Assembly: GCA_965217115.1 (NCBI GenBank)
Contig: OZ244239.1
Coordinates: forward strand, 2,014,672-2,078,671
From: Bdellovibrionales bacterium
GTDB taxonomy: Bacteria; Bdellovibrionota; Bdellovibrionia; Bdellovibrionales; CAYMLA01
Reading direction: 5' to 3'
DNA: 64,000 nt
Below, one piece after another: positions 1 to 64,000 of the stretch (the first letter of the stretch is position 1; the number at the start of each line of letters is the position of its first letter). The notes under the pieces were generated by a model that saw nothing but the letters and a program-made list of their open reading frames with translations, ran no database searches and was not told where the DNA came from. The translations under genes were made by a program, and so were the position numbers.

Positions 1-2
1 TT

Positions 3-1385
3 ACCAACGTGATACCTAAGACTTCTTTGAGTCAAGAGGCTCACAAGGTGGATGTTACTTTTGAGATTGATAAGGGAAGTAAGGTTTATTTTGGACGTAT
101 TGATGTAATTGGTAATACGAAGACCAGAGATAAAGTGATTCGTCGGGAGTTGAAAATTGCTGAAGGCGAGCTTTATAATGAGACGTTCAAGAGGGTGTCT
201 TTGGCGAATATAAAACGCCTTGGCTTTTTTGAAGAGGTCCATTTAAAAACCACCACTCCTGCTGGACAGCCTGAGATACTCAATATTGAGGTTGAGGTTA
301 AAGAGCGTAATACCGGAACTATAAATGTTGGAGCAGGTTATGGCTCGACCAGTGGGCTTAAATTTCAAGCACAAGTTAATCAAATTAATTTTTTGGGACG
401 GGGTCAAAACCTGGGAGTTACGGTTAATTCCAATGTGGAAAGTTCGACTTATAATTTGAATTTTACCGAGCCTTATTTTTTGGATACAAAGTGGTCTTTA
501 GGGACAGACATCTATAAAACGGAGACCCGCAGGCAGAGTTTGGATTACCAGAAGAAAACACTTGGTGGAGCTTTGCGTTTTGGTCACCCCCTGAGTGGAA
601 ATTTGTTTAGCGAAGTGCGTTTGAAAGTTGACGAAACTGAGTTGATCTCTAACGATGATTTGGATGAAGACCTTTATCCGATTAATGATCCTGGCCAGCA
701 GGGGCAAACAAACTCGGTTACTTTGACTTTGGTTTATGATAAACGCAATGATCGTTTTACTCCTTCCCATGGGTATTATGCGAGGTCTTCTTTAGAGTAT
801 GCTGGATTAGGAGGGGACTTAACTTATACTTTGGGGCGGGGAACCTTTCGTTATTATAAAAAGTTGTTTTGGAAAGTAATTTGGAGAAACAATCTCTCCT
901 ATTCGTTTATCAACTCTTCCCGTAGCGAAGTTCCCTTTAGTAGGCGTTTTCTTTTAGGTGGCCCGTTTAATTTAAAGGGTTATGATTATGCTCAGGTGGG
1001 GCAGCGTAGGTTTTCTAATAAGTTTTTTAACGCGCGGTTGGAGGCGATTCGTCAGGCTGAGGAACGTGAGCCGACGGCTGAGGAAATAGAGAAAGTGCGC
1101 ATAGCTTCTTTTCGTCCTTTTGGCGGAGAACAGGAGTTGTACTACAACATGGAATTTGAGTGGCCCCTGATTGAGGAAGCCAGGATCAAGGGGATTTTAT
1201 TTTACGATATTGGTGCAGCTGAGGATTCAATTAGAGCGTCAGATTTTTTGAGTGATTGGGGTGTGGGAGTGAGATGGTTTTCTCCCATTGGTCCGTTGCG
1301 GTTTGAATTAGGTTTTCCCCTTAATCGGGATCCAAATTATCATAGAGAAAAGGTGTTCAATTTTACAATTGGGACACCATTTTAA
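3..1385 (+). CDS. bamA: Outer membrane protein assembly factor BamA (5'-truncated by window edge)
   Basis: Last POTRA domain (GNTKTRDKVIRRE...LGFF), barrel start TGTINVGAGY, C-terminal GVGVRWFSPIGPLRFE...FNFTIGTPF; precedes skp-fabZ-lpxA. Confidence 0.97.
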   Translation, partial: TNVIPKTSLSQEAHKVDVTFEIDKGSKVYFGRIDVIGNTKTRDKVIRRELKIAEGELYNETFKRVSLANIKRLGFFEEVHLKTTTPAGQPEILNIEVEVKERNTGTINVGAGYGSTSGLKFQAQVNQINFLGRGQNLGVTVNSNVESSTYNLNFTEPYFLDTKWSLGTDIYKTETRRQSLDYQKKTLGGALRFGHPLSGNLFSEVRLKVDETELISNDDLDEDLYPINDPGQQGQTNSVTLTLVYDKRNDRFTPSHGYYARSSLEYAGLGGDLTYTLGRGTFRYYKKLFWKVIWRNNLSYSFINSSRSEVPFSRRFLLGGPFNLKGYDYAQVGQRRFSNKFFNARLEAIRQAEEREPTAEEIEKVRIASFRPFGGEQELYYNMEFEWPLIEEARIKGILFYDIGAAEDSIRASDFLSDWGVGVRWFSPIGPLRFELGFPLNRDPNYHREKVFNFTIGTPF

Positions 1386-1403
1386 CAAGAGGAGATACTG
1401 GGT

Positions 1404-1937
1404 ATGGGCAAAATAGTTTTAGTGATGTTTATGGGAGGACTTTTATTCTCTAGTGCGGGGTTTACGAAAGTTAAATTAGGTTGGGTGGATGTCCAAAAAG
1501 CCATTGAATCAACAACATCAGGTAAGAAGCTAAAGAGAACATTAGATGCTGAAGCAGAAAAAATGAAGAGATCTTTACGCAAGAAAGAAAAAGATTTGAA
1601 AAAAATGAGTGAAGACCTGAAGAAAAAAAGATCTCTGTTATCGGCTGAAATTCTTAGGCAGAAACAAGCTTCTTTTCAAGAAGAGATGTTAAAGTACCGT
1701 GATTTGGCACAGAAGAGCAGTTTGTCCTTGCAAAAAAAACAACAGGAGTTGCTGGTCCCTGTGGAAAAGGTGATGAAAAAGGCCATCCAAAGAGTGGCTG
1801 AAAAGGGTAAATTTGACATGATCTTTCAAAAAGGAACACCTAGCTTTCTTTTGTGGGCGCATGATAAGCATAACCTAACATCTAAGGTAATAAAAACCTA
1901 TGAAGCCATTTTAAAGAAATCTAAAAAGAAAAAATAA
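1404..1937 (+). CDS. skp: OmpH/Skp periplasmic chaperone
   Basis: Signal peptide, KLGWVDVQK motif, long basic coiled coil, position directly after bamA. Confidence 0.92.
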   Translation: MGKIVLVMFMGGLLFSSAGFTKVKLGWVDVQKAIESTTSGKKLKRTLDAEAEKMKRSLRKKEKDLKKMSEDLKKKRSLLSAEILRQKQASFQEEMLKYRDLAQKSSLSLQKKQQELLVPVEKVMKKAIQRVAEKGKFDMIFQKGTPSFLLWAHDKHNLTSKVIKTYEAILKKSKKKK

Positions 1938-1949
1938 GAGAAAAAATTT

Positions 1950-2405
1950 ATGGACATTCAGGATATAAAGAAAATTCTCCCCCATCGTTATCCGTTTTTA
2001 TTGGTTGATAGGGTTCTTAAAGTTGAAAAAGGCCCCAAGCATCCAGATGTTGAGGGTTTAAAGGTGGAGGCGATAAAATGCGTGACTGTGAACGAGCCAT
2101 TTTTTCAGGGTCACTTCCCCCACCGTCCAGTGATGCCAGGTGTTTTAGTTGTAGAGGCAATGGCTCAAGTGGGTGCTCTGGCTATAAATACCATTTCAAA
2201 GGGGAGTCAGGATTTTTCTTTGGTGGGAATTAATAAATGTAAATTCCGTGCTCCCGTGATTCCTGGGGATCGTCTGTTAATAAAGGTAGCTGCATATAAA
2301 CAACGCCAGGGAATTATTTGGTTTAAAGGTGAAGTCCTTGTAGATGATGAAGTGGTGGCAGAGGCTGATTTAATGGCTAAGGCTTTCCCTAGAAAGGATC
2401 ACTAA
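1950..2405 (+). CDS. fabZ: 3-hydroxyacyl-ACP dehydratase
   Basis: LPHRYPFLLVDR, FFQGHFP..PVMPGVL.VEAMAQ motifs. Confidence 0.98.
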   Translation: MDIQDIKKILPHRYPFLLVDRVLKVEKGPKHPDVEGLKVEAIKCVTVNEPFFQGHFPHRPVMPGVLVVEAMAQVGALAINTISKGSQDFSLVGINKCKFRAPVIPGDRLLIKVAAYKQRQGIIWFKGEVLVDDEVVAEADLMAKAFPRKDH

Positions 2406-3212
2406 ATGGAGCAGGTTGCAGGAGAGACGGTAATCCATCCCACGAGTATCATTAGCTCGGAGGTCAAATTGGGGCAGGGTGTTTTTGTTGGTCCTAATTG
2501 CCATATCATGGGTAAGGTTCAGATAGGAGATCGTTGTGTATTACAAGCCAACGTTCACATAGGTTCTGAATTTGGCGTGGTCGAGATAGGTCGTGGGAAC
2601 CGGTTCTATCCGTCATCTTTTATTGGAGGGCCACCTCAGGATATTACCTATGCTGATCAAGCAACGGAGCTTATTATTGGTGATGGCAATACCTTTCGTG
2701 AGTTTGGTTCTGTGAATATTGCGACCTCTAAAGAAGAGGGCAAAACAATCGTTGGTAATGATAACTATTTTATGGCCTACACTCACATTGGTCATGATTG
2801 TCGTATTGGTAGCCATATTGTGATTGCCAATAGTTCTAATTTAGGCGGACACGTCTGTATAGAAGATCATGTTAAGGTTGGAGGAGTTTGCAACTTTAAC
2901 CAATTTGTTAGAGTGGGTAAGTACGCATTTATTTCTGGTGGCTCGGTGATTATAAAGGATATTTTGCCTTTCTCGTCGGCAGGTGGCCACCCTTGTCTAG
3001 CCAAAGCGACGAATAAGGTTGGTTTAGAGAGGGCTGAATTTACTAAAGATAAAATTGATAGGATTCATCGTAGCCTTCGCTCTTTGTTGAAGGGAGATCT
3101 AACTCAGGCAGAGGTTTTAGATAATTGTGAGCGAGATTATCATAGCTGTGACCAGGTCATGTACCTTGTGAATTTCATAAAAAGTTCTAAAAGAGGAATT
3201 GCAAAGCAATAG
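2406..3212 (+). CDS. lpxA: Acyl-ACP--UDP-N-acetylglucosamine acyltransferase
   Basis: Hexapeptide repeats, GGPPQD, MAYTHIGHDC, N.VGLER motifs; follows fabZ. Confidence 0.96.
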   Translation: MEQVAGETVIHPTSIISSEVKLGQGVFVGPNCHIMGKVQIGDRCVLQANVHIGSEFGVVEIGRGNRFYPSSFIGGPPQDITYADQATELIIGDGNTFREFGSVNIATSKEEGKTIVGNDNYFMAYTHIGHDCRIGSHIVIANSSNLGGHVCIEDHVKVGGVCNFNQFVRVGKYAFISGGSVIIKDILPFSSAGGHPCLAKATNKVGLERAEFTKDKIDRIHRSLRSLLKGDLTQAEVLDNCERDYHSCDQVMYLVNFIKSSKRGIAKQ

Positions 3213-3294
3213 AGATGAAGGGAACTATTTGTGTGTGTATCTTTTCCTTCCATCGCTCTATCCGAATAGGATGATGAAACAAAGGATTGTGGGA

Positions 3295-4221
3295 ATGATA
3301 AAAGGCGCCGTTATTGGAGTGGGTTACTTAGGAAAATTTCACGCTCAAAAGTATTCATCTCTGGAAATGGTGGAGTTAGTAGGTGTCTGTGACCCCAGCA
3401 GAGAGCAATGTGATCGTGTAGCTGGAGAGTTGGGTGTGACGGCTTTTTATGATCATCGTGATCTCCTTGATAAAGTGGACGTTGTGACTATTGCGGCATC
3501 AACTCGTTTTCATTATGAAATAGCTAAGGATTTTTTAAATTATGGTGTCCATGTTTTGGTAGAAAAACCAATCACTTCTACGGTGGCTGAGGCACGAGAG
3601 TTGATCGAAATTTCTCAGAAAAAAAATATAAAATTGCAGGTAGGACATATTGAGCGTTTTAATCCTGTTTATAAGGCGTTGAAAGATCTGGTTGTAGAAC
3701 CTCGATTTATTGATGGCAAGAGATTGGCGATGTTTAAGCCTCGTGGAGCAGATGTGAGTGTGGCCCATGATGTAATGATTCACGATATTGACCTGGTGTT
3801 AGATTTGATGGGCTCTTCGGTGAAAAATGTTATTTCTAGTGGTGGAAATTTCTTTATGCCAACGACGGATTTTGTGAGTGCGAGTTTAGAGTTTGAAAAT
3901 GGAGGGTTGGTTCACCTTCAGGCGAGTCGTATGGAGGCGGATCATTGCAGGAGTATGAGGGTTGTTGATCGTCAGGGTGTCTGGGATGCAGATTTCTCAG
4001 GAGAACTAAAGAGGTGTTTGTGCCAAGGAGTGTTTGAGGGAGGAATGTTAGAGGCGCCTTTAAAGTTTGAGAGTTTACCAGTGAAGAAATATGATGCTAT
4101 GGAAGAAGAGACACGAGCGTTTTTTCAATCTGTTATAAACGATGAAGCTTGCGTGGTTTCAGGAGAAGACGGTCTTGCTTCTTTGGAGTTAGTGGAGAGA
4201 GTTATTAGTGGTGTCTTCTAA
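3295..4221 (+). CDS. gnnA: Gfo/Idh/MocA NAD-dependent oxidoreductase, probable GnnA (UDP-GlcNAc 3-dehydrogenase)
   Basis: GVGYLGKFH Rossmann motif, HVLVEKP, VGHIERFNP, DVMIHDID; located between lpxA and lpxB. Start taken at ATG 3295; the ORF is open from 3199. Confidence 0.8.
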   Translation: MIKGAVIGVGYLGKFHAQKYSSLEMVELVGVCDPSREQCDRVAGELGVTAFYDHRDLLDKVDVVTIAASTRFHYEIAKDFLNYGVHVLVEKPITSTVAEARELIEISQKKNIKLQVGHIERFNPVYKALKDLVVEPRFIDGKRLAMFKPRGADVSVAHDVMIHDIDLVLDLMGSSVKNVISSGGNFFMPTTDFVSASLEFENGGLVHLQASRMEADHCRSMRVVDRQGVWDADFSGELKRCLCQGVFEGGMLEAPLKFESLPVKKYDAMEEETRAFFQSVINDEACVVSGEDGLASLELVERVISGVF

Positions 4222-5389
4222 AAGAATTCTAATGATATCGGCCGAAGCCAGCAGTGCCTTGTATGGGTTGAGAATTTTGCAGGAATGGCAGAGAGAGGGG
4301 AGAGATTATCAGGTTTATGGTATTGGCTCTCGGGATATGGAGGAGAGTGGTCTTGAGTGTTTAGGTTACGCTGAAGATTTGGCTGTGGTAGGATTTCGTG
4401 AAGTTCTGTCTAAGTATAAAGAGATTAAAAAAGTCTATGGAGAAGTCCTTAGAAAAGTGAACAGTCATCCACCAGATGTGGCTGTTTTATTGGACTATCC
4501 CGGATTTAATTTAAGATTAGCAAAGGAATTGAAAAAAAAAAGAATTAAAGTTCTTTACTATATTGCACCCCAGGTGTGGGCTTGGCGGAAAGGTCGGGTT
4601 AAGACGATACGTCGTTATGTAGATGAAGTTCTCTGTATTTTACCTTTTGAGGAAAACTTTTATAAAGAGCATGGAGTGAATGCGAGATTTGTTGGTCACC
4701 CTTTATTAGATGAATTCGATACTGCGCTTTACAGTGAAGATGTGCGCTCTGTACACAGAGGGCGATTTTTTTTTACTGAGGAGGATCAGGTCTTGGGTTT
4801 AATGCCAGGGAGTCGACACGGAGAATTGAAATATAATTTCCCGGTACAGTTGTCAGTGGCTAAGAAGTTGCACCTTAAATATCCTAAATTAAAAATCGCT
4901 ATTTTGGTGGCACCGACTCTGAAAAGGGAAGAGCTGATGGAGTATTTGCAGGAGTTTAAATGTCCCTATGTTGTGATTCAGGATGAGCCCCTTAAAATGA
5001 TTCAGATGGTAGATGTGATGTTGTGTAAATCGGGAACCTCTACGTTGATGGTGGGTTTGATGGGTGTGCCAATGGTCATTATGTATAAAGTAAGTTTTTT
5101 AACAGGAATTGTAGGTAAAATTCTTGTTTCAGGCTTTATTGGTTTAGTGAACATTATTATGAATAAGGAAATCGTGCCAGAGAGGATTCAGGGTGAGGCG
5201 ACAGAGAGAGAATTAGAAGCTCTCTTGGAGAGGATTATGAAAGATGACACCTATTCTTGTGAGATGAAGGATAATTTAAAAAAATTAAAAGAAAAATTAG
5301 AGAACGGTAAAGAGGCAGTGACACAGGGAGTAAGGCCCAAGATGACAGTCGGGCAGAATGTGGCATCAATTATTGAAGGCTATCTGTGA
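4208..5389 (+). CDS. lpxB: Lipid-A-disaccharide synthase
   Basis: AEASSA, DYPGFN, YYIAPQVWAWR, ILPFE, FVGHPL, PGSR motifs. Confidence 0.97.
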   Translation: MVSSKRILMISAEASSALYGLRILQEWQREGRDYQVYGIGSRDMEESGLECLGYAEDLAVVGFREVLSKYKEIKKVYGEVLRKVNSHPPDVAVLLDYPGFNLRLAKELKKKRIKVLYYIAPQVWAWRKGRVKTIRRYVDEVLCILPFEENFYKEHGVNARFVGHPLLDEFDTALYSEDVRSVHRGRFFFTEEDQVLGLMPGSRHGELKYNFPVQLSVAKKLHLKYPKLKIAILVAPTLKREELMEYLQEFKCPYVVIQDEPLKMIQMVDVMLCKSGTSTLMVGLMGVPMVIMYKVSFLTGIVGKILVSGFIGLVNIIMNKEIVPERIQGEATERELEALLERIMKDDTYSCEMKDNLKKLKEKLENGKEAVTQGVRPKMTVGQNVASIIEGYL

Positions 5390-6471
5390 AGATAATATTA
5401 TTCCCTCTTTTAATCTTACTGAGCGTTCTTTATGGGGTCGCTGTTTTCTTTAAGAGAACTTTTTATTTAAAAGATATTTTATTGAGACGAGAAGTTTCTG
5501 TGCCTGTTGTGAGTGTGGGGAATTTGACTGTGGGTGGCACGGGTAAAACTCCTGTGGTGAGTTATCTTATACGTTTTTTTAGTGATCAAGGCTTAAAGGT
5601 TGGAGTGGTGAGCCGTGGGTATAAGGGGGACTTTAAGGGGATTCAAAGAGTGGATTTGAAAAAAGAGGGGAACTTTGGTGATGAGCCGATGATGCTTGCT
5701 GCTCGTTTTCCTCAAGTGCCTATTTATGTTGGTAGAGATAAGTCGCAAGCGTGTCAGATGTTGCTTGAGAAAGAATCAGCCAATGGTTCGGTAGATATGA
5801 TTATTGTGGATGATGGTTTTCAGCATTGGCGACTTAAACGAGATAGGGACATCGTTTTGCTTGATAGCACAAAATCTTGTGAGATTTTTTTTGGAGAGTA
5901 CGCCCTGCTGCCCTTGGGAAAAGGGCGAGAGGGTTTCAGTCAGTTGAGGCGTTCTGACGTTGTGTTCTTAACTAAAGTGGGTTGGGGAGAAGAGAAGAGT
6001 CTGCAAAATATACGCGAGAGACTATCTTGTTATCCTGTGCCTGTTGTGGAGTGGAAGTTTGCATTGAGTGGGCTGAGAGACATAATGACTGGAGAGATGG
6101 TCTCGGAGCGGGATTTACAAAGAATGAAAGATGATAAATGGGGATTGGCTTCAGGTATTGGCAGTCCAAAGAGTTTTGAAGAAGCTGTAAAGAAGGATCT
6201 TAATTTTAAAGTGGCTTGGCATAAGGTGTATGCAGATCATTATAATTTTAAACTTGAAGATTTAAATAAATTACTAGAGAGAGCTGATTCAACGGGAGTA
6301 AAAGGAATTCTTATCAGTGAGAAAGACAGCATTAAGTGGAGAAGGCACACAGAGATGTTGAAGAGTCAGGTAAAAGGGCAAATGGGAAATATTTTGGTGG
6401 CAGAGCTTGAAATTTCCCCTTGTTCCTCTGTAGACTGGAAGAATGTCCTCGCTCATAATTTATCTCTTTAG
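5386..6471 (+). CDS. lpxK: Tetraacyldisaccharide 4'-kinase
   Basis: VGNLTVGGTGKTP, SRGY, GDEP, DDGFQH, LLP.G..RE motifs. Confidence 0.97.
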   Translation: MKIILFPLLILLSVLYGVAVFFKRTFYLKDILLRREVSVPVVSVGNLTVGGTGKTPVVSYLIRFFSDQGLKVGVVSRGYKGDFKGIQRVDLKKEGNFGDEPMMLAARFPQVPIYVGRDKSQACQMLLEKESANGSVDMIIVDDGFQHWRLKRDRDIVLLDSTKSCEIFFGEYALLPLGKGREGFSQLRRSDVVFLTKVGWGEEKSLQNIRERLSCYPVPVVEWKFALSGLRDIMTGEMVSERDLQRMKDDKWGLASGIGSPKSFEEAVKKDLNFKVAWHKVYADHYNFKLEDLNKLLERADSTGVKGILISEKDSIKWRRHTEMLKSQVKGQMGNILVAELEISPCSSVDWKNVLAHNLSL

Positions 6472-7318
6472 GTTTCTTAGCTTTTCCGTTCTTATTTCTC
6501 CCAGATGGTTGCGTAATCTGTGTGGTGATGCCATTGGAATCCTATGGTTTGATGTCCTACGTTTACGTCGTCAGACGGTGTTGAGTAACCTGACCATTGC
6601 CTTTCCAGATTGGGACTTAAAGAAGCGCACAAAGATGGGTCGTCGCTCTCTGTGTAATATGGGGCGAGGTTTTATGGATTTTTTACTCCTCCCCTATGCT
6701 GATAAGAAATGGATGGATGAAAATTTCGTTTTTGAAGGTCTTGAGAATTGGGAAAAGGCTCACGCTAAAGGCAGGGGAGTTCTGCTCTTAGGACTGCACT
6801 TGGGAATGGGAGACTTGGCCCTTGCCGGGATAGGGCTCAAAGGAATCCCAATAAGTGTCATCACAAAAGCATTTAAAGCAAACTGGGCGGAAAACTTTTG
6901 GAATGAGTATCGTGGTAGATTTGGTGTTGAGTTTATTAAAGATCGCAGGAGTTCTTTTGATATTTTGAAGGGGTTGAAAAACAATCGTGGGGTTGTTTTT
7001 GTTTTGGATCAATTTCATGGCCCTCCCATAGGAATTCGTAGTTATTTCTTCGGTAAGGAGACAGGAACGGCTTATGGGTTAGCTGTTTTTGCATTAAAAA
7101 CCCAGGCACCAGTGATCCCTCTGTATGTATATAAAGGGGAAGATCATAAATTTCATTTGGTTTTTGGAGATGAGGTGCTTTTGGAAAATCAGAATGATCG
7201 TGATAAAACGGTGAGCTACATGACGCAGAAGTATGATTTAGTAGTGGAAGATATCGTGAGGCGTTTTCCTCAGCACTGGCTTTGGGTTCATCGCCGTTGG
7301 AAGGAGTATAGAGATTAG
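6443..7318 (+). CDS. lpxL: Lipid A late (lauroyl/myristoyl) acyltransferase
   Basis: HLGMGD (HxxxxD/E), LDQ, FFG, P.HWLWVHRRWK motifs. Confidence 0.9.
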   Translation: MSSLIIYLFRFLSFSVLISPRWLRNLCGDAIGILWFDVLRLRRQTVLSNLTIAFPDWDLKKRTKMGRRSLCNMGRGFMDFLLLPYADKKWMDENFVFEGLENWEKAHAKGRGVLLLGLHLGMGDLALAGIGLKGIPISVITKAFKANWAENFWNEYRGRFGVEFIKDRRSSFDILKGLKNNRGVVFVLDQFHGPPIGIRSYFFGKETGTAYGLAVFALKTQAPVIPLYVYKGEDHKFHLVFGDEVLLENQNDRDKTVSYMTQKYDLVVEDIVRRFPQHWLWVHRRWKEYRD

Positions 7319-7322
7319 GATC

Positions 7323-8279
7323 ATGAAAGAGGGAGCCCTTTTATTTTTTTGTTCTATCTTGACCTCTTGCCAGACGGCGGTTTTAGACTCGAATTATATG
7401 AAAGACACCTCTAACTCAGAAGAGTATGGACAGTTAATAAGTGTAAAACCAATGTCTAAGGCGATCGTGAAGGATAAGCCCCCTAAAAGAAAAGAAAAAC
7501 CCGTCGCTAGAAAGAAGGAAAAATCAGAGCATTTGCCTAAACTTGAGGACAGTGAGGGTTTTTTAAAGAGAAGACCTTTAAAAGATCCATTTCGTGTGGG
7601 TGAGCGCGTGCGTTTACGTCTGACTTACTTTGGGGTTCCGGCGGGGTTTTTGAGTTTAGAGGTGAGGCCCTTTGTTAAAGTCAATGGGCGCAAGTCCTAT
7701 GAGTTCGTGACGAGAGTTAAATCCAATGGGGTGTTTTCGTTATTTTATTCTGTGGATGACGTCGTGAAGACCCATGTGGATTATGAAACTCTCCTTCCCT
7801 ATAACTTCTCTCTTGATGTGAAAGAGAGCAAGCAGCTGGTGAAGGCCCAAGCCTACTATAATAGTAAAACAAATAGAGCGACTTATTGGGAAAAGAAAAT
7901 AACAGAGGATAAAGGGATACAGGAGATGCGTAAAGATTGGAGTGCAGCTCCTTATAGCCAAAATGTTTTTAGTGCTGCGTTTTACATGAGGACTTTTACC
8001 TATAGAACAGGTAAAAAATTGACTTTTCGCGTGGCAGACAAGGGAGAGAATATTGTTTTTACAGGTCATGTTTTGCGCCGAGAGAGAATAAAGACCAAAG
8101 TGGGCGAGTTGGACACGATTGTGGTGCAGCCTCGTATTGGTATAAAGGGTGCTTTTAAGTCTATGGGTGAGATTCTCTTTTGGTTGACTGATGATGATAG
8201 GAAGCTTCTTGTTAAATTAAAGTCAAAGATTCAGATTGGTAGCATCGTAGGATATTTGGATGAACTAAAATCTCAATAG
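7323..8279 (+). CDS. DUF3108 family lipoprotein
   Basis: Lipobox-like LTSC, PFRVGE..Y, W.TDDDRK..VK C-terminal pattern; often found near lipid A genes. Confidence 0.75.
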   Translation: MKEGALLFFCSILTSCQTAVLDSNYMKDTSNSEEYGQLISVKPMSKAIVKDKPPKRKEKPVARKKEKSEHLPKLEDSEGFLKRRPLKDPFRVGERVRLRLTYFGVPAGFLSLEVRPFVKVNGRKSYEFVTRVKSNGVFSLFYSVDDVVKTHVDYETLLPYNFSLDVKESKQLVKAQAYYNSKTNRATYWEKKITEDKGIQEMRKDWSAAPYSQNVFSAAFYMRTFTYRTGKKLTFRVADKGENIVFTGHVLRRERIKTKVGELDTIVVQPRIGIKGAFKSMGEILFWLTDDDRKLLVKLKSKIQIGSIVGYLDELKSQ

Positions 8280-8751
8280 GTGAGAAGGTGTCTAAAACCA
8301 CACAAAAACAAGGGAGTTCACCCTGCCATTGAGGGGGGAGATAACGCGCTACACCTTAAATTAATGGGGCTCCATTGTTTTTTTTTACCGGGGAGCTAGG
8401 GCGATAAATACAGTTCTCTGCCTGGAAAAACTCTCCAGAAATCATGTCTTTTTCTATCTTGATCTCCTTTCCAGGAGTGCTTTTTATGGTTTTTGAACGG
8501 GGTTGTACTATGGAGCGAGAGGTTCTTTTTAGGGGATCATTTTAAGTGAGTCCCCCTATTATTTAGGTGGCGGCGAGCATCATAGCTGGCCTAAGGTATA
8601 GAAAAAGGGTTGCCAGTCATATATTTTATCTGAAACCATATATATCAGGTAGGAAATTTTAAAAATAGAACATCGGTCGAGCAGTCTCTGAAATAGGTTA
8701 GGGCAGTTTGGCCAAAGACTTTAACAACATTGCCGTTCTTTGGAGGACTAA

Positions 8752-9786
8752 ATGAAAAAAATTCTTAGTACACTTGTAGGAATCATGCTGTTTACAACAG
8801 TGAGTCACGCATCTAAGGCTAGATTAAATGCTTTAGGGCAAGATGGAGATGGATCTTTATACATCTTAGACAACCGTAACATTTTTCTAAACCCATCAAC
8901 GTTGAATGATGTGAAAAGTGGTATTTACACTGAATGGGGCTCTAACCCAGAAGGTGGATTTGTTAAGTATTTAGGGGGTATGAAATTTGGTTTTCATATG
9001 GGCTCTGATTCAGCACCCGACTATAACGGTAAGTACTTGCACTCTGGTAACGGTCTTGACTTTTTCTTAGCTGGTGAATCACGGGTTAAGTGGGGTGTCG
9101 CTCTTTCCTATGTATCAAATGAATTGAAAGATGGTGATGATGACGTATTTAAAGAGAGTTCAACCGGTCTTAAACTGGGTGCTTCACGGGGCAACTGGTC
9201 AGCATTTGCTCACCTTGGATTGGGTGGAAAAGCTGAAGGGAGTATTTTTAATGACGAAGATGGGCAGCAGCCTGACGATATTAATGATGTCGCAGAAGGT
9301 AAATCATCTTACACTCTTGGTGGAACCTACAACGTAGGTCAAGGAACTGTTTTTCTTAAGTATAAAACTGGAGAGACAGAAGTAAGTGGAGTGGATACTA
9401 ATTTAAGTAAATCTGCTACTTCCCTTGGTTGGCACAACGGTCATGACATGGGTGATAACGGAATGTGGTTTTACACACTGTCTTATGATAAAGAAACGGC
9501 TGAGGGCGGAGCTTTTGACTTGGATTTTGAAGACACAGCTCTTAAGTCGATTATTGGTTTTGAAGCCCAAGGAGCTAGCTGGCTAACTTTACGTGGGTCT
9601 GTTTCCCAACGCACTTTCATCAATGAAGGCAGTGATGGATCTGTTCCAAACACAACAGCTGTTGCGGCGGGTGCTACGCTTAACTTTGGTAGCTTAAGTA
9701 TTGATGGAAGCCTAGGAAGTATTGGTGATGCAAGTTTAAACGCTTTTGATCTACTTTCTGACGTTGCCCTATCTTACTCGTTCTAA
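8752..9786 (+). CDS. Major outer-membrane porin-like protein (resembles the Bdellovibrio major OMP/PopA family)
   Basis: Signal peptide ending SHA, mature start SKARLNALGQ, D.RNIFLNP, Gly-rich amphipathic strands, C-terminal YSF; strong RBS GGAGG and its own terminator. Confidence 0.75.
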   Translation: MKKILSTLVGIMLFTTVSHASKARLNALGQDGDGSLYILDNRNIFLNPSTLNDVKSGIYTEWGSNPEGGFVKYLGGMKFGFHMGSDSAPDYNGKYLHSGNGLDFFLAGESRVKWGVALSYVSNELKDGDDDVFKESSTGLKLGASRGNWSAFAHLGLGGKAEGSIFNDEDGQQPDDINDVAEGKSSYTLGGTYNVGQGTVFLKYKTGETEVSGVDTNLSKSATSLGWHNGHDMGDNGMWFYTLSYDKETAEGGAFDLDFEDTALKSIIGFEAQGASWLTLRGSVSQRTFINEGSDGSVPNTTAVAAGATLNFGSLSIDGSLGSIGDASLNAFDLLSDVALSYSF

Positions 9787-9810
9787 GCTAAGTTTTATTT
9801 AAAACTGATT

Positions 9811-9840
9811 AAAAAGGAGACTGTAGAGTCTCCTTTTTTT
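9811..9840 (+). terminator. Rho-independent (bidirectional) terminator
   Basis: AAAAAGGAGACT-GTAG-AGTCTCCTTTTTTT. Confidence 0.9.
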
Positions 9841-9872
9841 ATATTTGTGTTTCTTTAATAGTTTATAAAAGG

Positions 9873-10994
9873 ATGTGCATCTTGAAAGGGCCTTCCCACG
9901 GAGTTCTTCTAATTCAAACAGCGTTTATTGGTGATTTGTTATTAACAATCCCCCTCGCCCGTCGCTTAAAAGAATTACTGCCTGAGCATCCTCTAACTCT
10001 TTTATGTCGTAAGGGCTTAGGAGATATTTTACTGGCAACTAAAGTGATTGATCATGCTGTGGAAGTGGATAAGAGAGATCGCAATGCTTGGAAACAGATA
10101 GGGGAAAATCTTAAACAAAAAAAATATAAATGGGTTGTGTGTCCCCATCGTTCTTTCACATCGGCTCGTCTGGTCAGCTCCTTAAAGGCAGACAAGAAGA
10201 TTGGCTATTCTCTTTGGTGGAATTTTACGGTTTTTGACCATCGAGTGCAACGTCCTTTGATTGAGCCGGAGGTGATACGTCAGTTATATCTTATAAGTGA
10301 ATTAGACAAAGTAACAGGTAAGAGGCTGGAGTCTTACAGTGGTCACCAGAAGAGTGCTTTATCTCAAGTACCCACCTGGGCTTCCATGGAATTAAGTGAG
10401 ACTGTGTTTCTCCCGTCTAAGACAGAGATATTAAAGAAAAAATACCTATCGAGATGGAGTGATGGAGAGAAAAAAATCATCTCAGTGGCGCCGGGAAGTG
10501 TGTGGCCAACTAAGAGATGGAGGCTTGATGGATATAAGCAATTGATTGCTGAGTTGCTGGATCGTGATTTTTCCGTGATTTTACTCGGATCGCCTGATGA
10601 GAGAGGGATTTGCGATGAAATAGAAGAGTCACAACAGCAGGGTAGGCGGTCTCAAGTTGTGAATTTAAGTGGTGAGACTTCCCTACTAGAGTCCTTGTAT
10701 TTGATGAAACTGACTTCTGTGCTCGTCGCCAATGACAGTGGTGCTATGCACATGGCCTCGGTTGCGGGTGTCCCGTGTGTGTCTATTTTTGGTCCGACGA
10801 CATTGGGATTAGGTTACCGACCATGGCAGAATAATGCTGCCGTAGTGGAGAATAAGAACCTATCTTGTCGACCTTGCGGTAAACATGGTCACAGAAAATG
10901 CCCTATTGGGACCCATGAGTGTATGACTTCATTGAAGGTGCCTGAGGTCTTGTCCCAACTGGGGCTTCTGGCAAATGACCCGTTTCTTAAATGA
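9873..10994 (+). CDS. waaF: GT9 family LPS heptosyltransferase (WaaF-like)
   Basis: TAFIGD, PGSVWPTKRW, NDSGAMH.A, FGPT, CRPC...C...H.CM motifs; the last ~10 codons come from the repeat element. Confidence 0.88.
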   Translation: MCILKGPSHGVLLIQTAFIGDLLLTIPLARRLKELLPEHPLTLLCRKGLGDILLATKVIDHAVEVDKRDRNAWKQIGENLKQKKYKWVVCPHRSFTSARLVSSLKADKKIGYSLWWNFTVFDHRVQRPLIEPEVIRQLYLISELDKVTGKRLESYSGHQKSALSQVPTWASMELSETVFLPSKTEILKKKYLSRWSDGEKKIISVAPGSVWPTKRWRLDGYKQLIAELLDRDFSVILLGSPDERGICDEIEESQQQGRRSQVVNLSGETSLLESLYLMKLTSVLVANDSGAMHMASVAGVPCVSIFGPTTLGLGYRPWQNNAAVVENKNLSCRPCGKHGHRKCPIGTHECMTSLKVPEVLSQLGLLANDPFLK

Positions 10995-11419
10995 GTCTTT
11001 AAATTATTTAGCTCAGACATTCGTTTGGCATGCACCGCTCGCTTTAAAGCGAGCAAGTGCTGGCAAAGAACACCAACTCCCCCCACTTCGCTGTTCCCAG
11101 TCGAAGGCTTCAAAGGAGAGTTTCTGAGCTAAATAATGAGCTAAATAATGAAGCCTCATTTAAGAAACGGCTCATTTGCCAAACATTCCCTTGGAAGTCC
11201 CATGGGCTGTGAACAACGGGGATGGCTTCTGGCAAAGAACACTTTATACTCGCCCTGCTTCGCTGTTCCCAGTCAGTTGAAGGCTTCAAAGGAGAGTTTC
11301 TTAAATGAGTCTTTGTTATTTAGCGAGTTCGGCTTGGTGCACTGCTCGCTTTGCGAGCGGTGCTGCCAAACGAATGTCTGAGATAAATAATGAAGCCTCA
11401 TTTAAGAAACGGGTCATTT
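10962..11419. repeat. Hairpin repeat cluster 1 (REP/MITE-like, nested inverted arrangement)
   Basis: AAATGACCCGTTTCTTAAATGAG at ~10973 is the exact reverse complement of CTCATTTAAGAAACGGGTCATTT ending at 11419; GCTCGC/GCGAGC core hairpins; shares modules with 12520-13468. Confidence 0.92.
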
Positions 11420-11560
11420 AAAAAAAGGATTTAACGTTGAAGACTCTAAACTCAAGGACAAAAGTCTAGGTTTACTGAAAACAACGTTTAACTTTAAACT
11501 TCATAAGTACTTAAGACCATAATCTACCAAGGAAGTTTTTTCGTGAAAAAGGAGTGTGTA

Positions 11561-12322
11561 ATGAGAGTCTTGTTATTTTTCTGTTTTTTATTCATTTTTG
11601 AAGTTTCCTTTGCTGAAGAATACGCGGAGGGAAAAGTTCAATTAGCAAAAGTTGGTACAAAAGATGAAGCATTTCTCATCGGCGGCAAATATGTAAGTTC
11701 GTGTTCTAAGGGGGATTCTAAAACCCGAAAAACCCTATTGAATGCTATGTCTAATAATGAAAATGTTAATGTTAGTTTTATAGGAGGAGCTTCGAAGAGT
11801 TCTGAATGTATAACAAAGGTTAGATTTGTAACTTCAAAGTGTTTCGATGATTTGAAAGAAATGTCGTCTGAGTTTCGGAGTGATTCGGACAAGGGGTACG
11901 GAGATTCTAAAGGTCTTTTGAATAAGTTTTCTACTTTTGACTATCAATTTGATGAGAATACCCAGAGACATGTCCCATCGATAGTACAGCAAGGAGGAGC
12001 AAAGGAAGGCATTACAGTTATAACTCCCTCTGGTACAATGAAGGTTTCTGGTAGAAGCTGCAATCTCGTATCTAAGAAAACAAGTTTTAAATTTATTGCA
12101 GAAGCACTTAAGTCTGGATATGAGGAAATTAAGCTTAGAGACAGAATTAGAAGTCTAGCTGGAAGGAGGTATAAGAAGAATGGTGATCTTGATAGATATA
12201 AGAAATTACTCAAAACATGCTCTAAGAATATACATCCAGACATTGAAGCCTCTGCTAAATCAATTTTAAATAAAATTAATGGCTCTACTACTGTCAATCG
12301 AACGAAAAAGGTGATTAACTAG
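11561..12322 (+). CDS. Hypothetical secreted Cys-containing basic protein
   Basis: AAGGAG RBS before ATG 11561, signal peptide ending SFA, ~250 aa, no recognised domain. Confidence 0.8.
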   Translation: MRVLLFFCFLFIFEVSFAEEYAEGKVQLAKVGTKDEAFLIGGKYVSSCSKGDSKTRKTLLNAMSNNENVNVSFIGGASKSSECITKVRFVTSKCFDDLKEMSSEFRSDSDKGYGDSKGLLNKFSTFDYQFDENTQRHVPSIVQQGGAKEGITVITPSGTMKVSGRSCNLVSKKTSFKFIAEALKSGYEEIKLRDRIRSLAGRRYKKNGDLDRYKKLLKTCSKNIHPDIEASAKSILNKINGSTTVNRTKKVIN

Positions 12323-12376
12323 ATTTTGTGCCACTAGGTTCTGAGACGAATTAAGAATCAAAAAGTTCAGCCTTTC

Positions 12377-12410
12377 AAAATGGCTCCCGTAAAAAGAAGC
12401 CATTTTTATT
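12377..12410 (+). terminator. Probable intrinsic terminator
   Basis: AAAATGGCT...AGCCATTTT stem followed by T-rich tract downstream of the 11561-12322 gene. Confidence 0.6.
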
Positions 12411-12519
12411 TTTTTAGGAAAGCCCTCTATTTAAAGTGGTCTTTTGTGACAATGTTATCTATTTCCAGAGAAAGACTAAAACTTGTTTCAAGTAAGTTTT
12501 GACTCTATGACCCGTTGTT

Positions 12520-13468
12520 GGGCTTCTGGCAAATGACTCGTCTTCAACGTTGTCTCCACTCTTTAGCTCAGACATTCGTTTGGCAGCACCGCTCGCAAAG
12601 CGAGCAGTGCACCAATCCGAACTCGCTAAAGAGTAAATCCAACTTTGAAGACTCTCCTTTGGAAGTCCCATGGGCTGTGAACAACGGGGTTGGGCTTCTG
12701 GCAAATGACTCGTCTTTAAAGTTGTCTCCACTCTTTAGCTCAGACATTCGTTTGGCAGCACCGCTCGCAAAGCGAGCAGTGCACCAATCCGAACTCGCTA
12801 AAGAGTAAATCCAACTTTAAAGACTCTCCCTTGGAAGTCCCATAGGCTGTGAACAACGGGGATGGGCTTCTGGCAAATGACGTCTTTAAAGTTGTCTTCA
12901 CTCTTTAAAGTTTGCACCCTCGCTTCGAGCTCTTTAGCTCAGTCATGGGCTTCGTTTGGCAGAACACTTTATACTCCCCCCTTCCCCCCGCCGCTCGCAA
13001 AGCGAGAGTTACCAATCCGAACTCGCTAAAGAGTAAATCCAACTTTGAAGACTCTCCCTTGGAAGTCCCATAGGCAGTGAACAACGGGGATGGGCTTCTG
13101 GCAAATGACCCGTCTTTAAAGTTGTCTTCACTCTTTAGCTCAAACATTCGTTTGGCAGCACCGCTCGCTTTGCGAGCAATGCACCAATCCGAACTCGCTA
13201 AAGAGTAAATCCAACTTTAAAGACTCTCCCTTGGAAGTCCCATGGGCTGTGAACAACGGGGTTGGGGTTTTGGCAAAGAACACTTTATACTCCCCCCTTC
13301 CCCCCGCTTCGCTGTTCCCAGTCAGTTGAAGGCTTCAAAGGAGAGTTTCTTAAATGAGTCTTTGTTATTTAGCGAGTTCGGCTTGGTGCGCTGCTCGCTT
13401 TGCGAGCGGTGCTGCCAAACGCATGTTTGAGCTAAATAATGAAGCCTCATTTAAGGAACGGGTCATTT
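12520..13468. repeat. Tandem array of ~172-bp long-hairpin units (4 forward, 1 inverted)
   Basis: GGGCTTCTGGCAAATGAC starts at 12520, 12692, 12864 and 13092; unit 3 carries insertions; final inverted variant unit at ~13310-13468. Confidence 0.95.
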
Positions 13469-14903
13469 AAAAAAAGTTTTTAACATTAATATCGTATTTT
13501 TTTATTTTACGGAGCAAGGTGTTCTTAGGAATATTTGCGTGGGCCACCGTTTTATTGATTTTTCCCTTATTGGCTTTGAGGGCTTTTAGAATAAAATCTT
13601 TTTCAGATTGCTCTTTGAATTTATCGAAATCAAGTTCACCAAATTCATGGGATGGAGGTGTTTTTATTGAGGATGTGGTGTGCATTGAACTGTTGCCGGA
13701 GGGAGTAGGGATCGTCGACATTTTGACGTTATCGGGTAGAGAAGCCAATGAGATTGTAGATGAATTTTCAAGGATAAATGCCCGTTCAATGACATTCTCT
13801 AATTCACGAATATTACCAGGCCAGCGATAGGATTTGAGTATTTCTAAACTAGCTGTTTCGATTTCTTGAATGTTTTTAGTTTGTTGTTTATTGAATTTTT
13901 TTATAAAATGTCGAACAAGCCTTGGGATGTCATTAACTCTATCTCTTAGAGGGGGTATGAAGATGGGCATAACGTTAAGCCGATAAAAGAGGTCTTCTCG
14001 AAAGGCATCATCTTCGATCATTTTTTCTAAGTTACGATTTGTTGCGGCGATAATTCTTGAATTGGTTTTAACCTCTCTTGTACTACCGATAGGAGTGAAT
14101 CTTTTTTCTTGAAGAACTCTGAGAAGTTTTACCTGCATATCGGGCTTAAGTTCACCAACTTCATCAAGAAATAGAGTTCCGTTATTAGCTTGTTGAAAAC
14201 GACCTATTTTTCTATCTGATGCTCCAGTGAAGGAACCTTTTTCGTGGCCAAAGAGTTCACTTTCCATGAGCTGTTCAGGAATTGCACCGCAATTGATTGC
14301 GACAAACTCGCCTTTCTTACGTGGGGAGTTGTAATGTATGGCACGGGCAACGAGTTCTTTCCCCGTGCCATTCTCTCCACGGACGAGAACGGAGGTGTCG
14401 ACTTTACAAAGTTTATAAATAAGGTCAAAAATTTCGCGCATTTTTTCAGAGCTGCCGACAAAATCGCTATCAATGTCATCGTCAAAAATAGGATTGGAGA
14501 TAGCAATTTCTGAAACAATCTGCCTAGCTTGAAGGGATTTTTTGACGATTTCAGTGAGTTTGTTGGGTTGAACTGGCTTTTCTAGATAATCATAGGCACC
14601 TTCTCTAATAGCGGCGACAGCATCGTTGAGATTACTGTGGGCCGTCATAAGTACAACGAAGGTCTTTGGCTGGATTTTTTTGATAGCTTCAAGAGCTTCA
14701 AGTCCAGTCATATTCGGCATCCGAACATCCATAAGGACAAGACCTGGTTGGTGTTGCTTGACTTGCATAAGGGCTTCTTGACCATCTTGGGCTTCTATGA
14801 TGTTGAAATTAAAATTTTCCATGGACTCAAGAACGGAAATGACGGTTCTACGCAATTCACTTTCATCATCAACGATGAGAACTTTTAAATTTTCATTTTC
14901 CAT
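13467..14903 (-). CDS. Sigma54-dependent (NtrC-family) response regulator
   Basis: REC domain (VDDE, DVRMP, KP), AAA+ GENGTGKE, ESELFGHEKGSFTGA, WPGNIRELEN, C-terminal HTH. Confidence 0.96.
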   Translation of the reverse strand: MENENLKVLIVDDESELRRTVISVLESMENFNFNIIEAQDGQEALMQVKQHQPGLVLMDVRMPNMTGLEALEAIKKIQPKTFVVLMTAHSNLNDAVAAIREGAYDYLEKPVQPNKLTEIVKKSLQARQIVSEIAISNPIFDDDIDSDFVGSSEKMREIFDLIYKLCKVDTSVLVRGENGTGKELVARAIHYNSPRKKGEFVAINCGAIPEQLMESELFGHEKGSFTGASDRKIGRFQQANNGTLFLDEVGELKPDMQVKLLRVLQEKRFTPIGSTREVKTNSRIIAATNRNLEKMIEDDAFREDLFYRLNVMPIFIPPLRDRVNDIPRLVRHFIKKFNKQQTKNIQEIETASLEILKSYRWPGNIRELENVIERAFILENSSTISLASLPDNVKMSTIPTPSGNSSMHTTSSIKTPPSHEFGELDFDKFKEQSEKDFILKALKANKGKINKTVAHANIPKNTLLRKIKKYDINVKNFF

Positions 14904-14915
14904 TATTCACCTCAA

Positions 14916-16805
14916 TTAGAGTATTTCATCGTCTTCTACATTGCTCGGCACTTCAATATCTATATCACTTTCAGCGGGTAACCAAAAGCCTATTTTAGTT
15001 CCTTTATTATGTGTGCTTTTCAGTGAGACTTGGCCTCCATGGAGCTCAACAAAGTATTTCACGAGATAGAGACCCAAGCCAGAGCCCTTTGTTTTTAGGT
15101 CTTGTTCTTTGCCTCGAACAAATTTATTCCAAATATTTTTTTGCTCTTCTTGAGTGATTCCAGTTCCGGTATCGGCGACTTCGACAACGATTTTACCTTT
15201 GATTTCTTTGGAACTGATGGTAATACTCCCGCCTTTTGGAGTGTATTTTATAGAATTTTCGATGAGATTAATGATGACTTCTTGAATGAGCGTCACGTCA
15301 AATTCAATGGAGAACATGGGCTCTAATTCAACTGTGAGATTGAGATATTTTTCTTTGGCGAGGGGAGAGAGCTTTTCTATGGCTGCTTCTATGGTTTCAT
15401 TGATTTCAGCAATTTGTAGGTTGATTTTGAAATCTTTGGATTCAACTTTGATGACTTTTAGAATAGACTCAATGTAACGATGCAGCTCTTCTGAGTAATT
15501 TCGTATGGACTTAAGATCTTGAGAAAAATCATATTCATTGTTTTCTGTGATCAATCTGTCTGTCACAGCTTGGATTTTGGCGATAGGAGTTTTTAGGTCG
15601 TGACTGATGAGGCTGACAAAATTACTTTTGAGTTCCTCTACCTTTCTTAAATAAAGTTGTTCTCGTTTGAGGCGCCAGTTTTTTCTCTCAATAATAGATG
15701 CCTGAAGTCCCATAAATATCATCCAAGTAAAAGAGAGTTGTATGAGAGGAGACATAATTGGAACCCAAAAATAATAGGCATCAAAGAGCCAAATGGAGAG
15801 TCCTAAGCAACAGATAAAGAGTGCAGTGATAAAAACAATTGTGGATTGGCTAGGGTAGCGTCTCATTATGATGAGAGAAACGATGAGTAGAAAGAAGAGG
15901 TAGAGAATGTACCATTCATAATCTAAATGCTCGATCCAACGTCTATGGAGAATGTTATCTGTGATATGGGCGATAATTTCAGCTCGATTCATAAGACCTA
16001 GAGGGGTTAAAAATTGATGCCCAGGAGCTGTTCCAGAACCAATAATCACAAGTTTATTCTTAAAAAAATCGGGGGAAAGTTTTTTTAGAAGAACTTGGGA
16101 TAGACTGACTTCGGAGAAGGAGTTAGTCGCTCCACGAAAATTGATCAATCTACTTGTTGGGAAAACGTATTCGATGGAGGGTCGTGGGTCTATTTTCTCA
16201 GATATGCGGGCGGCTATGTGAGGTATGCCAATAAGGGGAGAAGAGAAATGCCTAAGAATGCCATCGTCATCTGCCTGTAAATCCCCAATGCCGATATTGT
16301 CTCCGTATTCGTTGGAAAAACGAGGAGGGAGAGTTTGAGCCCGTCGATTTAAGTAGGTGTTCCATATAACTGTGGGATGAGTGAATATTTTCTCTTGCTC
16401 TTGTGAGAGGGAGGTCTTTGGGATATTATCTCCAAAAAAGAAGGTGACAGCAATGGCCGTTGGTTTTTGCTCTAGGAGAAGGTTGAGAATGTTCACCCAA
16501 GTTTTTTCATTCCAATAGAGATTATCTGGAAGATGATTGTCAGAGAACTGTAGATAATTATTCTTTTGGAGGAATTTTTTACGGTCCTCTGGAGTTATTT
16601 TAATAATAACAATATCAGGAACAAAGCCATTCTGGCCGCGTAAACTCAGGCGTGTGTCAAAAGACTTGAGTTCATCAAAAGTAAGAGCAACAAGTCCTAC
16701 GGTCCAGCAGAGGAAGACCCTTAACCATATGTTTCGACGACGCCAAATAGGGAGCGCTAGAAACCAAAATCGCTTGAGGAGTCGGTATTTCCATTTTGAC
16801 CACAT
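14916..16805 (-). CDS. CHASE2-domain sensor histidine kinase
   Basis: DDDGILR, LINF.G, KNKLVIIG, TP.G.M CHASE2 motifs, three TM helices, SHDLKTP H-box, N/G1/G2 boxes. Confidence 0.93.
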   Translation of the reverse strand: MWSKWKYRLLKRFWFLALPIWRRRNIWLRVFLCWTVGLVALTFDELKSFDTRLSLRGQNGFVPDIVIIKITPEDRKKFLQKNNYLQFSDNHLPDNLYWNEKTWVNILNLLLEQKPTAIAVTFFFGDNIPKTSLSQEQEKIFTHPTVIWNTYLNRRAQTLPPRFSNEYGDNIGIGDLQADDDGILRHFSSPLIGIPHIAARISEKIDPRPSIEYVFPTSRLINFRGATNSFSEVSLSQVLLKKLSPDFFKNKLVIIGSGTAPGHQFLTPLGLMNRAEIIAHITDNILHRRWIEHLDYEWYILYLFFLLIVSLIIMRRYPSQSTIVFITALFICCLGLSIWLFDAYYFWVPIMSPLIQLSFTWMIFMGLQASIIERKNWRLKREQLYLRKVEELKSNFVSLISHDLKTPIAKIQAVTDRLITENNEYDFSQDLKSIRNYSEELHRYIESILKVIKVESKDFKINLQIAEINETIEAAIEKLSPLAKEKYLNLTVELEPMFSIEFDVTLIQEVIINLIENSIKYTPKGGSITISSKEIKGKIVVEVADTGTGITQEEQKNIWNKFVRGKEQDLKTKGSGLGLYLVKYFVELHGGQVSLKSTHNKGTKIGFWLPAESDIDIEVPSNVEDDEIL

Positions 16806-16895
16806 TCGACGCTATGTAGCAGAAAAGTTATTTTTTTTCAATACTTAGGGGACATAATACTCGCTAGTTTTTTTGAATTGCAATAAGTTCATGGA

Positions 16896-17834
16896 ATGAA
16901 GGTTTGCCATGGTATTCATAATTTAGAGGGTTTTACGAAAGGGGCTGTTCTCACCCTGGGGAATTTTGATGGAGTGCACTCTGGCCACCGCCAAATTATT
17001 GAACGGGCCCTAGAGATATCCCAGAAATTGAGTGCATCATCTGTAGTTTTTACATTCTCTCCCCATCCAGTTCAGGTGATTTCTCCTGAAAGTGGTTTTA
17101 AGAGAATTTTTAGTGAAAAAGATCAAGAGTTTGAATTAAAAAAAATGGGTGTTTCACTCTTAAATGTGGAACCCTTTTCTTTGGAGTTGTCTCAAGTGTG
17201 TGCGGAGGACTTCTTTGAGAATTACATTTGGCAGCCTCTAAAGCCTTCGGCCATCGTGATTGGCTATGATTTTGCTTTTGGATCGGATAAGAAAGGCACG
17301 GTGGCTTTTTTGCGAACTATTTGTGAAGAGCGGGGGATTCATTTAGAGATGCTAGACTCCTATAAGAGAGAAGGTCGCATTGTTAGTAGCACTCTTATTA
17401 GAGAGTTAATTCAAGAGGGAAAAGTTGATGAGGTGCCTTCTTACTTGGGGCGCCATTTCTATTTAGAAGGCAAGGTGATTGAGGGGGCCAGAAGAGGAAG
17501 ACGATTGGGTTTTCCCACGGCAAATACCTTGTGTCCAACAGAGTTACAAGTTTGCTATGGGGTTTATGTGAGTCGTGTTTGGATTGAAGGAGAGGGGGAA
17601 GATAAAAAAAGCCACTTGTCTGTGACTAACGTGGGTTATAGCCCCACATTTAGTCAAGATGGAGAGAGGCTTCTTATTGAAACTCATATCTTAGATTTTG
17701 ATAGAGATGTGTATGGTAAGATGTTGAGAGTGGATTTTTTAAAATTTATGAGACATGAAAAGAAATTCCCCTCTATTGATGAGTTATCAAAACAGATAAA
17801 GATGGATATCGATAAAGCCAGAAGTGAAAAATAA
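16896..17834 (+). CDS. ribF: Bifunctional riboflavin kinase/FAD synthetase
   Basis: GNFDGVHSGH, SST.IR, GRRLGFPTAN, ETHILDF motifs. Confidence 0.98.
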   Translation: MKVCHGIHNLEGFTKGAVLTLGNFDGVHSGHRQIIERALEISQKLSASSVVFTFSPHPVQVISPESGFKRIFSEKDQEFELKKMGVSLLNVEPFSLELSQVCAEDFFENYIWQPLKPSAIVIGYDFAFGSDKKGTVAFLRTICEERGIHLEMLDSYKREGRIVSSTLIRELIQEGKVDEVPSYLGRHFYLEGKVIEGARRGRRLGFPTANTLCPTELQVCYGVYVSRVWIEGEGEDKKSHLSVTNVGYSPTFSQDGERLLIETHILDFDRDVYGKMLRVDFLKFMRHEKKFPSIDELSKQIKMDIDKARSEK

Positions 17835-18123
17835 CAGAGAGTAGGATAGTAAAGTGGTCTGATGAACGGCGTGGGCTGAATAGAGCCTGAATAGAGCCTG
17901 GACGGAAGAGAGATGGAATCGACCAATGTCCAGTGGTTGTGATTATTCAACACAGAGCTAGACAGAGAGTTTAGAAAAAGAAGGCCTGTTTATGTGGCGA
18001 GATTTATCATTTTAAGACATTTCTGGCCTTTTGTTAGATGTTAGAGGGCTAAAATTTTTAAGAAAAACTATCCTGACATAGGTTATTTACCGAAGAGTTA
18101 AAAGTACTTAGGGGTTTGGTGAT

Positions 18124-19818
18124 ATGGCAGGAAAAAATTTTCTTGGGGATGAACTCGTCAACGCTGGCTTGATTAATTTAGATCAATTGCAGGCAGCTGA
18201 GAAAGAGAGAAAGAAAGTTGGGGGACACCTCAACACAATTCTTATAAAAATGAAGGCCCTAGATGATAAAAAGTTGATGACTTTTCTTGAGAGAAAGTAT
18301 CAAGCGCCTTCTGTTGATTTAGGAAATTTTAAAATACCTAAAGAAACAATTGCTTTAGTGACTCAAGAAATCTGTGAAGAGCATGTTTTAATACCTATTT
18401 CCAAAGTGGGAAAAACGTTGGTTGTGGCCTTTTCAGACCCGAGTAGTTTGTCTTTACGTGATGATCTCTCATTTCTAACTCGTTGTAAAATTCAGGTCGT
18501 ATTAGCATCAGAGTACGCTATTTTGGCTTCTATCGAGAAATACTATGGTAGAAAAGAAGTTGAGTTGAGTTCTTTTGAGTCAAGTGATGTTAATAAAATG
18601 GCATCTGCTAAGGTTGAATTTTTAGGTGATAGTTCCTCCAAATCAGATGAACCTATTGTTCAGTTTGTAAATGCTATTTTAGCAGAAGCCATTCGCAAAG
18701 GGGCTTCAGATATTCATATCGAGCCTTATGAGAAAAAATTTCGTGTCCGTTATCGTATCGATGGATCCTTGCAGGAGACGACAGCACCTCCATCAGGAAT
18801 AGCATCATCAGTTTCGAGTCGTATTAAGGTAATGTGTCGTATGGATATTGCTGAGAGAAGACGCCCTCAGGATGGTCGTCTCAAAGTGTTGACTCAAGAC
18901 AAAAAAGAGATTGATTTTCGTGTGAATACAGTTCCAACACTTTTTGGTGAAAAAATAGTCATGAGAATTTTGGATAAATCTACTCTACAAGTGGATATGA
19001 CAAAATTAGGATTTGAAAGAGATGATTTACAAATTTTTAAGGAAATTATTAATAGACCTCAGGGGATGGTTTTGCTCACCGGTCCTACGGGTAGTGGGAA
19101 AACAACGACAATCTATTCTGCTTTGGCAGAGTTAAATCGTAATGAGGTAAATATTTGTACGGCTGAGGATCCTGTTGAATTTAATTTAGAGGGTATTAAT
19201 CAAGTTCAGGTGAATCCAGACATTGATCTTACTTTTGCGAATTCACTGAGGTCATTTTTACGTCAGGATCCAGATATTATAATGGTGGGTGAGATACGTG
19301 ATTTTGAAACAGCAGAAATAGCTTTTAAGGCGGCATCGACGGGGCATATGGTTGTAAGTACACTTCACACAAATGATGCTCCTGCGACAATTTCGCGTTT
19401 GGTTGATATGGGTGTGGCTCCTTTTATGATCACATCGACTATTTCTATTGTGGTTGCGCAGAGACTTGTTGGGAAGATTTGTGAAGACTGTAAAACACCA
19501 TCTCCATCTGTAACAGCTGAGGTATTGATTAATTTGGGTGTTTTAAAAGAAGAAGTGGAGGATTATAAAGTTATGGAGGCAAAGGGCTGTAATTTTTGCT
19601 TTGGTACGGGTATTAAAGGGCGATTGGCCATTTTTGAAATGATGACGATCAATACTGAAATGAAGGAAGCTATTTTATCTGGTGCTTCTCCAGTGGGTAT
19701 TCGTAAAATAGCTTTTAAGTCAGGAATGAGAACCCTACGTCGAAGTGCTTTATTAAAACTAAAGGCGGGACTAACAACTGTGGAAGATGTCCTAAACTCT
19801 TCAATTAAAGACAATTAA
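18124..19818 (+). CDS. pilB: Type IV pilus assembly ATPase
   Basis: ASDIHIEP, GPTGSGKTTT, AEDPVE, LRQDPDIIMVGEIRD, tetracysteine motif. Confidence 0.96.
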   Translation: MAGKNFLGDELVNAGLINLDQLQAAEKERKKVGGHLNTILIKMKALDDKKLMTFLERKYQAPSVDLGNFKIPKETIALVTQEICEEHVLIPISKVGKTLVVAFSDPSSLSLRDDLSFLTRCKIQVVLASEYAILASIEKYYGRKEVELSSFESSDVNKMASAKVEFLGDSSSKSDEPIVQFVNAILAEAIRKGASDIHIEPYEKKFRVRYRIDGSLQETTAPPSGIASSVSSRIKVMCRMDIAERRRPQDGRLKVLTQDKKEIDFRVNTVPTLFGEKIVMRILDKSTLQVDMTKLGFERDDLQIFKEIINRPQGMVLLTGPTGSGKTTTIYSALAELNRNEVNICTAEDPVEFNLEGINQVQVNPDIDLTFANSLRSFLRQDPDIIMVGEIRDFETAEIAFKAASTGHMVVSTLHTNDAPATISRLVDMGVAPFMITSTISIVVAQRLVGKICEDCKTPSPSVTAEVLINLGVLKEEVEDYKVMEAKGCNFCFGTGIKGRLAIFEMMTINTEMKEAILSGASPVGIRKIAFKSGMRTLRRSALLKLKAGLTTVEDVLNSSIKDN

Positions 19819-19835
19819 TTAAAAGGGAGTTTGTT

Positions 19836-21056
19836 ATGGCACGGTTTGTTTATTTAGCAAAGAATATATCTGGAAAGATGGTTCGAGGCTCCATAGATGC
19901 CATTAATGAGAAAGAAGCACGCGTTCGATTGCGTTCTCAAAGTTTAATTCCCCAGAAAATAGCTAAATCTACGAGGGAAAAAAAGGCTCAATCAGGTAGT
20001 AGTCTTTTTGGTCCACCTCCTGTGAAGAGTAAGGATCTACAGATCTTTTTTAGACAATTTTCAACGATGATAGAATCGGGTATAACTGTGGTGGAGTCTT
20101 TGGTTATTTTAGGAGAAGGCGCGAAGAAGGGAACTTTAAAGACCACGATTATTCAAGTAGGGCGCTCTATCGAAACAGGAAGAACTTTGGGGGAGGCTAT
20201 GGCTATGCACCCCAGGGTTTTTGATCGTCTTAGTGTGAATATGATAAATGCAGGGGAGGATGCCGGTGCTCTGGATAAAATTCTTAATAAAATTTGTGAG
20301 TATATTGATAAATCAGAAGGCATAAAGAGAAAGGTTAAGGGGGCTTTGGCCTATCCAGTGATTGTTGTTCTAGTGGCGATTCTTGTGATTGCGTTGCTTT
20401 TGGTATGGGTTGTGCCTAAATTTATGGAAATGTTTGCTTCATCAGGTCAAGAGGCACCTTGGTTAACAGCAATGGTGGTGGATTTGAGTAATAGTTTAAC
20501 TAATCAATGGTACTATTTTGTGGGTGTGATTGTAGGGGTGGTGTTTTTTTCAAAAACCTATTTTAAAACTAAGAAGGGGGCTTTTAATCGAGATAAGCTT
20601 TTGCTTAATCTGCCCCTTTTTGGAAGTTTAGTGAAAAAATCCAGTGTGGCGAGAATGTCGCGAACGTTAGCGACACTACTCTCTTCGGGGGTGAGTGTTT
20701 TAGATGGTTTGACCATGGCTGCCAAAACCTGTGGCAATGCGGTTATAGAACAGTCATTAGAGAAGGCAAAGGCATCGATTTCTACGGGTAAAACGATTTC
20801 GGGACCTCTGTCTGAGGACAAAGTCATTCCAAACATGGTCGTGCAAATGATAGCGGTGGGTGAGGAGTCGGGAACGATGGATGTGATGTTGGGTAAGGTG
20901 GCTGATTTTTATGAGGATGAAGTGGATATGGCGGTTGAGACCTTGGGAAGCTTAATTGAACCTATTATAATGGTTGTTCTGGGTGGAGTTGTTGGTGTGA
21001 TTGTGGTGGCGATGTATCTTCCTATTTTTCAAATGGCAAATGTGATAGGAGGTTAA
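19836..21056 (+). CDS. pilC: Type IV pilus inner-membrane platform protein
   Basis: Two GspF domains, GE..G.LD, MIAVGEESG, LIEP, AMYLPIF. Confidence 0.96.
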   Translation: MARFVYLAKNISGKMVRGSIDAINEKEARVRLRSQSLIPQKIAKSTREKKAQSGSSLFGPPPVKSKDLQIFFRQFSTMIESGITVVESLVILGEGAKKGTLKTTIIQVGRSIETGRTLGEAMAMHPRVFDRLSVNMINAGEDAGALDKILNKICEYIDKSEGIKRKVKGALAYPVIVVLVAILVIALLLVWVVPKFMEMFASSGQEAPWLTAMVVDLSNSLTNQWYYFVGVIVGVVFFSKTYFKTKKGAFNRDKLLLNLPLFGSLVKKSSVARMSRTLATLLSSGVSVLDGLTMAAKTCGNAVIEQSLEKAKASISTGKTISGPLSEDKVIPNMVVQMIAVGEESGTMDVMLGKVADFYEDEVDMAVETLGSLIEPIIMVVLGGVVGVIVVAMYLPIFQMANVIGG

Positions 21057-21060
21057 AAAC

Positions 21061-22728
21061 TTGTTTGATCGTCGTGCTCCTAAAGTATACAGGATAGGGG
21101 GAGAACTAGATAGTTCTCAGATGTTTATTGTGCAAGCTGTTCGCATAGGGTTTCTCTGTGCGATTTTAATAGTGACTTTAATTTCCCAATCTCTACAGTC
21201 ACGTTTTATTAATCTATGGACGATTTTACCTATTTACGGCGTTCTATTCTTTTCATTTTCTATTAATTTAGGTTATGTTTTAAATTTTAAAAAATGTGAA
21301 AAGATTCTTTGGCTTCCAGGGTTGTTATTTGCCCTGGAACTTCTATCGGTGAGTTATCTGGTTTTTCAATCAGGCGTGGGTCAGTCGATATTTCTCTTTA
21401 TGTATCTTGTTAATATTATTCTGTGTGGGTTTATTTATCAGCAAAAGGGTTCTTTTTTATTGGCGAGCGGATCATCTTTGCTATTTGCTCTTGTCTTGGT
21501 GATTGGCCCACAAATGAGTGAGCAAACGCTATTTTACACTTGGGCTTTAAATAACACGGCCTTTTTATCTGTGGCTTGGCTGAGTGGTTATTTAAGTGAG
21601 CAGTTGAGTTCTATGGGTGGTGAGTTAAAAGAAAAAGGCAAGAATTTATCTGCGTTAAAGAATATCAATCGCCTGGTGGTTGAGAATATTCCATCAGGTT
21701 TATTAACCGTTGATATGGATGGGCAAATATTGCAAGTGAATCGAGCGGCCCATAAAATCTTGCAGGTGGATCACTTGGGAGGTAAAAACCTATTTGATAT
21801 TTTTAATGGTATTCGAGAATTGTTGGATGGATTATTAGTATCTGAAGCCTCAGATAAGAGAGAGACTGTTCGCTTTGATTTTAATTATTTGAATGAGATG
21901 GGAGAGAAATCAATTCTATCATTTTCTGGAGCTTATTTTGAGAACCCAGAGAGAAGCATGGTGGGAATTATTTTAATCTTTGAAGATCAGACGAGATTAA
22001 AACACTTGGAATATGCTATGCGGCAATCTGAGAAATTAGCGGCCGTGGGGCAATTAGCTGCGGGAATGGCCCATGAGATTCGCAATCCTCTGGCGAGTAT
22101 GAGTGGAAGTATCCAAATGTTGAATATGGACGCTAAAAGTGAAGATGAAAAACGCCTGATGGGAATTGTTTTAAAAGAGACAGATCGTTTAAATAATTTG
22201 ATCACAGAATTTTTGGATTATGCCCGCCCTGATCAACCGGTGAATGATCCTGTTGAGTTAAATTCTCTGATGAAAGAGGTCTGGGATTTGAGTTGCTTGA
22301 ATTTAAAAGAGCGTTCAGATATTAAGATTGAAATGATTTTAGATGGTGAGGGTGAGATACTGAGTCATCGGGACAAATTGAAGCAGGGGCTTCTCAATAT
22401 CGTGATGAATGCCTGTCAGGCAATGCGTGAGGTAAAGAGACCTCTCCTGCGAATTCACACTTGTAACCGTGGTGACAAGTTACAGCTGTCTATTAAGGAC
22501 AACGGTTGTGGGATGTCAGATATAATGAAGAAGCGTATGTTTGAGCCTTTTCACACAACCAAGCATGGTGGGACAGGTCTGGGTTTAGCGGTAACCCATA
22601 AGATTTTAGAGAACCATGGGGCCTATGTGTCCGTTGAGTCTGCTGAGGGAATTGGAACGGAGTTTCTTTTAGAGTTTCCCCTTTATGGAAGTAATGTGAT
22701 CGCTCTTAATCCGAATTTGGGCAAATAA
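21061..22728 (+). CDS. pilS: PilS-type sensor histidine kinase
   Basis: Six TM segments, PAS, AHEIRNPL, EPFHTTK..GTGLGL; upstream of pilR. Confidence 0.9.
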   Translation: MFDRRAPKVYRIGGELDSSQMFIVQAVRIGFLCAILIVTLISQSLQSRFINLWTILPIYGVLFFSFSINLGYVLNFKKCEKILWLPGLLFALELLSVSYLVFQSGVGQSIFLFMYLVNIILCGFIYQQKGSFLLASGSSLLFALVLVIGPQMSEQTLFYTWALNNTAFLSVAWLSGYLSEQLSSMGGELKEKGKNLSALKNINRLVVENIPSGLLTVDMDGQILQVNRAAHKILQVDHLGGKNLFDIFNGIRELLDGLLVSEASDKRETVRFDFNYLNEMGEKSILSFSGAYFENPERSMVGIILIFEDQTRLKHLEYAMRQSEKLAAVGQLAAGMAHEIRNPLASMSGSIQMLNMDAKSEDEKRLMGIVLKETDRLNNLITEFLDYARPDQPVNDPVELNSLMKEVWDLSCLNLKERSDIKIEMILDGEGEILSHRDKLKQGLLNIVMNACQAMREVKRPLLRIHTCNRGDKLQLSIKDNGCGMSDIMKKRMFEPFHTTKHGGTGLGLAVTHKILENHGAYVSVESAEGIGTEFLLEFPLYGSNVIALNPNLGK

Positions 22729-22907
22729 ATAATAAGCCGTTTTTAAAACTCTTATCTTACTCGGAGCAGCAGTGTCCTGATTATAAGGCATTTACTAGCC
22801 CTATTGATGGGTATTTGTAAGGGGTTGCAAAAATTGTCACTCTGGGTAAGAATGGGACGGGTGGGAATAGAATTAACGTTTCGGTTGGTTTTTGGAAGGA
22901 GCTTTAC

Positions 22908-24311
22908 ATGAAGCCGCGTATTTTGGTTGTTGATGATGAAGAGTCAATAAGAGAGTTTTTGAATATTATGCTTAAAAAAGAAGGCTATGATGTGACCTGC
23001 GTTGAAGATGGTCAGATTGCGATAAATATTCTTCAGAAAAGAAATTTTGATATGATTATTTCTGATTTACAGATGCCAAATGTAACGGGAATGGAGTTGT
23101 TGAAGCATGTGAAGGAAGGGTATCCAGAAATCGTGTTCATGATGATCACGGCTTTTGGTACGGCGGACACAGCGGTTGAGGCAATGAAGATGGGGGCCTA
23201 TGATTATTTGTCTAAGCCTTTTAAGATTGATGAGGTGAGAATTAATATCTCCAATGCTCTGCGTGGTCAGAGCTTGGAAGTTGAAAATAAGATATTAAAA
23301 AGAGAGTTAGTCCGTGAGTACAGCTTTCAGAGTCTTGTGGGCAATTCCGATGTTATGCATCAGGTCTTTGATTTGATTAAGAGAGTTTCCCAGGCGCCAA
23401 CGAATGTTTTGATCACTGGAGAGAGTGGGACAGGTAAGGAGATGATTGCCAAGGGGATTCATTACAATGGTCCACTAAAAGATGAGAGTTTTATAACGGT
23501 GAACTGTGGCGCGATTCCGGAGTCTCTGATGGAGTCCGAAATGTTTGGTCATAAGAAGGGATCGTTTACGGGCGCTGTTAATGATAAAATGGGTTTATTT
23601 GAAGCGGCAGATGGCGGAACTTTGTTCATGGATGAGGTGGGTGAATTGCCACTATCTATTCAGGTTAAATTATTGAGAGCTTTGCAGGAGAGGGTGATTC
23701 GCCGTGTGGGTTCGGTTGAGAATCAGAGAGTGAATGTGAGAATCATTGCCGCGACAAACCGTGATTTAGAGGCAATGGTCACTGAGGGGACGTTTAGGCA
23801 AGATCTCTATTATCGATTAAACGTGATTAATATTTTAAGTCCTCCATTGCGGGATAGGAAGGAGGACATTCCCCTTCTAGTGCAGCATTTCCTTAAGAAG
23901 CACAGTGAAAAATTAGGCAAAGCCATTGCAAGTATTAGCGAGGACGCTACGGAGATTCTCTGTGGTTATGATTATCCGGGGAATGTGCGTGAGTTGGAAA
24001 ATATCATTGAGAGAACCATGGCTTTAGAAGGGGGAGCCATGATTCTTCCGGAGAGTTTACCCCCGTTTGTGAACACTCCTTCTGGAAGAAAAATGGCTTC
24101 GAGCCGTGATATTGAAGTGACATCAGAGGGCGTGGATTTAGATAAGATCATTGGTCAAATTGAGAAAGAACTCTTGGTAAAGGGGATTCATACGGCTAAT
24201 GGCGTGAAAAAAAAGGCGGCAAAGCTTCTGGGGATCAGTTTTCGCTCGATGCGTTATCGTATTGAGAAATACGGTTTGGGAGGATCAGGTGAGGATGAAC
24301 TGGAGGATTAA
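22908..24311 (+). CDS. pilR: PilR-type sigma54-dependent response regulator
   Basis: REC, GESGTGKE, GSFTGA, C-terminal LGISFRSMRYR HTH typical of PilR. Confidence 0.92.
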   Translation: MKPRILVVDDEESIREFLNIMLKKEGYDVTCVEDGQIAINILQKRNFDMIISDLQMPNVTGMELLKHVKEGYPEIVFMMITAFGTADTAVEAMKMGAYDYLSKPFKIDEVRINISNALRGQSLEVENKILKRELVREYSFQSLVGNSDVMHQVFDLIKRVSQAPTNVLITGESGTGKEMIAKGIHYNGPLKDESFITVNCGAIPESLMESEMFGHKKGSFTGAVNDKMGLFEAADGGTLFMDEVGELPLSIQVKLLRALQERVIRRVGSVENQRVNVRIIAATNRDLEAMVTEGTFRQDLYYRLNVINILSPPLRDRKEDIPLLVQHFLKKHSEKLGKAIASISEDATEILCGYDYPGNVRELENIIERTMALEGGAMILPESLPPFVNTPSGRKMASSRDIEVTSEGVDLDKIIGQIEKELLVKGIHTANGVKKKAAKLLGISFRSMRYRIEKYGLGGSGEDELED

Positions 24312-24434
24312 TTTCTTTCTGAGGACTTTTATGGGTTTCATTGAAAACCCGATTTGGCGATATCCGAGATAAGTATCTAGGATCGTTTTGGAGTGACAGC
24401 TTAGCCCGTTGTTTTTTTTGCAAGACGTCCTTTT

Positions 24435-25142
24435 GTGAAGACGATCGTTACTAAATTTCACATTCTATGTTCACCCTTCATCCTTGGAGTAAGGCGAATC
24501 CTGCGCAGCTGTGCCCTGTGCAATCGTTGGTGGGGAGGTGTTTCCTATCTGTGCCGCCGTTGTGAGGGGAGGGTGAAAGACAGGGCCCAGTCTTATTTAG
24601 GGTATAGCCAGGAGTTGGGTTTTCCCCATTATTACGCCCTTGCTTGGAGGAGCGGGAATGATTGGTGGTTGCGCCCATTTATTTATGGCTTGAAGGGGGG
24701 TGGCCCTCGGGAGGTTTTTGAACAGGTCGCCCGTTTCATTGTTTTAAAAAGATTGGGTGGGAGACTGCCCCAGAGAGTGAGAATAATCCATGTTCCTGGT
24801 CACCAAGAGGCGGACCACAGTTTCTGTCTCTCTAGGGAGGTTGCAAAAATTTTAGGAGTGGAGGTTGAGAGCTGTTTGTTACCAAGTCAGAGTTCCCCCC
24901 AAGGTCTTCAGCAAAAGAGCAAAAAAATCTCTGAGAGACAGAAAGTGATGTTTCACAAAAAACCTGGTTACAAAACAGACCATGGAGAGAGTGTCATTCT
25001 TATTGATGATGTTGTAACGACCGGAGCAACGGCCAAGGCCGTGTTTAAGGCCTTGGGAGCCCCCCCTGGCTTTGAAGTCTGGAGCCTCGTAAAGAGAATG
25101 AAAAAAGACATCCCACAGCCCAGGCGGGGAGTGTCTTTTTAA
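24435..25142 (+). CDS. comF: ComF family protein (Zn finger + phosphoribosyltransferase fold)
   Basis: CALC...LCRRC, LIDDVVTTGAT PRPP-binding motif; start uncertain. Confidence 0.85.
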   Translation: MKTIVTKFHILCSPFILGVRRILRSCALCNRWWGGVSYLCRRCEGRVKDRAQSYLGYSQELGFPHYYALAWRSGNDWWLRPFIYGLKGGGPREVFEQVARFIVLKRLGGRLPQRVRIIHVPGHQEADHSFCLSREVAKILGVEVESCLLPSQSSPQGLQQKSKKISERQKVMFHKKPGYKTDHGESVILIDDVVTTGATAKAVFKALGAPPGFEVWSLVKRMKKDIPQPRRGVSF

Positions 25143-26167
25143 AACCCCTTCAAACAAGAAACTAAACCGACTCTAAAACTAGAGAGTCTAAAGTCCTCAC
25201 TGCTGAGGCCTATATCTAAAACAGCTGTGAGAGATGCTAAAATTGAAATTTCATCATCAAATCCAAGTTGCTTTTTAGACTTAAACTTAAAAACCTCTTT
25301 AGAGAGATTAAATCTGTAGGCGACGATTTCATTTTCACTGCCGATCACTCCTCCTATGGTCATAACTTGAGATTCAAGATTTTTATTTTTAGAAAAATAA
25401 AATGTTTTCCCTTTTCTGATGGAACTGTTGTCTGCAAGCTTAACAGAATTTTTGTCATCTGCATTAAAAACTGTGGACATGTGAGGACCAGCGTCACTAT
25501 AGAGATTTAAATATAATTTTTCAGTTTCAAGAGTAGAGTCACTAATATCTTTAATAACGACCACATCAGGATTGATCTTTGAAACTTCTTCGGAATGTAA
25601 ATTGAATTCAGGTAACACAAGAATATATGGTTTTAATTCCGGTAAAACCATTCCTTCATGCCATTTAAGGATACTAATTTGTCTCTCCCCTTTAGAGAGA
25701 CAGCTGCTTATAAGGTTCGCCGTTTTCTCTAAATCCTTAAGACCTGTTACAACAAAGGACACGTTACCAAAATGACTCATTATGTACCTCCTATCGGTTG
25801 AATTTAAGGGGTTATCTTTTTTCTTAAGAGAGGACAGAGTCTTCTCAATTTGATCTCTCTGGCGAGACAAATCATTTTGAAGTGTGAGAACTTGGTTTAG
25901 TCTTCGAGTTAAAAAAAACTCTAGCTCTTCAGAGTCTATGGATGCGTTCGCCTGTGTCAGATTTTTAATCTCATCTAAGCTAAAACCCAGCATTTTAAGG
26001 GTTTGAATTTTTTGGGCTAATTCTATTTGTGATTCTTGGTAGTAGCGATAGTTGTTCTCCCCTTTAAAATGAGAGATCAACAGTCCCTTCTTCTCATAAA
26101 TTCTGAGCGCCCTGGGTGAGATGTTTGTGATTTTTGAAAACTGTCCTATGCGCAACCAATCGTTCAT
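25139..26167 (-). CDS. MerR family transcriptional regulator with C-terminal Mur-ligase-like domain
   Basis: IGQFSK..ISPRALRIYEKKGL, NNYRYY, LGFSLDEI; C-terminal VVTG...PDVVVI...VFNADD resembles the Mur ligase middle domain. Confidence 0.88.
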   Translation of the reverse strand: MNDWLRIGQFSKITNISPRALRIYEKKGLLISHFKGENNYRYYQESQIELAQKIQTLKMLGFSLDEIKNLTQANASIDSEELEFFLTRRLNQVLTLQNDLSRQRDQIEKTLSSLKKKDNPLNSTDRRYIMSHFGNVSFVVTGLKDLEKTANLISSCLSKGERQISILKWHEGMVLPELKPYILVLPEFNLHSEEVSKINPDVVVIKDISDSTLETEKLYLNLYSDAGPHMSTVFNADDKNSVKLADNSSIRKGKTFYFSKNKNLESQVMTIGGVIGSENEIVAYRFNLSKEVFKFKSKKQLGFDDEISILASLTAVLDIGLSSEDFRLSSFRVGLVSCLKGF

Positions 26168-26183
26168 TTCAACCTCAACTCTA

Positions 26184-26214
26184 ATGCTAAAGGTTAACCC
26201 TAGGTCAAGGTCAA
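26184..26214 (-). promoter_or_regulatory. MerR-type promoter/operator
   Basis: Minus strand TTGACC-19 bp-TAGCAT; the spacer holds the dyad TTGACC-TAG-GGTTAA. A 19-bp spacer is the MerR hallmark. Confidence 0.8.
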
Positions 26215-26270
26215 GAGACTTATTTTAATAGAAAACCAATATGACATGTGAAAGAAGATTAAATAGAAAT

Positions 26271-26795
26271 CTATTGGTTTAGTTCTTCAACAACTTTTTT
26301 AAGAGCCTTGTTCATAGATTCAAGCATAGGCTTAACACCTGTTTCAAGGTGTCCTTTCATCATAGGGACCATTAACCCTTTAAAGGTTTCCTTGTGAGTT
26401 AGTTTAGTGCCAGAGCCAGATTCTTCAAGAATAAAAATTTTTTCATTAGTAAAAACGAGGTCTGCAACCATGTTGGCTTTCCATCTAAAGTACCTTGGGG
26501 CATCAACCTCTTTAACCACGGGGCTATACTTGGGACCATCTTTTCTACCCTTACCTTCTTTACTAACCATTATAATGTCTAACTTTGACCCAAGAGATGG
26601 GCTACCACTAATCTTATTCATAGTTGGATTCCAGTCATTCCATTTTGGGATGTCCATAAGGACACTCCAAACTTTTTCTGGAGTAGCACTTATTTCAATT
26701 TGAGTTTCAACTGTATTCATAGCTTTTCCTTCAACATATAGATATATGAAGCCTGAGATGAGAAGAATGGATAATACTATAATGGCCTTTTTCAT
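26271..26795 (-). CDS. SRPBCC/polyketide cyclase-like (START) domain protein
   Basis: VETQIEISATPEKVWSVLMD..W..WNP, T.LTH.E.F.G, M..ALKK..E. Confidence 0.88.
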   Translation of the reverse strand: MKKAIIVLSILLISGFIYLYVEGKAMNTVETQIEISATPEKVWSVLMDIPKWNDWNPTMNKISGSPSLGSKLDIIMVSKEGKGRKDGPKYSPVVKEVDAPRYFRWKANMVADLVFTNEKIFILEESGSGTKLTHKETFKGLMVPMMKGHLETGVKPMLESMNKALKKVVEELNQ

Positions 26796-27199
26796 AGTTC
26801 CTTTTAAATAATTCAATAATCATATCACTGTATCTAGAAGTGGACAAACCACTCTTCATGTAGGCCCAAAGATTAGCTCAATATATTGAAAATAGCGGCC
26901 CCCCTTGAGGACGCACGACAAATCAGGGTCGGCAAGACCGTTTAGGAATTCAACTTACGAAACGTTAAACAAAACAGTCAGTTATGAAGTTACCTGAGCA
27001 TCACTCACTGGAGTGACAAAAGAGAGCTGGAATTTTATTTTTTGAGGTTCTTTGTGATAAATAGTGGAACATAGTAATTCTAGCTACTTACCCTAAAGAT
27101 CGTTTTAAATAGCAAGCCATTTTAAAACTCTGATTTTTGTGATTTTTAATTCGTCCTGCATTATCTCCTACCCTTGTCGGCCAAGGAGAGTTCACTGCA

Positions 27200-27748
27200 C
27201 TAGTGATTGTGCAAGTACTTTTTAGCGAGCTCCACCCATTTACCGTGATGATGCTTTTTCAAAACATCAATGCACTTTGATATTTGGTTTCGTGGGTGAT
27301 GAAGGGACTCATTTAAATATTTTAAGGCCAAGTTCTGTCTCTTCTTTGATTTTAGCTTTTCTAAGGACTTAACAAAATAGCCTGGTTTTCTTAAACAAAG
27401 CTTCAACCAAGCATCTTGAAGATAGCTGGGAGCATCAGCATCGTACTTTATACTTGAGGCTAAACCAGCAAGGATTTCTCCTACCCTTAAAGGGTGAGAG
27501 GTTATCAATCTGTCGATATGGGGATAGAATAACTTGTTACAGTCATAGAGTTCATCAAACTTCGGGGAGTGGCATATTTTGATGAATTCTTTTTTGGTAT
27601 CAGGAAAAGTTGATAAAAAAGTGATATCTCCTTTTCCTGGCATTTCTTTTAAAGCTTCAAGAAGCATTCGGGATTGAACAGATAGTTTTTTCCCTTCTGA
27701 GGCATAAACGAAAAAAGGGACTAAAAATAGAATCAATATCCACTTCAC
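27200..27748 (-). CDS. Hypothetical secreted protein
   Basis: AGGAG RBS, GTG start, signal peptide ending VYA, 182 aa. Confidence 0.75.
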   Translation of the reverse strand: MKWILILFLVPFFVYASEGKKLSVQSRMLLEALKEMPGKGDITFLSTFPDTKKEFIKICHSPKFDELYDCNKLFYPHIDRLITSHPLRVGEILAGLASSIKYDADAPSYLQDAWLKLCLRKPGYFVKSLEKLKSKKRQNLALKYLNESLHHPRNQISKCIDVLKKHHHGKWVELAKKYLHNH

Positions 27749-27942
27749 AAATACACGTTCTCCTAAATAATGGTTTTATTACAAACGTCTCTCATAATTT
27801 CTTTTCTTTGAGGTCAGTAATAGCAAAACTTGAGATGACTAGCTAATCAGTTTTTTAAAAAGCAGTTTTTCCCAGTTCTTCGAGCCTTTTCTCGAAACCA
27901 ATACACATTTTTTAAAGAAAGGTGTTCGTAAAGCTTGAAAAA

Positions 27943-28018
27943 TGGCTCAGGCGGAGGGATTCGAACCCCCGACAAGGTGATTAACAGTCACCTGCTCTAC
28001 CAGCTGAGCTACGCCTGA
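27943..28018 (-). tRNA. tRNA-Asn(GTT)
   Basis: TCAGGCG acceptor, D-arm AGCTCAGCTGGTAGAGC, anticodon arm GGTGA-CTGTTAA-TCACC, GGTTCGAATCC, encoded CCA. Confidence 0.98.
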
Positions 28019-28046
28019 ACAACAAGGTGACCAAGGTAGCGAGATC

Positions 28047-28502
28047 TTATGGAGAAGTCAACTCAACAGATAGTATTTGATTCAATTCCTGGGAGTGAAA
28101 GCGGAGGCCCTTCCAGGAGTAGGTGTGATGCCGATGGATTGTTTGAACGTTGAGGTATTCCTGTTTGCCGCTCTCTTTAAAAATAACCAAAAGGGGGTGG
28201 GTGTTTAGGGGTGTTTTATCTCCCCGCAGCTGGTCTTTTCGGGGGATGATTTGAACTGCACAGAAGAGCTCTTTTTTTAGGACGGTCCCCTTGAGTGTTT
28301 GTATTTTTTTGACTTTATGGCAGAGGTTTAATGTGATCTGTGAATCTGTTGCCACGGGAATTCCTGAGAGAATGGAGAGGAACTCATTTTTTTGAAAATC
28401 AAAATCCTTGATAGAAATCATTATTGAAACAGTTAATAAAAAACTGCAGAGGAGAAGAACCACCTTAATCTTAGTCCACCTGGGATTGATCTTTTTCCCC
28501 AT
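28047..28502 (-). CDS. Hypothetical membrane-anchored protein
   Basis: Likely start MGKKINPRW, one TM helix, basic C-terminal domain. Confidence 0.6.
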   Translation of the reverse strand: MGKKINPRWTKIKVVLLLCSFLLTVSIMISIKDFDFQKNEFLSILSGIPVATDSQITLNLCHKVKKIQTLKGTVLKKELFCAVQIIPRKDQLRGDKTPLNTHPLLVIFKESGKQEYLNVQTIHRHHTYSWKGLRFHSQELNQILSVELTSP

Positions 28503-28563
28503 GGTCCTATTCCTCCATAGACAAGAAGAGATGACCGTTGTGATTGTAAAACTTGGTGGAATG

Positions 28564-28610
28564 AGCGTAACACCAAGCGTAACATCCAACGTAACACCAA
28601 ACGAACACCC
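28564..28610 (+). repeat. ~12-bp direct repeats (RCGTAACAYCAA-like, 4 copies)
   Basis: agcgtaacacca agcgtaacatcc aacgtaacacca aacgaacacc. Confidence 0.8.
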
Positions 28611-28707
28611 CTATCTTACTTTTTATTGATCTAAAATTCGATGGAATACTTTGATTTTAGAGACTCTGCCCAGACAAAGGACTAGCATCAGAATAAGAAG
28701 TAAGACC

Positions 28708-28748
28708 AGGAGTAGGAATAGGAGTAGGAATAGGAGTAGGAATAGGGT
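28708..28748 (+). repeat. 12-bp tandem repeat (AGGAGTAGGAAT)x3 in a 5' UTR
   Basis: Three exact copies ending about 17 bp upstream of ATG 28761. Confidence 0.9.
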
Positions 28749-28760
28749 AAAATTTTAACG

Positions 28761-29387
28761 ATGTCTGTTAGAACCTCTTTTTTTTTATTATTGTTTCCTG
28801 TGTTTTCTTTAGCCCAGATACCTCCTGACTCTAAGCCAAGACATGACCTATATAAAAAAATTAAGAAAACCACCAGTGTTTCATTAAAGGAAGCCTACAA
28901 TGCTGTTTTTAATCACGATAAAAGAGCAAGATATGAGCTTGCACGATATGCAAAGCTTAAAGGAACAAAAGGTATTACTAAAGGGTTTCAATTAGAGATA
29001 AAGAATCACAAACAAAAATGTAATAAAGAAAAAAATAACCTGTCCTGCAAGCAACAAGTTACAGACCTAGTTAAACAGCGAGATTTCATAGGTGGCCTGG
29101 ATAAAGAGGTCGGCAAAAATCCGAAGCTGGGCCTATATAGAAGCTTGGTGGTAATGAGCTATGTAATAAGACACGAGATTTTAAAACCCTCTTATAAAAA
29201 GTGGAGTAAAGAGTGCTCAAATCAGAAAAAAATAAATACTTTAAAGTGTAAAAAGCAATTTTTTGAAACGGATATTTTGTATTCCATCGTTAAAGACTTA
29301 ACTCAAGCCTCATATAGTAGTGCCACCAAGACGACTTTGCCCATTAACAAAAGTGAATTAAAAAAGATGGTGGCTAGATATGAATAA
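28761..29387 (+). CDS. Hypothetical secreted basic helical protein
   Basis: Signal peptide ending SLA, two Cys pairs; overlaps the next gene's start. Confidence 0.8.
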   Translation: MSVRTSFFLLLFPVFSLAQIPPDSKPRHDLYKKIKKTTSVSLKEAYNAVFNHDKRARYELARYAKLKGTKGITKGFQLEIKNHKQKCNKEKNNLSCKQQVTDLVKQRDFIGGLDKEVGKNPKLGLYRSLVVMSYVIRHEILKPSYKKWSKECSNQKKINTLKCKKQFFETDILYSIVKDLTQASYSSATKTTLPINKSELKKMVARYE

Positions 29388-30249
29388 GATATTGGTTATT
29401 TTTTCGATATTTCTGTCATTTGAATCTTGGGCAAATACCTGTCCTGATTGCAAGGGCAAAGAGAAGAAACCCATAGGGATTTGTTTTGTAGATCAATCTT
29501 TTGAGGGTACTTTCTTCGAAATGGGAATTCCCGCTGATTGTGGATATTGGTCTGAAAAATTCTTTGTTGGCAATAAAGATGACATGGAAGCTAAACTCAG
29601 AGAACTTTCAGAAAAATGCACCACTATATCAAGACTTACCTTTTCAGGGCATGGAAGTCCCGGCTATCATGCTTCAGGCCTCAGAACTGGAAAGGTAGGC
29701 TTTCTTAGAAACTATGGCTGTATGTTAGAAGAGGGGATAAATGTGAGAATTGATGGGTGCAATGTTGGGAGGGGTTGTGAAGGTGATATGTTTTTACATG
29801 ATATTGCGAAAAACCTTTTCCATGGAAAACAAGGATCTGTTAATTCTCCCACACACAATAGTTCAACTTTTTTACCTGGAGTGATCCCCAGCTTTTCGCT
29901 TAACGGTGTATCCAGAGAGTTACGATATAACCCCTCAAAAAAGTTTTCTCCTGAGGAGTGGACACAAACAGGGTTAGCCATTAGTGACGGCGGGACAATG
30001 GCGGAACATTGTAAAAATGAGATTACAGAGCTAATTGATGATATCAAGGTATATAAGAAAAAATGTGGAGACTTCGCAAGCCTATCTGGATATCAATCCC
30101 TTGCTGAAGGCTTATCTTATAGCCAAAGCTGGGACTATGCTAAGGTAAAGGATACAATAGTACGGTTAAAATATCATCTAAATTCTCTAAAAGACTGTAA
30201 ACCAGTTTATAGAGGACACCCTCTAAGAAGACGGAGAAGTGTGCAATAA
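29380..30249 (+). CDS. Secreted protein with caspase-fold (clan CD/DUF4347-like) His-Cys motifs
   Basis: Signal peptide; LTFSGHGSPG and IDGCNVG motifs. Confidence 0.65.
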   Translation: MNKILVIFSIFLSFESWANTCPDCKGKEKKPIGICFVDQSFEGTFFEMGIPADCGYWSEKFFVGNKDDMEAKLRELSEKCTTISRLTFSGHGSPGYHASGLRTGKVGFLRNYGCMLEEGINVRIDGCNVGRGCEGDMFLHDIAKNLFHGKQGSVNSPTHNSSTFLPGVIPSFSLNGVSRELRYNPSKKFSPEEWTQTGLAISDGGTMAEHCKNEITELIDDIKVYKKKCGDFASLSGYQSLAEGLSYSQSWDYAKVKDTIVRLKYHLNSLKDCKPVYRGHPLRRRRSVQ

Positions 30250-30430
30250 AATAAACCTCTCGATCTTTGTTTTTTATTTATAAAATCATGCCTTTAAAGG
30301 CAAATTAAAAAAACCACTATTAGACCAAAGAGCTTTCTTTAATTCTTTAGTTTTTTGCTTTTCCGATGAAGTTAAATAATGCCTTGCTAAGTTGAGACTC
30401 TTACTTGTGGCTTTTTTATCTTAGAAGGGA

Positions 30431-31756
30431 TTATTGAGGTTTTTGCGAATCGCTCCAAGGGAGTCCGAGGCCATCTTGACGTCTTATTTCTGCAAGCTCT
30501 TTTAAATCTGGAAGTTTCATTGTACCAAAAATAATATCGGCAAGTGGATAGAGAAGATTAAAATTCGTTCTTACTTTTTTATGATGCACGTAATGGATTT
30601 GTGCCATGAGGTTTCCGTAACGGGAATTAAGTAATTTTCTTAAAACAATCTTATTCTGGGTTTTTTCTAAGACTTGTTGGCGAGGTAAATGCATGTATTT
30701 ATGTACAAAGTTTACTCCAACTGGATAGAAAAATGTTGGTACGGTGGAGAGTGTTAACATTATAGGGTCAAATCCTAAAAAATAACCAATGAGAGCAGTG
30801 AGGGAAGAGACAGGAGCTACTAAATTGAAATAGTCTTTTTTACTCAAAACAAGACCATAGGCACTTTTTTTTACAAGATTTGTTTGATATCTTTCGCCAA
30901 AATTATTCTGTTTGACTTTTCCGTGTATGAAATTATCCACATGTAATTTGTGATTGAGATCATCAAATTGAGCAGTGTATTTCTTGTAGGTGACTCCGTG
31001 GTGTACGATACTGTGATTAAAGTGCATTCCTTTTAATAACTGACCAATAATCGGTAGGTCTCTTAGCTTTTGAGATGCATGGGCCCCATAGCGGTGGAAT
31101 GCATATTCGGCAAAGGAGGTGATTGCCAGTCCTGTCATGGCTGCAGCGAGATACTTGCCACCCAAGTTATGAAAAGCCATGCCTGTCAGTGCCAATGTGG
31201 AAATTGTTGTGAGAATCACGTAGTCTCTGACTTGAGGTACGTAGCTTCTAAAATACTCTTTATAGGATTGTGGTCCATGGCGCAAACTAGCGTTGTAGAA
31301 GGTCAGAGCTTCTGGGCGTAAAGATTTAAGGTGCTTTTTTGGTATAGGCTTTCCTGCATTTTCTCTTGAGAGGAATTGACCAGTTATTTTTTCGTAATGT
31401 ATTGACAGTAAGTCCTTAATCTTTTCGTTTAATTTAAATGGTTTAAGGATATTTATTTTTAATAAGTAAGTCAGTGATGCATAATTAACAATTAACGAGG
31501 ATTGGTTGCTGTTTTTAAATTCAAAATTTTCTAACTTCGTTAAAAGTAACTTCGCTCTAGTTACAAACTCTCCTTCTCCAAGAGCAATTTCTTCTGTGCG
31601 TCTGATTGTTTCAACATCACTCTTAGGGATTTTTTTAGAAAGAGAGCTGTATGGGTCTAAAAACAAAGACTTACAAGTGATGTTAGATTGAGCCAAAGAG
31701 TTCTGGGCTGCGTGTGTACTGCAGATGAGAAGACAGCTAAATAAGAACTTATTCAT
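30431..31756 (-). CDS. Fatty acid hydroxylase/sterol desaturase superfamily protein with N-terminal exported extension
   Basis: His boxes EYAFHRYGAH, HSIVHH, FVHKYMH, HYVHH..NFN, D..FGT; signal peptide. Confidence 0.85.
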   Translation of the reverse strand: MNKFLFSCLLICSTHAAQNSLAQSNITCKSLFLDPYSSLSKKIPKSDVETIRRTEEIALGEGEFVTRAKLLLTKLENFEFKNSNQSSLIVNYASLTYLLKINILKPFKLNEKIKDLLSIHYEKITGQFLSRENAGKPIPKKHLKSLRPEALTFYNASLRHGPQSYKEYFRSYVPQVRDYVILTTISTLALTGMAFHNLGGKYLAAAMTGLAITSFAEYAFHRYGAHASQKLRDLPIIGQLLKGMHFNHSIVHHGVTYKKYTAQFDDLNHKLHVDNFIHGKVKQNNFGERYQTNLVKKSAYGLVLSKKDYFNLVAPVSSLTALIGYFLGFDPIMLTLSTVPTFFYPVGVNFVHKYMHLPRQQVLEKTQNKIVLRKLLNSRYGNLMAQIHYVHHKKVRTNFNLLYPLADIIFGTMKLPDLKELAEIRRQDGLGLPWSDSQKPQ

Positions 31757-31913
31757 TCATTACCTCAAAAGTCTTTTCTTACAACATTAGCAGAGAAAAA
31801 TAGTTTTGTTTTGACGATTTGTGTGGTGATGCAAGGTTTATGGAAAAAAACATTGGGATGTGTGTCTATTTGGGAAGATTTCTTTACATGGTCCAATCAA
31901 ATGAACAGGAACT

Positions 31914-32801
31914 CTATTCAATAGGGAGACAGTAGTACGATATAGAGTCGCTTTGATTTTTTTTATATAATTTATGATCGTAGATCTCTAAATCAAATGA
32001 ATTTATTCTTTTATGTTTAGATTGAGGTAGCCATATACCATAGATAAAATCTGCAGCAATATGGCAAGAATGAGTATTGCCACGAATTTCAAAAATAGCG
32101 TATTTTTGCGATTTAATTTCAAAGATTTTCATTGTATGAGGAAAATCAGAGAATGAGGAAACTTCTGCACCTGCTAGATAGTTAAGCTCATTACAATTCA
32201 TATCTCCATGTGGTGTTATGATAACACCGTAGCTAAAATTCTTAACTTTGTTTTTTATTTTTTTTCTTTCGCAATTAAATTTGGTCCAATGATTTGAAAT
32301 TTTATTGTATGATTTTTTTTCACTTGCAAGAGTAGATTCAAATTTTGTGTTGAGGCCAACGATCTGTTTAGAATCGATTTCTTCGATTTTAGGGATGTGT
32401 GAGATGTTTAGAGAGATATAATCTAAGCGACTTTTATCCAGGTAGGGTTTCATTTTTGAGATTAAAGAGATTTTTTCTCTTTTAACGAACCCTGGAGTAT
32501 AACTGAAATAATCTTTAAACGCTCTAGAAAACGATTCTTGAGATGAGAACTGGTAGTTAATAGCGATATCAATTATTTTTAAATGACCTTTTTTCAAATC
32601 TTCAGCTGCTAATGACAACCTCCTTCCTTTTAAGTAATTTCCAATGGAATCACTGACAATGGCCCGAAAAATCCTTTGAAACTCCCATTGAGAGAACGAG
32701 CTTAATTCGCATAAAGATTCTACAGTAATAGGTGTGTGAATATTGCTTTCGATAAAATCTATAACTTTTTGTATTTCCAGGATATAACGCTCTGTAACCA
32801 T
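31914..32801 (-). CDS. AraC family regulator with GyrI-like effector domain (Rob-like)
   Basis: IQKVIDFIE, FQRIF, YLKGRRL, FSSQESFSRAFK..TPG; C-terminal IYGIWLPQS. Confidence 0.93.
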   Translation of the reverse strand: MVTERYILEIQKVIDFIESNIHTPITVESLCELSSFSQWEFQRIFRAIVSDSIGNYLKGRRLSLAAEDLKKGHLKIIDIAINYQFSSQESFSRAFKDYFSYTPGFVKREKISLISKMKPYLDKSRLDYISLNISHIPKIEEIDSKQIVGLNTKFESTLASEKKSYNKISNHWTKFNCERKKIKNKVKNFSYGVIITPHGDMNCNELNYLAGAEVSSFSDFPHTMKIFEIKSQKYAIFEIRGNTHSCHIAADFIYGIWLPQSKHKRINSFDLEIYDHKLYKKNQSDSISYYCLPIE

Positions 32802-32978
32802 GAGTTAAAGCATGACATCTAAAGGTTATAATGTCATTTGATGAAATGTGCGGGGTTAGACCGTGTCGTCAACAAAAAATTCCTTGTTAATTAATAGCTT
32901 GACCCCAGAAAAAAGAATCACTTCCAGTAAATTATCCACTGGCAGTGCTGAGGTCGGTGGTTCGTTCCGTACTCAGAT

Positions 32979-33071
32979 TGGTGGAGGAGGGGGGATTCGA
33001 ACCCCCGGTACGAGTTTACCTCGCACGACTGTTTAGCAAACAGTTGGTTTCAGCCACTCACCCACTCCTCC
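32979..33071 (-). tRNA. tRNA-Ser(GCT)
   Basis: GGAGGAG acceptor, anticodon arm ACTGT-TTGCTAA-ACAGT, long variable arm, GGGGGTTCGAATCCCCC, CCA. Confidence 0.97.
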
Positions 33072-33166
33072 TACTAGAAGTCACAACGGAGTAACATTTC
33101 AGAAGAAAACTTTGCCACAGGCTTGATCTGGAATCAAGAGACTCCTTTGAGTTTCTTGGAAGATAT

Positions 33167-33754
33167 CTAGTAGTTTTCAGGAAAAAGAGTTCTTTCCACG
33201 GTTTCAATGACTGTGTGAATGAGCTTAATGTGAATTTCCTGTATTCTGTCCGATGTCTGAGCAGGGACGACAAGGGCTAGATCAGCTAACTTTCCAAGGG
33301 CCCCTCCGTCTTTCCCCAGAAGCCCGACGGTGGTCATTCCGGCCTCTCTGGCAGCTTCAAAGGCGTGGATAAGATTTTGAGAGTTGCCGCTGGTTGAGAG
33401 TCCAATGAGAATATCTCCTCTCTTGCCGAGAGCTTCCACCTGGCGTGAAAAAACATATTCAAAGCCATAGTCATTAGAGACACAGGTCACGTGGCTAGGG
33501 TCTCCTAGAGCGATGGCCCCCAGGGGTTTGCGATCCTTGCGGTAGCGACCTGTCATTTCCTCAGCAAAGTGCATGGCATCGCAATGACTGCCTCCGTTGC
33601 CACAGGAAAAAACAAGGTTTTTATTGGTCCATGCTTCAATGAGAAGTTCAGAGAACTTTTGGCAATGATCCATAAATAACGGATCAGATAATGTCTTGTT
33701 GAGGACTTCTTGGGCTTCATTGAGAGAGTGATGCCAGGTGGTTTTTAGATCCAA
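33167..33754 (-). CDS. gmhA: D-sedoheptulose 7-phosphate isomerase
   Basis: CGNGGSHCDAMHFAEE, SNDYG, FSRQVEA, STSGNS, RIQEIH. Confidence 0.97.
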   Translation of the reverse strand: MDLKTTWHHSLNEAQEVLNKTLSDPLFMDHCQKFSELLIEAWTNKNLVFSCGNGGSHCDAMHFAEEMTGRYRKDRKPLGAIALGDPSHVTCVSNDYGFEYVFSRQVEALGKRGDILIGLSTSGNSQNLIHAFEAAREAGMTTVGLLGKDGGALGKLADLALVVPAQTSDRIQEIHIKLIHTVIETVERTLFPENY

Positions 33755-33813
33755 AACTTTCTCCTTAAATAGGCTTGATTTTCAAAGTAAACCCGTCTAA
33801 CTTCTTGCTTTCT

Positions 33814-33890
33814 GCGCCTGTAGCTCAGCTGGATAGAGTACATGACTACGAATCATGTGGTCGGAGGTTCGACTCCTTCCAGGCGCGCCA
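33814..33890 (+). tRNA. tRNA-Arg(ACG)
   Basis: GCGCCTG acceptor, anticodon arm CATGA-CTACGAA-TCATG, GGTTCGACTCC, CCA. Confidence 0.98.
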
Positions 33891-34042
33891 TTCCCAAACT
33901 TTAAAAAAAAAAGAAACTCTGCCCCCAAAAGACAGCGCGCTCTCTTTCTTCAAAACTACTCTGAAAAAGGCCTTTCTGTCAAAAGAAGCCTGCATTTTTT
34001 AGATAGTCCCCCAACCTCAGAAATGCTAGTCTGTAGTGAATT

Positions 34043-34213
34043 ATGGTGAGTTATATAATCAGTTTTGTATTTTTAATTCTAACCATCCCCATGGTTGAAG
34101 GTGAGGGCTGGTTTGGTGTGCCATTGTGGGTGTTTTTTTCTCTGTTAGCGACGGTCTTTTATATTCTTAGTTTGCTTTTTATTATTGGTAAAAAATGGCA
34201 TCAGCTGAAGTAA
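34043..34213 (+). CDS. Small two-TM membrane protein (YhdT/DUF997/DUF3311-like SSS accessory), absent from the ORF track
   Basis: 56 aa MVSYIISFVFLILTIPMVEGEGWFGVPLWVFFSLLATVFYILSLLFIIGKKWHQLK; FGxPxW motif; overlaps the symporter start. Confidence 0.75.
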   Translation: MVSYIISFVFLILTIPMVEGEGWFGVPLWVFFSLLATVFYILSLLFIIGKKWHQLK

Positions 34214-35643
34214 TTTTCCAAAGCACGGGCGATATTTCCTTTATTGTCTTGTACCTGTTATCGCTGATTGCCATTGGTTTTTACGGCAAGAGCAAGCGAG
34301 ATAAAAACTCCTTAAATGATTTTTATCTGGGAGGGGGTTTTGGTTTTTTCCTGTTGTTCCTCACCTTTTATGCAACGCAATATAGTGGCAACACTATTAT
34401 TGGACTCACTGGCAAGGCCTACCGTGAAGGGTGGTTGGGGTTAAACCTTGTTGTGTTTATGATTTCCGTTATTGGCGGTCTGTTGCTGTATGCTCCGAAA
34501 CTATATCAACGGAGCCAGAGTAAAAAATATCTAACCTTGAGTGATTACATTGATGATCGCTATGCCCACAGAGGATTGCAGTATTTAATTATTGCAGTTT
34601 GTGTCTTTGTCCTCGGAAATTATGTTCTGAGTAATTTAAAAGCGGTGGGCCATATTGTCAATACCATCTCTAATGGGCATATCAGTAACGCTTGGGGTAT
34701 TTTTTCCCTCGCAGCCGTGATCCTCATCTATGAGAGCTTAGGCGGCATACGTTCGGTTGTTTTAACAGATGCTCTGCAGGGGATTTTGTTGTTCATCACG
34801 ATCCAAATTATTTTCTCTGTCGTGTTGTATTACTATGTTCTATCGCCAGAAGTGGGGGCCGCTCCATTATCAGCCATCAACGGGAGCACCCTGCCTGATG
34901 GCAGTGGGCAGATAAAATGGATAAGCACTATTATGCTTATCTTTTTCAGTATCGCCCTCTACCCCCATGCCGTGCAAAGAGTGCTCATGGCAAAGAGTGA
35001 GGCCGCTTTAAAAAATTCATTGAAGCTCATGGTCATTGCCCCGTTGTTTACCACCCTGCCTTTGGTTCTCATTGCTATTATCGCGACCACAGTCCTGCCC
35101 AACTTGGATCAGGCATCGAGTGAGAATGTTCTGTTGCTCATGTTGATGCAGCTTAATCACATCCCGTGGATACATTGGGTGATTGTTCTATTTTTCTCAG
35201 CCGCATTGGCGGCCATTATGTCAACGATTGACTCAAGCAACCTAGCACTTAATTCAATTTTGATAAAAAACGTTTATTTGAAAATCAATCCAAAGGCAAA
35301 AAGCTCCAACATCATGGGGATGGTAAAAATCATATCATTGACCATGATCATGTTCCTATCTTATTTGGCAGTGAGCATTGAGAGTTCAATCTGGACTATT
35401 CTAAAAATCAAATTAGAAATACTGGCACAACTATTCCCAGCATTGACCTTAGGTCTGTGGCTCCCAAAACTTCGCGCAGAATCGGTGTTCTACGGCTTGA
35501 TCGCCGGCTTAACACTGACATCTTATCTGCTTCTGTTTTCCGACACCCCCAAACCAATGCATATCCATGCAGGTCTGTGGGGCCTGCTACTCAACGTGAT
35601 AACTCTTTGGATAAACCAACGACGCAAACAACCCACTCGTTAA
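34195..35643 (+). CDS. Sodium:solute symporter (SSS family, PanF-like)
   Basis: About 13 TM; DFYLGG, ATQYSG.T..G..G.AY, GG.RSV..TD..QG, AAIMSTIDS. Confidence 0.93.
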   Translation: MASAEVIFQSTGDISFIVLYLLSLIAIGFYGKSKRDKNSLNDFYLGGGFGFFLLFLTFYATQYSGNTIIGLTGKAYREGWLGLNLVVFMISVIGGLLLYAPKLYQRSQSKKYLTLSDYIDDRYAHRGLQYLIIAVCVFVLGNYVLSNLKAVGHIVNTISNGHISNAWGIFSLAAVILIYESLGGIRSVVLTDALQGILLFITIQIIFSVVLYYYVLSPEVGAAPLSAINGSTLPDGSGQIKWISTIMLIFFSIALYPHAVQRVLMAKSEAALKNSLKLMVIAPLFTTLPLVLIAIIATTVLPNLDQASSENVLLLMLMQLNHIPWIHWVIVLFFSAALAAIMSTIDSSNLALNSILIKNVYLKINPKAKSSNIMGMVKIISLTMIMFLSYLAVSIESSIWTILKIKLEILAQLFPALTLGLWLPKLRAESVFYGLIAGLTLTSYLLLFSDTPKPMHIHAGLWGLLLNVITLWINQRRKQPTR

Positions 35644-35839
35644 ACCGATAGGACGCAGCCTATTAAATATCCCCTCCCCCCATAAGCTCCAGATAAGCAC
35701 CCCTTAGTCGTCTTTGCTTGTAGCCAAGATTAAGTCCTTCCTTAAATCCACCCATGGGGTTAATATCACTCTATCCCGTGGTGGACTTTTAATTGAATAG
35801 CTCCTGCCAGAGGGTTATTAAACTATGGGCAAAGGTTAG

Positions 35840-38557
35840 ATGATGAGCACAAGAAGTATTACTGAAATTATTGAGGAATTACAAACGTATAAAAATTGTA
35901 TTTTTCGCGGTGAAAATAAAAAATACGATGAAGTATCATCAGCGCTATATCGAAAATTTAAGAAAGAAGGTGATATGTCTCATCTGTTTAAAATAGAGAA
36001 AGAGTCGATTGAAGATGCAAGGCCTCATATTCCGATAGACACAGACATTGAAATTTTAGCTAAGTTACAGCGTGATGGAGGAAAAACGAATTTAATTGAT
36101 TTTTCTTCTGATAAACTGGTTGCTTTATTTTTTGCTTGTAATGGTGAGTTTGAGGAAGATGGGAGAATCATTATTTTTAATAAATCTAAGGCAACGGAAA
36201 AAAAAATCATTGAGTATGAAGACAAAGAGCCTTATGGAATAGTGTTTTCTACCAGCAAAGAGGTACGAGCAATTGCTCAAAGCAATGTATTTATTCATGC
36301 AAAACAATGTTATATAAAGGAAGAGGATTACATATCTGTTCCTATACAAAAAGAAGAAAAAAAAGCATTATTAAAAAGTTTAGATGAAGACTTTAATAAA
36401 AGTAAGGAGACTCTTTATAATGACTGGATAAACTTTATTCAAAATCGAGATGATTATCTTGAGAAAGAAGTAGAGCGGCTTGAAAATTTAAATGATGACT
36501 CCTTAGGGAAAAACATAGAACTCATCAGGGGACATACAGAAATAAACCCTCAAAAGGCAAATGCATATAATATTCGGGGCAATAAGAAGCTTGCTTTAGG
36601 TGATAACAAAGGGGCAATAGCAGCTTTTGATAAAGCCATAAAAATAAATTCTCAAGACAACGGTGCATACCATAGTCGAAGTATTGCAAAATTTGCTTTA
36701 GGAAAATATCAAGAGGCAGTAGAAGATTGTGATAAGGTCATAGAAATAAACTCTCAAGATGCGATTTCATATATTAACCGAGGTTTAGCAAGATTTACTT
36801 TAGGCGATAGCAAGGGAGCAATAGAAGATCTTAATAAAGCCATAGAACTAAATCCTCAAAATGCCAATGCATATAATATTCGAGGCGCTATAAGGTTTGC
36901 TTTAGGTGATAAAAACGGGGCACTAGCAGATTATGATAAATCCATAGGAATAGATCCTCAAAAGGCCAAGGTATACTATAATCGAGGCATTGTAAAGGTT
37001 GAGTTAGGTGATAAGAAAGGTGCAATAGTAGATTATGATAAATCCATAGGAATAGATCCTCAAAATGCCCTTACATATAATAACCGAGGCAATGCAAAGC
37101 TTAGATTAGGTGAGAATCTAGGGGCACTAGCAGATTATAATAAAGCCATAGAGTTAGATCCTCAACTTGCAATGGCATACGTTAACCGAGGCAATGCAAA
37201 GGCTGAGTTAGGTGAGAATCAAGAGGCAATAGTAGATTTTGATAAAGCCATAGAGTTAAATCCTCAACTTCCAGAAGCATATGCTAGCCGAGGCAGTGTA
37301 AATGGTGATTTAGGTAATAAGAAATGGGCACTAGCAGATTTTGATAAAGCCATAGAAATAAACCCTGATCTTGCAGAGGCATATGCTAGCCGAGGCATTG
37401 TAAAGGATGGTTTAGGTGATAATGAAGGGGCACTAGCAGATTATAATAAAGCTATAGAACTAGGTCCTAAATATGCAATGGCGTACTTTAACCGAGGCGT
37501 TACAAAGTTTAAATTAGATGATAATGAAGGGGCACTAGCAGATTATAATAAAGCCATAGAGCTAAACCCTAATTTTGCGGAGGCATATAATAATCGAGGC
37601 AATGCAAAGTTAAAATTAGGTGATAATCCAGGGGCAACAGCAGATTTTGATAAAGCGATAGAACTAAACCCTCAACTTGCCAATGCATACTATAGCCGAG
37701 GTAATACAAAGTTTGTTTCAAGTGATAAAAACGGTGCAATAGTAGATTTGAATAAAGCCATAGAACTAAATCCTGAATATGTAGAGGCGTACTGTAATCG
37801 AGGCATTGCAAAAGCTGATTTAGGTAATAATCAAGAGGCAATAATAGATTTTGATAAAGCGATAGAACTAAACCTTCAACTTGCCAGTGCATACTATAAC
37901 CGAGGCAAGGCAAAGTTTGCTTTATATGATAAGAAAGGGGCGATAGCAGATTATAATAAAGCCATAGAACTAAATCCTGAATATGCAGAAGCATACTGTA
38001 GTCGAGGCATTGTAAAAGTTAAGTTAGGTGATAATCAAGGAGCAATAGCAGATTTTGATAAAGCCATAGAGCTAAACCCTAATTTTGCGGAGGCATATAA
38101 TAATCGAGGCAATGCAAAGCTTGGATTAAATGATAAGGAAGGGGCAATAGTAGATTTTGATAAAGCGATAGAACTAAACCCTCAATTTGCCAGTGCATAC
38201 TATAGCCGAGGTAATGCAAAGACTGTTTCAGGTAATAATAAAGGGGCAATAGTAGATTATGATAAAGCCATAAAAATAAATCCTCACTTTGCAGAGGCAT
38301 ACTGTAATCGAGGTAATGCAAAGGTTGTTTTAGGTAATAATAAAGGGGCAATAGTAGATTATGATAAAGCCATAAAAATAAATCCTCACTTTGCAGAGGC
38401 ATATTGTAACCGATCTATTGTAAAGTTTAATTTAGGCATTAGAAATATAGCAATCGCAGAGTTGACACAAGCAAAAATATTCTTTGAAAAACAAGGAGAC
38501 ACGGAAGCAGTTGCTAAAATAGAACAGACTTTACAAAAACTAAAAAATAGCAATTAA
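35840..38557 (+). CDS. FRG-domain protein with ~19 TPR repeats
   Basis: IFRGE, T.LIDFS...LVALFFAC, R..AQS.VF; 34-aa repeats AY.NRG...LG....A..D..KAIE.NP with 102-bp periodicity. Confidence 0.92.
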   Translation: MMSTRSITEIIEELQTYKNCIFRGENKKYDEVSSALYRKFKKEGDMSHLFKIEKESIEDARPHIPIDTDIEILAKLQRDGGKTNLIDFSSDKLVALFFACNGEFEEDGRIIIFNKSKATEKKIIEYEDKEPYGIVFSTSKEVRAIAQSNVFIHAKQCYIKEEDYISVPIQKEEKKALLKSLDEDFNKSKETLYNDWINFIQNRDDYLEKEVERLENLNDDSLGKNIELIRGHTEINPQKANAYNIRGNKKLALGDNKGAIAAFDKAIKINSQDNGAYHSRSIAKFALGKYQEAVEDCDKVIEINSQDAISYINRGLARFTLGDSKGAIEDLNKAIELNPQNANAYNIRGAIRFALGDKNGALADYDKSIGIDPQKAKVYYNRGIVKVELGDKKGAIVDYDKSIGIDPQNALTYNNRGNAKLRLGENLGALADYNKAIELDPQLAMAYVNRGNAKAELGENQEAIVDFDKAIELNPQLPEAYASRGSVNGDLGNKKWALADFDKAIEINPDLAEAYASRGIVKDGLGDNEGALADYNKAIELGPKYAMAYFNRGVTKFKLDDNEGALADYNKAIELNPNFAEAYNNRGNAKLKLGDNPGATADFDKAIELNPQLANAYYSRGNTKFVSSDKNGAIVDLNKAIELNPEYVEAYCNRGIAKADLGNNQEAIIDFDKAIELNLQLASAYYNRGKAKFALYDKKGAIADYNKAIELNPEYAEAYCSRGIVKVKLGDNQGAIADFDKAIELNPNFAEAYNNRGNAKLGLNDKEGAIVDFDKAIELNPQFASAYYSRGNAKTVSGNNKGAIVDYDKAIKINPHFAEAYCNRGNAKVVLGNNKGAIVDYDKAIKINPHFAEAYCNRSIVKFNLGIRNIAIAELTQAKIFFEKQGDTEAVAKIEQTLQKLKNSN

Positions 38558-38854
38558 CTAAAAAAAGCAAGGAGGGTTTCTTTTTAGTTTCACCATATTT
38601 TAATCTGCAGCGTAGCCTCTAAGCAAGAAACCTCTAATAAAAAAAAATTACCAGCTTGGCAACCTCGTCATCTTTCCCCCGTTTTCCGAGGTGAGCTATT
38701 TGGCTTCCACCGCAAGTAAACAAGACTGCAATGGCAGAGTAATATTTACATCATCACGCTTTGATTAATTGGATAAGTGAATGTTTTTCTTGAGTGTAGG
38801 AGAAGTTCCTGCTAATTTCCGCGACTTGATAAATTCCTAAGCTATTGGGATGAA

Positions 38855-39793
38855 ATGTATTATGATGGAGCGTTTTCTATGTTAGTGATGAGACCTTTTT
38901 TTATATTGTGCTTGTATTGTGTTTTTCCAATATCAATTCAAGCTCAAATTGTAGTAAAAAGCATTAGTAAAAGTCGGAACAGGATTGTTGTTAGTGGAAT
39001 TGGCGACTTAGTAAAAGGCGAGACCCTTTCCCACAGTGATGAATTCGAAGAAGTGTGCCCAGCGACAGTCGTCAGTTTATTAAAAGAGAAGAAGGAGCCT
39101 TTAGCGATTTTAGATATTTCTTTGTGTAGCAACAAGGTGTCCATTGAAAAAGGTTCAGTTTTTCAAAGAGACAAGGATGATTTGTTGAAAGAAGGGGGAA
39201 AAGCTGGGCGGCCTGTTTCACCAGCCCCCTCAGAGGATGGAAAGAACCCGACGATTAATGAATCTTGGTATGCCCTTTGGAGTTTCGGAGGATCAGATAT
39301 TTCTTATAACCCCACGGGAACCAATGATGTCTTGGAACAGGTAGAAGAAGATCCAGGGGTATCACGGGGGGAAATCAATTTTGATTTTTTTGGATTTTAT
39401 TGGCCTTTAAAAGAGAAAAAGGTAATACGCGGTTTTGTTATTAACGTTATATCAGATTCATTTAAGTCCAATGGCAGTGAAGTGACCCTTCGCCATAATT
39501 TATATTCTTATAGTGTCCTTGGTTTTACTGGAGATAATATTGGAGATAAATGGTTTTGGCGTGTTGATATCGGTCTAAATAAATCAAGCCTTGATATCTC
39601 AGGTGGCGAAACACCCATAGAGGCTTCATCTCGTAATTTTGAACTTGGTTATTTACTAGGGGGAGGATATGCATATCCCCTTGGTCCAGGGACCAGGTTA
39701 TTGACTGGAATTTATTACACGCATCGCAGAATTAATAGAAACAGGGGAACCAGTATAAGAGCTGTGAACGTCAATGTGGGCTTTTTATTTTAA
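38855..39793 (+). CDS. Outer-membrane beta-barrel protein with N-terminal small domain
   Basis: Signal peptide (probably from ATG 38888), alternating aromatic strands, C-terminal VNVGFLF. Confidence 0.75.
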   Translation: MYYDGAFSMLVMRPFFILCLYCVFPISIQAQIVVKSISKSRNRIVVSGIGDLVKGETLSHSDEFEEVCPATVVSLLKEKKEPLAILDISLCSNKVSIEKGSVFQRDKDDLLKEGGKAGRPVSPAPSEDGKNPTINESWYALWSFGGSDISYNPTGTNDVLEQVEEDPGVSRGEINFDFFGFYWPLKEKKVIRGFVINVISDSFKSNGSEVTLRHNLYSYSVLGFTGDNIGDKWFWRVDIGLNKSSLDISGGETPIEASSRNFELGYLLGGGYAYPLGPGTRLLTGIYYTHRRINRNRGTSIRAVNVNVGFLF

Positions 39794-39850
39794 TGAATGG
39801 TCTTCAGTCAAGAGAGCCTCAACTTTTCGAGGTGAGCTATTTATTTAAGG

Positions 39851-40723
39851 CTATTGTTTATCTCTACCAAAGAGAGTGCCCCCATCATCAGGGTGAATAT
39901 CGTCTGAATCACTGATGGAAACTCCCCTTAACTTGGCCTTTAAGGCGGTTTTATGGGCCAAAAAGAATTCTGAAGATGATTGAAGATAACCTCCCGATAA
40001 GAGATATGCCTGGAACTCATTTTTGATGAGAAAATCATTGCTTTCATCATATGGAATGGGGAAACCTTTTTTAAAGATCTTTTTTTCCTCAATGTTAAGC
40101 CCCTCCCAGTATTTATCTACAATACGACGATACTCAAGATTTAGAAAATATTGAGCATGGAGAAACTCATGATTAATGGTTCTCTTATAAAATAAAAATG
40201 GTCGAATGAAGGTGGCAATGAGGACAAAATCAGAATCAGAGTCTAAAAACGGGTTTAATTTTGTAAATAATGCTGATTCAGCCCCGTTAAGGCAGTATGA
40301 CCGATCCTCTGGACACTTTTCATTGACGACTTTTAAAAAAGTCTTAAGATCTTTTTTTTGCAAATCATGCCCAAGAAGAAGCCTCTTTTTACTGACGAGA
40401 GGATGGGTTGTTTTTATTAAGGTCCCAGTTTTAATATCAAACAACCCTTCAACAAATACCGAGGCTCTTGTGAGGGCAGAGTTCATTGTCCCAGAGAGGT
40501 AACTTTGGCAAATCAGCACTCTTAACTCTTTAGTCTCGCTACATTGAGTGGAGTGAACATTGCCTGCATGGTCGTTTTTAACATCATTAATATACTTTAA
40601 ATACCAAGAGTGAAGGTCACTTGATACGGAAATTGGCCGTTCCGATATGAAAACTTTATAGCCTGGTGTTGAGGCTAGGGAGCTAGAGAGTGACAAGAGG
40701 AATACCAAGAATAGACCCTTCAT
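39851..40723 (-). CDS. Secreted zincin-like metallopeptidase (putative)
   Basis: Signal peptide; INHEFLHAQY (HExxH) and downstream NEFQAY third-ligand motif. Confidence 0.65.
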   Translation of the reverse strand: MKGLFLVFLLSLSSSLASTPGYKVFISERPISVSSDLHSWYLKYINDVKNDHAGNVHSTQCSETKELRVLICQSYLSGTMNSALTRASVFVEGLFDIKTGTLIKTTHPLVSKKRLLLGHDLQKKDLKTFLKVVNEKCPEDRSYCLNGAESALFTKLNPFLDSDSDFVLIATFIRPFLFYKRTINHEFLHAQYFLNLEYRRIVDKYWEGLNIEEKKIFKKGFPIPYDESNDFLIKNEFQAYLLSGGYLQSSSEFFLAHKTALKAKLRGVSISDSDDIHPDDGGTLFGRDKQ

Positions 40724-41161
40724 TTTAACTTCCCCTCATAGTTAAGACTGTTAGTATCTTTATCTTATAGAACAGGGAATTGAAGTATCATATTCCATAT
40801 TGTGCAGTTATTATTTTTTCTATTTTTCATCTAAGAGTAAATTTTACAATACTAAAAGACGGGGAGGGACCCATTGCCCCAGCGACTGATTATTTAAACC
40901 TAGTGGCATAGAATTAGCTCTCTCTTCCATAACCATAGAAATCTTCTTCCTCGAATGGGGAAGAGAGTCGCCCGTTGACTATGCCCCGAAGTGAGGATTT
41001 TGGCTTTAGATGAGTTCTTTAAATTAATTGCCGCAAAGACTTGTGAAGAGATAAAATGGGTAACCACAGATCAGCATGAAGGTGACGGCCCATCGATCTG
41101 TTTGAGCCATTTGAAAAAGAGTTCAAGTTTATAGCCTCAAACCGAGATAATCTCCATAATT

Positions 41162-41213
41162 ATGCTCTATATAGCATGTTTATCTTGAATTTTAATGCTT
41201 TTTATAGCATAAT
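41162..41213 (+). promoter_or_regulatory. Sigma70 promoter with two ATGCT-N6-AGCAT operators
   Basis: TTGAAT-17-CATAAT; palindromes at 41162-41177 and 41195-41210. Confidence 0.75.
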
Positions 41214-41220
41214 ACTCTGT

Positions 41221-41697
41221 ATGGATAATAAAAAGAAAAGAACTTTAAATCAAAGGGAGATCATTGATAGGAAATCAGGGAAGTGGCTAGGTTTACGAAC
41301 TGAACCCGCTCCTCGTTCTGGTTGGCTAAAGGCCATACGAGGTTCACTGGGAATCAGTAGCTCCCAGCTAGCGAAGCTCATGGGTATTCATCAAGCCAAC
41401 GTCACTCGACTGGAAAAGCGTGAGGCAAAAGGCACAGCAAGCTTTGAATCTATAAACCAAGCAGCAAAGGCTATGAATTGTAAAGTTATTTACGCCATTG
41501 TTCCCGATGATAATTATCAGGACCTTGAAGAAATAATGACAGAAAAGTCTAATAATCTAGCACAAATAACTTTAGAAAAGTTAGAGCACAGCATGGAACT
41601 TGAAAAACAGGGTTCTGGCGTCAGCTCATCTGACATAAAAAAACTATCGAATGAGCTAAAAATAAATTTAGACCCACGCTTATGGGACAATAAATAA
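41221..41697 (+). CDS. Mobile mystery protein A (XRE-family HTH), copy 1
   Basis: PRSGWLKAIRGSLG.S..QLA..MG, E.REA.G, A.AMNC..YA.VP, HSMELE.Q, LW. Confidence 0.9.
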   Translation: MDNKKKRTLNQREIIDRKSGKWLGLRTEPAPRSGWLKAIRGSLGISSSQLAKLMGIHQANVTRLEKREAKGTASFESINQAAKAMNCKVIYAIVPDDNYQDLEEIMTEKSNNLAQITLEKLEHSMELEKQGSGVSSSDIKKLSNELKINLDPRLWDNK

Positions 41698-41699
41698 CC

Positions 41700-41949
41700 A
41701 TGGCTAAATTTAAAATTAAGAACGAACAAGGAGCCACGCCTCTTAACCCAGATGAACGAGCAGATTTAATTCCTGATTATATTTCCACCCAAGAGGAATT
41801 AAATAGGTTAGAGAGAAAAAACATTTTAGAGGCAGAAAAATGGCTTAATAAAAAGAAAGAGTTTTTGTTAAATGTTAGTTTTATCCTAAGTGTTCATAAA
41901 AAATGGGAGAAAAGATATTTCTAGATTATTAAAATTTGCAAAAAGCTAG
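41700..41949 (+). pseudogene. Mobile mystery protein B (Fic family), internally deleted
   Basis: N-terminus GATPLNPDE..LIP..ELN..E..NI..A..W..HKK joined out of frame to a C-terminus-like RKDISRLLKFAKS*; no HPF..GNGR motif. Confidence 0.8.
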
Positions 41950-42177
41950 ATTAACTAGATATCGTAATTTATAAACTAATTCGTGCTATCAGGCCTTTAG
42001 TTAAGAGGGGTGTTATTGTAAATATTTCTCACTGGGGGACTGGGGGAAGTGAATAATAGCGGAGAATCGTCTTTTTTCATTGAGAGACGGATTTCTTATT
42101 GTAAATTTAAGATCTTCCAGTAAATAGCTATCATCAAACATATTTATGAAAAAAACATTAATGGAATGGGAGGAAAA

Positions 42178-42618
42178 ATGAAAATATTGAGTTTGTTTGT
42201 TTTAATGGCCTTTTTTGCTAGCATATCAAATGCGGCTTCAGAGCTAAGTTTTCCATTGAATTGCGAAACTGAAGGAAGGCAGCCTTATGTAAAAATGCAG
42301 CTGTGGATGCATCTGCATATCGTTGTTTTGCCTTTGTCGGAAGAACAAAAAGGTTTTAATCGTGTCTTAATATCAGCAAATCTCTGTCCTATCTCTGGCA
42401 CGGGTTTTTGTAAAAACCATAAAGATTGGTTTTATGGGACTCATAAAAAAGTTGGCTCTAAAATTATTGTAGAAAGCATTAGAGCAGATGGAAGTCGTTT
42501 GGAAATAGATGTCAAAACTAAGACAGGCTTTGTTATCTTAGATGACAACGATCGCGTTGGACGGATTGCTCGCGAAGTCGTCACTTCCTCAGTTGGAATG
42601 AAAATCAGCTGTCAATAA
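42178..42618 (+). CDS. Hypothetical secreted protein
   Basis: GGAGG RBS, signal peptide ending SNA, four Cys. Confidence 0.75.
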   Translation: MKILSLFVLMAFFASISNAASELSFPLNCETEGRQPYVKMQLWMHLHIVVLPLSEEQKGFNRVLISANLCPISGTGFCKNHKDWFYGTHKKVGSKIIVESIRADGSRLEIDVKTKTGFVILDDNDRVGRIAREVVTSSVGMKISCQ

Positions 42619-42919
42619 GACCTGAATGAACGGATTTATTCTCGACCACTCGATTTTAAAATCGAGTTCACCCATAGAGACAATAAAATTTCATTGAAGC
42701 GAAAGGGCCATAATAATTGGTCCTTTTGTTTTTTAGTTTTCTAAATCCACGCTATTCAGCGCCGTCTTCCCTAGAATCACCATTGCGAGACCCAAACCGT
42801 GCTGGACACATCGAAATTTAAAGGGGCTTATTAAGAATATTCTCCCCATGGGGTGATCTTTTTCTGTATGAGCCATTTGAGAAGTTTGTAGCCTCAACTC
42901 AAGACAACACCCCATAAAT

Positions 42920-42971
42920 ATGCTCTATATAGCATATTTACCTTGAGTTTTAATGCTTTTTATAGCATAAT
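42920..42971 (+). promoter_or_regulatory. Second copy of the promoter with two ATGCT-N6-AGCAT operators
   Basis: TTGAGT-17-CATAAT; palindromes at 42920-42935 and 42953-42968. Confidence 0.75.
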
Positions 42972-42978
42972 ACTATGT

Positions 42979-43455
42979 ATGAATAATAAAAAGAAAAGAA
43001 CTTTAAATCAAAGAGAGATCATTGATAGGAAATCAGGGAAGTGGCTAGATTTGCGAACTGAACCCGCTCCTCGTTCTGGTTGGCTAAAGGCCATACGAGG
43101 TTCACTGGGAATCAGTAGCTCCCAGCTAGCGAAGCTCATGGGTATTCATCAAGCCAACGTCACTCGACTGGAAAAGCGTGAGGCAAAAGGCACAGCAAGC
43201 TTTGAATCTATAAACCAAGCAGCAAAGGCTATGAATTGTAAAGTTATTTACGCCATTGTTCCCGATGATAATTATCAGGACCTTGAAGAAATAATGACAG
43301 AAAAGTCTAATAATCTAGCACAAATAACTTTAGAAAAGTTAGAGCACAGCATGGAACTTGAAAAACAAAGCTCTGGCGTCAGCTCATCTGATATAAAAAA
43401 GCTATCTCATGAGCTAAAAATAAATTTAGACCCACGCTTATGGGAAAAGAAATAA
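42979..43455 (+). CDS. Mobile mystery protein A (XRE-family HTH), copy 2
   Basis: Near-identical to 41221-41697. Confidence 0.9.
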   Translation: MNNKKKRTLNQREIIDRKSGKWLDLRTEPAPRSGWLKAIRGSLGISSSQLAKLMGIHQANVTRLEKREAKGTASFESINQAAKAMNCKVIYAIVPDDNYQDLEEIMTEKSNNLAQITLEKLEHSMELEKQSSGVSSSDIKKLSHELKINLDPRLWEKK

Positions 43456-43718
43456 ATGACTAAGGATAAATTTAAAATTAAGCACGAGCAAGGAGCCAGC
43501 CTCTTAATCCAGATGAGCTAGCAGGTCTAATTCCTGATTATATTTCCACCCAAGAGGAATTAAATAGGTTAGAGAGAAAAAACATTTTAGAGGCAGAAAA
43601 ATGGCTTAATAAAAAGAAAGAGTTTTTGTTAAATGTTAGTTTTATCCTAAGTATTCATAAAAAAATGTTTGAGGATGTTTGGAGTTGGGCGGGTAAACCC
43701 CGGGGGCATAAAGTATAA
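43456..43718 (+). pseudogene. Mobile mystery protein B, frameshifted and truncated
   Basis: 1-bp deletion in the GATP codons (GCCAGCCT vs GCCACGCCT); continues in another frame to HKKMFEDVWSWAGKPR then stops. Confidence 0.85.
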
Positions 43719-43736
43719 ATTAGGAGATAAGTTATT

Positions 43737-44708
43737 GTGATTATAAAAATAGCAAGCAAAAATATATATAAAAAATATCTGAAGGATAATTCTTTTAGAG
43801 TGAGGTCTTCGTTGTATTATGTAAAGGATGATAATCTAGAAAGGGGCGATAAAAATGAGTTAATATACCCAATACACATAGACTTTGAGAATAGGATTAA
43901 AAATGAATCTATACTTCAAGATATAAAGAGTGAATATGGAAGAGTTGACATAAGAAAATGCCCTAGTGAGAAAGAGATATACGCGAATATTTGGATACCT
44001 AATTACTTATTATTTTGTTGTTCCCAGTTATCGCCTGAAGAGGATAGGTCTAAGTTTATAAAAATAATGGGAAATAAGTTTAAATATGATGACCCAATTG
44101 GGCATGAGATAGATATTGATTTATTCGCGGAAGGTGCGTGTCAAGAATTACTCCATCAATTCCCCTCTTTGGTTAATAAGGAGTTTTCCAAATGTTCCGC
44201 GAATATGCATATATCTAGTAAGCATGTAGATTTAAAGAAAAAGTTAAATCTAAAACAGTGGAGCGGATCAGTTAAAAGCTTTGGGATATTTAGTCTTAAC
44301 CCGAACCGTAAAATATCTCTTGAGAAAGAAAAATTCCATGTTAGTAAAGAATTTTATATTGGTATAGAATGTGTTTATGGAAATGTTCAATATTATGATA
44401 AATACATACCAATAAATAGAGATAACCCAGAGTTGAAGTATAGACTAATCCCGTTCTTTAAGGAAAATGCTTATAGAGATCAGAAAGAATTTAGATTTTC
44501 TTTTAGCTTTTTTATATTTACATATGATGATGTAAATATACCTCCTGTAAATCCAGAAAAATCTTCTACGTTTGCACATGGCGTCTATTCCAATGTTTGT
44601 TTCGATGATGACGTGATTAATCAACTTAGTATACAAAGAGAAAATATCACTTTATTGGAATTAAATAAAGAGTATGCTGATTTTTGTATATATCCTAATT
44701 ATAGTTAA
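43737..44708 (+). CDS. Hypothetical cytoplasmic protein, very AT-rich
   Basis: 323-aa ORF with AGGAG RBS; FCCS and K..AY.DQKEFRF motifs. Confidence 0.7.
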   Translation: MIIKIASKNIYKKYLKDNSFRVRSSLYYVKDDNLERGDKNELIYPIHIDFENRIKNESILQDIKSEYGRVDIRKCPSEKEIYANIWIPNYLLFCCSQLSPEEDRSKFIKIMGNKFKYDDPIGHEIDIDLFAEGACQELLHQFPSLVNKEFSKCSANMHISSKHVDLKKKLNLKQWSGSVKSFGIFSLNPNRKISLEKEKFHVSKEFYIGIECVYGNVQYYDKYIPINRDNPELKYRLIPFFKENAYRDQKEFRFSFSFFIFTYDDVNIPPVNPEKSSTFAHGVYSNVCFDDDVINQLSIQRENITLLELNKEYADFCIYPNYS

Positions 44709-44888
44709 GTGTCTTAAGGTGTGGTTTGATATCATTAAGCTAATTTTGATTTCAAAAATTCAAAACAAAAAATTTTTGCTTTGGCTGGATTCGAATCAGC
44801 ATTCTTGGCCGAATCTGTTGAGAGAGAGACTGGTGGAGGTCTTTTATTTTTTAGTTTTTTGAACCCACGCTATCTATTCAGCGCCGTT

Positions 44889-45410
44889 TTACCTAGCGTC
44901 ATTAGGATTAAAATAGAGAGGGTCTAACTTACAATCAATGCCATTAAAGCTAACATTTCGGGACATCTCTATATTAGAAATTTTTTGGGACTGAAGGAAG
45001 TCGCCTAAGCTTTTACAATCTAGTGGTACACGATCAGCATAGACAGAGGTTGAACCAATGCTCGTTAGTAATCCTAGAGGAGAAAACTTTTTTACAAAAA
45101 CAAGAACGGCAATCATCCCAGCCAATATTTTGTACTCTGTCCTTATGATCACCTCTGGTGTATTGGGATCTTCTAAAGGATTAATCCTAGCCCATTCTGT
45201 ATCTGTTACAGAGCCAGGGGCTGCATCTGTTGCAGCATCAGGGTCTGCATCTGTTGCAGCATCAGGGTCTGCATCTGTTGCAGCATCAGAGAGCGCTACT
45301 GACATATCGCGATGGGTAGGATTGAGGCTCACCTCTGCAAGGTCACGACCGAATGAGACTGAAGCCAGAAAAATGAGTCCTAATTTAACGATCAATTGTA
45401 GGCTCTTCAT
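44889..45410 (-). CDS. Hypothetical secreted protein with DAATDADP tandem repeat
   Basis: AAGGAG RBS, signal peptide, 24-bp repeat x3 at 45221-45289. Confidence 0.7.
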   Translation of the reverse strand: MKSLQLIVKLGLIFLASVSFGRDLAEVSLNPTHRDMSVALSDAATDADPDAATDADPDAATDAAPGSVTDTEWARINPLEDPNTPEVIIRTEYKILAGMIAVLVFVKKFSPLGLLTSIGSTSVYADRVPLDCKSLGDFLQSQKISNIEMSRNVSFNGIDCKLDPLYFNPNDAR

Positions 45411-45461
45411 TTTAACTTTCTCCTTAGAGTGTAAATTTACGATAAAAAGGGCTCTTACTTT

Positions 45462-46205
45462 TTAATTATGAAGAGGTGTGAAAAAGATTTGACCTCTTAA
45501 CTGTGGACCCTGAATGTAAAGAGTCGAAGGGCTAATGCTCTTCTCTTCTCGAAGGGCTTCTGCCAGAGTAGGCCGACGCCGACCAATGTCGTCCCGAGTC
45601 TGGGAGTTAATGAAAAGTTTTTTGCTAACTTCTTCATCATCAGTTTCATCAGTAAAACTCGGAAGTTCTAGTTCGTATGGGCTTGAGTTACGAAGAACTT
45701 TATTTCCAGCGGAGTTAATCAAAACCTCTATAGAGTTTTCCCTGTATCTATCATCTGTTTTTTTGATACTCGATAGCAATGAATTTACGTGGACTTCTTC
45801 CATTGTAAATCGTAGTAACAAATTCTCAGAGCTATCATAAGCCAATCCCTTATCCGTAAAGGCAATCTTCTGTAAAGTTTCTATTGAGAGCCTCATGTAG
45901 GGACCTTTTATAGCTTTTCCTTTGAGCACTTTTAAGTCACTAATATCCAAGGGATATTTTCCGATGAGAGATTCGTCACTTCCTTGAGTGGCAGTGATTT
46001 TTAAAGACAACTCAGGAGTGTCATCACTAGACCACCAGTTCACCCCATCCTTTTCTAGTCCCCTAGTTAGTGTTGAAAATAGGATATGTATATATTTTGA
46101 ATCTACTGAATCTGTTGGTAAAGCATCAGCCTGTGCTAGCGGCATCATTAAGGTTAAAATAGAAAAAACGATGACGATCCTCTTTAAACTGAACAAGAAA
46201 AACAT
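45462..46205 (-). CDS. Hypothetical secreted protein
   Basis: AGGAGG RBS, signal peptide ending AQA. Confidence 0.75.
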   Translation of the reverse strand: MFFLFSLKRIVIVFSILTLMMPLAQADALPTDSVDSKYIHILFSTLTRGLEKDGVNWWSSDDTPELSLKITATQGSDESLIGKYPLDISDLKVLKGKAIKGPYMRLSIETLQKIAFTDKGLAYDSSENLLLRFTMEEVHVNSLLSSIKKTDDRYRENSIEVLINSAGNKVLRNSSPYELELPSFTDETDDEEVSKKLFINSQTRDDIGRRRPTLAEALREEKSISPSTLYIQGPQLRGQIFFTPLHN

Positions 46206-46529
46206 ATAAGCCTCCTAATCATAGCCTTATATTTTAAGTATCGTTTTATCTCCTTTAGGAGAGGGATTCTCCTAAAGTCTGATTGATACCATTAATTTCA
46301 AGATTCTAAATTGCACCTTCTATGCCACTAAGAGAATAGCTCAAGTCTTAGTCTATTGGTCTTAGGAGTTCTTGAGGTGTCTAGCCCCCCGCGTAGATTG
46401 TCATTTCTTTTCTTCACACCGATTGATCTTCAAGGGGGGATTGTAAAGATTTCAGTGGAAGGATAAAAGCCCCCCCAAGAGATCACTTTTGAGATATAAT
46501 CTGTTTTTTAACTGAACAAGGGATTACCT

Positions 46530-47156
46530 ATGAAAAAACTATTAATTGCGTTAACACTCTTAACTACGGTCTCATCATCTGCGAGTGGGTTATCAGTCTT
46601 TACAGAAACGAGTTTAAAGGAAAATATTCTTTCTTTAGATATGGTCACTGAGGCAAATACTATACTTAGTTCACTTTCACAGAATCATATCAAGCGCTTG
46701 GCCGAAGCCTTCGAAGGCAGTAAAGTTGTAACTTTATATAGATGTAAAGTGTTTTCCTTACAACTTGCAATCGGTGGAGCGGGTGGAATCTGCACGGGTA
46801 TTGAGATAAGGGATAATGGGAATGTTAGGGTAAAAGAATATGTTAAAATCGCAATACAAGCTGGCCCTGGAATCGAAGTGAATCAAATTGAAGATATAGA
46901 AGTTTATGCTAATTACTTATCAGAATATAGTGGTCAAGTTGATGTCTTTTCTAATGGAGCTGCAGTTCTTGGCGTTGGGATTAAACACATTAATGCTGAT
47001 ACTAAGGAGAGTAATGAGCAGTCTTTTTATGATGGCCATTTGATTAGAGGGCTTTCTTTTACCTGGGTAAGCGCTCAAGTTGGTATAACTATTCCGACAG
47101 AAAAAACTATAGAGTTAAGACTCGAAAAGGCTGTTATTAAAAGATTATTTGATTAA
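46530..47156 (+). CDS. Hypothetical secreted protein
   Basis: MKKLLIAL signal peptide, beta-rich Gly-containing domain. Confidence 0.75.
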   Translation: MKKLLIALTLLTTVSSSASGLSVFTETSLKENILSLDMVTEANTILSSLSQNHIKRLAEAFEGSKVVTLYRCKVFSLQLAIGGAGGICTGIEIRDNGNVRVKEYVKIAIQAGPGIEVNQIEDIEVYANYLSEYSGQVDVFSNGAAVLGVGIKHINADTKESNEQSFYDGHLIRGLSFTWVSAQVGITIPTEKTIELRLEKAVIKRLFD

Positions 47157-47376
47157 GTAAATTGTGAGCAAAGCTCGTATTTGGGGAGAATTTTTTTCTG
47201 AGCCTAAAAATATGCCTTAAATCTACAAGGTCTTCTCATCTGCATGATGGCAGTTCCTCTTTGTTCTGTTGACCCCCATCAAGAGGGGTGTTACGACCCC
47301 CTAAAGTGAACAAAGAAAAGTCCTCCTGTTGCAGGTTTAGGTCGCCAGAGGTGGATTAAAACGAGGAGTTGAGAAG

Positions 47377-49266
47377 ATGCAAAAAACTCTAGGGATGATT
47401 ATTTTAGCTCTCTTAAGTGGTTGTGCTTCAGTCCCGGATATTAATCAAGGGGTGAAGAAGGTTAAAACCTATAAGGCGGAGGACTTCTTTAAGACCATCA
47501 CCTATTTTGGAGCCCGCTTTTCCTTTGACGAGTCCAAGATTTTACTGACGAGCGATAAAACGGGTATCTATAATGCCTATAGTATTCCTTTTTCCGGAGG
47601 GAAGCTGAAGCAGCTGACAAACTCCAAGAAGAGTATGGTCAGGGCAGTAGGCTATTTCCCAAAAGATGACCGCGTGCTCTACACTTCGGACAAGGAAGGA
47701 AATGAACTCAGCCACCTCTATGTGTTGGAAAAAAATAATCGCAGAGTAGACTTAACACCAAAGAAGGAGACGAAGGCTCGCTTCTTTGCTTGGGAGAAGT
47801 CAAAAAAATTCTTTTTCGTTGTGACCAATGAGAGAGATTCCAAGTTTTTTGATATCTATCGATATAACACCAAAACCTATAAAAGGGTTATGATCTTTAA
47901 AAACACGTTGGAGGGCACTCCTAAGTCCATTAGCCGCAGTGGAAGGTGGCTAACGGTTTTAAAGGTAAATAATAATGTTGATTCTAATATCTTGCTCATT
48001 GATTTACACAGTAAGAAAAAGCGACCTCTTCTGATTACCAAGCACGAAGGCTTCGCCAATTTTTCTCCTCAGACTTTTACCCCTGATGAGTCTCAGTTGA
48101 TTTACATGACCAATTTCAAAAGCGAGTTTTTAGAAGCCTGGTCTTATGATCTCAAAACAAAAAAACATGCCCCGTATTTTAAGGCTAAATGGAGTATTAG
48201 CTTTTTGTATTTTTCAGAAAAGGGCACCTACCGAATCATAGGTATTAATAGGGATGCTCAAACGGTGGTTAGGATAGACAATATTAAGACAGGGAAGCGG
48301 TATGAGCTTCCAAAATTTGAGGGCAATATTACAGGTGTGAGGATTTCTCCTTCAGAGACCAAGATTGCTTTCTATGTTGGGAGTGACACCTCTCCACCGA
48401 ATCTATTCACAACCAAATTAGAGGTTTTAAGACCGACTCAACTTACGAAGAGTTTGAGCCCCGTCATAGCGTCTACAGATTTGGTCAATGGTCACGTTGT
48501 GCGCTATCGGAGCTTTGATGGGGTAAAAATCCCTTCGATTCTTTTTAAACCTTGGGCGGCTAGCATAGAAACTCCTACACCAGCAGTGATTTTTGTCCAC
48601 GGAGGACCAGGAGGGCAGAGCCGTAAAGGCTATTACGATACGATTCAGCACCTGGTGAATAATGGTTATGCGGTTTTAATGGTCAATAATAGAGGCTCTT
48701 CCGGTTATGGGAAGACCTTTTTTCACCTAGATGATAAAAAGCACGGTGATGCTGATTTAAAGGACTGTATTTGGGGAAAAAAATACCTTCAAAAACTCAA
48801 GTGGATTAACCCTGACAAAATTGCAATTATGGGGGGCAGTTATGGCGGCTATATGGTAGCGGCAGCATTGACTTTCACTCCAAATGAGTTTGAGGCTGGT
48901 ATTAATATTTTTGGTGTGACTAATTGGCTGAGAACGTTAAAGAGTATACCGCCGTATTGGGAATCAATACGAACTTACCTTTACAGTGAAATCGGAGACC
49001 CCAATACTGAGGAGGCCGCCCTGAGAGCAAAATCTCCTCTTTTTCACGCCAACCGAATTGTTAAGCCCTTAATGGTTGTTCAGGGGGCTAATGACCCACG
49101 AGTGCTTCAGTCTGAGAGTGACGATTTGGTTGCCGCGGCCAGAAGGAACGGCACGCCGGTTGAGTATCTGCTCTTTAAAGACGAGGGGCATGGCTTTAGA
49201 AAAATCAAAAATAGAATCAAAGCCTCTAAAAGATATGTGCGATTTCTAGATAAACACCTCCAATGA
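47377..49266 (+). CDS. S9 (prolyl oligopeptidase/acylaminoacyl peptidase) family lipoprotein
   Basis: LSGC lipobox, beta-propeller, VHGGP, N.RGS.GYG, GGSYGG nucleophile, ND.RV, DEGHG. Confidence 0.95.
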   Translation: MQKTLGMIILALLSGCASVPDINQGVKKVKTYKAEDFFKTITYFGARFSFDESKILLTSDKTGIYNAYSIPFSGGKLKQLTNSKKSMVRAVGYFPKDDRVLYTSDKEGNELSHLYVLEKNNRRVDLTPKKETKARFFAWEKSKKFFFVVTNERDSKFFDIYRYNTKTYKRVMIFKNTLEGTPKSISRSGRWLTVLKVNNNVDSNILLIDLHSKKKRPLLITKHEGFANFSPQTFTPDESQLIYMTNFKSEFLEAWSYDLKTKKHAPYFKAKWSISFLYFSEKGTYRIIGINRDAQTVVRIDNIKTGKRYELPKFEGNITGVRISPSETKIAFYVGSDTSPPNLFTTKLEVLRPTQLTKSLSPVIASTDLVNGHVVRYRSFDGVKIPSILFKPWAASIETPTPAVIFVHGGPGGQSRKGYYDTIQHLVNNGYAVLMVNNRGSSGYGKTFFHLDDKKHGDADLKDCIWGKKYLQKLKWINPDKIAIMGGSYGGYMVAAALTFTPNEFEAGINIFGVTNWLRTLKSIPPYWESIRTYLYSEIGDPNTEEAALRAKSPLFHANRIVKPLMVVQGANDPRVLQSESDDLVAAARRNGTPVEYLLFKDEGHGFRKIKNRIKASKRYVRFLDKHLQ

Positions 49267-49470
49267 GTTATATTTAAAGCTTGGAGCAGGGGGGAGCTCG
49301 CGAATGGACTTTCCCTTGTATCACGAGTTTTTAAAAACGAGCCCATTTCCTTGGGCTAGGGGCTTGTGCCGTGGTCACTGCAGGCCAGTCTTTAGTCGGG
49401 TTTGCTTGAGCTTGATTGAGTTTGCTTGAGCTATATTCGATAATCTTATGAAGACAAGAAAAGGGGTTTT

Positions 49471-50664
49471 ATGAAAATAACCGTGATATTCCTAGTTGGT
49501 TTAAGTCTTATTGGCTGTTCTGGGATACAAGAAAAAACAGCGTCCACTGCAATTACGAAAAGAAATATTTCGTCAACTCTGGGAAGGAGTAGCAAGTGTG
49601 AAAAACCATCTTCTTCCAATGTAAAGAATGCTTTTAGATTGATTGAAGCTGGAGAAACTGGCCTCTGTCAGCTTTTACAAACTAATGCCGTTTCTAAGGC
49701 TGCCCATAATTCTGAGTGTGAGACCATGTATCATTTAGCTATAAGAGCCCATAACCAGGATGCAATAACCTGTCTAAAATCAAAAAATTTCAATATTTTA
49801 TTTAGAGAAGGTGAGGGAAACGACAATAAAAAAACCAATGAAAGTAAACGACCATTTCTTGAGTATGTGGTTAAACATGGGAGTTTAGATTTCATAAAAA
49901 AGTCAAATTTTGATTTTAGAATTAAAAGTATTTCTGAAGTCGCACTTTTTGCCTCAATGGATAGATCTGGTATTGCTGTTTTTAAATATGTCATGGCTCA
50001 AATAGCTTATGTAAATACCACTATTGGTTTTATTGGACGCCTCATGGGTAGGAGACTTGATATAAATGCTATGCGCAGCAGGTATGGTATGGAGGTATTA
50101 GTGCATGCAGTTATGTATAATGAAAATGTTGAAGTGACTGAACATCTCTTGCGGGCGGGGGCTGATGAAAATGCTGCGAACGCTGCTGGTAGGACAGTAT
50201 TAATGTCTGCAGCAATATATAATAAAAATGTTGAAGTGATTAAAGCTCTCTTGCGGGCAGATGTTGAGGTAAATGCTGTGAACATCTATGGAGATACAGC
50301 ATTAATGTTTTCAGCAGAATATAATGAAAATGTTGAAGTGTCTGAAGCTCTCTTGGCGGCAGATGCTAAGGTAAGGGTTAAGGACAACAGGGGCCAGACA
50401 GTATTAATGCGTGCAGCAAGACATAATAATAACGTTGATGTGACCAAGCTTTTCTTGCGGCCAGATATTAAAATTGATGCTGTGGATAACGAGGGCTATA
50501 CAGCATTAATGCATGCAGTAGAGTATAATAGAAATATTGAAGTGACTAAAGCCCTCTTGGCGGCAGATGCTAATAGAAATATCGTGGGCATTAGGGGAGA
50601 CGCATTAACTATAGCAAAAAACGCCGGTAATGAAGCCTTTGTGAGGCTTTTAAGAAAACGATAG
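49471..50664 (+). CDS. Ankyrin-repeat lipoprotein
   Basis: LIGC lipobox; repeats G.T.LM.A..YN.NVEV...LL.A.A.VN. Confidence 0.9.
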   Translation: MKITVIFLVGLSLIGCSGIQEKTASTAITKRNISSTLGRSSKCEKPSSSNVKNAFRLIEAGETGLCQLLQTNAVSKAAHNSECETMYHLAIRAHNQDAITCLKSKNFNILFREGEGNDNKKTNESKRPFLEYVVKHGSLDFIKKSNFDFRIKSISEVALFASMDRSGIAVFKYVMAQIAYVNTTIGFIGRLMGRRLDINAMRSRYGMEVLVHAVMYNENVEVTEHLLRAGADENAANAAGRTVLMSAAIYNKNVEVIKALLRADVEVNAVNIYGDTALMFSAEYNENVEVSEALLAADAKVRVKDNRGQTVLMRAARHNNNVDVTKLFLRPDIKIDAVDNEGYTALMHAVEYNRNIEVTKALLAADANRNIVGIRGDALTIAKNAGNEAFVRLLRKR

Positions 50665-50673
50665 GAGGTTTTT

Positions 50674-51119
50674 ATGAAGGCATTTATGAAGGTGTTTTTG
50701 CTTTTTTGTTAAGTTTAAATTTTATTGGCTGTTCTGGAATACAAGAAAAAACAACATCTGCCACGGTTAAAAAAAGGAAGGTTGCAGCGTCTTGGAATTT
50801 TTCTATTGGTGGCACTTCTGAAAAGTCATTAGATCCAAATGTAGACAAAGCAAGAAAGCTTTGTAGAGCTAATAAAATTATAGCCCTTACAAGCAAGGCT
50901 CAAGATCTACATAAATCTGAAGTATTGACACAAGTTTATAATTGCTACACTGCAGTCATTCATAAAATTAACGATGAACTTTTTGTAGAGGAATTTGAGC
51001 GGATCTGGGTTCTGTATCAAGTAGAGCCAATGTTAGAGTTTTGGGAAGAAGATCAGGATGTAGGGCCAGAAGCCTTTCTTAGTGGGTACAAAAACATATT
51101 AAAAGATCTAGATTTGTAA
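50674..51119 (+). pseudogene. Lipoprotein gene frameshifted in a T6 run within the signal peptide
   Basis: AGGAGG RBS + ATG 50674 gives MKAFMKVFLLFC*; one extra T restores frame into LSLNFIGCSGIQEKTT. Confidence 0.7.
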
Positions 51120-51625
51120 CTAAACCTCACTCACAGAAGCAGTAAAGTTTCATTTAAAAAAAAGAATTCTTCAAATCAATCGTTATACATGGTTTAAAGA
51201 CGCACAAAACCATTTAACTTCTAGCCCCGTAGAGTTGACAAATATTTACAGAGAGGAAGTTCCTAAGTTGACGCCAAGACTATTTGTTTAATACGGGTTG
51301 TTTTGATGAACCCCTTTATCGTGTCATCTCAGCCCAAGTTTGATTTTTTAAAAGAATTTTTGCTAGAATTAGACACCGAATAAAACATTCCTATCCCTCC
51401 CCCCTGTTATCATGTGCATTTCTGAGTGTACGGGCTTGCTCTTAGAGATTCGTGAATCTATTACAGGGTTAAATCTATAAAAATTATCATCCAGAAGTCA
51501 ATTATATCTGCTCTATAGGGATGCTGTTAGTATCGGTTGTGTGTTTTAAACAAAGGGTCATAAAATGACCAGAGAGGCCAGTGAATAAGCTATTACTCAA
51601 ATGAGTAATAACAAAGGAGAAAGGG

Positions 51626-51973
51626 GTGAGAAAAATTATTTTAGGACTTATCTTGTTCTCCTCATTATCTGCATTTTCATGGCATAAAGATCATGGAGAC
51701 CATGAAGATCATGGAAAACATGAAGAACATGAAGAACATGAAGAGCCTAAAGAACCTAAAGAAATAGTTTGCGGAATGGAAGTAGACCGAACTTGGAAAG
51801 CGACCAAAGGCACGACTCGTCGTTCTATAAAAGCGCTTCTCTCATTTCTTCGTGAAGCGAAGTTTATTCAATCCTGTACCAATAGCAATGGTGTGGTTGC
51901 AGTTATTTACAGAGTTGAAGATCGAGAATATGACACAGAATCGATAGATGCGGCAATTCTTCCCTCGGATTGA
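51626..51973 (+). CDS. Small secreted protein with His/Glu-rich repeat
   Basis: AAGGAG RBS, signal peptide, HKDHGDHEDHGKHEEHEEHEEPKEPKE. Confidence 0.75.
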   Translation: MRKIILGLILFSSLSAFSWHKDHGDHEDHGKHEEHEEHEEPKEPKEIVCGMEVDRTWKATKGTTRRSIKALLSFLREAKFIQSCTNSNGVVAVIYRVEDREYDTESIDAAILPSD

Positions 51974-52366
51974 TGGCGACCAAACTCTAGAGATGATGCT
52001 ATTAATTGGTTTAATAGTCAGCAATTTCGCCGGGGAAAAAGAATCACACTTTTCAATGAGTAAATCGACAAAGAGGCTTCAAGCCTTGGCATGGACAGAT
52101 ATTGAATCTCTTAAAATGACCCAAGAAGAAGTTGATTTTATGATCTTTAAATTACAGAAAAATAAGATCAAAAAATTGAGGCGTTGAATATGAAACGAAG
52201 GCTCTTTAAAAGCATCTTTTTTATTTTTCATGGTGTAGACTTTTTGAGTATATGGGTTAAAAGGGCACTTTGCGGTGGCCGTTTAAAATTTTCCTAGCCC
52301 TGTCGCCTGAAGACAATCGACAGGGCTAGGAGATTTTTAAAATTAAAAAGAACCATTGGGGCATTT

Positions 52367-52906
52367 GTGGAGTTAAAAACAGAGAGATTATTATTGAATT
52401 CATTTAGAGATTCTGATGGCTCCTTAGTAGCTAAGCTTGCAGGGGATAAAAGAGTTGTGGAAATGACAGCATCCATTCCTTATCCCTATGAAACTCAAAT
52501 GGCAGTTTCCTGGATTCAAAGTCATGAAAAACAAAGGGAAGAGGATTTCAACTATATTTTTGCAATTCGCCTCAGAGAGAGTGGAGAATTAATTGGATGT
52601 ATGAATATAGGTCTTAATAAAGGTCATGATCGAGGATATTTAGGTTACTGGATTGGGCATGATTATTGGGGGAGAGGATATTGTACTGAGTCTTTAAAAA
52701 AAATAATAAAATTTGGATTTGAAGAGAAAAATCTCAACAAAATCTGGGCTGAACATAAATCCCTTAATGTCGCTAGTGGAAGAGTTATGGAAAAAGCAGG
52801 AATGAAGCATGAGGGAGTAATGAGAGATCATTATAAACAAGGAGAAAACTCTTATCTTGATATGTCACTTAAATCAATCCTAAGGAAAGAGTATAGGAGT
52901 GACTAA
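52367..52906 (+). CDS. GNAT N-acetyltransferase (RimJ/RimL family)
   Basis: LKTERLLL, LGYWIG..YWGRGY.TE, N.ASGRVMEKAGM..EG. Confidence 0.93.
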   Translation: MELKTERLLLNSFRDSDGSLVAKLAGDKRVVEMTASIPYPYETQMAVSWIQSHEKQREEDFNYIFAIRLRESGELIGCMNIGLNKGHDRGYLGYWIGHDYWGRGYCTESLKKIIKFGFEEKNLNKIWAEHKSLNVASGRVMEKAGMKHEGVMRDHYKQGENSYLDMSLKSILRKEYRSD

Positions 52907-52920
52907 TTTTTTTTTCACAT
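52833..52920 (+). repeat. Direct repeat copy 1 (3' end of the GNAT gene)
   Basis: ~85 bp near-identical to 54047-54132. Confidence 0.9.
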
Positions 52921-53115
52921 AGAGCCATAAAAATATTTAAGCACAAGAGACAATAATAATCATTTCTTTGTCAATGTGTATCTCCTTGTATTACATTTAA
53001 TTCTATTCTAAAAAAACACTCGCCCTTAGTTCAGCTCAGTTTAGCTTAGTTTAGCTTAGTTTGAGATAATCTGATAGACTTGTTAGCAAGTGAATAATAC
53101 AAATATGAGGGTTTT

Positions 53116-54027
53116 ATGATAAAAATAATTATATTAATTCTGTTAAGTTCAAGCTTTGTTGCTTGCTCTGGAATGAAACGAAAAACAACATCGGCTATTT
53201 TGAAAAAAAGAGGGATTGCTCTTACTAATTCTGATAAAATGCCTTTGACAAATGACGATCTTAGACGATTTTATAAAAATGCATGTAAAAAAATAGGGTT
53301 TACTAAAATTAAAGTGAGAGGAGGTTATCTTCGATGCATTAATGGTGGATGGGGCTTTAAAAATACCTTTCTCGAATCAAGTTATGACGAACCGAGAACA
53401 AGAATTATCTTTGGTAAAGAACAGGCAGATTTAATTAAGAGTTTTAAAAGAGAAATTCCTTCGGGGATAATTTTTCATGAAAGTGTTTTAACTTCTAATA
53501 ATGTGACTTTCAGCTTCTACCCAAGACTAACCCAACAAGAACATGACGATCTTCAAATGAGGATAACTCCATTGGAAAAAGACATAACTATTACTTTTGG
53601 GGAGTATTTAGCAACAGCTCCATCGAAAAAAATTAAAACATTATCTACCTTTGCTATAGATGTAGGAACATTAATCTATGATAAAAAGAAAAAAAATGCT
53701 GTGTTATACCACTCTAAGACAGAATATGTGGATATAATTCTAATGAGACAAATAAAACAAGAACTGCTAGATAGCGGATCAAATGAAGAGGATTTGATGT
53801 TTTGGGGCACAGATAGTATTACTTCTTCTGTGCGAGAACTTTATTTTGATAAGATGTTTAAATCTACGAGATATGATCTTCCTCGAAGTTTTTCATTTGA
53901 TTTAAAAACTCAGAAAATACTTCCCTACAATATGAAATATGTAACAAACATTTCGGATCGAATAGGAGAAATATTAATAAAAATGAAACATGGGATTCCA
54001 TATATAAGAAAGTTTATTAAATTTTAA
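53116..54027 (+). CDS. Hypothetical lipoprotein
   Basis: FVAC lipobox, leader CSGMKRKTTSA..KKR similar to the 49471 and 50674 genes; AT-rich. Confidence 0.8.
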   Translation: MIKIIILILLSSSFVACSGMKRKTTSAILKKRGIALTNSDKMPLTNDDLRRFYKNACKKIGFTKIKVRGGYLRCINGGWGFKNTFLESSYDEPRTRIIFGKEQADLIKSFKREIPSGIIFHESVLTSNNVTFSFYPRLTQQEHDDLQMRITPLEKDITITFGEYLATAPSKKIKTLSTFAIDVGTLIYDKKKKNAVLYHSKTEYVDIILMRQIKQELLDSGSNEEDLMFWGTDSITSSVRELYFDKMFKSTRYDLPRSFSFDLKTQKILPYNMKYVTNISDRIGEILIKMKHGIPYIRKFIKF

Positions 54028-54046
54028 TAAAAATAAAAATCTCCAA

Positions 54047-54132
54047 ATAAACAAGGAGAAAACTCTTATTTTGATATGTCACTTAAATCAATCCTAAGGA
54101 AAGAGTATAGGTGTGACTAATTTTTTTCATAT
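54047..54132 (+). repeat. Direct repeat copy 2 (duplicated GNAT 3' end)
   Basis: ATAAACAAGGAGAAAACTCTTAT...GTGACTAATTTTTT with two substitutions in the coding part. Confidence 0.9.
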
Positions 54133-54281
54133 GACAATGATATTTAGCAGTATAAGATGGCGGAATGATTTACGATATAGAAAAACTAGAACCGTCATAG
54201 GTCAATCCTCTAACTTGCGTGAATTAAACACTCGGTTTGTAATTAAACCTCACTCAGAAAGGCGATAAAGTTTCACTAAAG

Positions 54282-54313
54282 AAAAAGGACTATTTAAAAT
54301 AGTCCTTTTTTTT
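54282..54313. terminator. Bidirectional intrinsic terminator
   Basis: AAAAAGGACTATTT-A-AAATAGTCCTTTTT between convergent genes. Confidence 0.85.
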
Positions 54314-54398
54314 AGCCCTTCCTCTAACGATTTACAAAGCAAAGACAAAATCTAAATTGCTATGGCTAAGCCGGTCATTGGTTCGGATATGCTACTGT

Positions 54399-54836
54399 CT
54401 AGTCAGCAAGTTTTAGTCCAGAACATGTAAGATTTCTTCTCAAATATTCTTCAATCACATTTTTGTATTCGATAGAATCATAAGCAGCCGTTATATATAA
54501 ACCTCTAAACTGAGTGGGCTCATAAGAATCATTTATTTTTACATAAATTTTAGTTTTATACTCAACGACTCTAGTGGGGTCCACCACAAATTCGTGACTG
54601 TTACCTACAAAAAGGTTGAAATTATCAACACCACAGGTAGAGGTAGCAGGAAGAATTAAGTCTGTATACGATGTTGTTATAGTAGCCGTCATCATTTTTT
54701 CTGCAAATTTATTACAAATAGCAACCTTGGGCTCTTCAAATTTCAGCCAACAAGCATCTCCGTTATTGTCAGTTCCTGTATATGTTTTACTCATAGCAGG
54801 TAGAGCAAATAATAGCACTAATAAAGCTTTGAACAT
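54399..54836 (-). CDS. Hypothetical secreted protein
   Basis: AAGGAGG RBS, signal peptide ending AMS, four Cys. Confidence 0.8.
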   Translation of the reverse strand: MFKALLVLLFALPAMSKTYTGTDNNGDACWLKFEEPKVAICNKFAEKMMTATITTSYTDLILPATSTCGVDNFNLFVGNSHEFVVDPTRVVEYKTKIYVKINDSYEPTQFRGLYITAAYDSIEYKNVIEEYLRRNLTCSGLKLAD

Positions 54837-55268
54837 TTTTTCCTCCTTAATTATAGGAATGGTTTTATCGTGAATTTTGCTCACAATTTGTTTACTTAAC
54901 TTATACCACAGATCCTGCAAATAAGTAAGAAACAAGGTACTTAATACAATGACTGTGTAATCTTTACTATTGTAAATTTTGTAATTACTTCTTATGCAAA
55001 TCCATCCATCGTTTTTGTGTTTGGTGAAGGGGCAGTTGGATTTTATGTAGGAAGCTGAGCCTTAGAGGAACTAGTAATTTCAATAAGCTATATGAGTGGG
55101 TGGTAGGGTGAGGTGTCTATTCTTTTGACAGTTTTTTTGTAAAAAGTACATGAACTTAAAAAACATTGAGTGATCTATAAGTTTCCAAGCTATAATCCCT
55201 TATTATAAAGACACCAGAGAGTTCGCTCGTAAGGCGATATGAAAACCATTAATTTTGGGAGTTTATTT

Positions 55269-55763
55269 ATGAAAAAAAGTTACTTACTAGGATGTATTAT
55301 TCTTATGTTCAGTACACAATTATGGGCAAAACGTACTGATAAATGTCCAGATCGCTTAGAGGAGTTCACTTGTAACAATGTTAAAAATATTCCCTATCAC
55401 AATAGAATAAAACTGACTGCATTACTAAAAGGAGTAAAGAGTTACTACGCATATGTAAAATTTTATGAGGACCACTGGGGGCAAATGAAAGGCATTCACT
55501 GCAGTATTGACGGAAATTATATACAAACATTAAACATCCAAGAGTTTGCGGGATACCAAGCGCCAAATAAATTATACGTAGAGCCGACTGTAATGAATAG
55601 AGAGTTTGGATTAGTTAGTGAGCGTCGAGATCAGAGAAGTCTTCGTGATTTCTCTGATGAGCCCCATAGACCTTGTTCATCAGAAAACGATACTCTATCT
55701 GAGAAGCCTGATTCCTTCCTGTGGAATATGAAGGGAGTTTTACTTGATATACCCAAGCGGTAA
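55269..55763 (+). CDS. Hypothetical secreted protein
   Basis: GGAG RBS, signal peptide ending LWA, four Cys in the mature part. Confidence 0.75.
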   Translation: MKKSYLLGCIILMFSTQLWAKRTDKCPDRLEEFTCNNVKNIPYHNRIKLTALLKGVKSYYAYVKFYEDHWGQMKGIHCSIDGNYIQTLNIQEFAGYQAPNKLYVEPTVMNREFGLVSERRDQRSLRDFSDEPHRPCSSENDTLSEKPDSFLWNMKGVLLDIPKR

Positions 55764-55871
55764 AAGAGGTTCCGCTAATACGGATGAAACCTTTGCAGAT
55801 TGAACTATTTTGACGAAACAGCTAATCGGAAACTATTAGTTTTAATTTGAGTTCAAAACCTAGGGATAAAG

Positions 55872-56048
55872 ATGATAAAAACACTCATAGCTTTATATGT
55901 TTTTTTGATTGCTCATAGTGCTTTTTCTGATGAGGGCAAAGAAGTCATAGTTGTCTGCTTACAACGGTTTCAAAAAATCAAAAGCGGCTTAGAGTCATCT
56001 TGGTGTTTTTCTATAATAATTGTACTTACCTCACTCCCCATTGCTTAA
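55872..56048 (+). pseudogene. Short signal-peptide-bearing ORF, probable gene remnant (58 aa)
   Basis: MIKTLIALYVFLIAHSAFSDEG... then loses coherence; below the ORF-track cutoff. Confidence 0.4.
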
Positions 56049-56050
56049 TC

Positions 56051-56165
56051 TTGCAAAAAATACAAAAGCTTTCCGAGAGCTTGCTCATTTCTTCGTTTAG
56101 CGTAAGTATTGGCAGTCTGAATAAATAAATTATGAGTAAAACCTATAATAAAGCCATTACTCAAA
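56051..56165 (+). promoter_or_regulatory. Shared hairpin/promoter/leader module, copy A
   Basis: TTGCAAAAAATACAAAAGCTTTCCGA..GCTTG...GTTTRGCGTAAGTATT also at 56653-56712 and partly at 60976-61056. Confidence 0.65.
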
Positions 56166-56182
56166 TAAACGAGAGGTCAGTT

Positions 56183-56539
56183 ATGAAACTATTAATAGCA
56201 AGTCTAATTCTTTTTCTATCGGCAACAACTTTTGCAAAAATGACATGGGATTATAGAAACTATCCTGTTTGTAGTGATTCTGTGGAAAATGAATTGTACG
56301 CAGTTAATAGTATATTTTGTGAGTCTGTTAAAAAATTTTCCAACGGTGATTTTTGCTTACAAGCCAACTGTCTTTTAAATTCTCACATCTCTTACTGTGA
56401 TAAATCTGTACAAGAGTCTGTTTCGAAATTAAATATTTCATTAATGGATGGGTCTAAAGCTTCTAAGGAGATTTATGGTGCTCGTGCCAGATATTGTTTC
56501 CACGCTAGTGACATACACAATGTATGCCCCACACTATGA
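56183..56539 (+). CDS. Small Cys-rich secreted protein
   Basis: GAGG RBS, signal peptide ending TFA, seven Cys. Confidence 0.75.
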   Translation: MKLLIASLILFLSATTFAKMTWDYRNYPVCSDSVENELYAVNSIFCESVKKFSNGDFCLQANCLLNSHISYCDKSVQESVSKLNISLMDGSKASKEIYGARARYCFHASDIHNVCPTL

Positions 56540-56752
56540 TTTACTTCAAGATGGCTCTTTTTGGAGGCAACAAAAGATCAGTGCAAGAAGGTGATCAAAA
56601 GCCTAATTCAAATGAGTAATAAATAACAATCTGTAGTAAAATATCGGCGACTTTGCAAAAAATACAAAAGCTTTCCGAAGGCTTGTTTTTTTTTTAGTTT
56701 GGCGTAAGTATTCATCTGAAATTATAAGGGGCATTGCTCAAAGGATATAAAA

Positions 56753-57451
56753 ATGAAAAAATTTATTACAGTGTTATTACTATTGGTCTCTAGTATTGCT
56801 TATTCAGATAACCAAAGAGACATTGTTGATTTTAAATCGGTTGTTTCAGAGATCAATAAGTTTCAAGGAGATCATAAAGTAAGAAAAAACTCCGAAGAAT
56901 CTTATAGAGATAGAGATCATCGTAGAAATAGAAACGCCTAATCCAAGGACAAAGCACTTCGGAGTTCTAGAAAAATCTCTCGTACATTAAGGGAGACTGA
57001 GTATTATCCAGAAGATGATTCTTTGCTGGACGCCGTTGATTTTGCACTCAAGAGAATATTCCGTGGCCTTGCCAATTTTAATATTGACGAGATTCTTTCT
57101 GGAAATTCCCGTTCTAGAAATCCCCACCCAGGAAATCACCGCCCAGGAGGTCCCCGTGATCGCAACTCCCATACTTGCGTAACTATTCGGACTTTAGCGG
57201 CAGAAGTACATTATCCATATAGTGGCATTCGCGACACCACGAAACGTCGCCTGTTGCACAACGATAAGAGAACCCTAGACAAGAGATGTCGTGATCTAGG
57301 TCATGATTATTCTGACCTAAGAGAGACAACGAGTTATACTGGTAACAACTGGTGTAAGTACCACAATGCAAGGACAGCATCTTGGAACGGATCAAAGTGG
57401 ATCAAGCGCTCCTGCAAGAATGCTGTCAGTAAGCTGGTGTGTTGTCACTAG
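56753..57451 (+). pseudogene. Secreted Arg/Cys-rich protein interrupted by one in-frame TAA
   Basis: ORFs 56753-56941 and 57023-57451 are in the same frame; the only stop between them is TAA at 56939-56941. Confidence 0.75.
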
Positions 57452-57709
57452 GTTTGTACCGTTAAAAACATTGCTTTAAGTGGCTTAAAAGGGCATGAAA
57501 AGACTGTTGCTCCAAATGCAGTTGAATTGAAGGTAAATACCAATATAGGTATAAAACGCCCCATAGGCAGTGCTTAAGAACATAGGGGCTCCTTTTCTAA
57601 GGGGGAGTGGTAGAGGCCTTATTTAATGGTTTATGCTGCGACTGTTAAAGGAATGGGACTGACACTGTGCAAATTAAGGAATCTGGTCTAGCTGGTTATT
57701 TAGCAGGCC

Positions 57710-58171
57710 CTAATTATTTTCAGAGAAAAATGCATTCAACTGGACAACACTGGGTTTAATTTTTTTACAGCTTTTTGGAATCACTAAAATTGTATCGTCC
57801 CCAGCGACTGTGCCCATACAAAAGTTTTTACAATAGTGGTCAATAAACCCAGCGACAAACATTGCCGAACCTGGAGTTGTCTTAACAACAATTGTATTTT
57901 CGTTATTATTGGTGCTTAGGATTAAATTTCTTAGGGTATGACCTGCAAATTGAGGTGCAGGCCCTGTAGAAGAGAGGGTGTAAATGGTTTTTCCATGACT
58001 TTTTGTTTTAATGGCGCCAATTTTTGTTAGAGCTCTTGAAACTGTAGATTGTGTTACATCAAAACCTTTCTTTTTTAAATGTTTAACTATGTCAGCTTGA
58101 CCTCCTGTAAACCCAGAGCCAATAAGTCCTCTTAAAATTTCCATCATTTTTCTTTTTCTAAGTAAATCCAT
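57710..58171 (-). CDS. argR: Arginine repressor
   Basis: VTQSTVSR.L, VKTTPG.A, GTVAGDDTILV motifs. Confidence 0.96.
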   Translation of the reverse strand: MDLLRKRKMMEILRGLIGSGFTGGQADIVKHLKKKGFDVTQSTVSRALTKIGAIKTKSHGKTIYTLSSTGPAPQFAGHTLRNLILSTNNNENTIVVKTTPGSAMFVAGFIDHYCKNFCMGTVAGDDTILVIPKSCKKIKPSVVQLNAFFSENN

Positions 58172-58184
58172 TCAAACCTCGCAT

Positions 58185-58265
58185 ATTGCATATTTATGCA
58201 TAAAAATGAGTTAATATGCAATCATTTATTGCGTATATGAGTCAAATATTGCAAATTTATGCTCA
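58185..58265. promoter_or_regulatory. ARG boxes in the divergent argR/argG promoter
   Basis: ATTGCATATTTATGCATA (58185), AATGAGTTAATATGCAAT (58205), ATTGCAAATTTATGCTCA (58248). Confidence 0.8.
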
Positions 58266-58284
58266 AACCTGATTAGGGGGGGTT

Positions 58285-59478
58285 ATGAATAATACAACGA
58301 TACTTGCTTACTCTGGAGGACTAGATACATCGGCGATCATTCCTTGGCTTATTGAAAATTACGAAACGAAAGTAATTGCTTATTGTTGTGATCTAGGGAA
58401 TCAGCCTGAAGTAGAGGCTATTAAAACAAATGCTTACAAATACGGAGCTTCAGACTTTATCTTTGAAGATCTAAAAGAAGAGTTTGTAAAAAATTATGCC
58501 TTTAAAGTTTTAAGGGCTGGGGCTACCTACCAAAGCGAGTATCTTTTAGGGACCGCTATAGCCAGGCCTTTAATTGCAGAGAGAATAGCTAAATATGCTC
58601 AGCAGCATAACGCTTCTTATATAGCTCATGGAGCTACGGGGAAGGGAAATGATCATATTAGATTTGAAAAATCCTGGGCATATCTTTTGCCTGAAGTAAA
58701 AATCTTAGCACCTTGGAAAATTTGGGAATATAAAGGCCGAGCAGATCTAATTTCATACTTAAGAGACAGAGGCTTTATGTATGAAACTAAAGCCAGCTCC
58801 GATTATAGCATCGACTCAAACCTCCTGCATACATCTACAGAAGGTGGCACTCTCGAAGATATAGAGCAGTCTTACGATATAGAAGAGATACTGAACCTAG
58901 AGATTAATCAAGGTTCAGCGACGAATATTAAATTGAAATTTGAAAAAGGAATCCTAACAAAAATTAACAATGAAGATCAGAGTGCTGCACAAGCCTTGGA
59001 GTTATTAAACAAGATTGGAGAGACACATGGCATAGGCATCGTTGATCTGGTTGAAGAGAGGTTTAATGGAATTAAAAGTAGAGGGATCTACAAAACACCT
59101 GGCGGAAGCATCCTGCTTTTTGCTTTAAATCAATTAAAACAAATTTGTTGGAATAGAAAGTTATTTAGGATTGCGCAACAGTTGTCAGATCAATATGGAG
59201 ATCTAATTTATGATGGAGATTGGCACACTGAAGGTTGCCAAGCTATTGAAAGTTTTTTTGATAGAGCCTCTAATAACCTCACTGGCACGATTAGCTTAAA
59301 TCTTCATCAAGGAAAAATATTTTTGGGCAGCAGGCAAAGTCCATTTAGTTTATACGATCAAGGTGACGTTAGTTTTGAAGAAGATAAGAATGGCTTCTAT
59401 GAAGCCTCTAGTGGTTATGCCAAATTTGCAACTTATCCTAATCTAATGGAAGGCAAAATTCACAGAGGTGAAAGGTGA
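58285..59478 (+). CDS. argG: Argininosuccinate synthase
   Basis: LAYSGGLDTS, YLLGTAIARP, HGATGKGND, YS.D.NL.H...EG, KSRG.Y.TPG. Confidence 0.97.
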   Translation: MNNTTILAYSGGLDTSAIIPWLIENYETKVIAYCCDLGNQPEVEAIKTNAYKYGASDFIFEDLKEEFVKNYAFKVLRAGATYQSEYLLGTAIARPLIAERIAKYAQQHNASYIAHGATGKGNDHIRFEKSWAYLLPEVKILAPWKIWEYKGRADLISYLRDRGFMYETKASSDYSIDSNLLHTSTEGGTLEDIEQSYDIEEILNLEINQGSATNIKLKFEKGILTKINNEDQSAAQALELLNKIGETHGIGIVDLVEERFNGIKSRGIYKTPGGSILLFALNQLKQICWNRKLFRIAQQLSDQYGDLIYDGDWHTEGCQAIESFFDRASNNLTGTISLNLHQGKIFLGSRQSPFSLYDQGDVSFEEDKNGFYEASSGYAKFATYPNLMEGKIHRGER

Positions 59479-60779
59479 GGGTTTTAAATACAAATAGAAA
59501 CAACTCAACACAAGAGCTTTTATATAGTTTTACCAATGGTGTAGAAATAGATTCTTTACTCTTCAAGCAAGAAATCAATGTTCAAAAGAGTTGGGTTACG
59601 GCTTTAAAAGAAATTGATGTATTTAATCCTAGTGAAGAAGAGAAAATTCTTTCTGAGCTAGATTTCATCGCTAATTTGATGGAGAATGAAGAGTTTGAAT
59701 GGCGTATTGCTGATGAAGACATACACATGAACATCGAGCGACATTTAACTGAAAAGCTTGGCGACTTAGGAAAAAAAATTCACCTCGGTAGGTCAAGAAA
59801 TGATTTAATTGCAACAACCTTGAGGATTTATACTAAAGATTCTTTAAGTGATATTTCAAAAATAATGACTACGCTTAGAGAGGTGATAAGTGAGAAAGCT
59901 AATGAGTGGAAAAAAACTGTAGTTCCTGGCTTAACTCATGTTCAAGCCGGAATGCCCGTAAGGTTAAAATTAATTTTCGACGCTCACGCAGAGGCAATAG
60001 GAAGAGATCTTGTCAGGATATCTAATGCCCAAAACTCTTGCATGGACTGCTGTCCTCTCGGGTCAGCAGCTCTTGCAGGAACGCATTTAAAATTAGATTT
60101 AAAAAAATTATCAGAAAATTTAGGATTTAAGAACTCTGTGCAAAATACCTATGATGCTGTAGGAGATAGGGATTTTATTTTAGAAACCTTAAACTGTTTT
60201 TCTACTATTGGTGTGCATTTATCTAGAATATGTGAAGAATTGATTTATAACTCGTCTTCTTATGTAGGTTTATTAAGTTTGCCTGCAAACCTATCTACTG
60301 GAAGCTCAATCATGCCTAATAAAAGAAATCCTGATGTTCTTGAATTGATTCGAGCTAAGATGTCCAAAGTAATTTCTAGCTCTTCAGAAGGAGCAAATCT
60401 TGTTAAGGCTGTTTTACCCAGTTATGGAAGTGATCTGCATGAGTTGAAAGAAGTTTTGCTAAGGTCTCAAGAGTCTCTTATAAGGTCTCTTGAGATACTC
60501 ATCCCTTTCATTAAAGGTATTTCTTTGAATAAGGGTAAAGCAGAAGCTCTCTGCAAAACAGGTCATATTTTAGCGACTGATATTACAAATTTTTATTGCA
60601 CTTCTGGGATGAACTTTAGAAGTGCGTATGTGGCCGTTGCTGAATTGGTACAACGAGCAGATGCTCAAGGTAAGCAAGTACACCAGGTTTTAAATGATGA
60701 AGAAAAACTAGAATTCTGGATATACTTAGAGGGCACAAGAGGCTTAAACAAACTGTCATTTACAAATAACAACGTCTAG
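59475..60779 (+). CDS. argH: Argininosuccinate lyase
   Basis: EDIHMNIE, H.GRSRND, G.TH.Q, PLGSAALAG, STGSSIMPNKRNPD. Confidence 0.95.
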   Translation: MRVLNTNRNNSTQELLYSFTNGVEIDSLLFKQEINVQKSWVTALKEIDVFNPSEEEKILSELDFIANLMENEEFEWRIADEDIHMNIERHLTEKLGDLGKKIHLGRSRNDLIATTLRIYTKDSLSDISKIMTTLREVISEKANEWKKTVVPGLTHVQAGMPVRLKLIFDAHAEAIGRDLVRISNAQNSCMDCCPLGSAALAGTHLKLDLKKLSENLGFKNSVQNTYDAVGDRDFILETLNCFSTIGVHLSRICEELIYNSSSYVGLLSLPANLSTGSSIMPNKRNPDVLELIRAKMSKVISSSSEGANLVKAVLPSYGSDLHELKEVLLRSQESLIRSLEILIPFIKGISLNKGKAEALCKTGHILATDITNFYCTSGMNFRSAYVAVAELVQRADAQGKQVHQVLNDEEKLEFWIYLEGTRGLNKLSFTNNNV

Positions 60780-60869
60780 TCCAGTAACATAGTCTGGTAT
60801 AGATATTGGCTCTCTTGGCTTATTATGTCTGAAATAGAAGGCTTAAAAATCCAAGGTTCTAAATCAAAA

Positions 60870-60975
60870 GTGGCTCAGTGACCTCTCCCCAAATAACTGA
60901 GCCACATAAAACTTGAGAAGCGGCATGACAAGCGGTTCTGTCCGTTCTAGGGAGGATCTATGAAAAAGAAAGAAG
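60870..60975 (+). mobile_element. Possible IS3-family left-end remnant
   Basis: TGACCTCTCCCCAAATAACTGAGCCAC resembles IS3-type terminal repeats; followed by GGAGG-ATG-AAAAAG that breaks off; GTGGCTCAGT/ACTGAGCCAC dyad. Confidence 0.3.
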
Positions 60976-61107
60976 TTGTATTTTTTTTAGTTTGGCGTAA
61001 GTATTTATTTAAATAGGTAAATTGTGAGCAAAGCTTATGATAAAACCATTACAAATATGAGCACTAAGGCGAGGATAAAAGATTATCAGAACAAGTGTGG
61101 TTGTAAT

Positions 61108-62445
61108 ATGATGTTTAAATTTATCATTCTTAGCTTCTTTTTTCAGACTTCATTGTTTGCTCAGCCAAAAGAGGCTTCATTGTTTACTCGGGGACAAGAC
61201 CATTCTTTTGAGAGGTTCTTTGATGTCAGCCAAAGTAAATGTGGAGGCGCAAAAAGTAGTATTGACTTGAGGCAAAAGGGTAATTCAATGTATGGAATTC
61301 CCGTATTAGATCAAAATGGGATAGCATGCTGCTATGCCTATTCCGCAGCTGTGATGGTCTCTGCGTGGTTAAACTCCAAGCTTCCTGTAGGGGTAAATAA
61401 AATTGATCGTGCAAAAAAAACTCTATCTCCATTTATAGCATGTGAAACCACCACAGTTTATGGGGTCAAAGAAGATGACAAAGAAGAATGTAATAATGCT
61501 CATATCTGTCATGTTGCAAATTCTCTAAAAAAAATGGGCGGCTGTTATGCCAATACAGTTTTGTTTAAGAAAAATGGCTTAAAAAACTGGATAGATCGAC
61601 CAACCGAAGCTCAGTCATGTGACAGATGTGTTAGATGGGAGTCAGGAGGAGAATTAGAAGTAATTAATAACCGGATTAAGCAGTTTCAAATGCTAGGAAA
61701 TCAGGTCAGTACTAACCTGTCCTATAGTGAGAAAGAAAAGGCCAGGTTGCTAATGGCAGAAACGGATAAGATTGATTCTTTGATTTACTCTGCTCACGGT
61801 AGTTTGGCCAGAGATACAAAGAAGATGTCTATTTCATCGGCTCTAACTATGCCCTCTACTTTTCCTGTTTTGGCTCCTTTGTGCATAAAAAAGGAAAAAG
61901 ATGGGAAAATAATATATTACGGTAATCGTCAAATTTTACCAAGCGAATCTTTTAAGTGTGATTATAAAATTTCAAAAGATGCTATTGAGAATGGGTACTG
62001 TGGCATTAAAGGGAAAGGTTCTTCTCAGAAAGACTTTTTAGATTTTATCAATGATGAGTTTGACAATAATTCCAATCCTCAGCCAATAGGTATCGATTAT
62101 TGTTGGGCTTTTTTATTAGAAGGCTTCAAAGGTATTCTGAAGTCTAGGAGATTAAGTGATGGATTTTGCTTATTGAATGGAAAGGATAAGCCAGATCATA
62201 AATCATTAATTATTGGAAGGCGCTGGAGTAAGCAAAAAAATCGTTGTGAATATTTACTGAGAAATTCTTGGGGGAATGACTGTGGGTCTTATTTTTATGA
62301 TAAGAATTTGTCAATCAGTCATGATGATAACATGTTTTATAGTTCTTGTATTAAAGAGTTAAAGAGAACTGGTTATGCAGATGTTTGGATTCCTGCAGCG
62401 GCCTTATTACTAAATACAGATGGAGTTTCAAAATTAAGAAAATAA
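61108..62445 (+). CDS. Secreted papain-like (C1A) cysteine peptidase
   Basis: SIDLR, DQNGIACCYAYS (Gln/Cys), DH.SLIIGRR (His), LRNSWG (Asn); signal peptide from ATG 61108. Confidence 0.88.
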   Translation: MMFKFIILSFFFQTSLFAQPKEASLFTRGQDHSFERFFDVSQSKCGGAKSSIDLRQKGNSMYGIPVLDQNGIACCYAYSAAVMVSAWLNSKLPVGVNKIDRAKKTLSPFIACETTTVYGVKEDDKEECNNAHICHVANSLKKMGGCYANTVLFKKNGLKNWIDRPTEAQSCDRCVRWESGGELEVINNRIKQFQMLGNQVSTNLSYSEKEKARLLMAETDKIDSLIYSAHGSLARDTKKMSISSALTMPSTFPVLAPLCIKKEKDGKIIYYGNRQILPSESFKCDYKISKDAIENGYCGIKGKGSSQKDFLDFINDEFDNNSNPQPIGIDYCWAFLLEGFKGILKSRRLSDGFCLLNGKDKPDHKSLIIGRRWSKQKNRCEYLLRNSWGNDCGSYFYDKNLSISHDDNMFYSSCIKELKRTGYADVWIPAAALLLNTDGVSKLRK

Positions 62446-62813
62446 GTTGTGTTTTTTTATTGCTAACGTACTCTTTTTCTCTTGTTGCAGCTGGTGAAAG
62501 AAAGGTTTATCTTTATTCAGGGAAAAAAAAGCTTACATTTATTTTTAATGAAAAGAAATCTTTATTCCTTTCTCAAAAGTGTTTTGTTGGGAAAAAGAAT
62601 AGCTGCCAAGCATTGTCTGTTTTAAATAGGAAAATATCTCTAAGAAGTCTTTATTTAAAAGGAGGACAGAATCCAGGTGTTGCTCTATGTAAGAAAATAA
62701 AAGGAAGCGTTATTTATCTAAAAGATCAAAACAGGAATGAAATAACGTTTTGTGTTTTTAAGGATAAATCAATGGTTAGCTCAGGGACGCTGACTCATTA
62801 TCTTTTGAAGTAG
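62385..62813 (+). CDS. Small secreted DUF333-like protein (start uncertain)
   Basis: Signal-like stretch then NPGVALC..IKG...FCVF.D motif; overlaps the peptidase end. Confidence 0.65.
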   Translation: MDSCSGLITKYRWSFKIKKISCVFLLLTYSFSLVAAGERKVYLYSGKKKLTFIFNEKKSLFLSQKCFVGKKNSCQALSVLNRKISLRSLYLKGGQNPGVALCKKIKGSVIYLKDQNRNEITFCVFKDKSMVSSGTLTHYLLK

Positions 62814-63093
62814 TTTTTATCTCGGAATTAATATGTCTAATTAATAAGGTGCATCCCAAATCTCTAGGTTTAAATAACTAACTAGTTTATCAAAGTTAGG
62901 GAAAGATGAAGACATCGTTTAATTAGCAGTGTTTTTTTGTTCAAAAATCTGTGTTGAGTGAGAGTTTATTGACAATATTCGTTAAGAACTTTAAAGATTT
63001 GTAGGTGTCTAGCAATTGCTAGACATATAGCAAAAAGGGTCACAGTAGATGGTTTTTTTAATAAAGAGCTAAGGGTTATTTAGGTATTAGAAA

Positions 63094-63660
63094 ATGGCAA
63101 AAATAGAACCAAAAACGGTGAAACTAAAAGATGGGTCATCTGTTATTTTACGTTCTCCTAAGAAAGAGGATGTTTGTGAGCTTATTAATTGCTTTAAAGA
63201 TATTTTTGAGAACAGCCTTTATATTGTAACTGAACATGATGAATTTAGGGCTGATCCTAAGAGGCAAGAACAATGGATTTCTAGCTTTGATGAAAAAGCA
63301 GGTTCAATCTGTATTATTGCTGAACACAATGGTATTTTAGTAGGCAACCTAGATTTTAGAAGCAATGAAAATAGAAAACGCATTGCCCATCGAGGTTCAT
63401 TTGGTATGGGAGTAAGAAAGGGTTGGCAGAGTAAAGGGCTTGGAAGGCTTCTTCTTGAGGAGCTTATTGCCTGGACCAAGCAAGAAACGAATGCCATTGA
63501 AAAAATTGAGTTGACTGTATTAGAAAAAAATAAACCAGCTTATCGGCTCTATGAATCTTTGGGTTTCCAAGAAGAAGGACGGGTTTTCAAGGAAGTTAAA
63601 CTTCCTTCTCGGGAATATATTGATGGTGTCCATATGGGGCTGTTTGTAGGTGAAGGATAG
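63094..63660 (+). CDS. GNAT N-acetyltransferase
   Basis: LKDGS.VILR, FGMGV...WQ.KGLGR.LL, L.V...N..A.RLY..LGF..EG. Confidence 0.93.
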   Translation: MAKIEPKTVKLKDGSSVILRSPKKEDVCELINCFKDIFENSLYIVTEHDEFRADPKRQEQWISSFDEKAGSICIIAEHNGILVGNLDFRSNENRKRIAHRGSFGMGVRKGWQSKGLGRLLLEELIAWTKQETNAIEKIELTVLEKNKPAYRLYESLGFQEEGRVFKEVKLPSREYIDGVHMGLFVGEG

Positions 63661-64000
63661 TAGAGCGTAGAGAATTTAATTGTCTTGTTTACCTAGTGGT
63701 ACTCAACCAAACTTGGCTTTCCACAACCGAAATCTTTAGTGAGATGCTCTGTTTGTCGTTTCTTTTCTCTTTTATTTAACGTAATGTTTAGAGTAATTTT
63801 CTCTTATTACTCACACTAAGAATAACCTTGGTCTGTAACGGCTTAGATTTATTGGGGGCAATCTCGTAAAAAAAACCCTGCTCTGACTTACTTATTTTTC
63901 TAATACGAATCACATCAGTGTGCTTAAACTTAACCTGCTTTTTTGACTGTAAAACAATAAGGTTCTCAGTAGTTACATTAATAGAACTTTCTACTTTATC

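Follow-up and report, generated by a model that had tools for sequence, protein, structure and literature searches.

A tandem array in a Bdellovibrionales genome belongs to a genome-wide family of long hairpin repeats, probably REPIN-like

Introduction

ERIC, YPAL, BIME, and BOX sequences are imperfect palindromes of 100 to 170 bp that lie in intergenic, probably transcribed DNA and show compensatory changes, internal indels, mosaic combinations of modules, and tandem blocks. A second group of hairpin repeats comprises the REP sequences and REPINs of Escherichia coli and Pseudomonas, which are described together with the RAYTs in PMC5581495, PMC3116915, and PMC3733652. RAYTs are typically single-copy (PMC5581495), and REPs carry an end tag, GTAG or CGTC (PMC3733652).

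Here we describe a hairpin repeat that forms a tandem array in a 64,000-nucleotide stretch of contig OZ244239.1 (the window) and recurs throughout its Bdellovibrionales host genome, a single contig of 2.17 Mb with 39.6% G+C. It shares with ERIC, YPAL, BIME, and BOX the imperfect palindrome of 100 to 170 bp, the compensatory changes, the indels, the mosaics, and the tandem blocks, but its sequence is unrelated, it belongs to another host lineage (Bdellovibrionales), and three features set it apart: an internal loop that is asymmetric and conserved, an orientation that is strictly sense at stop codons, and a (GGGAACAGCGRG)n tail. Like the REPs and REPINs, it is extragenic, noncoding, high-copy (99 cores), and hairpin-forming (z from -5.8 to -8.9), lies at gene 3' ends and in clusters, and has no terminal inverted repeats or target duplications. 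Its host copies also resemble the orphans that persist after loss of a partner, and in the relative G020 it flanks Y1 HUH superfamily genes, relatives of which carry the label RayT at JGI. It differs in being one hairpin of 150 to 170 nt rather than two inverted REPs of 20 to 40 nt, so that short paired REPs are absent; in having a conserved asymmetric center and variable arms, where REPINs have conserved REPs and a variable spacer; and in carrying, by inspection, neither of these end tags in conserved form. A RAYT resides in the same genome as its repeats, flanked by them and typically in single copy, whereas the host studied here has no cognate RAYT and the candidate gene is present as seven paralogs in G020.

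We conclude, with a probability of roughly 55%, that the array is a local tandem pile-up of an orphaned, REPIN-like, non-autonomous family of single-strand-DNA elements. The hairpin is a new variant of hairpin repeats and not a new class. The original prediction, made from the nucleotide sequence, put the element forward as a candidate undescribed one, and this holds as far as Rfam, which has no match, and the literature searched on Bdellovibrio repeats and RAYTs, which yielded nothing relevant, can show.

Organization of the array

Two clusters of one repeat flank a 259-aa ORF in the window (Table 1). Cluster 2 (12520-13263, plus strand) consists, on reading of the sequence, of four units of ~172 bp arranged head to tail, of which the third is disrupted. 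Tandem Repeats Finder reports a period of 172 at 12517-12907 (2.3 copies, 95% matches), and a repeat search of the window returns a 267-nt family at spacings of 172 and 400, together with shorter conserved blocks in five to seven copies, at 12520, 12692, 12864, 13092, and the start of a fifth unit at 13265. Abutting units are separated by 2 to 6 nt. Unit 3 has a rearranged 5' arm and an extra 30-nt piece directly after the TTTGGCA of the core, which is also present at 13277-13307. Cluster 1 (10962-11438) combines a sense unit that is truncated, a deletion derivative in inverted orientation, and one copy of a second subfamily; the other copy of that subfamily is the inverted unit beyond the array, and the two (13299-13487 and 11250-11438) form a direct repeat with 95% identity over 189 nt at a spacing of 2049 (family D2). 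Both the tandem ~172-bp array and the second subfamily, as originally proposed, are thus borne out.

Table 1. Repeat units and neighboring genes in the window
Feature	Position	Strand	Basis and remarks
Glycosyltransferase-9 ORF	9873-10994	+	Pfam; ends within the 10962-11075 unit at TGA 10992-10994
Truncated sense unit (5' end, 5' arm, 5' core motif, apical stem)	10962-11075	+	Sequence; families D4-D6, D17
Inverted deletion derivative (3' tail fused to 5' arm, core absent)	11057-11181	-	Sequence; inverted repeats I9, I13
Second-subfamily unit, copy 1 (cluster 1)	11250-11438	-	Repeat family D2; core at genome position 2026054
259-aa ORF between the two direct repeats	11543-12322	+	ORF list; hydrophobic N terminus
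Unit 1	12520-12691	+	Sequence, Tandem Repeats Finder, repeat search, core search
Unit 2 (reference unit for folding)	12692-12863	+	Sequence, Tandem Repeats Finder, folding, core search
Unit 3 (disrupted, 228 nt)	12864-13091	+	Sequence; repeat family D13
Unit 4	13092-13263	+	Sequence, repeat search, core search
First 14 nt of a fifth unit, joining the tail of the inverted unit	13264-13298	+	Sequence, alignment
Second-subfamily unit, copy 2 (inverted)	13299-13487	-	Sequence, repeat search, folding
Sigma-54 response regulator gene	13467-14903	-	Pfam; stop 13467-13469 abuts the 5' end of the 13299-13487 unit

There are no unique spacers between the units, either in the array sequence or by Tandem Repeats Finder, and Pfam scans of the ORFs at 5386-17831 identify no cas, transposase, or reverse transcriptase gene, in agreement with what had been noted from the sequence; a CRISPR array is ruled out on the absence of unique spacers and of a cas gene among these ORFs. 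A coding reading of the repeat was rejected because its period, 172, is not divisible by three. Equally rejected was an antisense ORF that starts at the ATG of the core (59 aa in the array): it ranges from ~15 aa upward across subfamilies and crosses the arms that covary pairwise.

Public contigs from four runs of one sample agree fully with the assembly across the junction of unique sequence with unit 1 (12334-12544, 11837-12555, and 12020-12578) and across that with the inverted unit (13227-13378). These short-read contigs end within the repeats and none spans the array, so its copy number rests on the assembly. It is nonetheless extremely improbable that the array is an assembly artefact, as the contigs cross both junctions, the units can be told apart at fixed positions, and similar arrays are present at no fewer than eight other host loci and in other genomes.

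Folding of the unit

Each unit folds into one long hairpin. Unit 2 gives -65.9 kcal/mol on the plus strand (z -6.5, a stability matched by 0 of 200 shuffles) and, on the minus strand, -81.4 kcal/mol (z -8.9), and the inverted unit at 13299-13487 gives -73.8 kcal/mol (z -5.8). In all 40 near-identical copies and in 51 of the 59 diverse ones (the two groups of the family described below), the minus strand gives the more stable fold, an asymmetry that stems from the shared core, so that the copies are not independent evidence.

All of the stems listed in the original prediction are present in the sequence. The ~55-nt linker that was placed after the stem is in part paired as well (GGGCTTCTGG with CCTTGGAAGTCCC), which extends the hairpin to ~150 nt. 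The paired change to which it drew attention, GTCTTCAA/TTGAAGAC versus GTCTTTAA/TTAAAGAC, is real, but units 3 and 4 mix both paired states, so that the change may reflect exchange between units and not an independent compensatory event.

A genome-wide family

BLASTN and nhmmer searches of the host genome place the unit at 18 loci, often in tandem or 1 to 3.5 kb apart. The most conserved part is an asymmetric core in the middle of the hairpin, which consists of 5'-GCTCArACATnCGTTTGGCA, a short apical stem-loop, and CCAAkCCGAACTCGC-3', and a two-part core search identifies 99 cores, of which 59 are diverse and 40 near-identical; the array units of the window belong to the diverse group. All 99 lie outside long ORFs, stop-codon overlaps excepted. 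The 10-mer GCTCA[AG]ACAT occurs 101 times against 8.4 expected, with 80 of the 101 within the counted elements. The copy-number search suggested in the original prediction therefore reveals a genome-wide family and not a local oddity, and these hairpin repeats account for nearly 1% of this very compact genome.

A diverse copy is built from a 5' box (TTGATTTTGGCAAA-like), a long imperfect hairpin, and a 3' tail (CTGGGAACAGCGGGG-like), often followed by a variable, purine-rich microsatellite with a 12-nt period, (GGGAACAGCGRG)n. The tetranucleotide TTGA precedes the 5' box in about eight subfamilies and may belong to the element itself. At G000:C1:1814990-1815200, a 12-nt purine-rich repeat, (GGGGACAGCGAG)n, is present in more than 12 copies downstream of a unit tail; quadruplexes could form from its G-runs, and the opposite strand is C-rich.

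The period of the arrays varies by locus (about 169, 172, 187, 224 to 298, and 273 nt), and in the longer-period arrays extra flanking DNA is repeated too, including ~90 nt of the 3' end of the upstream gene, which argues that arrays grew by tandem duplication of segments and not by repeated precise insertion. Among these local duplicates, a manual count gives 29 minority variants in 63 core columns and 63 in 53 arm columns; the core thus changes ~2.6 times less per column than the arms, and its unpaired bases are almost invariant. This constraint on the core fits a resident function better than it fits decaying relics.

Gene ends, insertion, and enclosed genes

The units are intergenic and typically begin where a same-strand gene stops: this is the case for 18 of the 59 diverse copies, which start at the stop codon of such an ORF, with the core 19 to 56 nt beyond it, and several ORFs end at a TGA inside the 5' box of the unit. 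Where two genes converge, each has a sense-oriented unit of its own at its 3' end. Of 19 hairpins in other genomes, 10 start within 60 nt past the stop of a same-strand ORF. Within gene islands, such as those at 474-483 kb and 1814-1822 kb of the genome, units are antisense to their neighbors.

The two genes that flank the repeat region of the window have orthologs in three relatives (G007, G010, and G009) that are convergent and abutting or overlapping (-12 to +13 nt), and the C termini of the encoded proteins are similar in length across the host and the relatives compared. The whole 2.47 kb in the host, containing both clusters and the 259-aa gene, is therefore an insertion into a formerly empty site. 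The 259-aa ORF matches no Pfam or NCBIfam family, and a homolog is absent from all 60 relatives; its two paralogs in the host, at 1909757 and 1910548, are flanked by units too. Units often bracket lineage-specific genes in this way, and at several loci the bracketing copies are direct repeats that reach 20 to 90 nt into the 3' end of the upstream gene. A scan of 43 ORFs taken from unit-flanked loci beyond the window assigned no Pfam family to most of them; the remainder includes LRR, ankyrin, and FG-GAP proteins as well as a toxin-antitoxin pair of the RES/Xre type.

Such an arrangement could also arise if the hairpins were recombination sites folded from single-stranded DNA, similar to integron attC sites, at which a tyrosine recombinase (Xer or another) captures cassettes at gene 3' ends. 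As with attC, the units are imperfect hairpins with conserved unpaired bases, are positioned directly after ORFs, form arrays, and lie between accessory genes; most genes between copies are lineage-specific or accessory, the scanned ORFs mostly lack a Pfam family, the paralogs of the 259-aa gene are bracketed as well, and the inclusion of an upstream gene 3' end in the direct repeats is expected of integration at an attachment site. The same direct repeats would, however, result from homologous recombination between repeats. Moreover, the conserved sequence is central and not at the hairpin foot as in attC, and many arrays consist of consecutive units without any gene between them. The host genome has no integron integrase (best score, 120.7 against a cutoff of 265 bits), and its three tyrosine recombinases, one XerC-like, one XerD-like, and one phage-type integrase with an excisionase, score no higher than this and are not near any array. 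We consider capture at such sites very unlikely.

Two observations on the enclosed DNA are of separate note. A pair composed of an Xre-type antitoxin and a RES-domain toxin lies between hairpin units at G000:C1:531619-532795 (L036, 4420-5593). Another repeat, of ~110 nt, edges unit-bracketed gene blocks near 829017, 917894, 1815820, 1817948, 1821478, and 2119782; it has the 12-mer ATGTCTGAGCTA (reverse strand) in common with the hairpin core, and on that strand it opens a short ORF starting MSELFSPWHRICT.

Hairpins in relatives and covariation

A scan with the 5' core motif, using one genome per species, yielded 31 loci, 18 of which are, by record title, from Bdellovibrionota, Bdellovibrionales, or Pseudobdellovibrionaceae. 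The 3' core motif is within range in 11 of these 18 (12 cores), and at a twelfth, L028, it is present with one base inserted. The cores of the relatives sit in near-perfect hairpins whose arms show no resemblance to those of the host genome. A covariance model built from 36 sequences of six genomes matches seven of 60 Bdellovibrionales relatives, across seven families of the order, with 1 to 22 copies each, a patchy distribution. In the relative G021, at L059 (G021:C1:2534399-2537509), a unit with a long apical insertion starts 5 nt past the 3' end of a tRNA gene.

In the 36-sequence alignment, 88.9% of cells pair, and two-sided changes are present in 15 of 15 outer-helix pairs and 6 of 18 inner pairs; the covariation score was reached by 0 of 500 shuffles, and sliding the partner by one column lowers pairing to 36 to 43%, with slid partners overall at 32 to 43%. 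The structure is kept while the sequence diverges, as proposed originally, with the outer arms turning over and the core conserved. G-U pairs are scarce: one-sided changes number 0 to 2 per pair, and a manual count of the sense strand of the outer helix gives ~17 G-U against 29 A-C cells. Because A-C outnumber G-U, the pairs bear no strand-specific mark of selection on RNA. The same pattern would result if a DNA hairpin, or copies that need to transpose, were under selection, and covariation alone cannot tell selection on RNA from selection on a DNA hairpin.

These data bear on whether the units are cis-acting RNA elements of 3' untranslated regions, which would block exonucleases, end transcription, or direct processing, in the way proposed for REP and ERIC sequences, with their spread being secondary. 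The stop-codon positions in the host and in other genomes, the convergent genes each capped by a unit, the strong folding, the high covariation, and a core that is more constrained than the arms in local duplicates of a genome without the transposase all speak for such a role. Against it, the region 10800-13700 contains 0 intrinsic terminator sites (G+C-rich stem plus T run), compared with a shuffled mean of 3.1; the only Rfam matches at gathering score in the whole window are three tRNAs; and of the five matches in 10900-13550 at E values up to 10, all far under their gathering scores, only two touch a unit (12375-12476 and 13402-13506). The rarity of G-U pairs, the antisense orientation of units to their neighbors in gene islands, and the patchy occurrence in relatives also count against it, and on balance we view this explanation as unlikely. 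A processed noncoding RNA array, one of two possibilities offered in the original prediction, finds no support given the scarcity of G-U pairs, and the other, a REPIN-like family mobilized in trans, is better supported.

A candidate enzyme in a relative

Of 66 scanned ORFs that adjoin hairpins in the relatives, three are Y1_Tnp genes, all in G020. This genome has seven hairpins and seven Y1 paralogs with 80 to 84% protein identity; five of the seven hairpins are 57 to 240 nt from a Y1 paralog, one Y1 gene lies between two hairpins, all on one strand, and another paralog adjoins a sixth hairpin, which is truncated. The adjacency is too close for chance in G020, and its link to the window is an indirect one through a single genome. 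Hairpin orientation and distance relative to the gene vary, and no fixed insertion-sequence structure could be defined.

The best solved relative of the G020 Y1 protein is PDB 2xm3, which we take to be ISDra2 TnpA, and in the alignment of the two both the HUH motif (NHIHLE) and the catalytic tyrosine (KDYIK) are kept. The protein scores under the NCBIfam cutoffs for IS200 (27.9 versus 55 bits) and RAYT (18.2 versus 80 bits), and it belongs to the clade with RayT-labelled members mentioned above. At the level of the whole element, a comparison can be drawn with IS200/IS605 and their transposase-less derivatives (palindrome-associated transposable elements), which likewise have a Y1-type transposase and hairpin ends but no inverted terminal repeats or target duplication, and which the one hairpin-gene-hairpin arrangement on one strand in G020 resembles. 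However, no fixed left and right ends could be defined here, the orientation of the hairpin to the gene varies, the end hairpins of IS200/IS605 are several times shorter, and the G020 protein is below the IS200 cutoff. IS200/IS605 elements insert 3' of a fixed target of 4 to 5 nt, to which the TTGA before the 5' box could correspond unless it is part of the element.

No Y1 gene was found in the host genome with either the Pfam model or the G020 protein as query, and tblastn with 120 members of the clade detected no remnant (best E value, 0.006). The wider Y1 clade is present in 33 of 60 relatives, in up to 41 copies, and is absent by the G020 query from the host genome, G007, G021, and G001, of which G007 has 22 hairpins. 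At this broad level, relatives with the hairpin have a Y1 gene no more often (4 of 7) than those without it (29 of 53). Twenty-seven Y1 loci outside G020, which belong to other subfamilies, have no such hairpin; a sliding-fold scan for other long hairpins near Y1 genes of other subfamilies gave nothing clear in 16 loci; and a metagenome scan for proteins closely related to the Y1 of G020 returned one distant match, with 38% identity. The host genome also has no IS110, TnpB-type, DDE_Tnp_1, or ISL3 transposase gene, and an all-against-all BLASTP of 1871 ORFs identified no multi-copy gene family enriched near the repeats. The search for an HUH or RAYT gene beside the unit, advised in the original prediction, hence succeeded in G020, where five of seven hairpins are beside RayT-like Y1 genes, and failed in the host genome, from which the gene is missing.

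A REPIN-like origin would operate as follows. The element would fold as single-stranded DNA, and its hairpin would be recognized by a Y1 (HUH) transposase akin to IS200/RayT but diverged, a candidate for which adjoins the same hairpin in G020; this enzyme was presumably lost from the host genome, and the host copies would be orphans that transpose no longer. Their number would now grow by tandem duplication of whole segments, and the repeats may serve as recombination substrates, by which lineage-specific genes come to lie between direct repeats. As for the REPIN- or MITE-like, trans-mobilized family originally envisaged, the genome-wide copies, the 2.47-kb insertion, and the G020 Y1 genes favor it, and the MITE part does not extend to the window units, which are without MITE ends.

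A further alternative is that the hairpin is a resident functional site kept by the host, either the folded-DNA attachment site of a gene capture process that is free of an integron integrase or a domesticated 3'-end element bound by a conserved protein. Three features suggest this: the nearly invariant, slow-changing unpaired bases of the core in a genome without the Y1 transposase, the sense orientation exactly at stop codons in several genomes, and the bracketing of lineage-specific genes and their paralogs by the hairpin together with copies of the upstream 3' end. We judge it quite unlikely overall.

The hairpin repeats mark sites of lineage-specific gene gain and matter for assembling, annotating, and comparing genomes of uncultured Bdellovibrionales. 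They also extend what is known of hairpin repeats associated with Y1 transposases, in that the unit is far longer than a REP, has a conserved asymmetric internal loop, and persists in many copies without the enzyme. If true, constraint on the core without a transposase would offer a direct test of whether such repeats are kept for the benefit of the host.

A near-identical MITE subfamily and other elements

The 40 near-identical copies lie within a true MITE, with terminal inverted repeats of ~25 nt (GGTTCTTTATGACAAACAATAGTGG...) and 8-bp target duplications, which are seen at genome positions 229330, 577285, 1377261/1377432, 1673786/1673957, and 1425593. It could thus be asked whether all units are ordinary MITEs moved by a DDE transposase, as this subfamily suggests. 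The diverse copies, including all array units of the window, nevertheless have no terminal inverted repeats or target-site duplications, and their two ends are unlike each other. There is no DDE_Tnp_1 or ISL3 gene, the host genome contains no transposase gene matching the MITE, and the inverted repeats of the sole rve element are unrelated; an ordinary MITE origin of the window units is accordingly highly unlikely. MITE copies hold the hairpin module inside, with variable extra modules, and a solo terminal repeat of the MITE is present at 27046-27070 of the window.

The rve element is a single insertion sequence of ~1.4 kb (G000:C1:1562056-1563483; L085, 1252-2679) with 60-nt imperfect inverted repeats, and a copy of its end sequence adjoins one MITE copy near genome position 2002928. 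A type VI retron at G000:C1:1868639-1869175 (L096), with an RT_VI protein of 315 aa (E value, 1e-71) and an HTH_VI partner (E value, 7e-28), is unrelated to the units and codes for the sole reverse transcriptase of the host genome. The window also contains long tandem arrays with a period of 102 (and 204) at 36587-38436 and 50095-50573, detected by Tandem Repeats Finder, which by their consensus are probably coding repeats, TPR-like and ankyrin-like.
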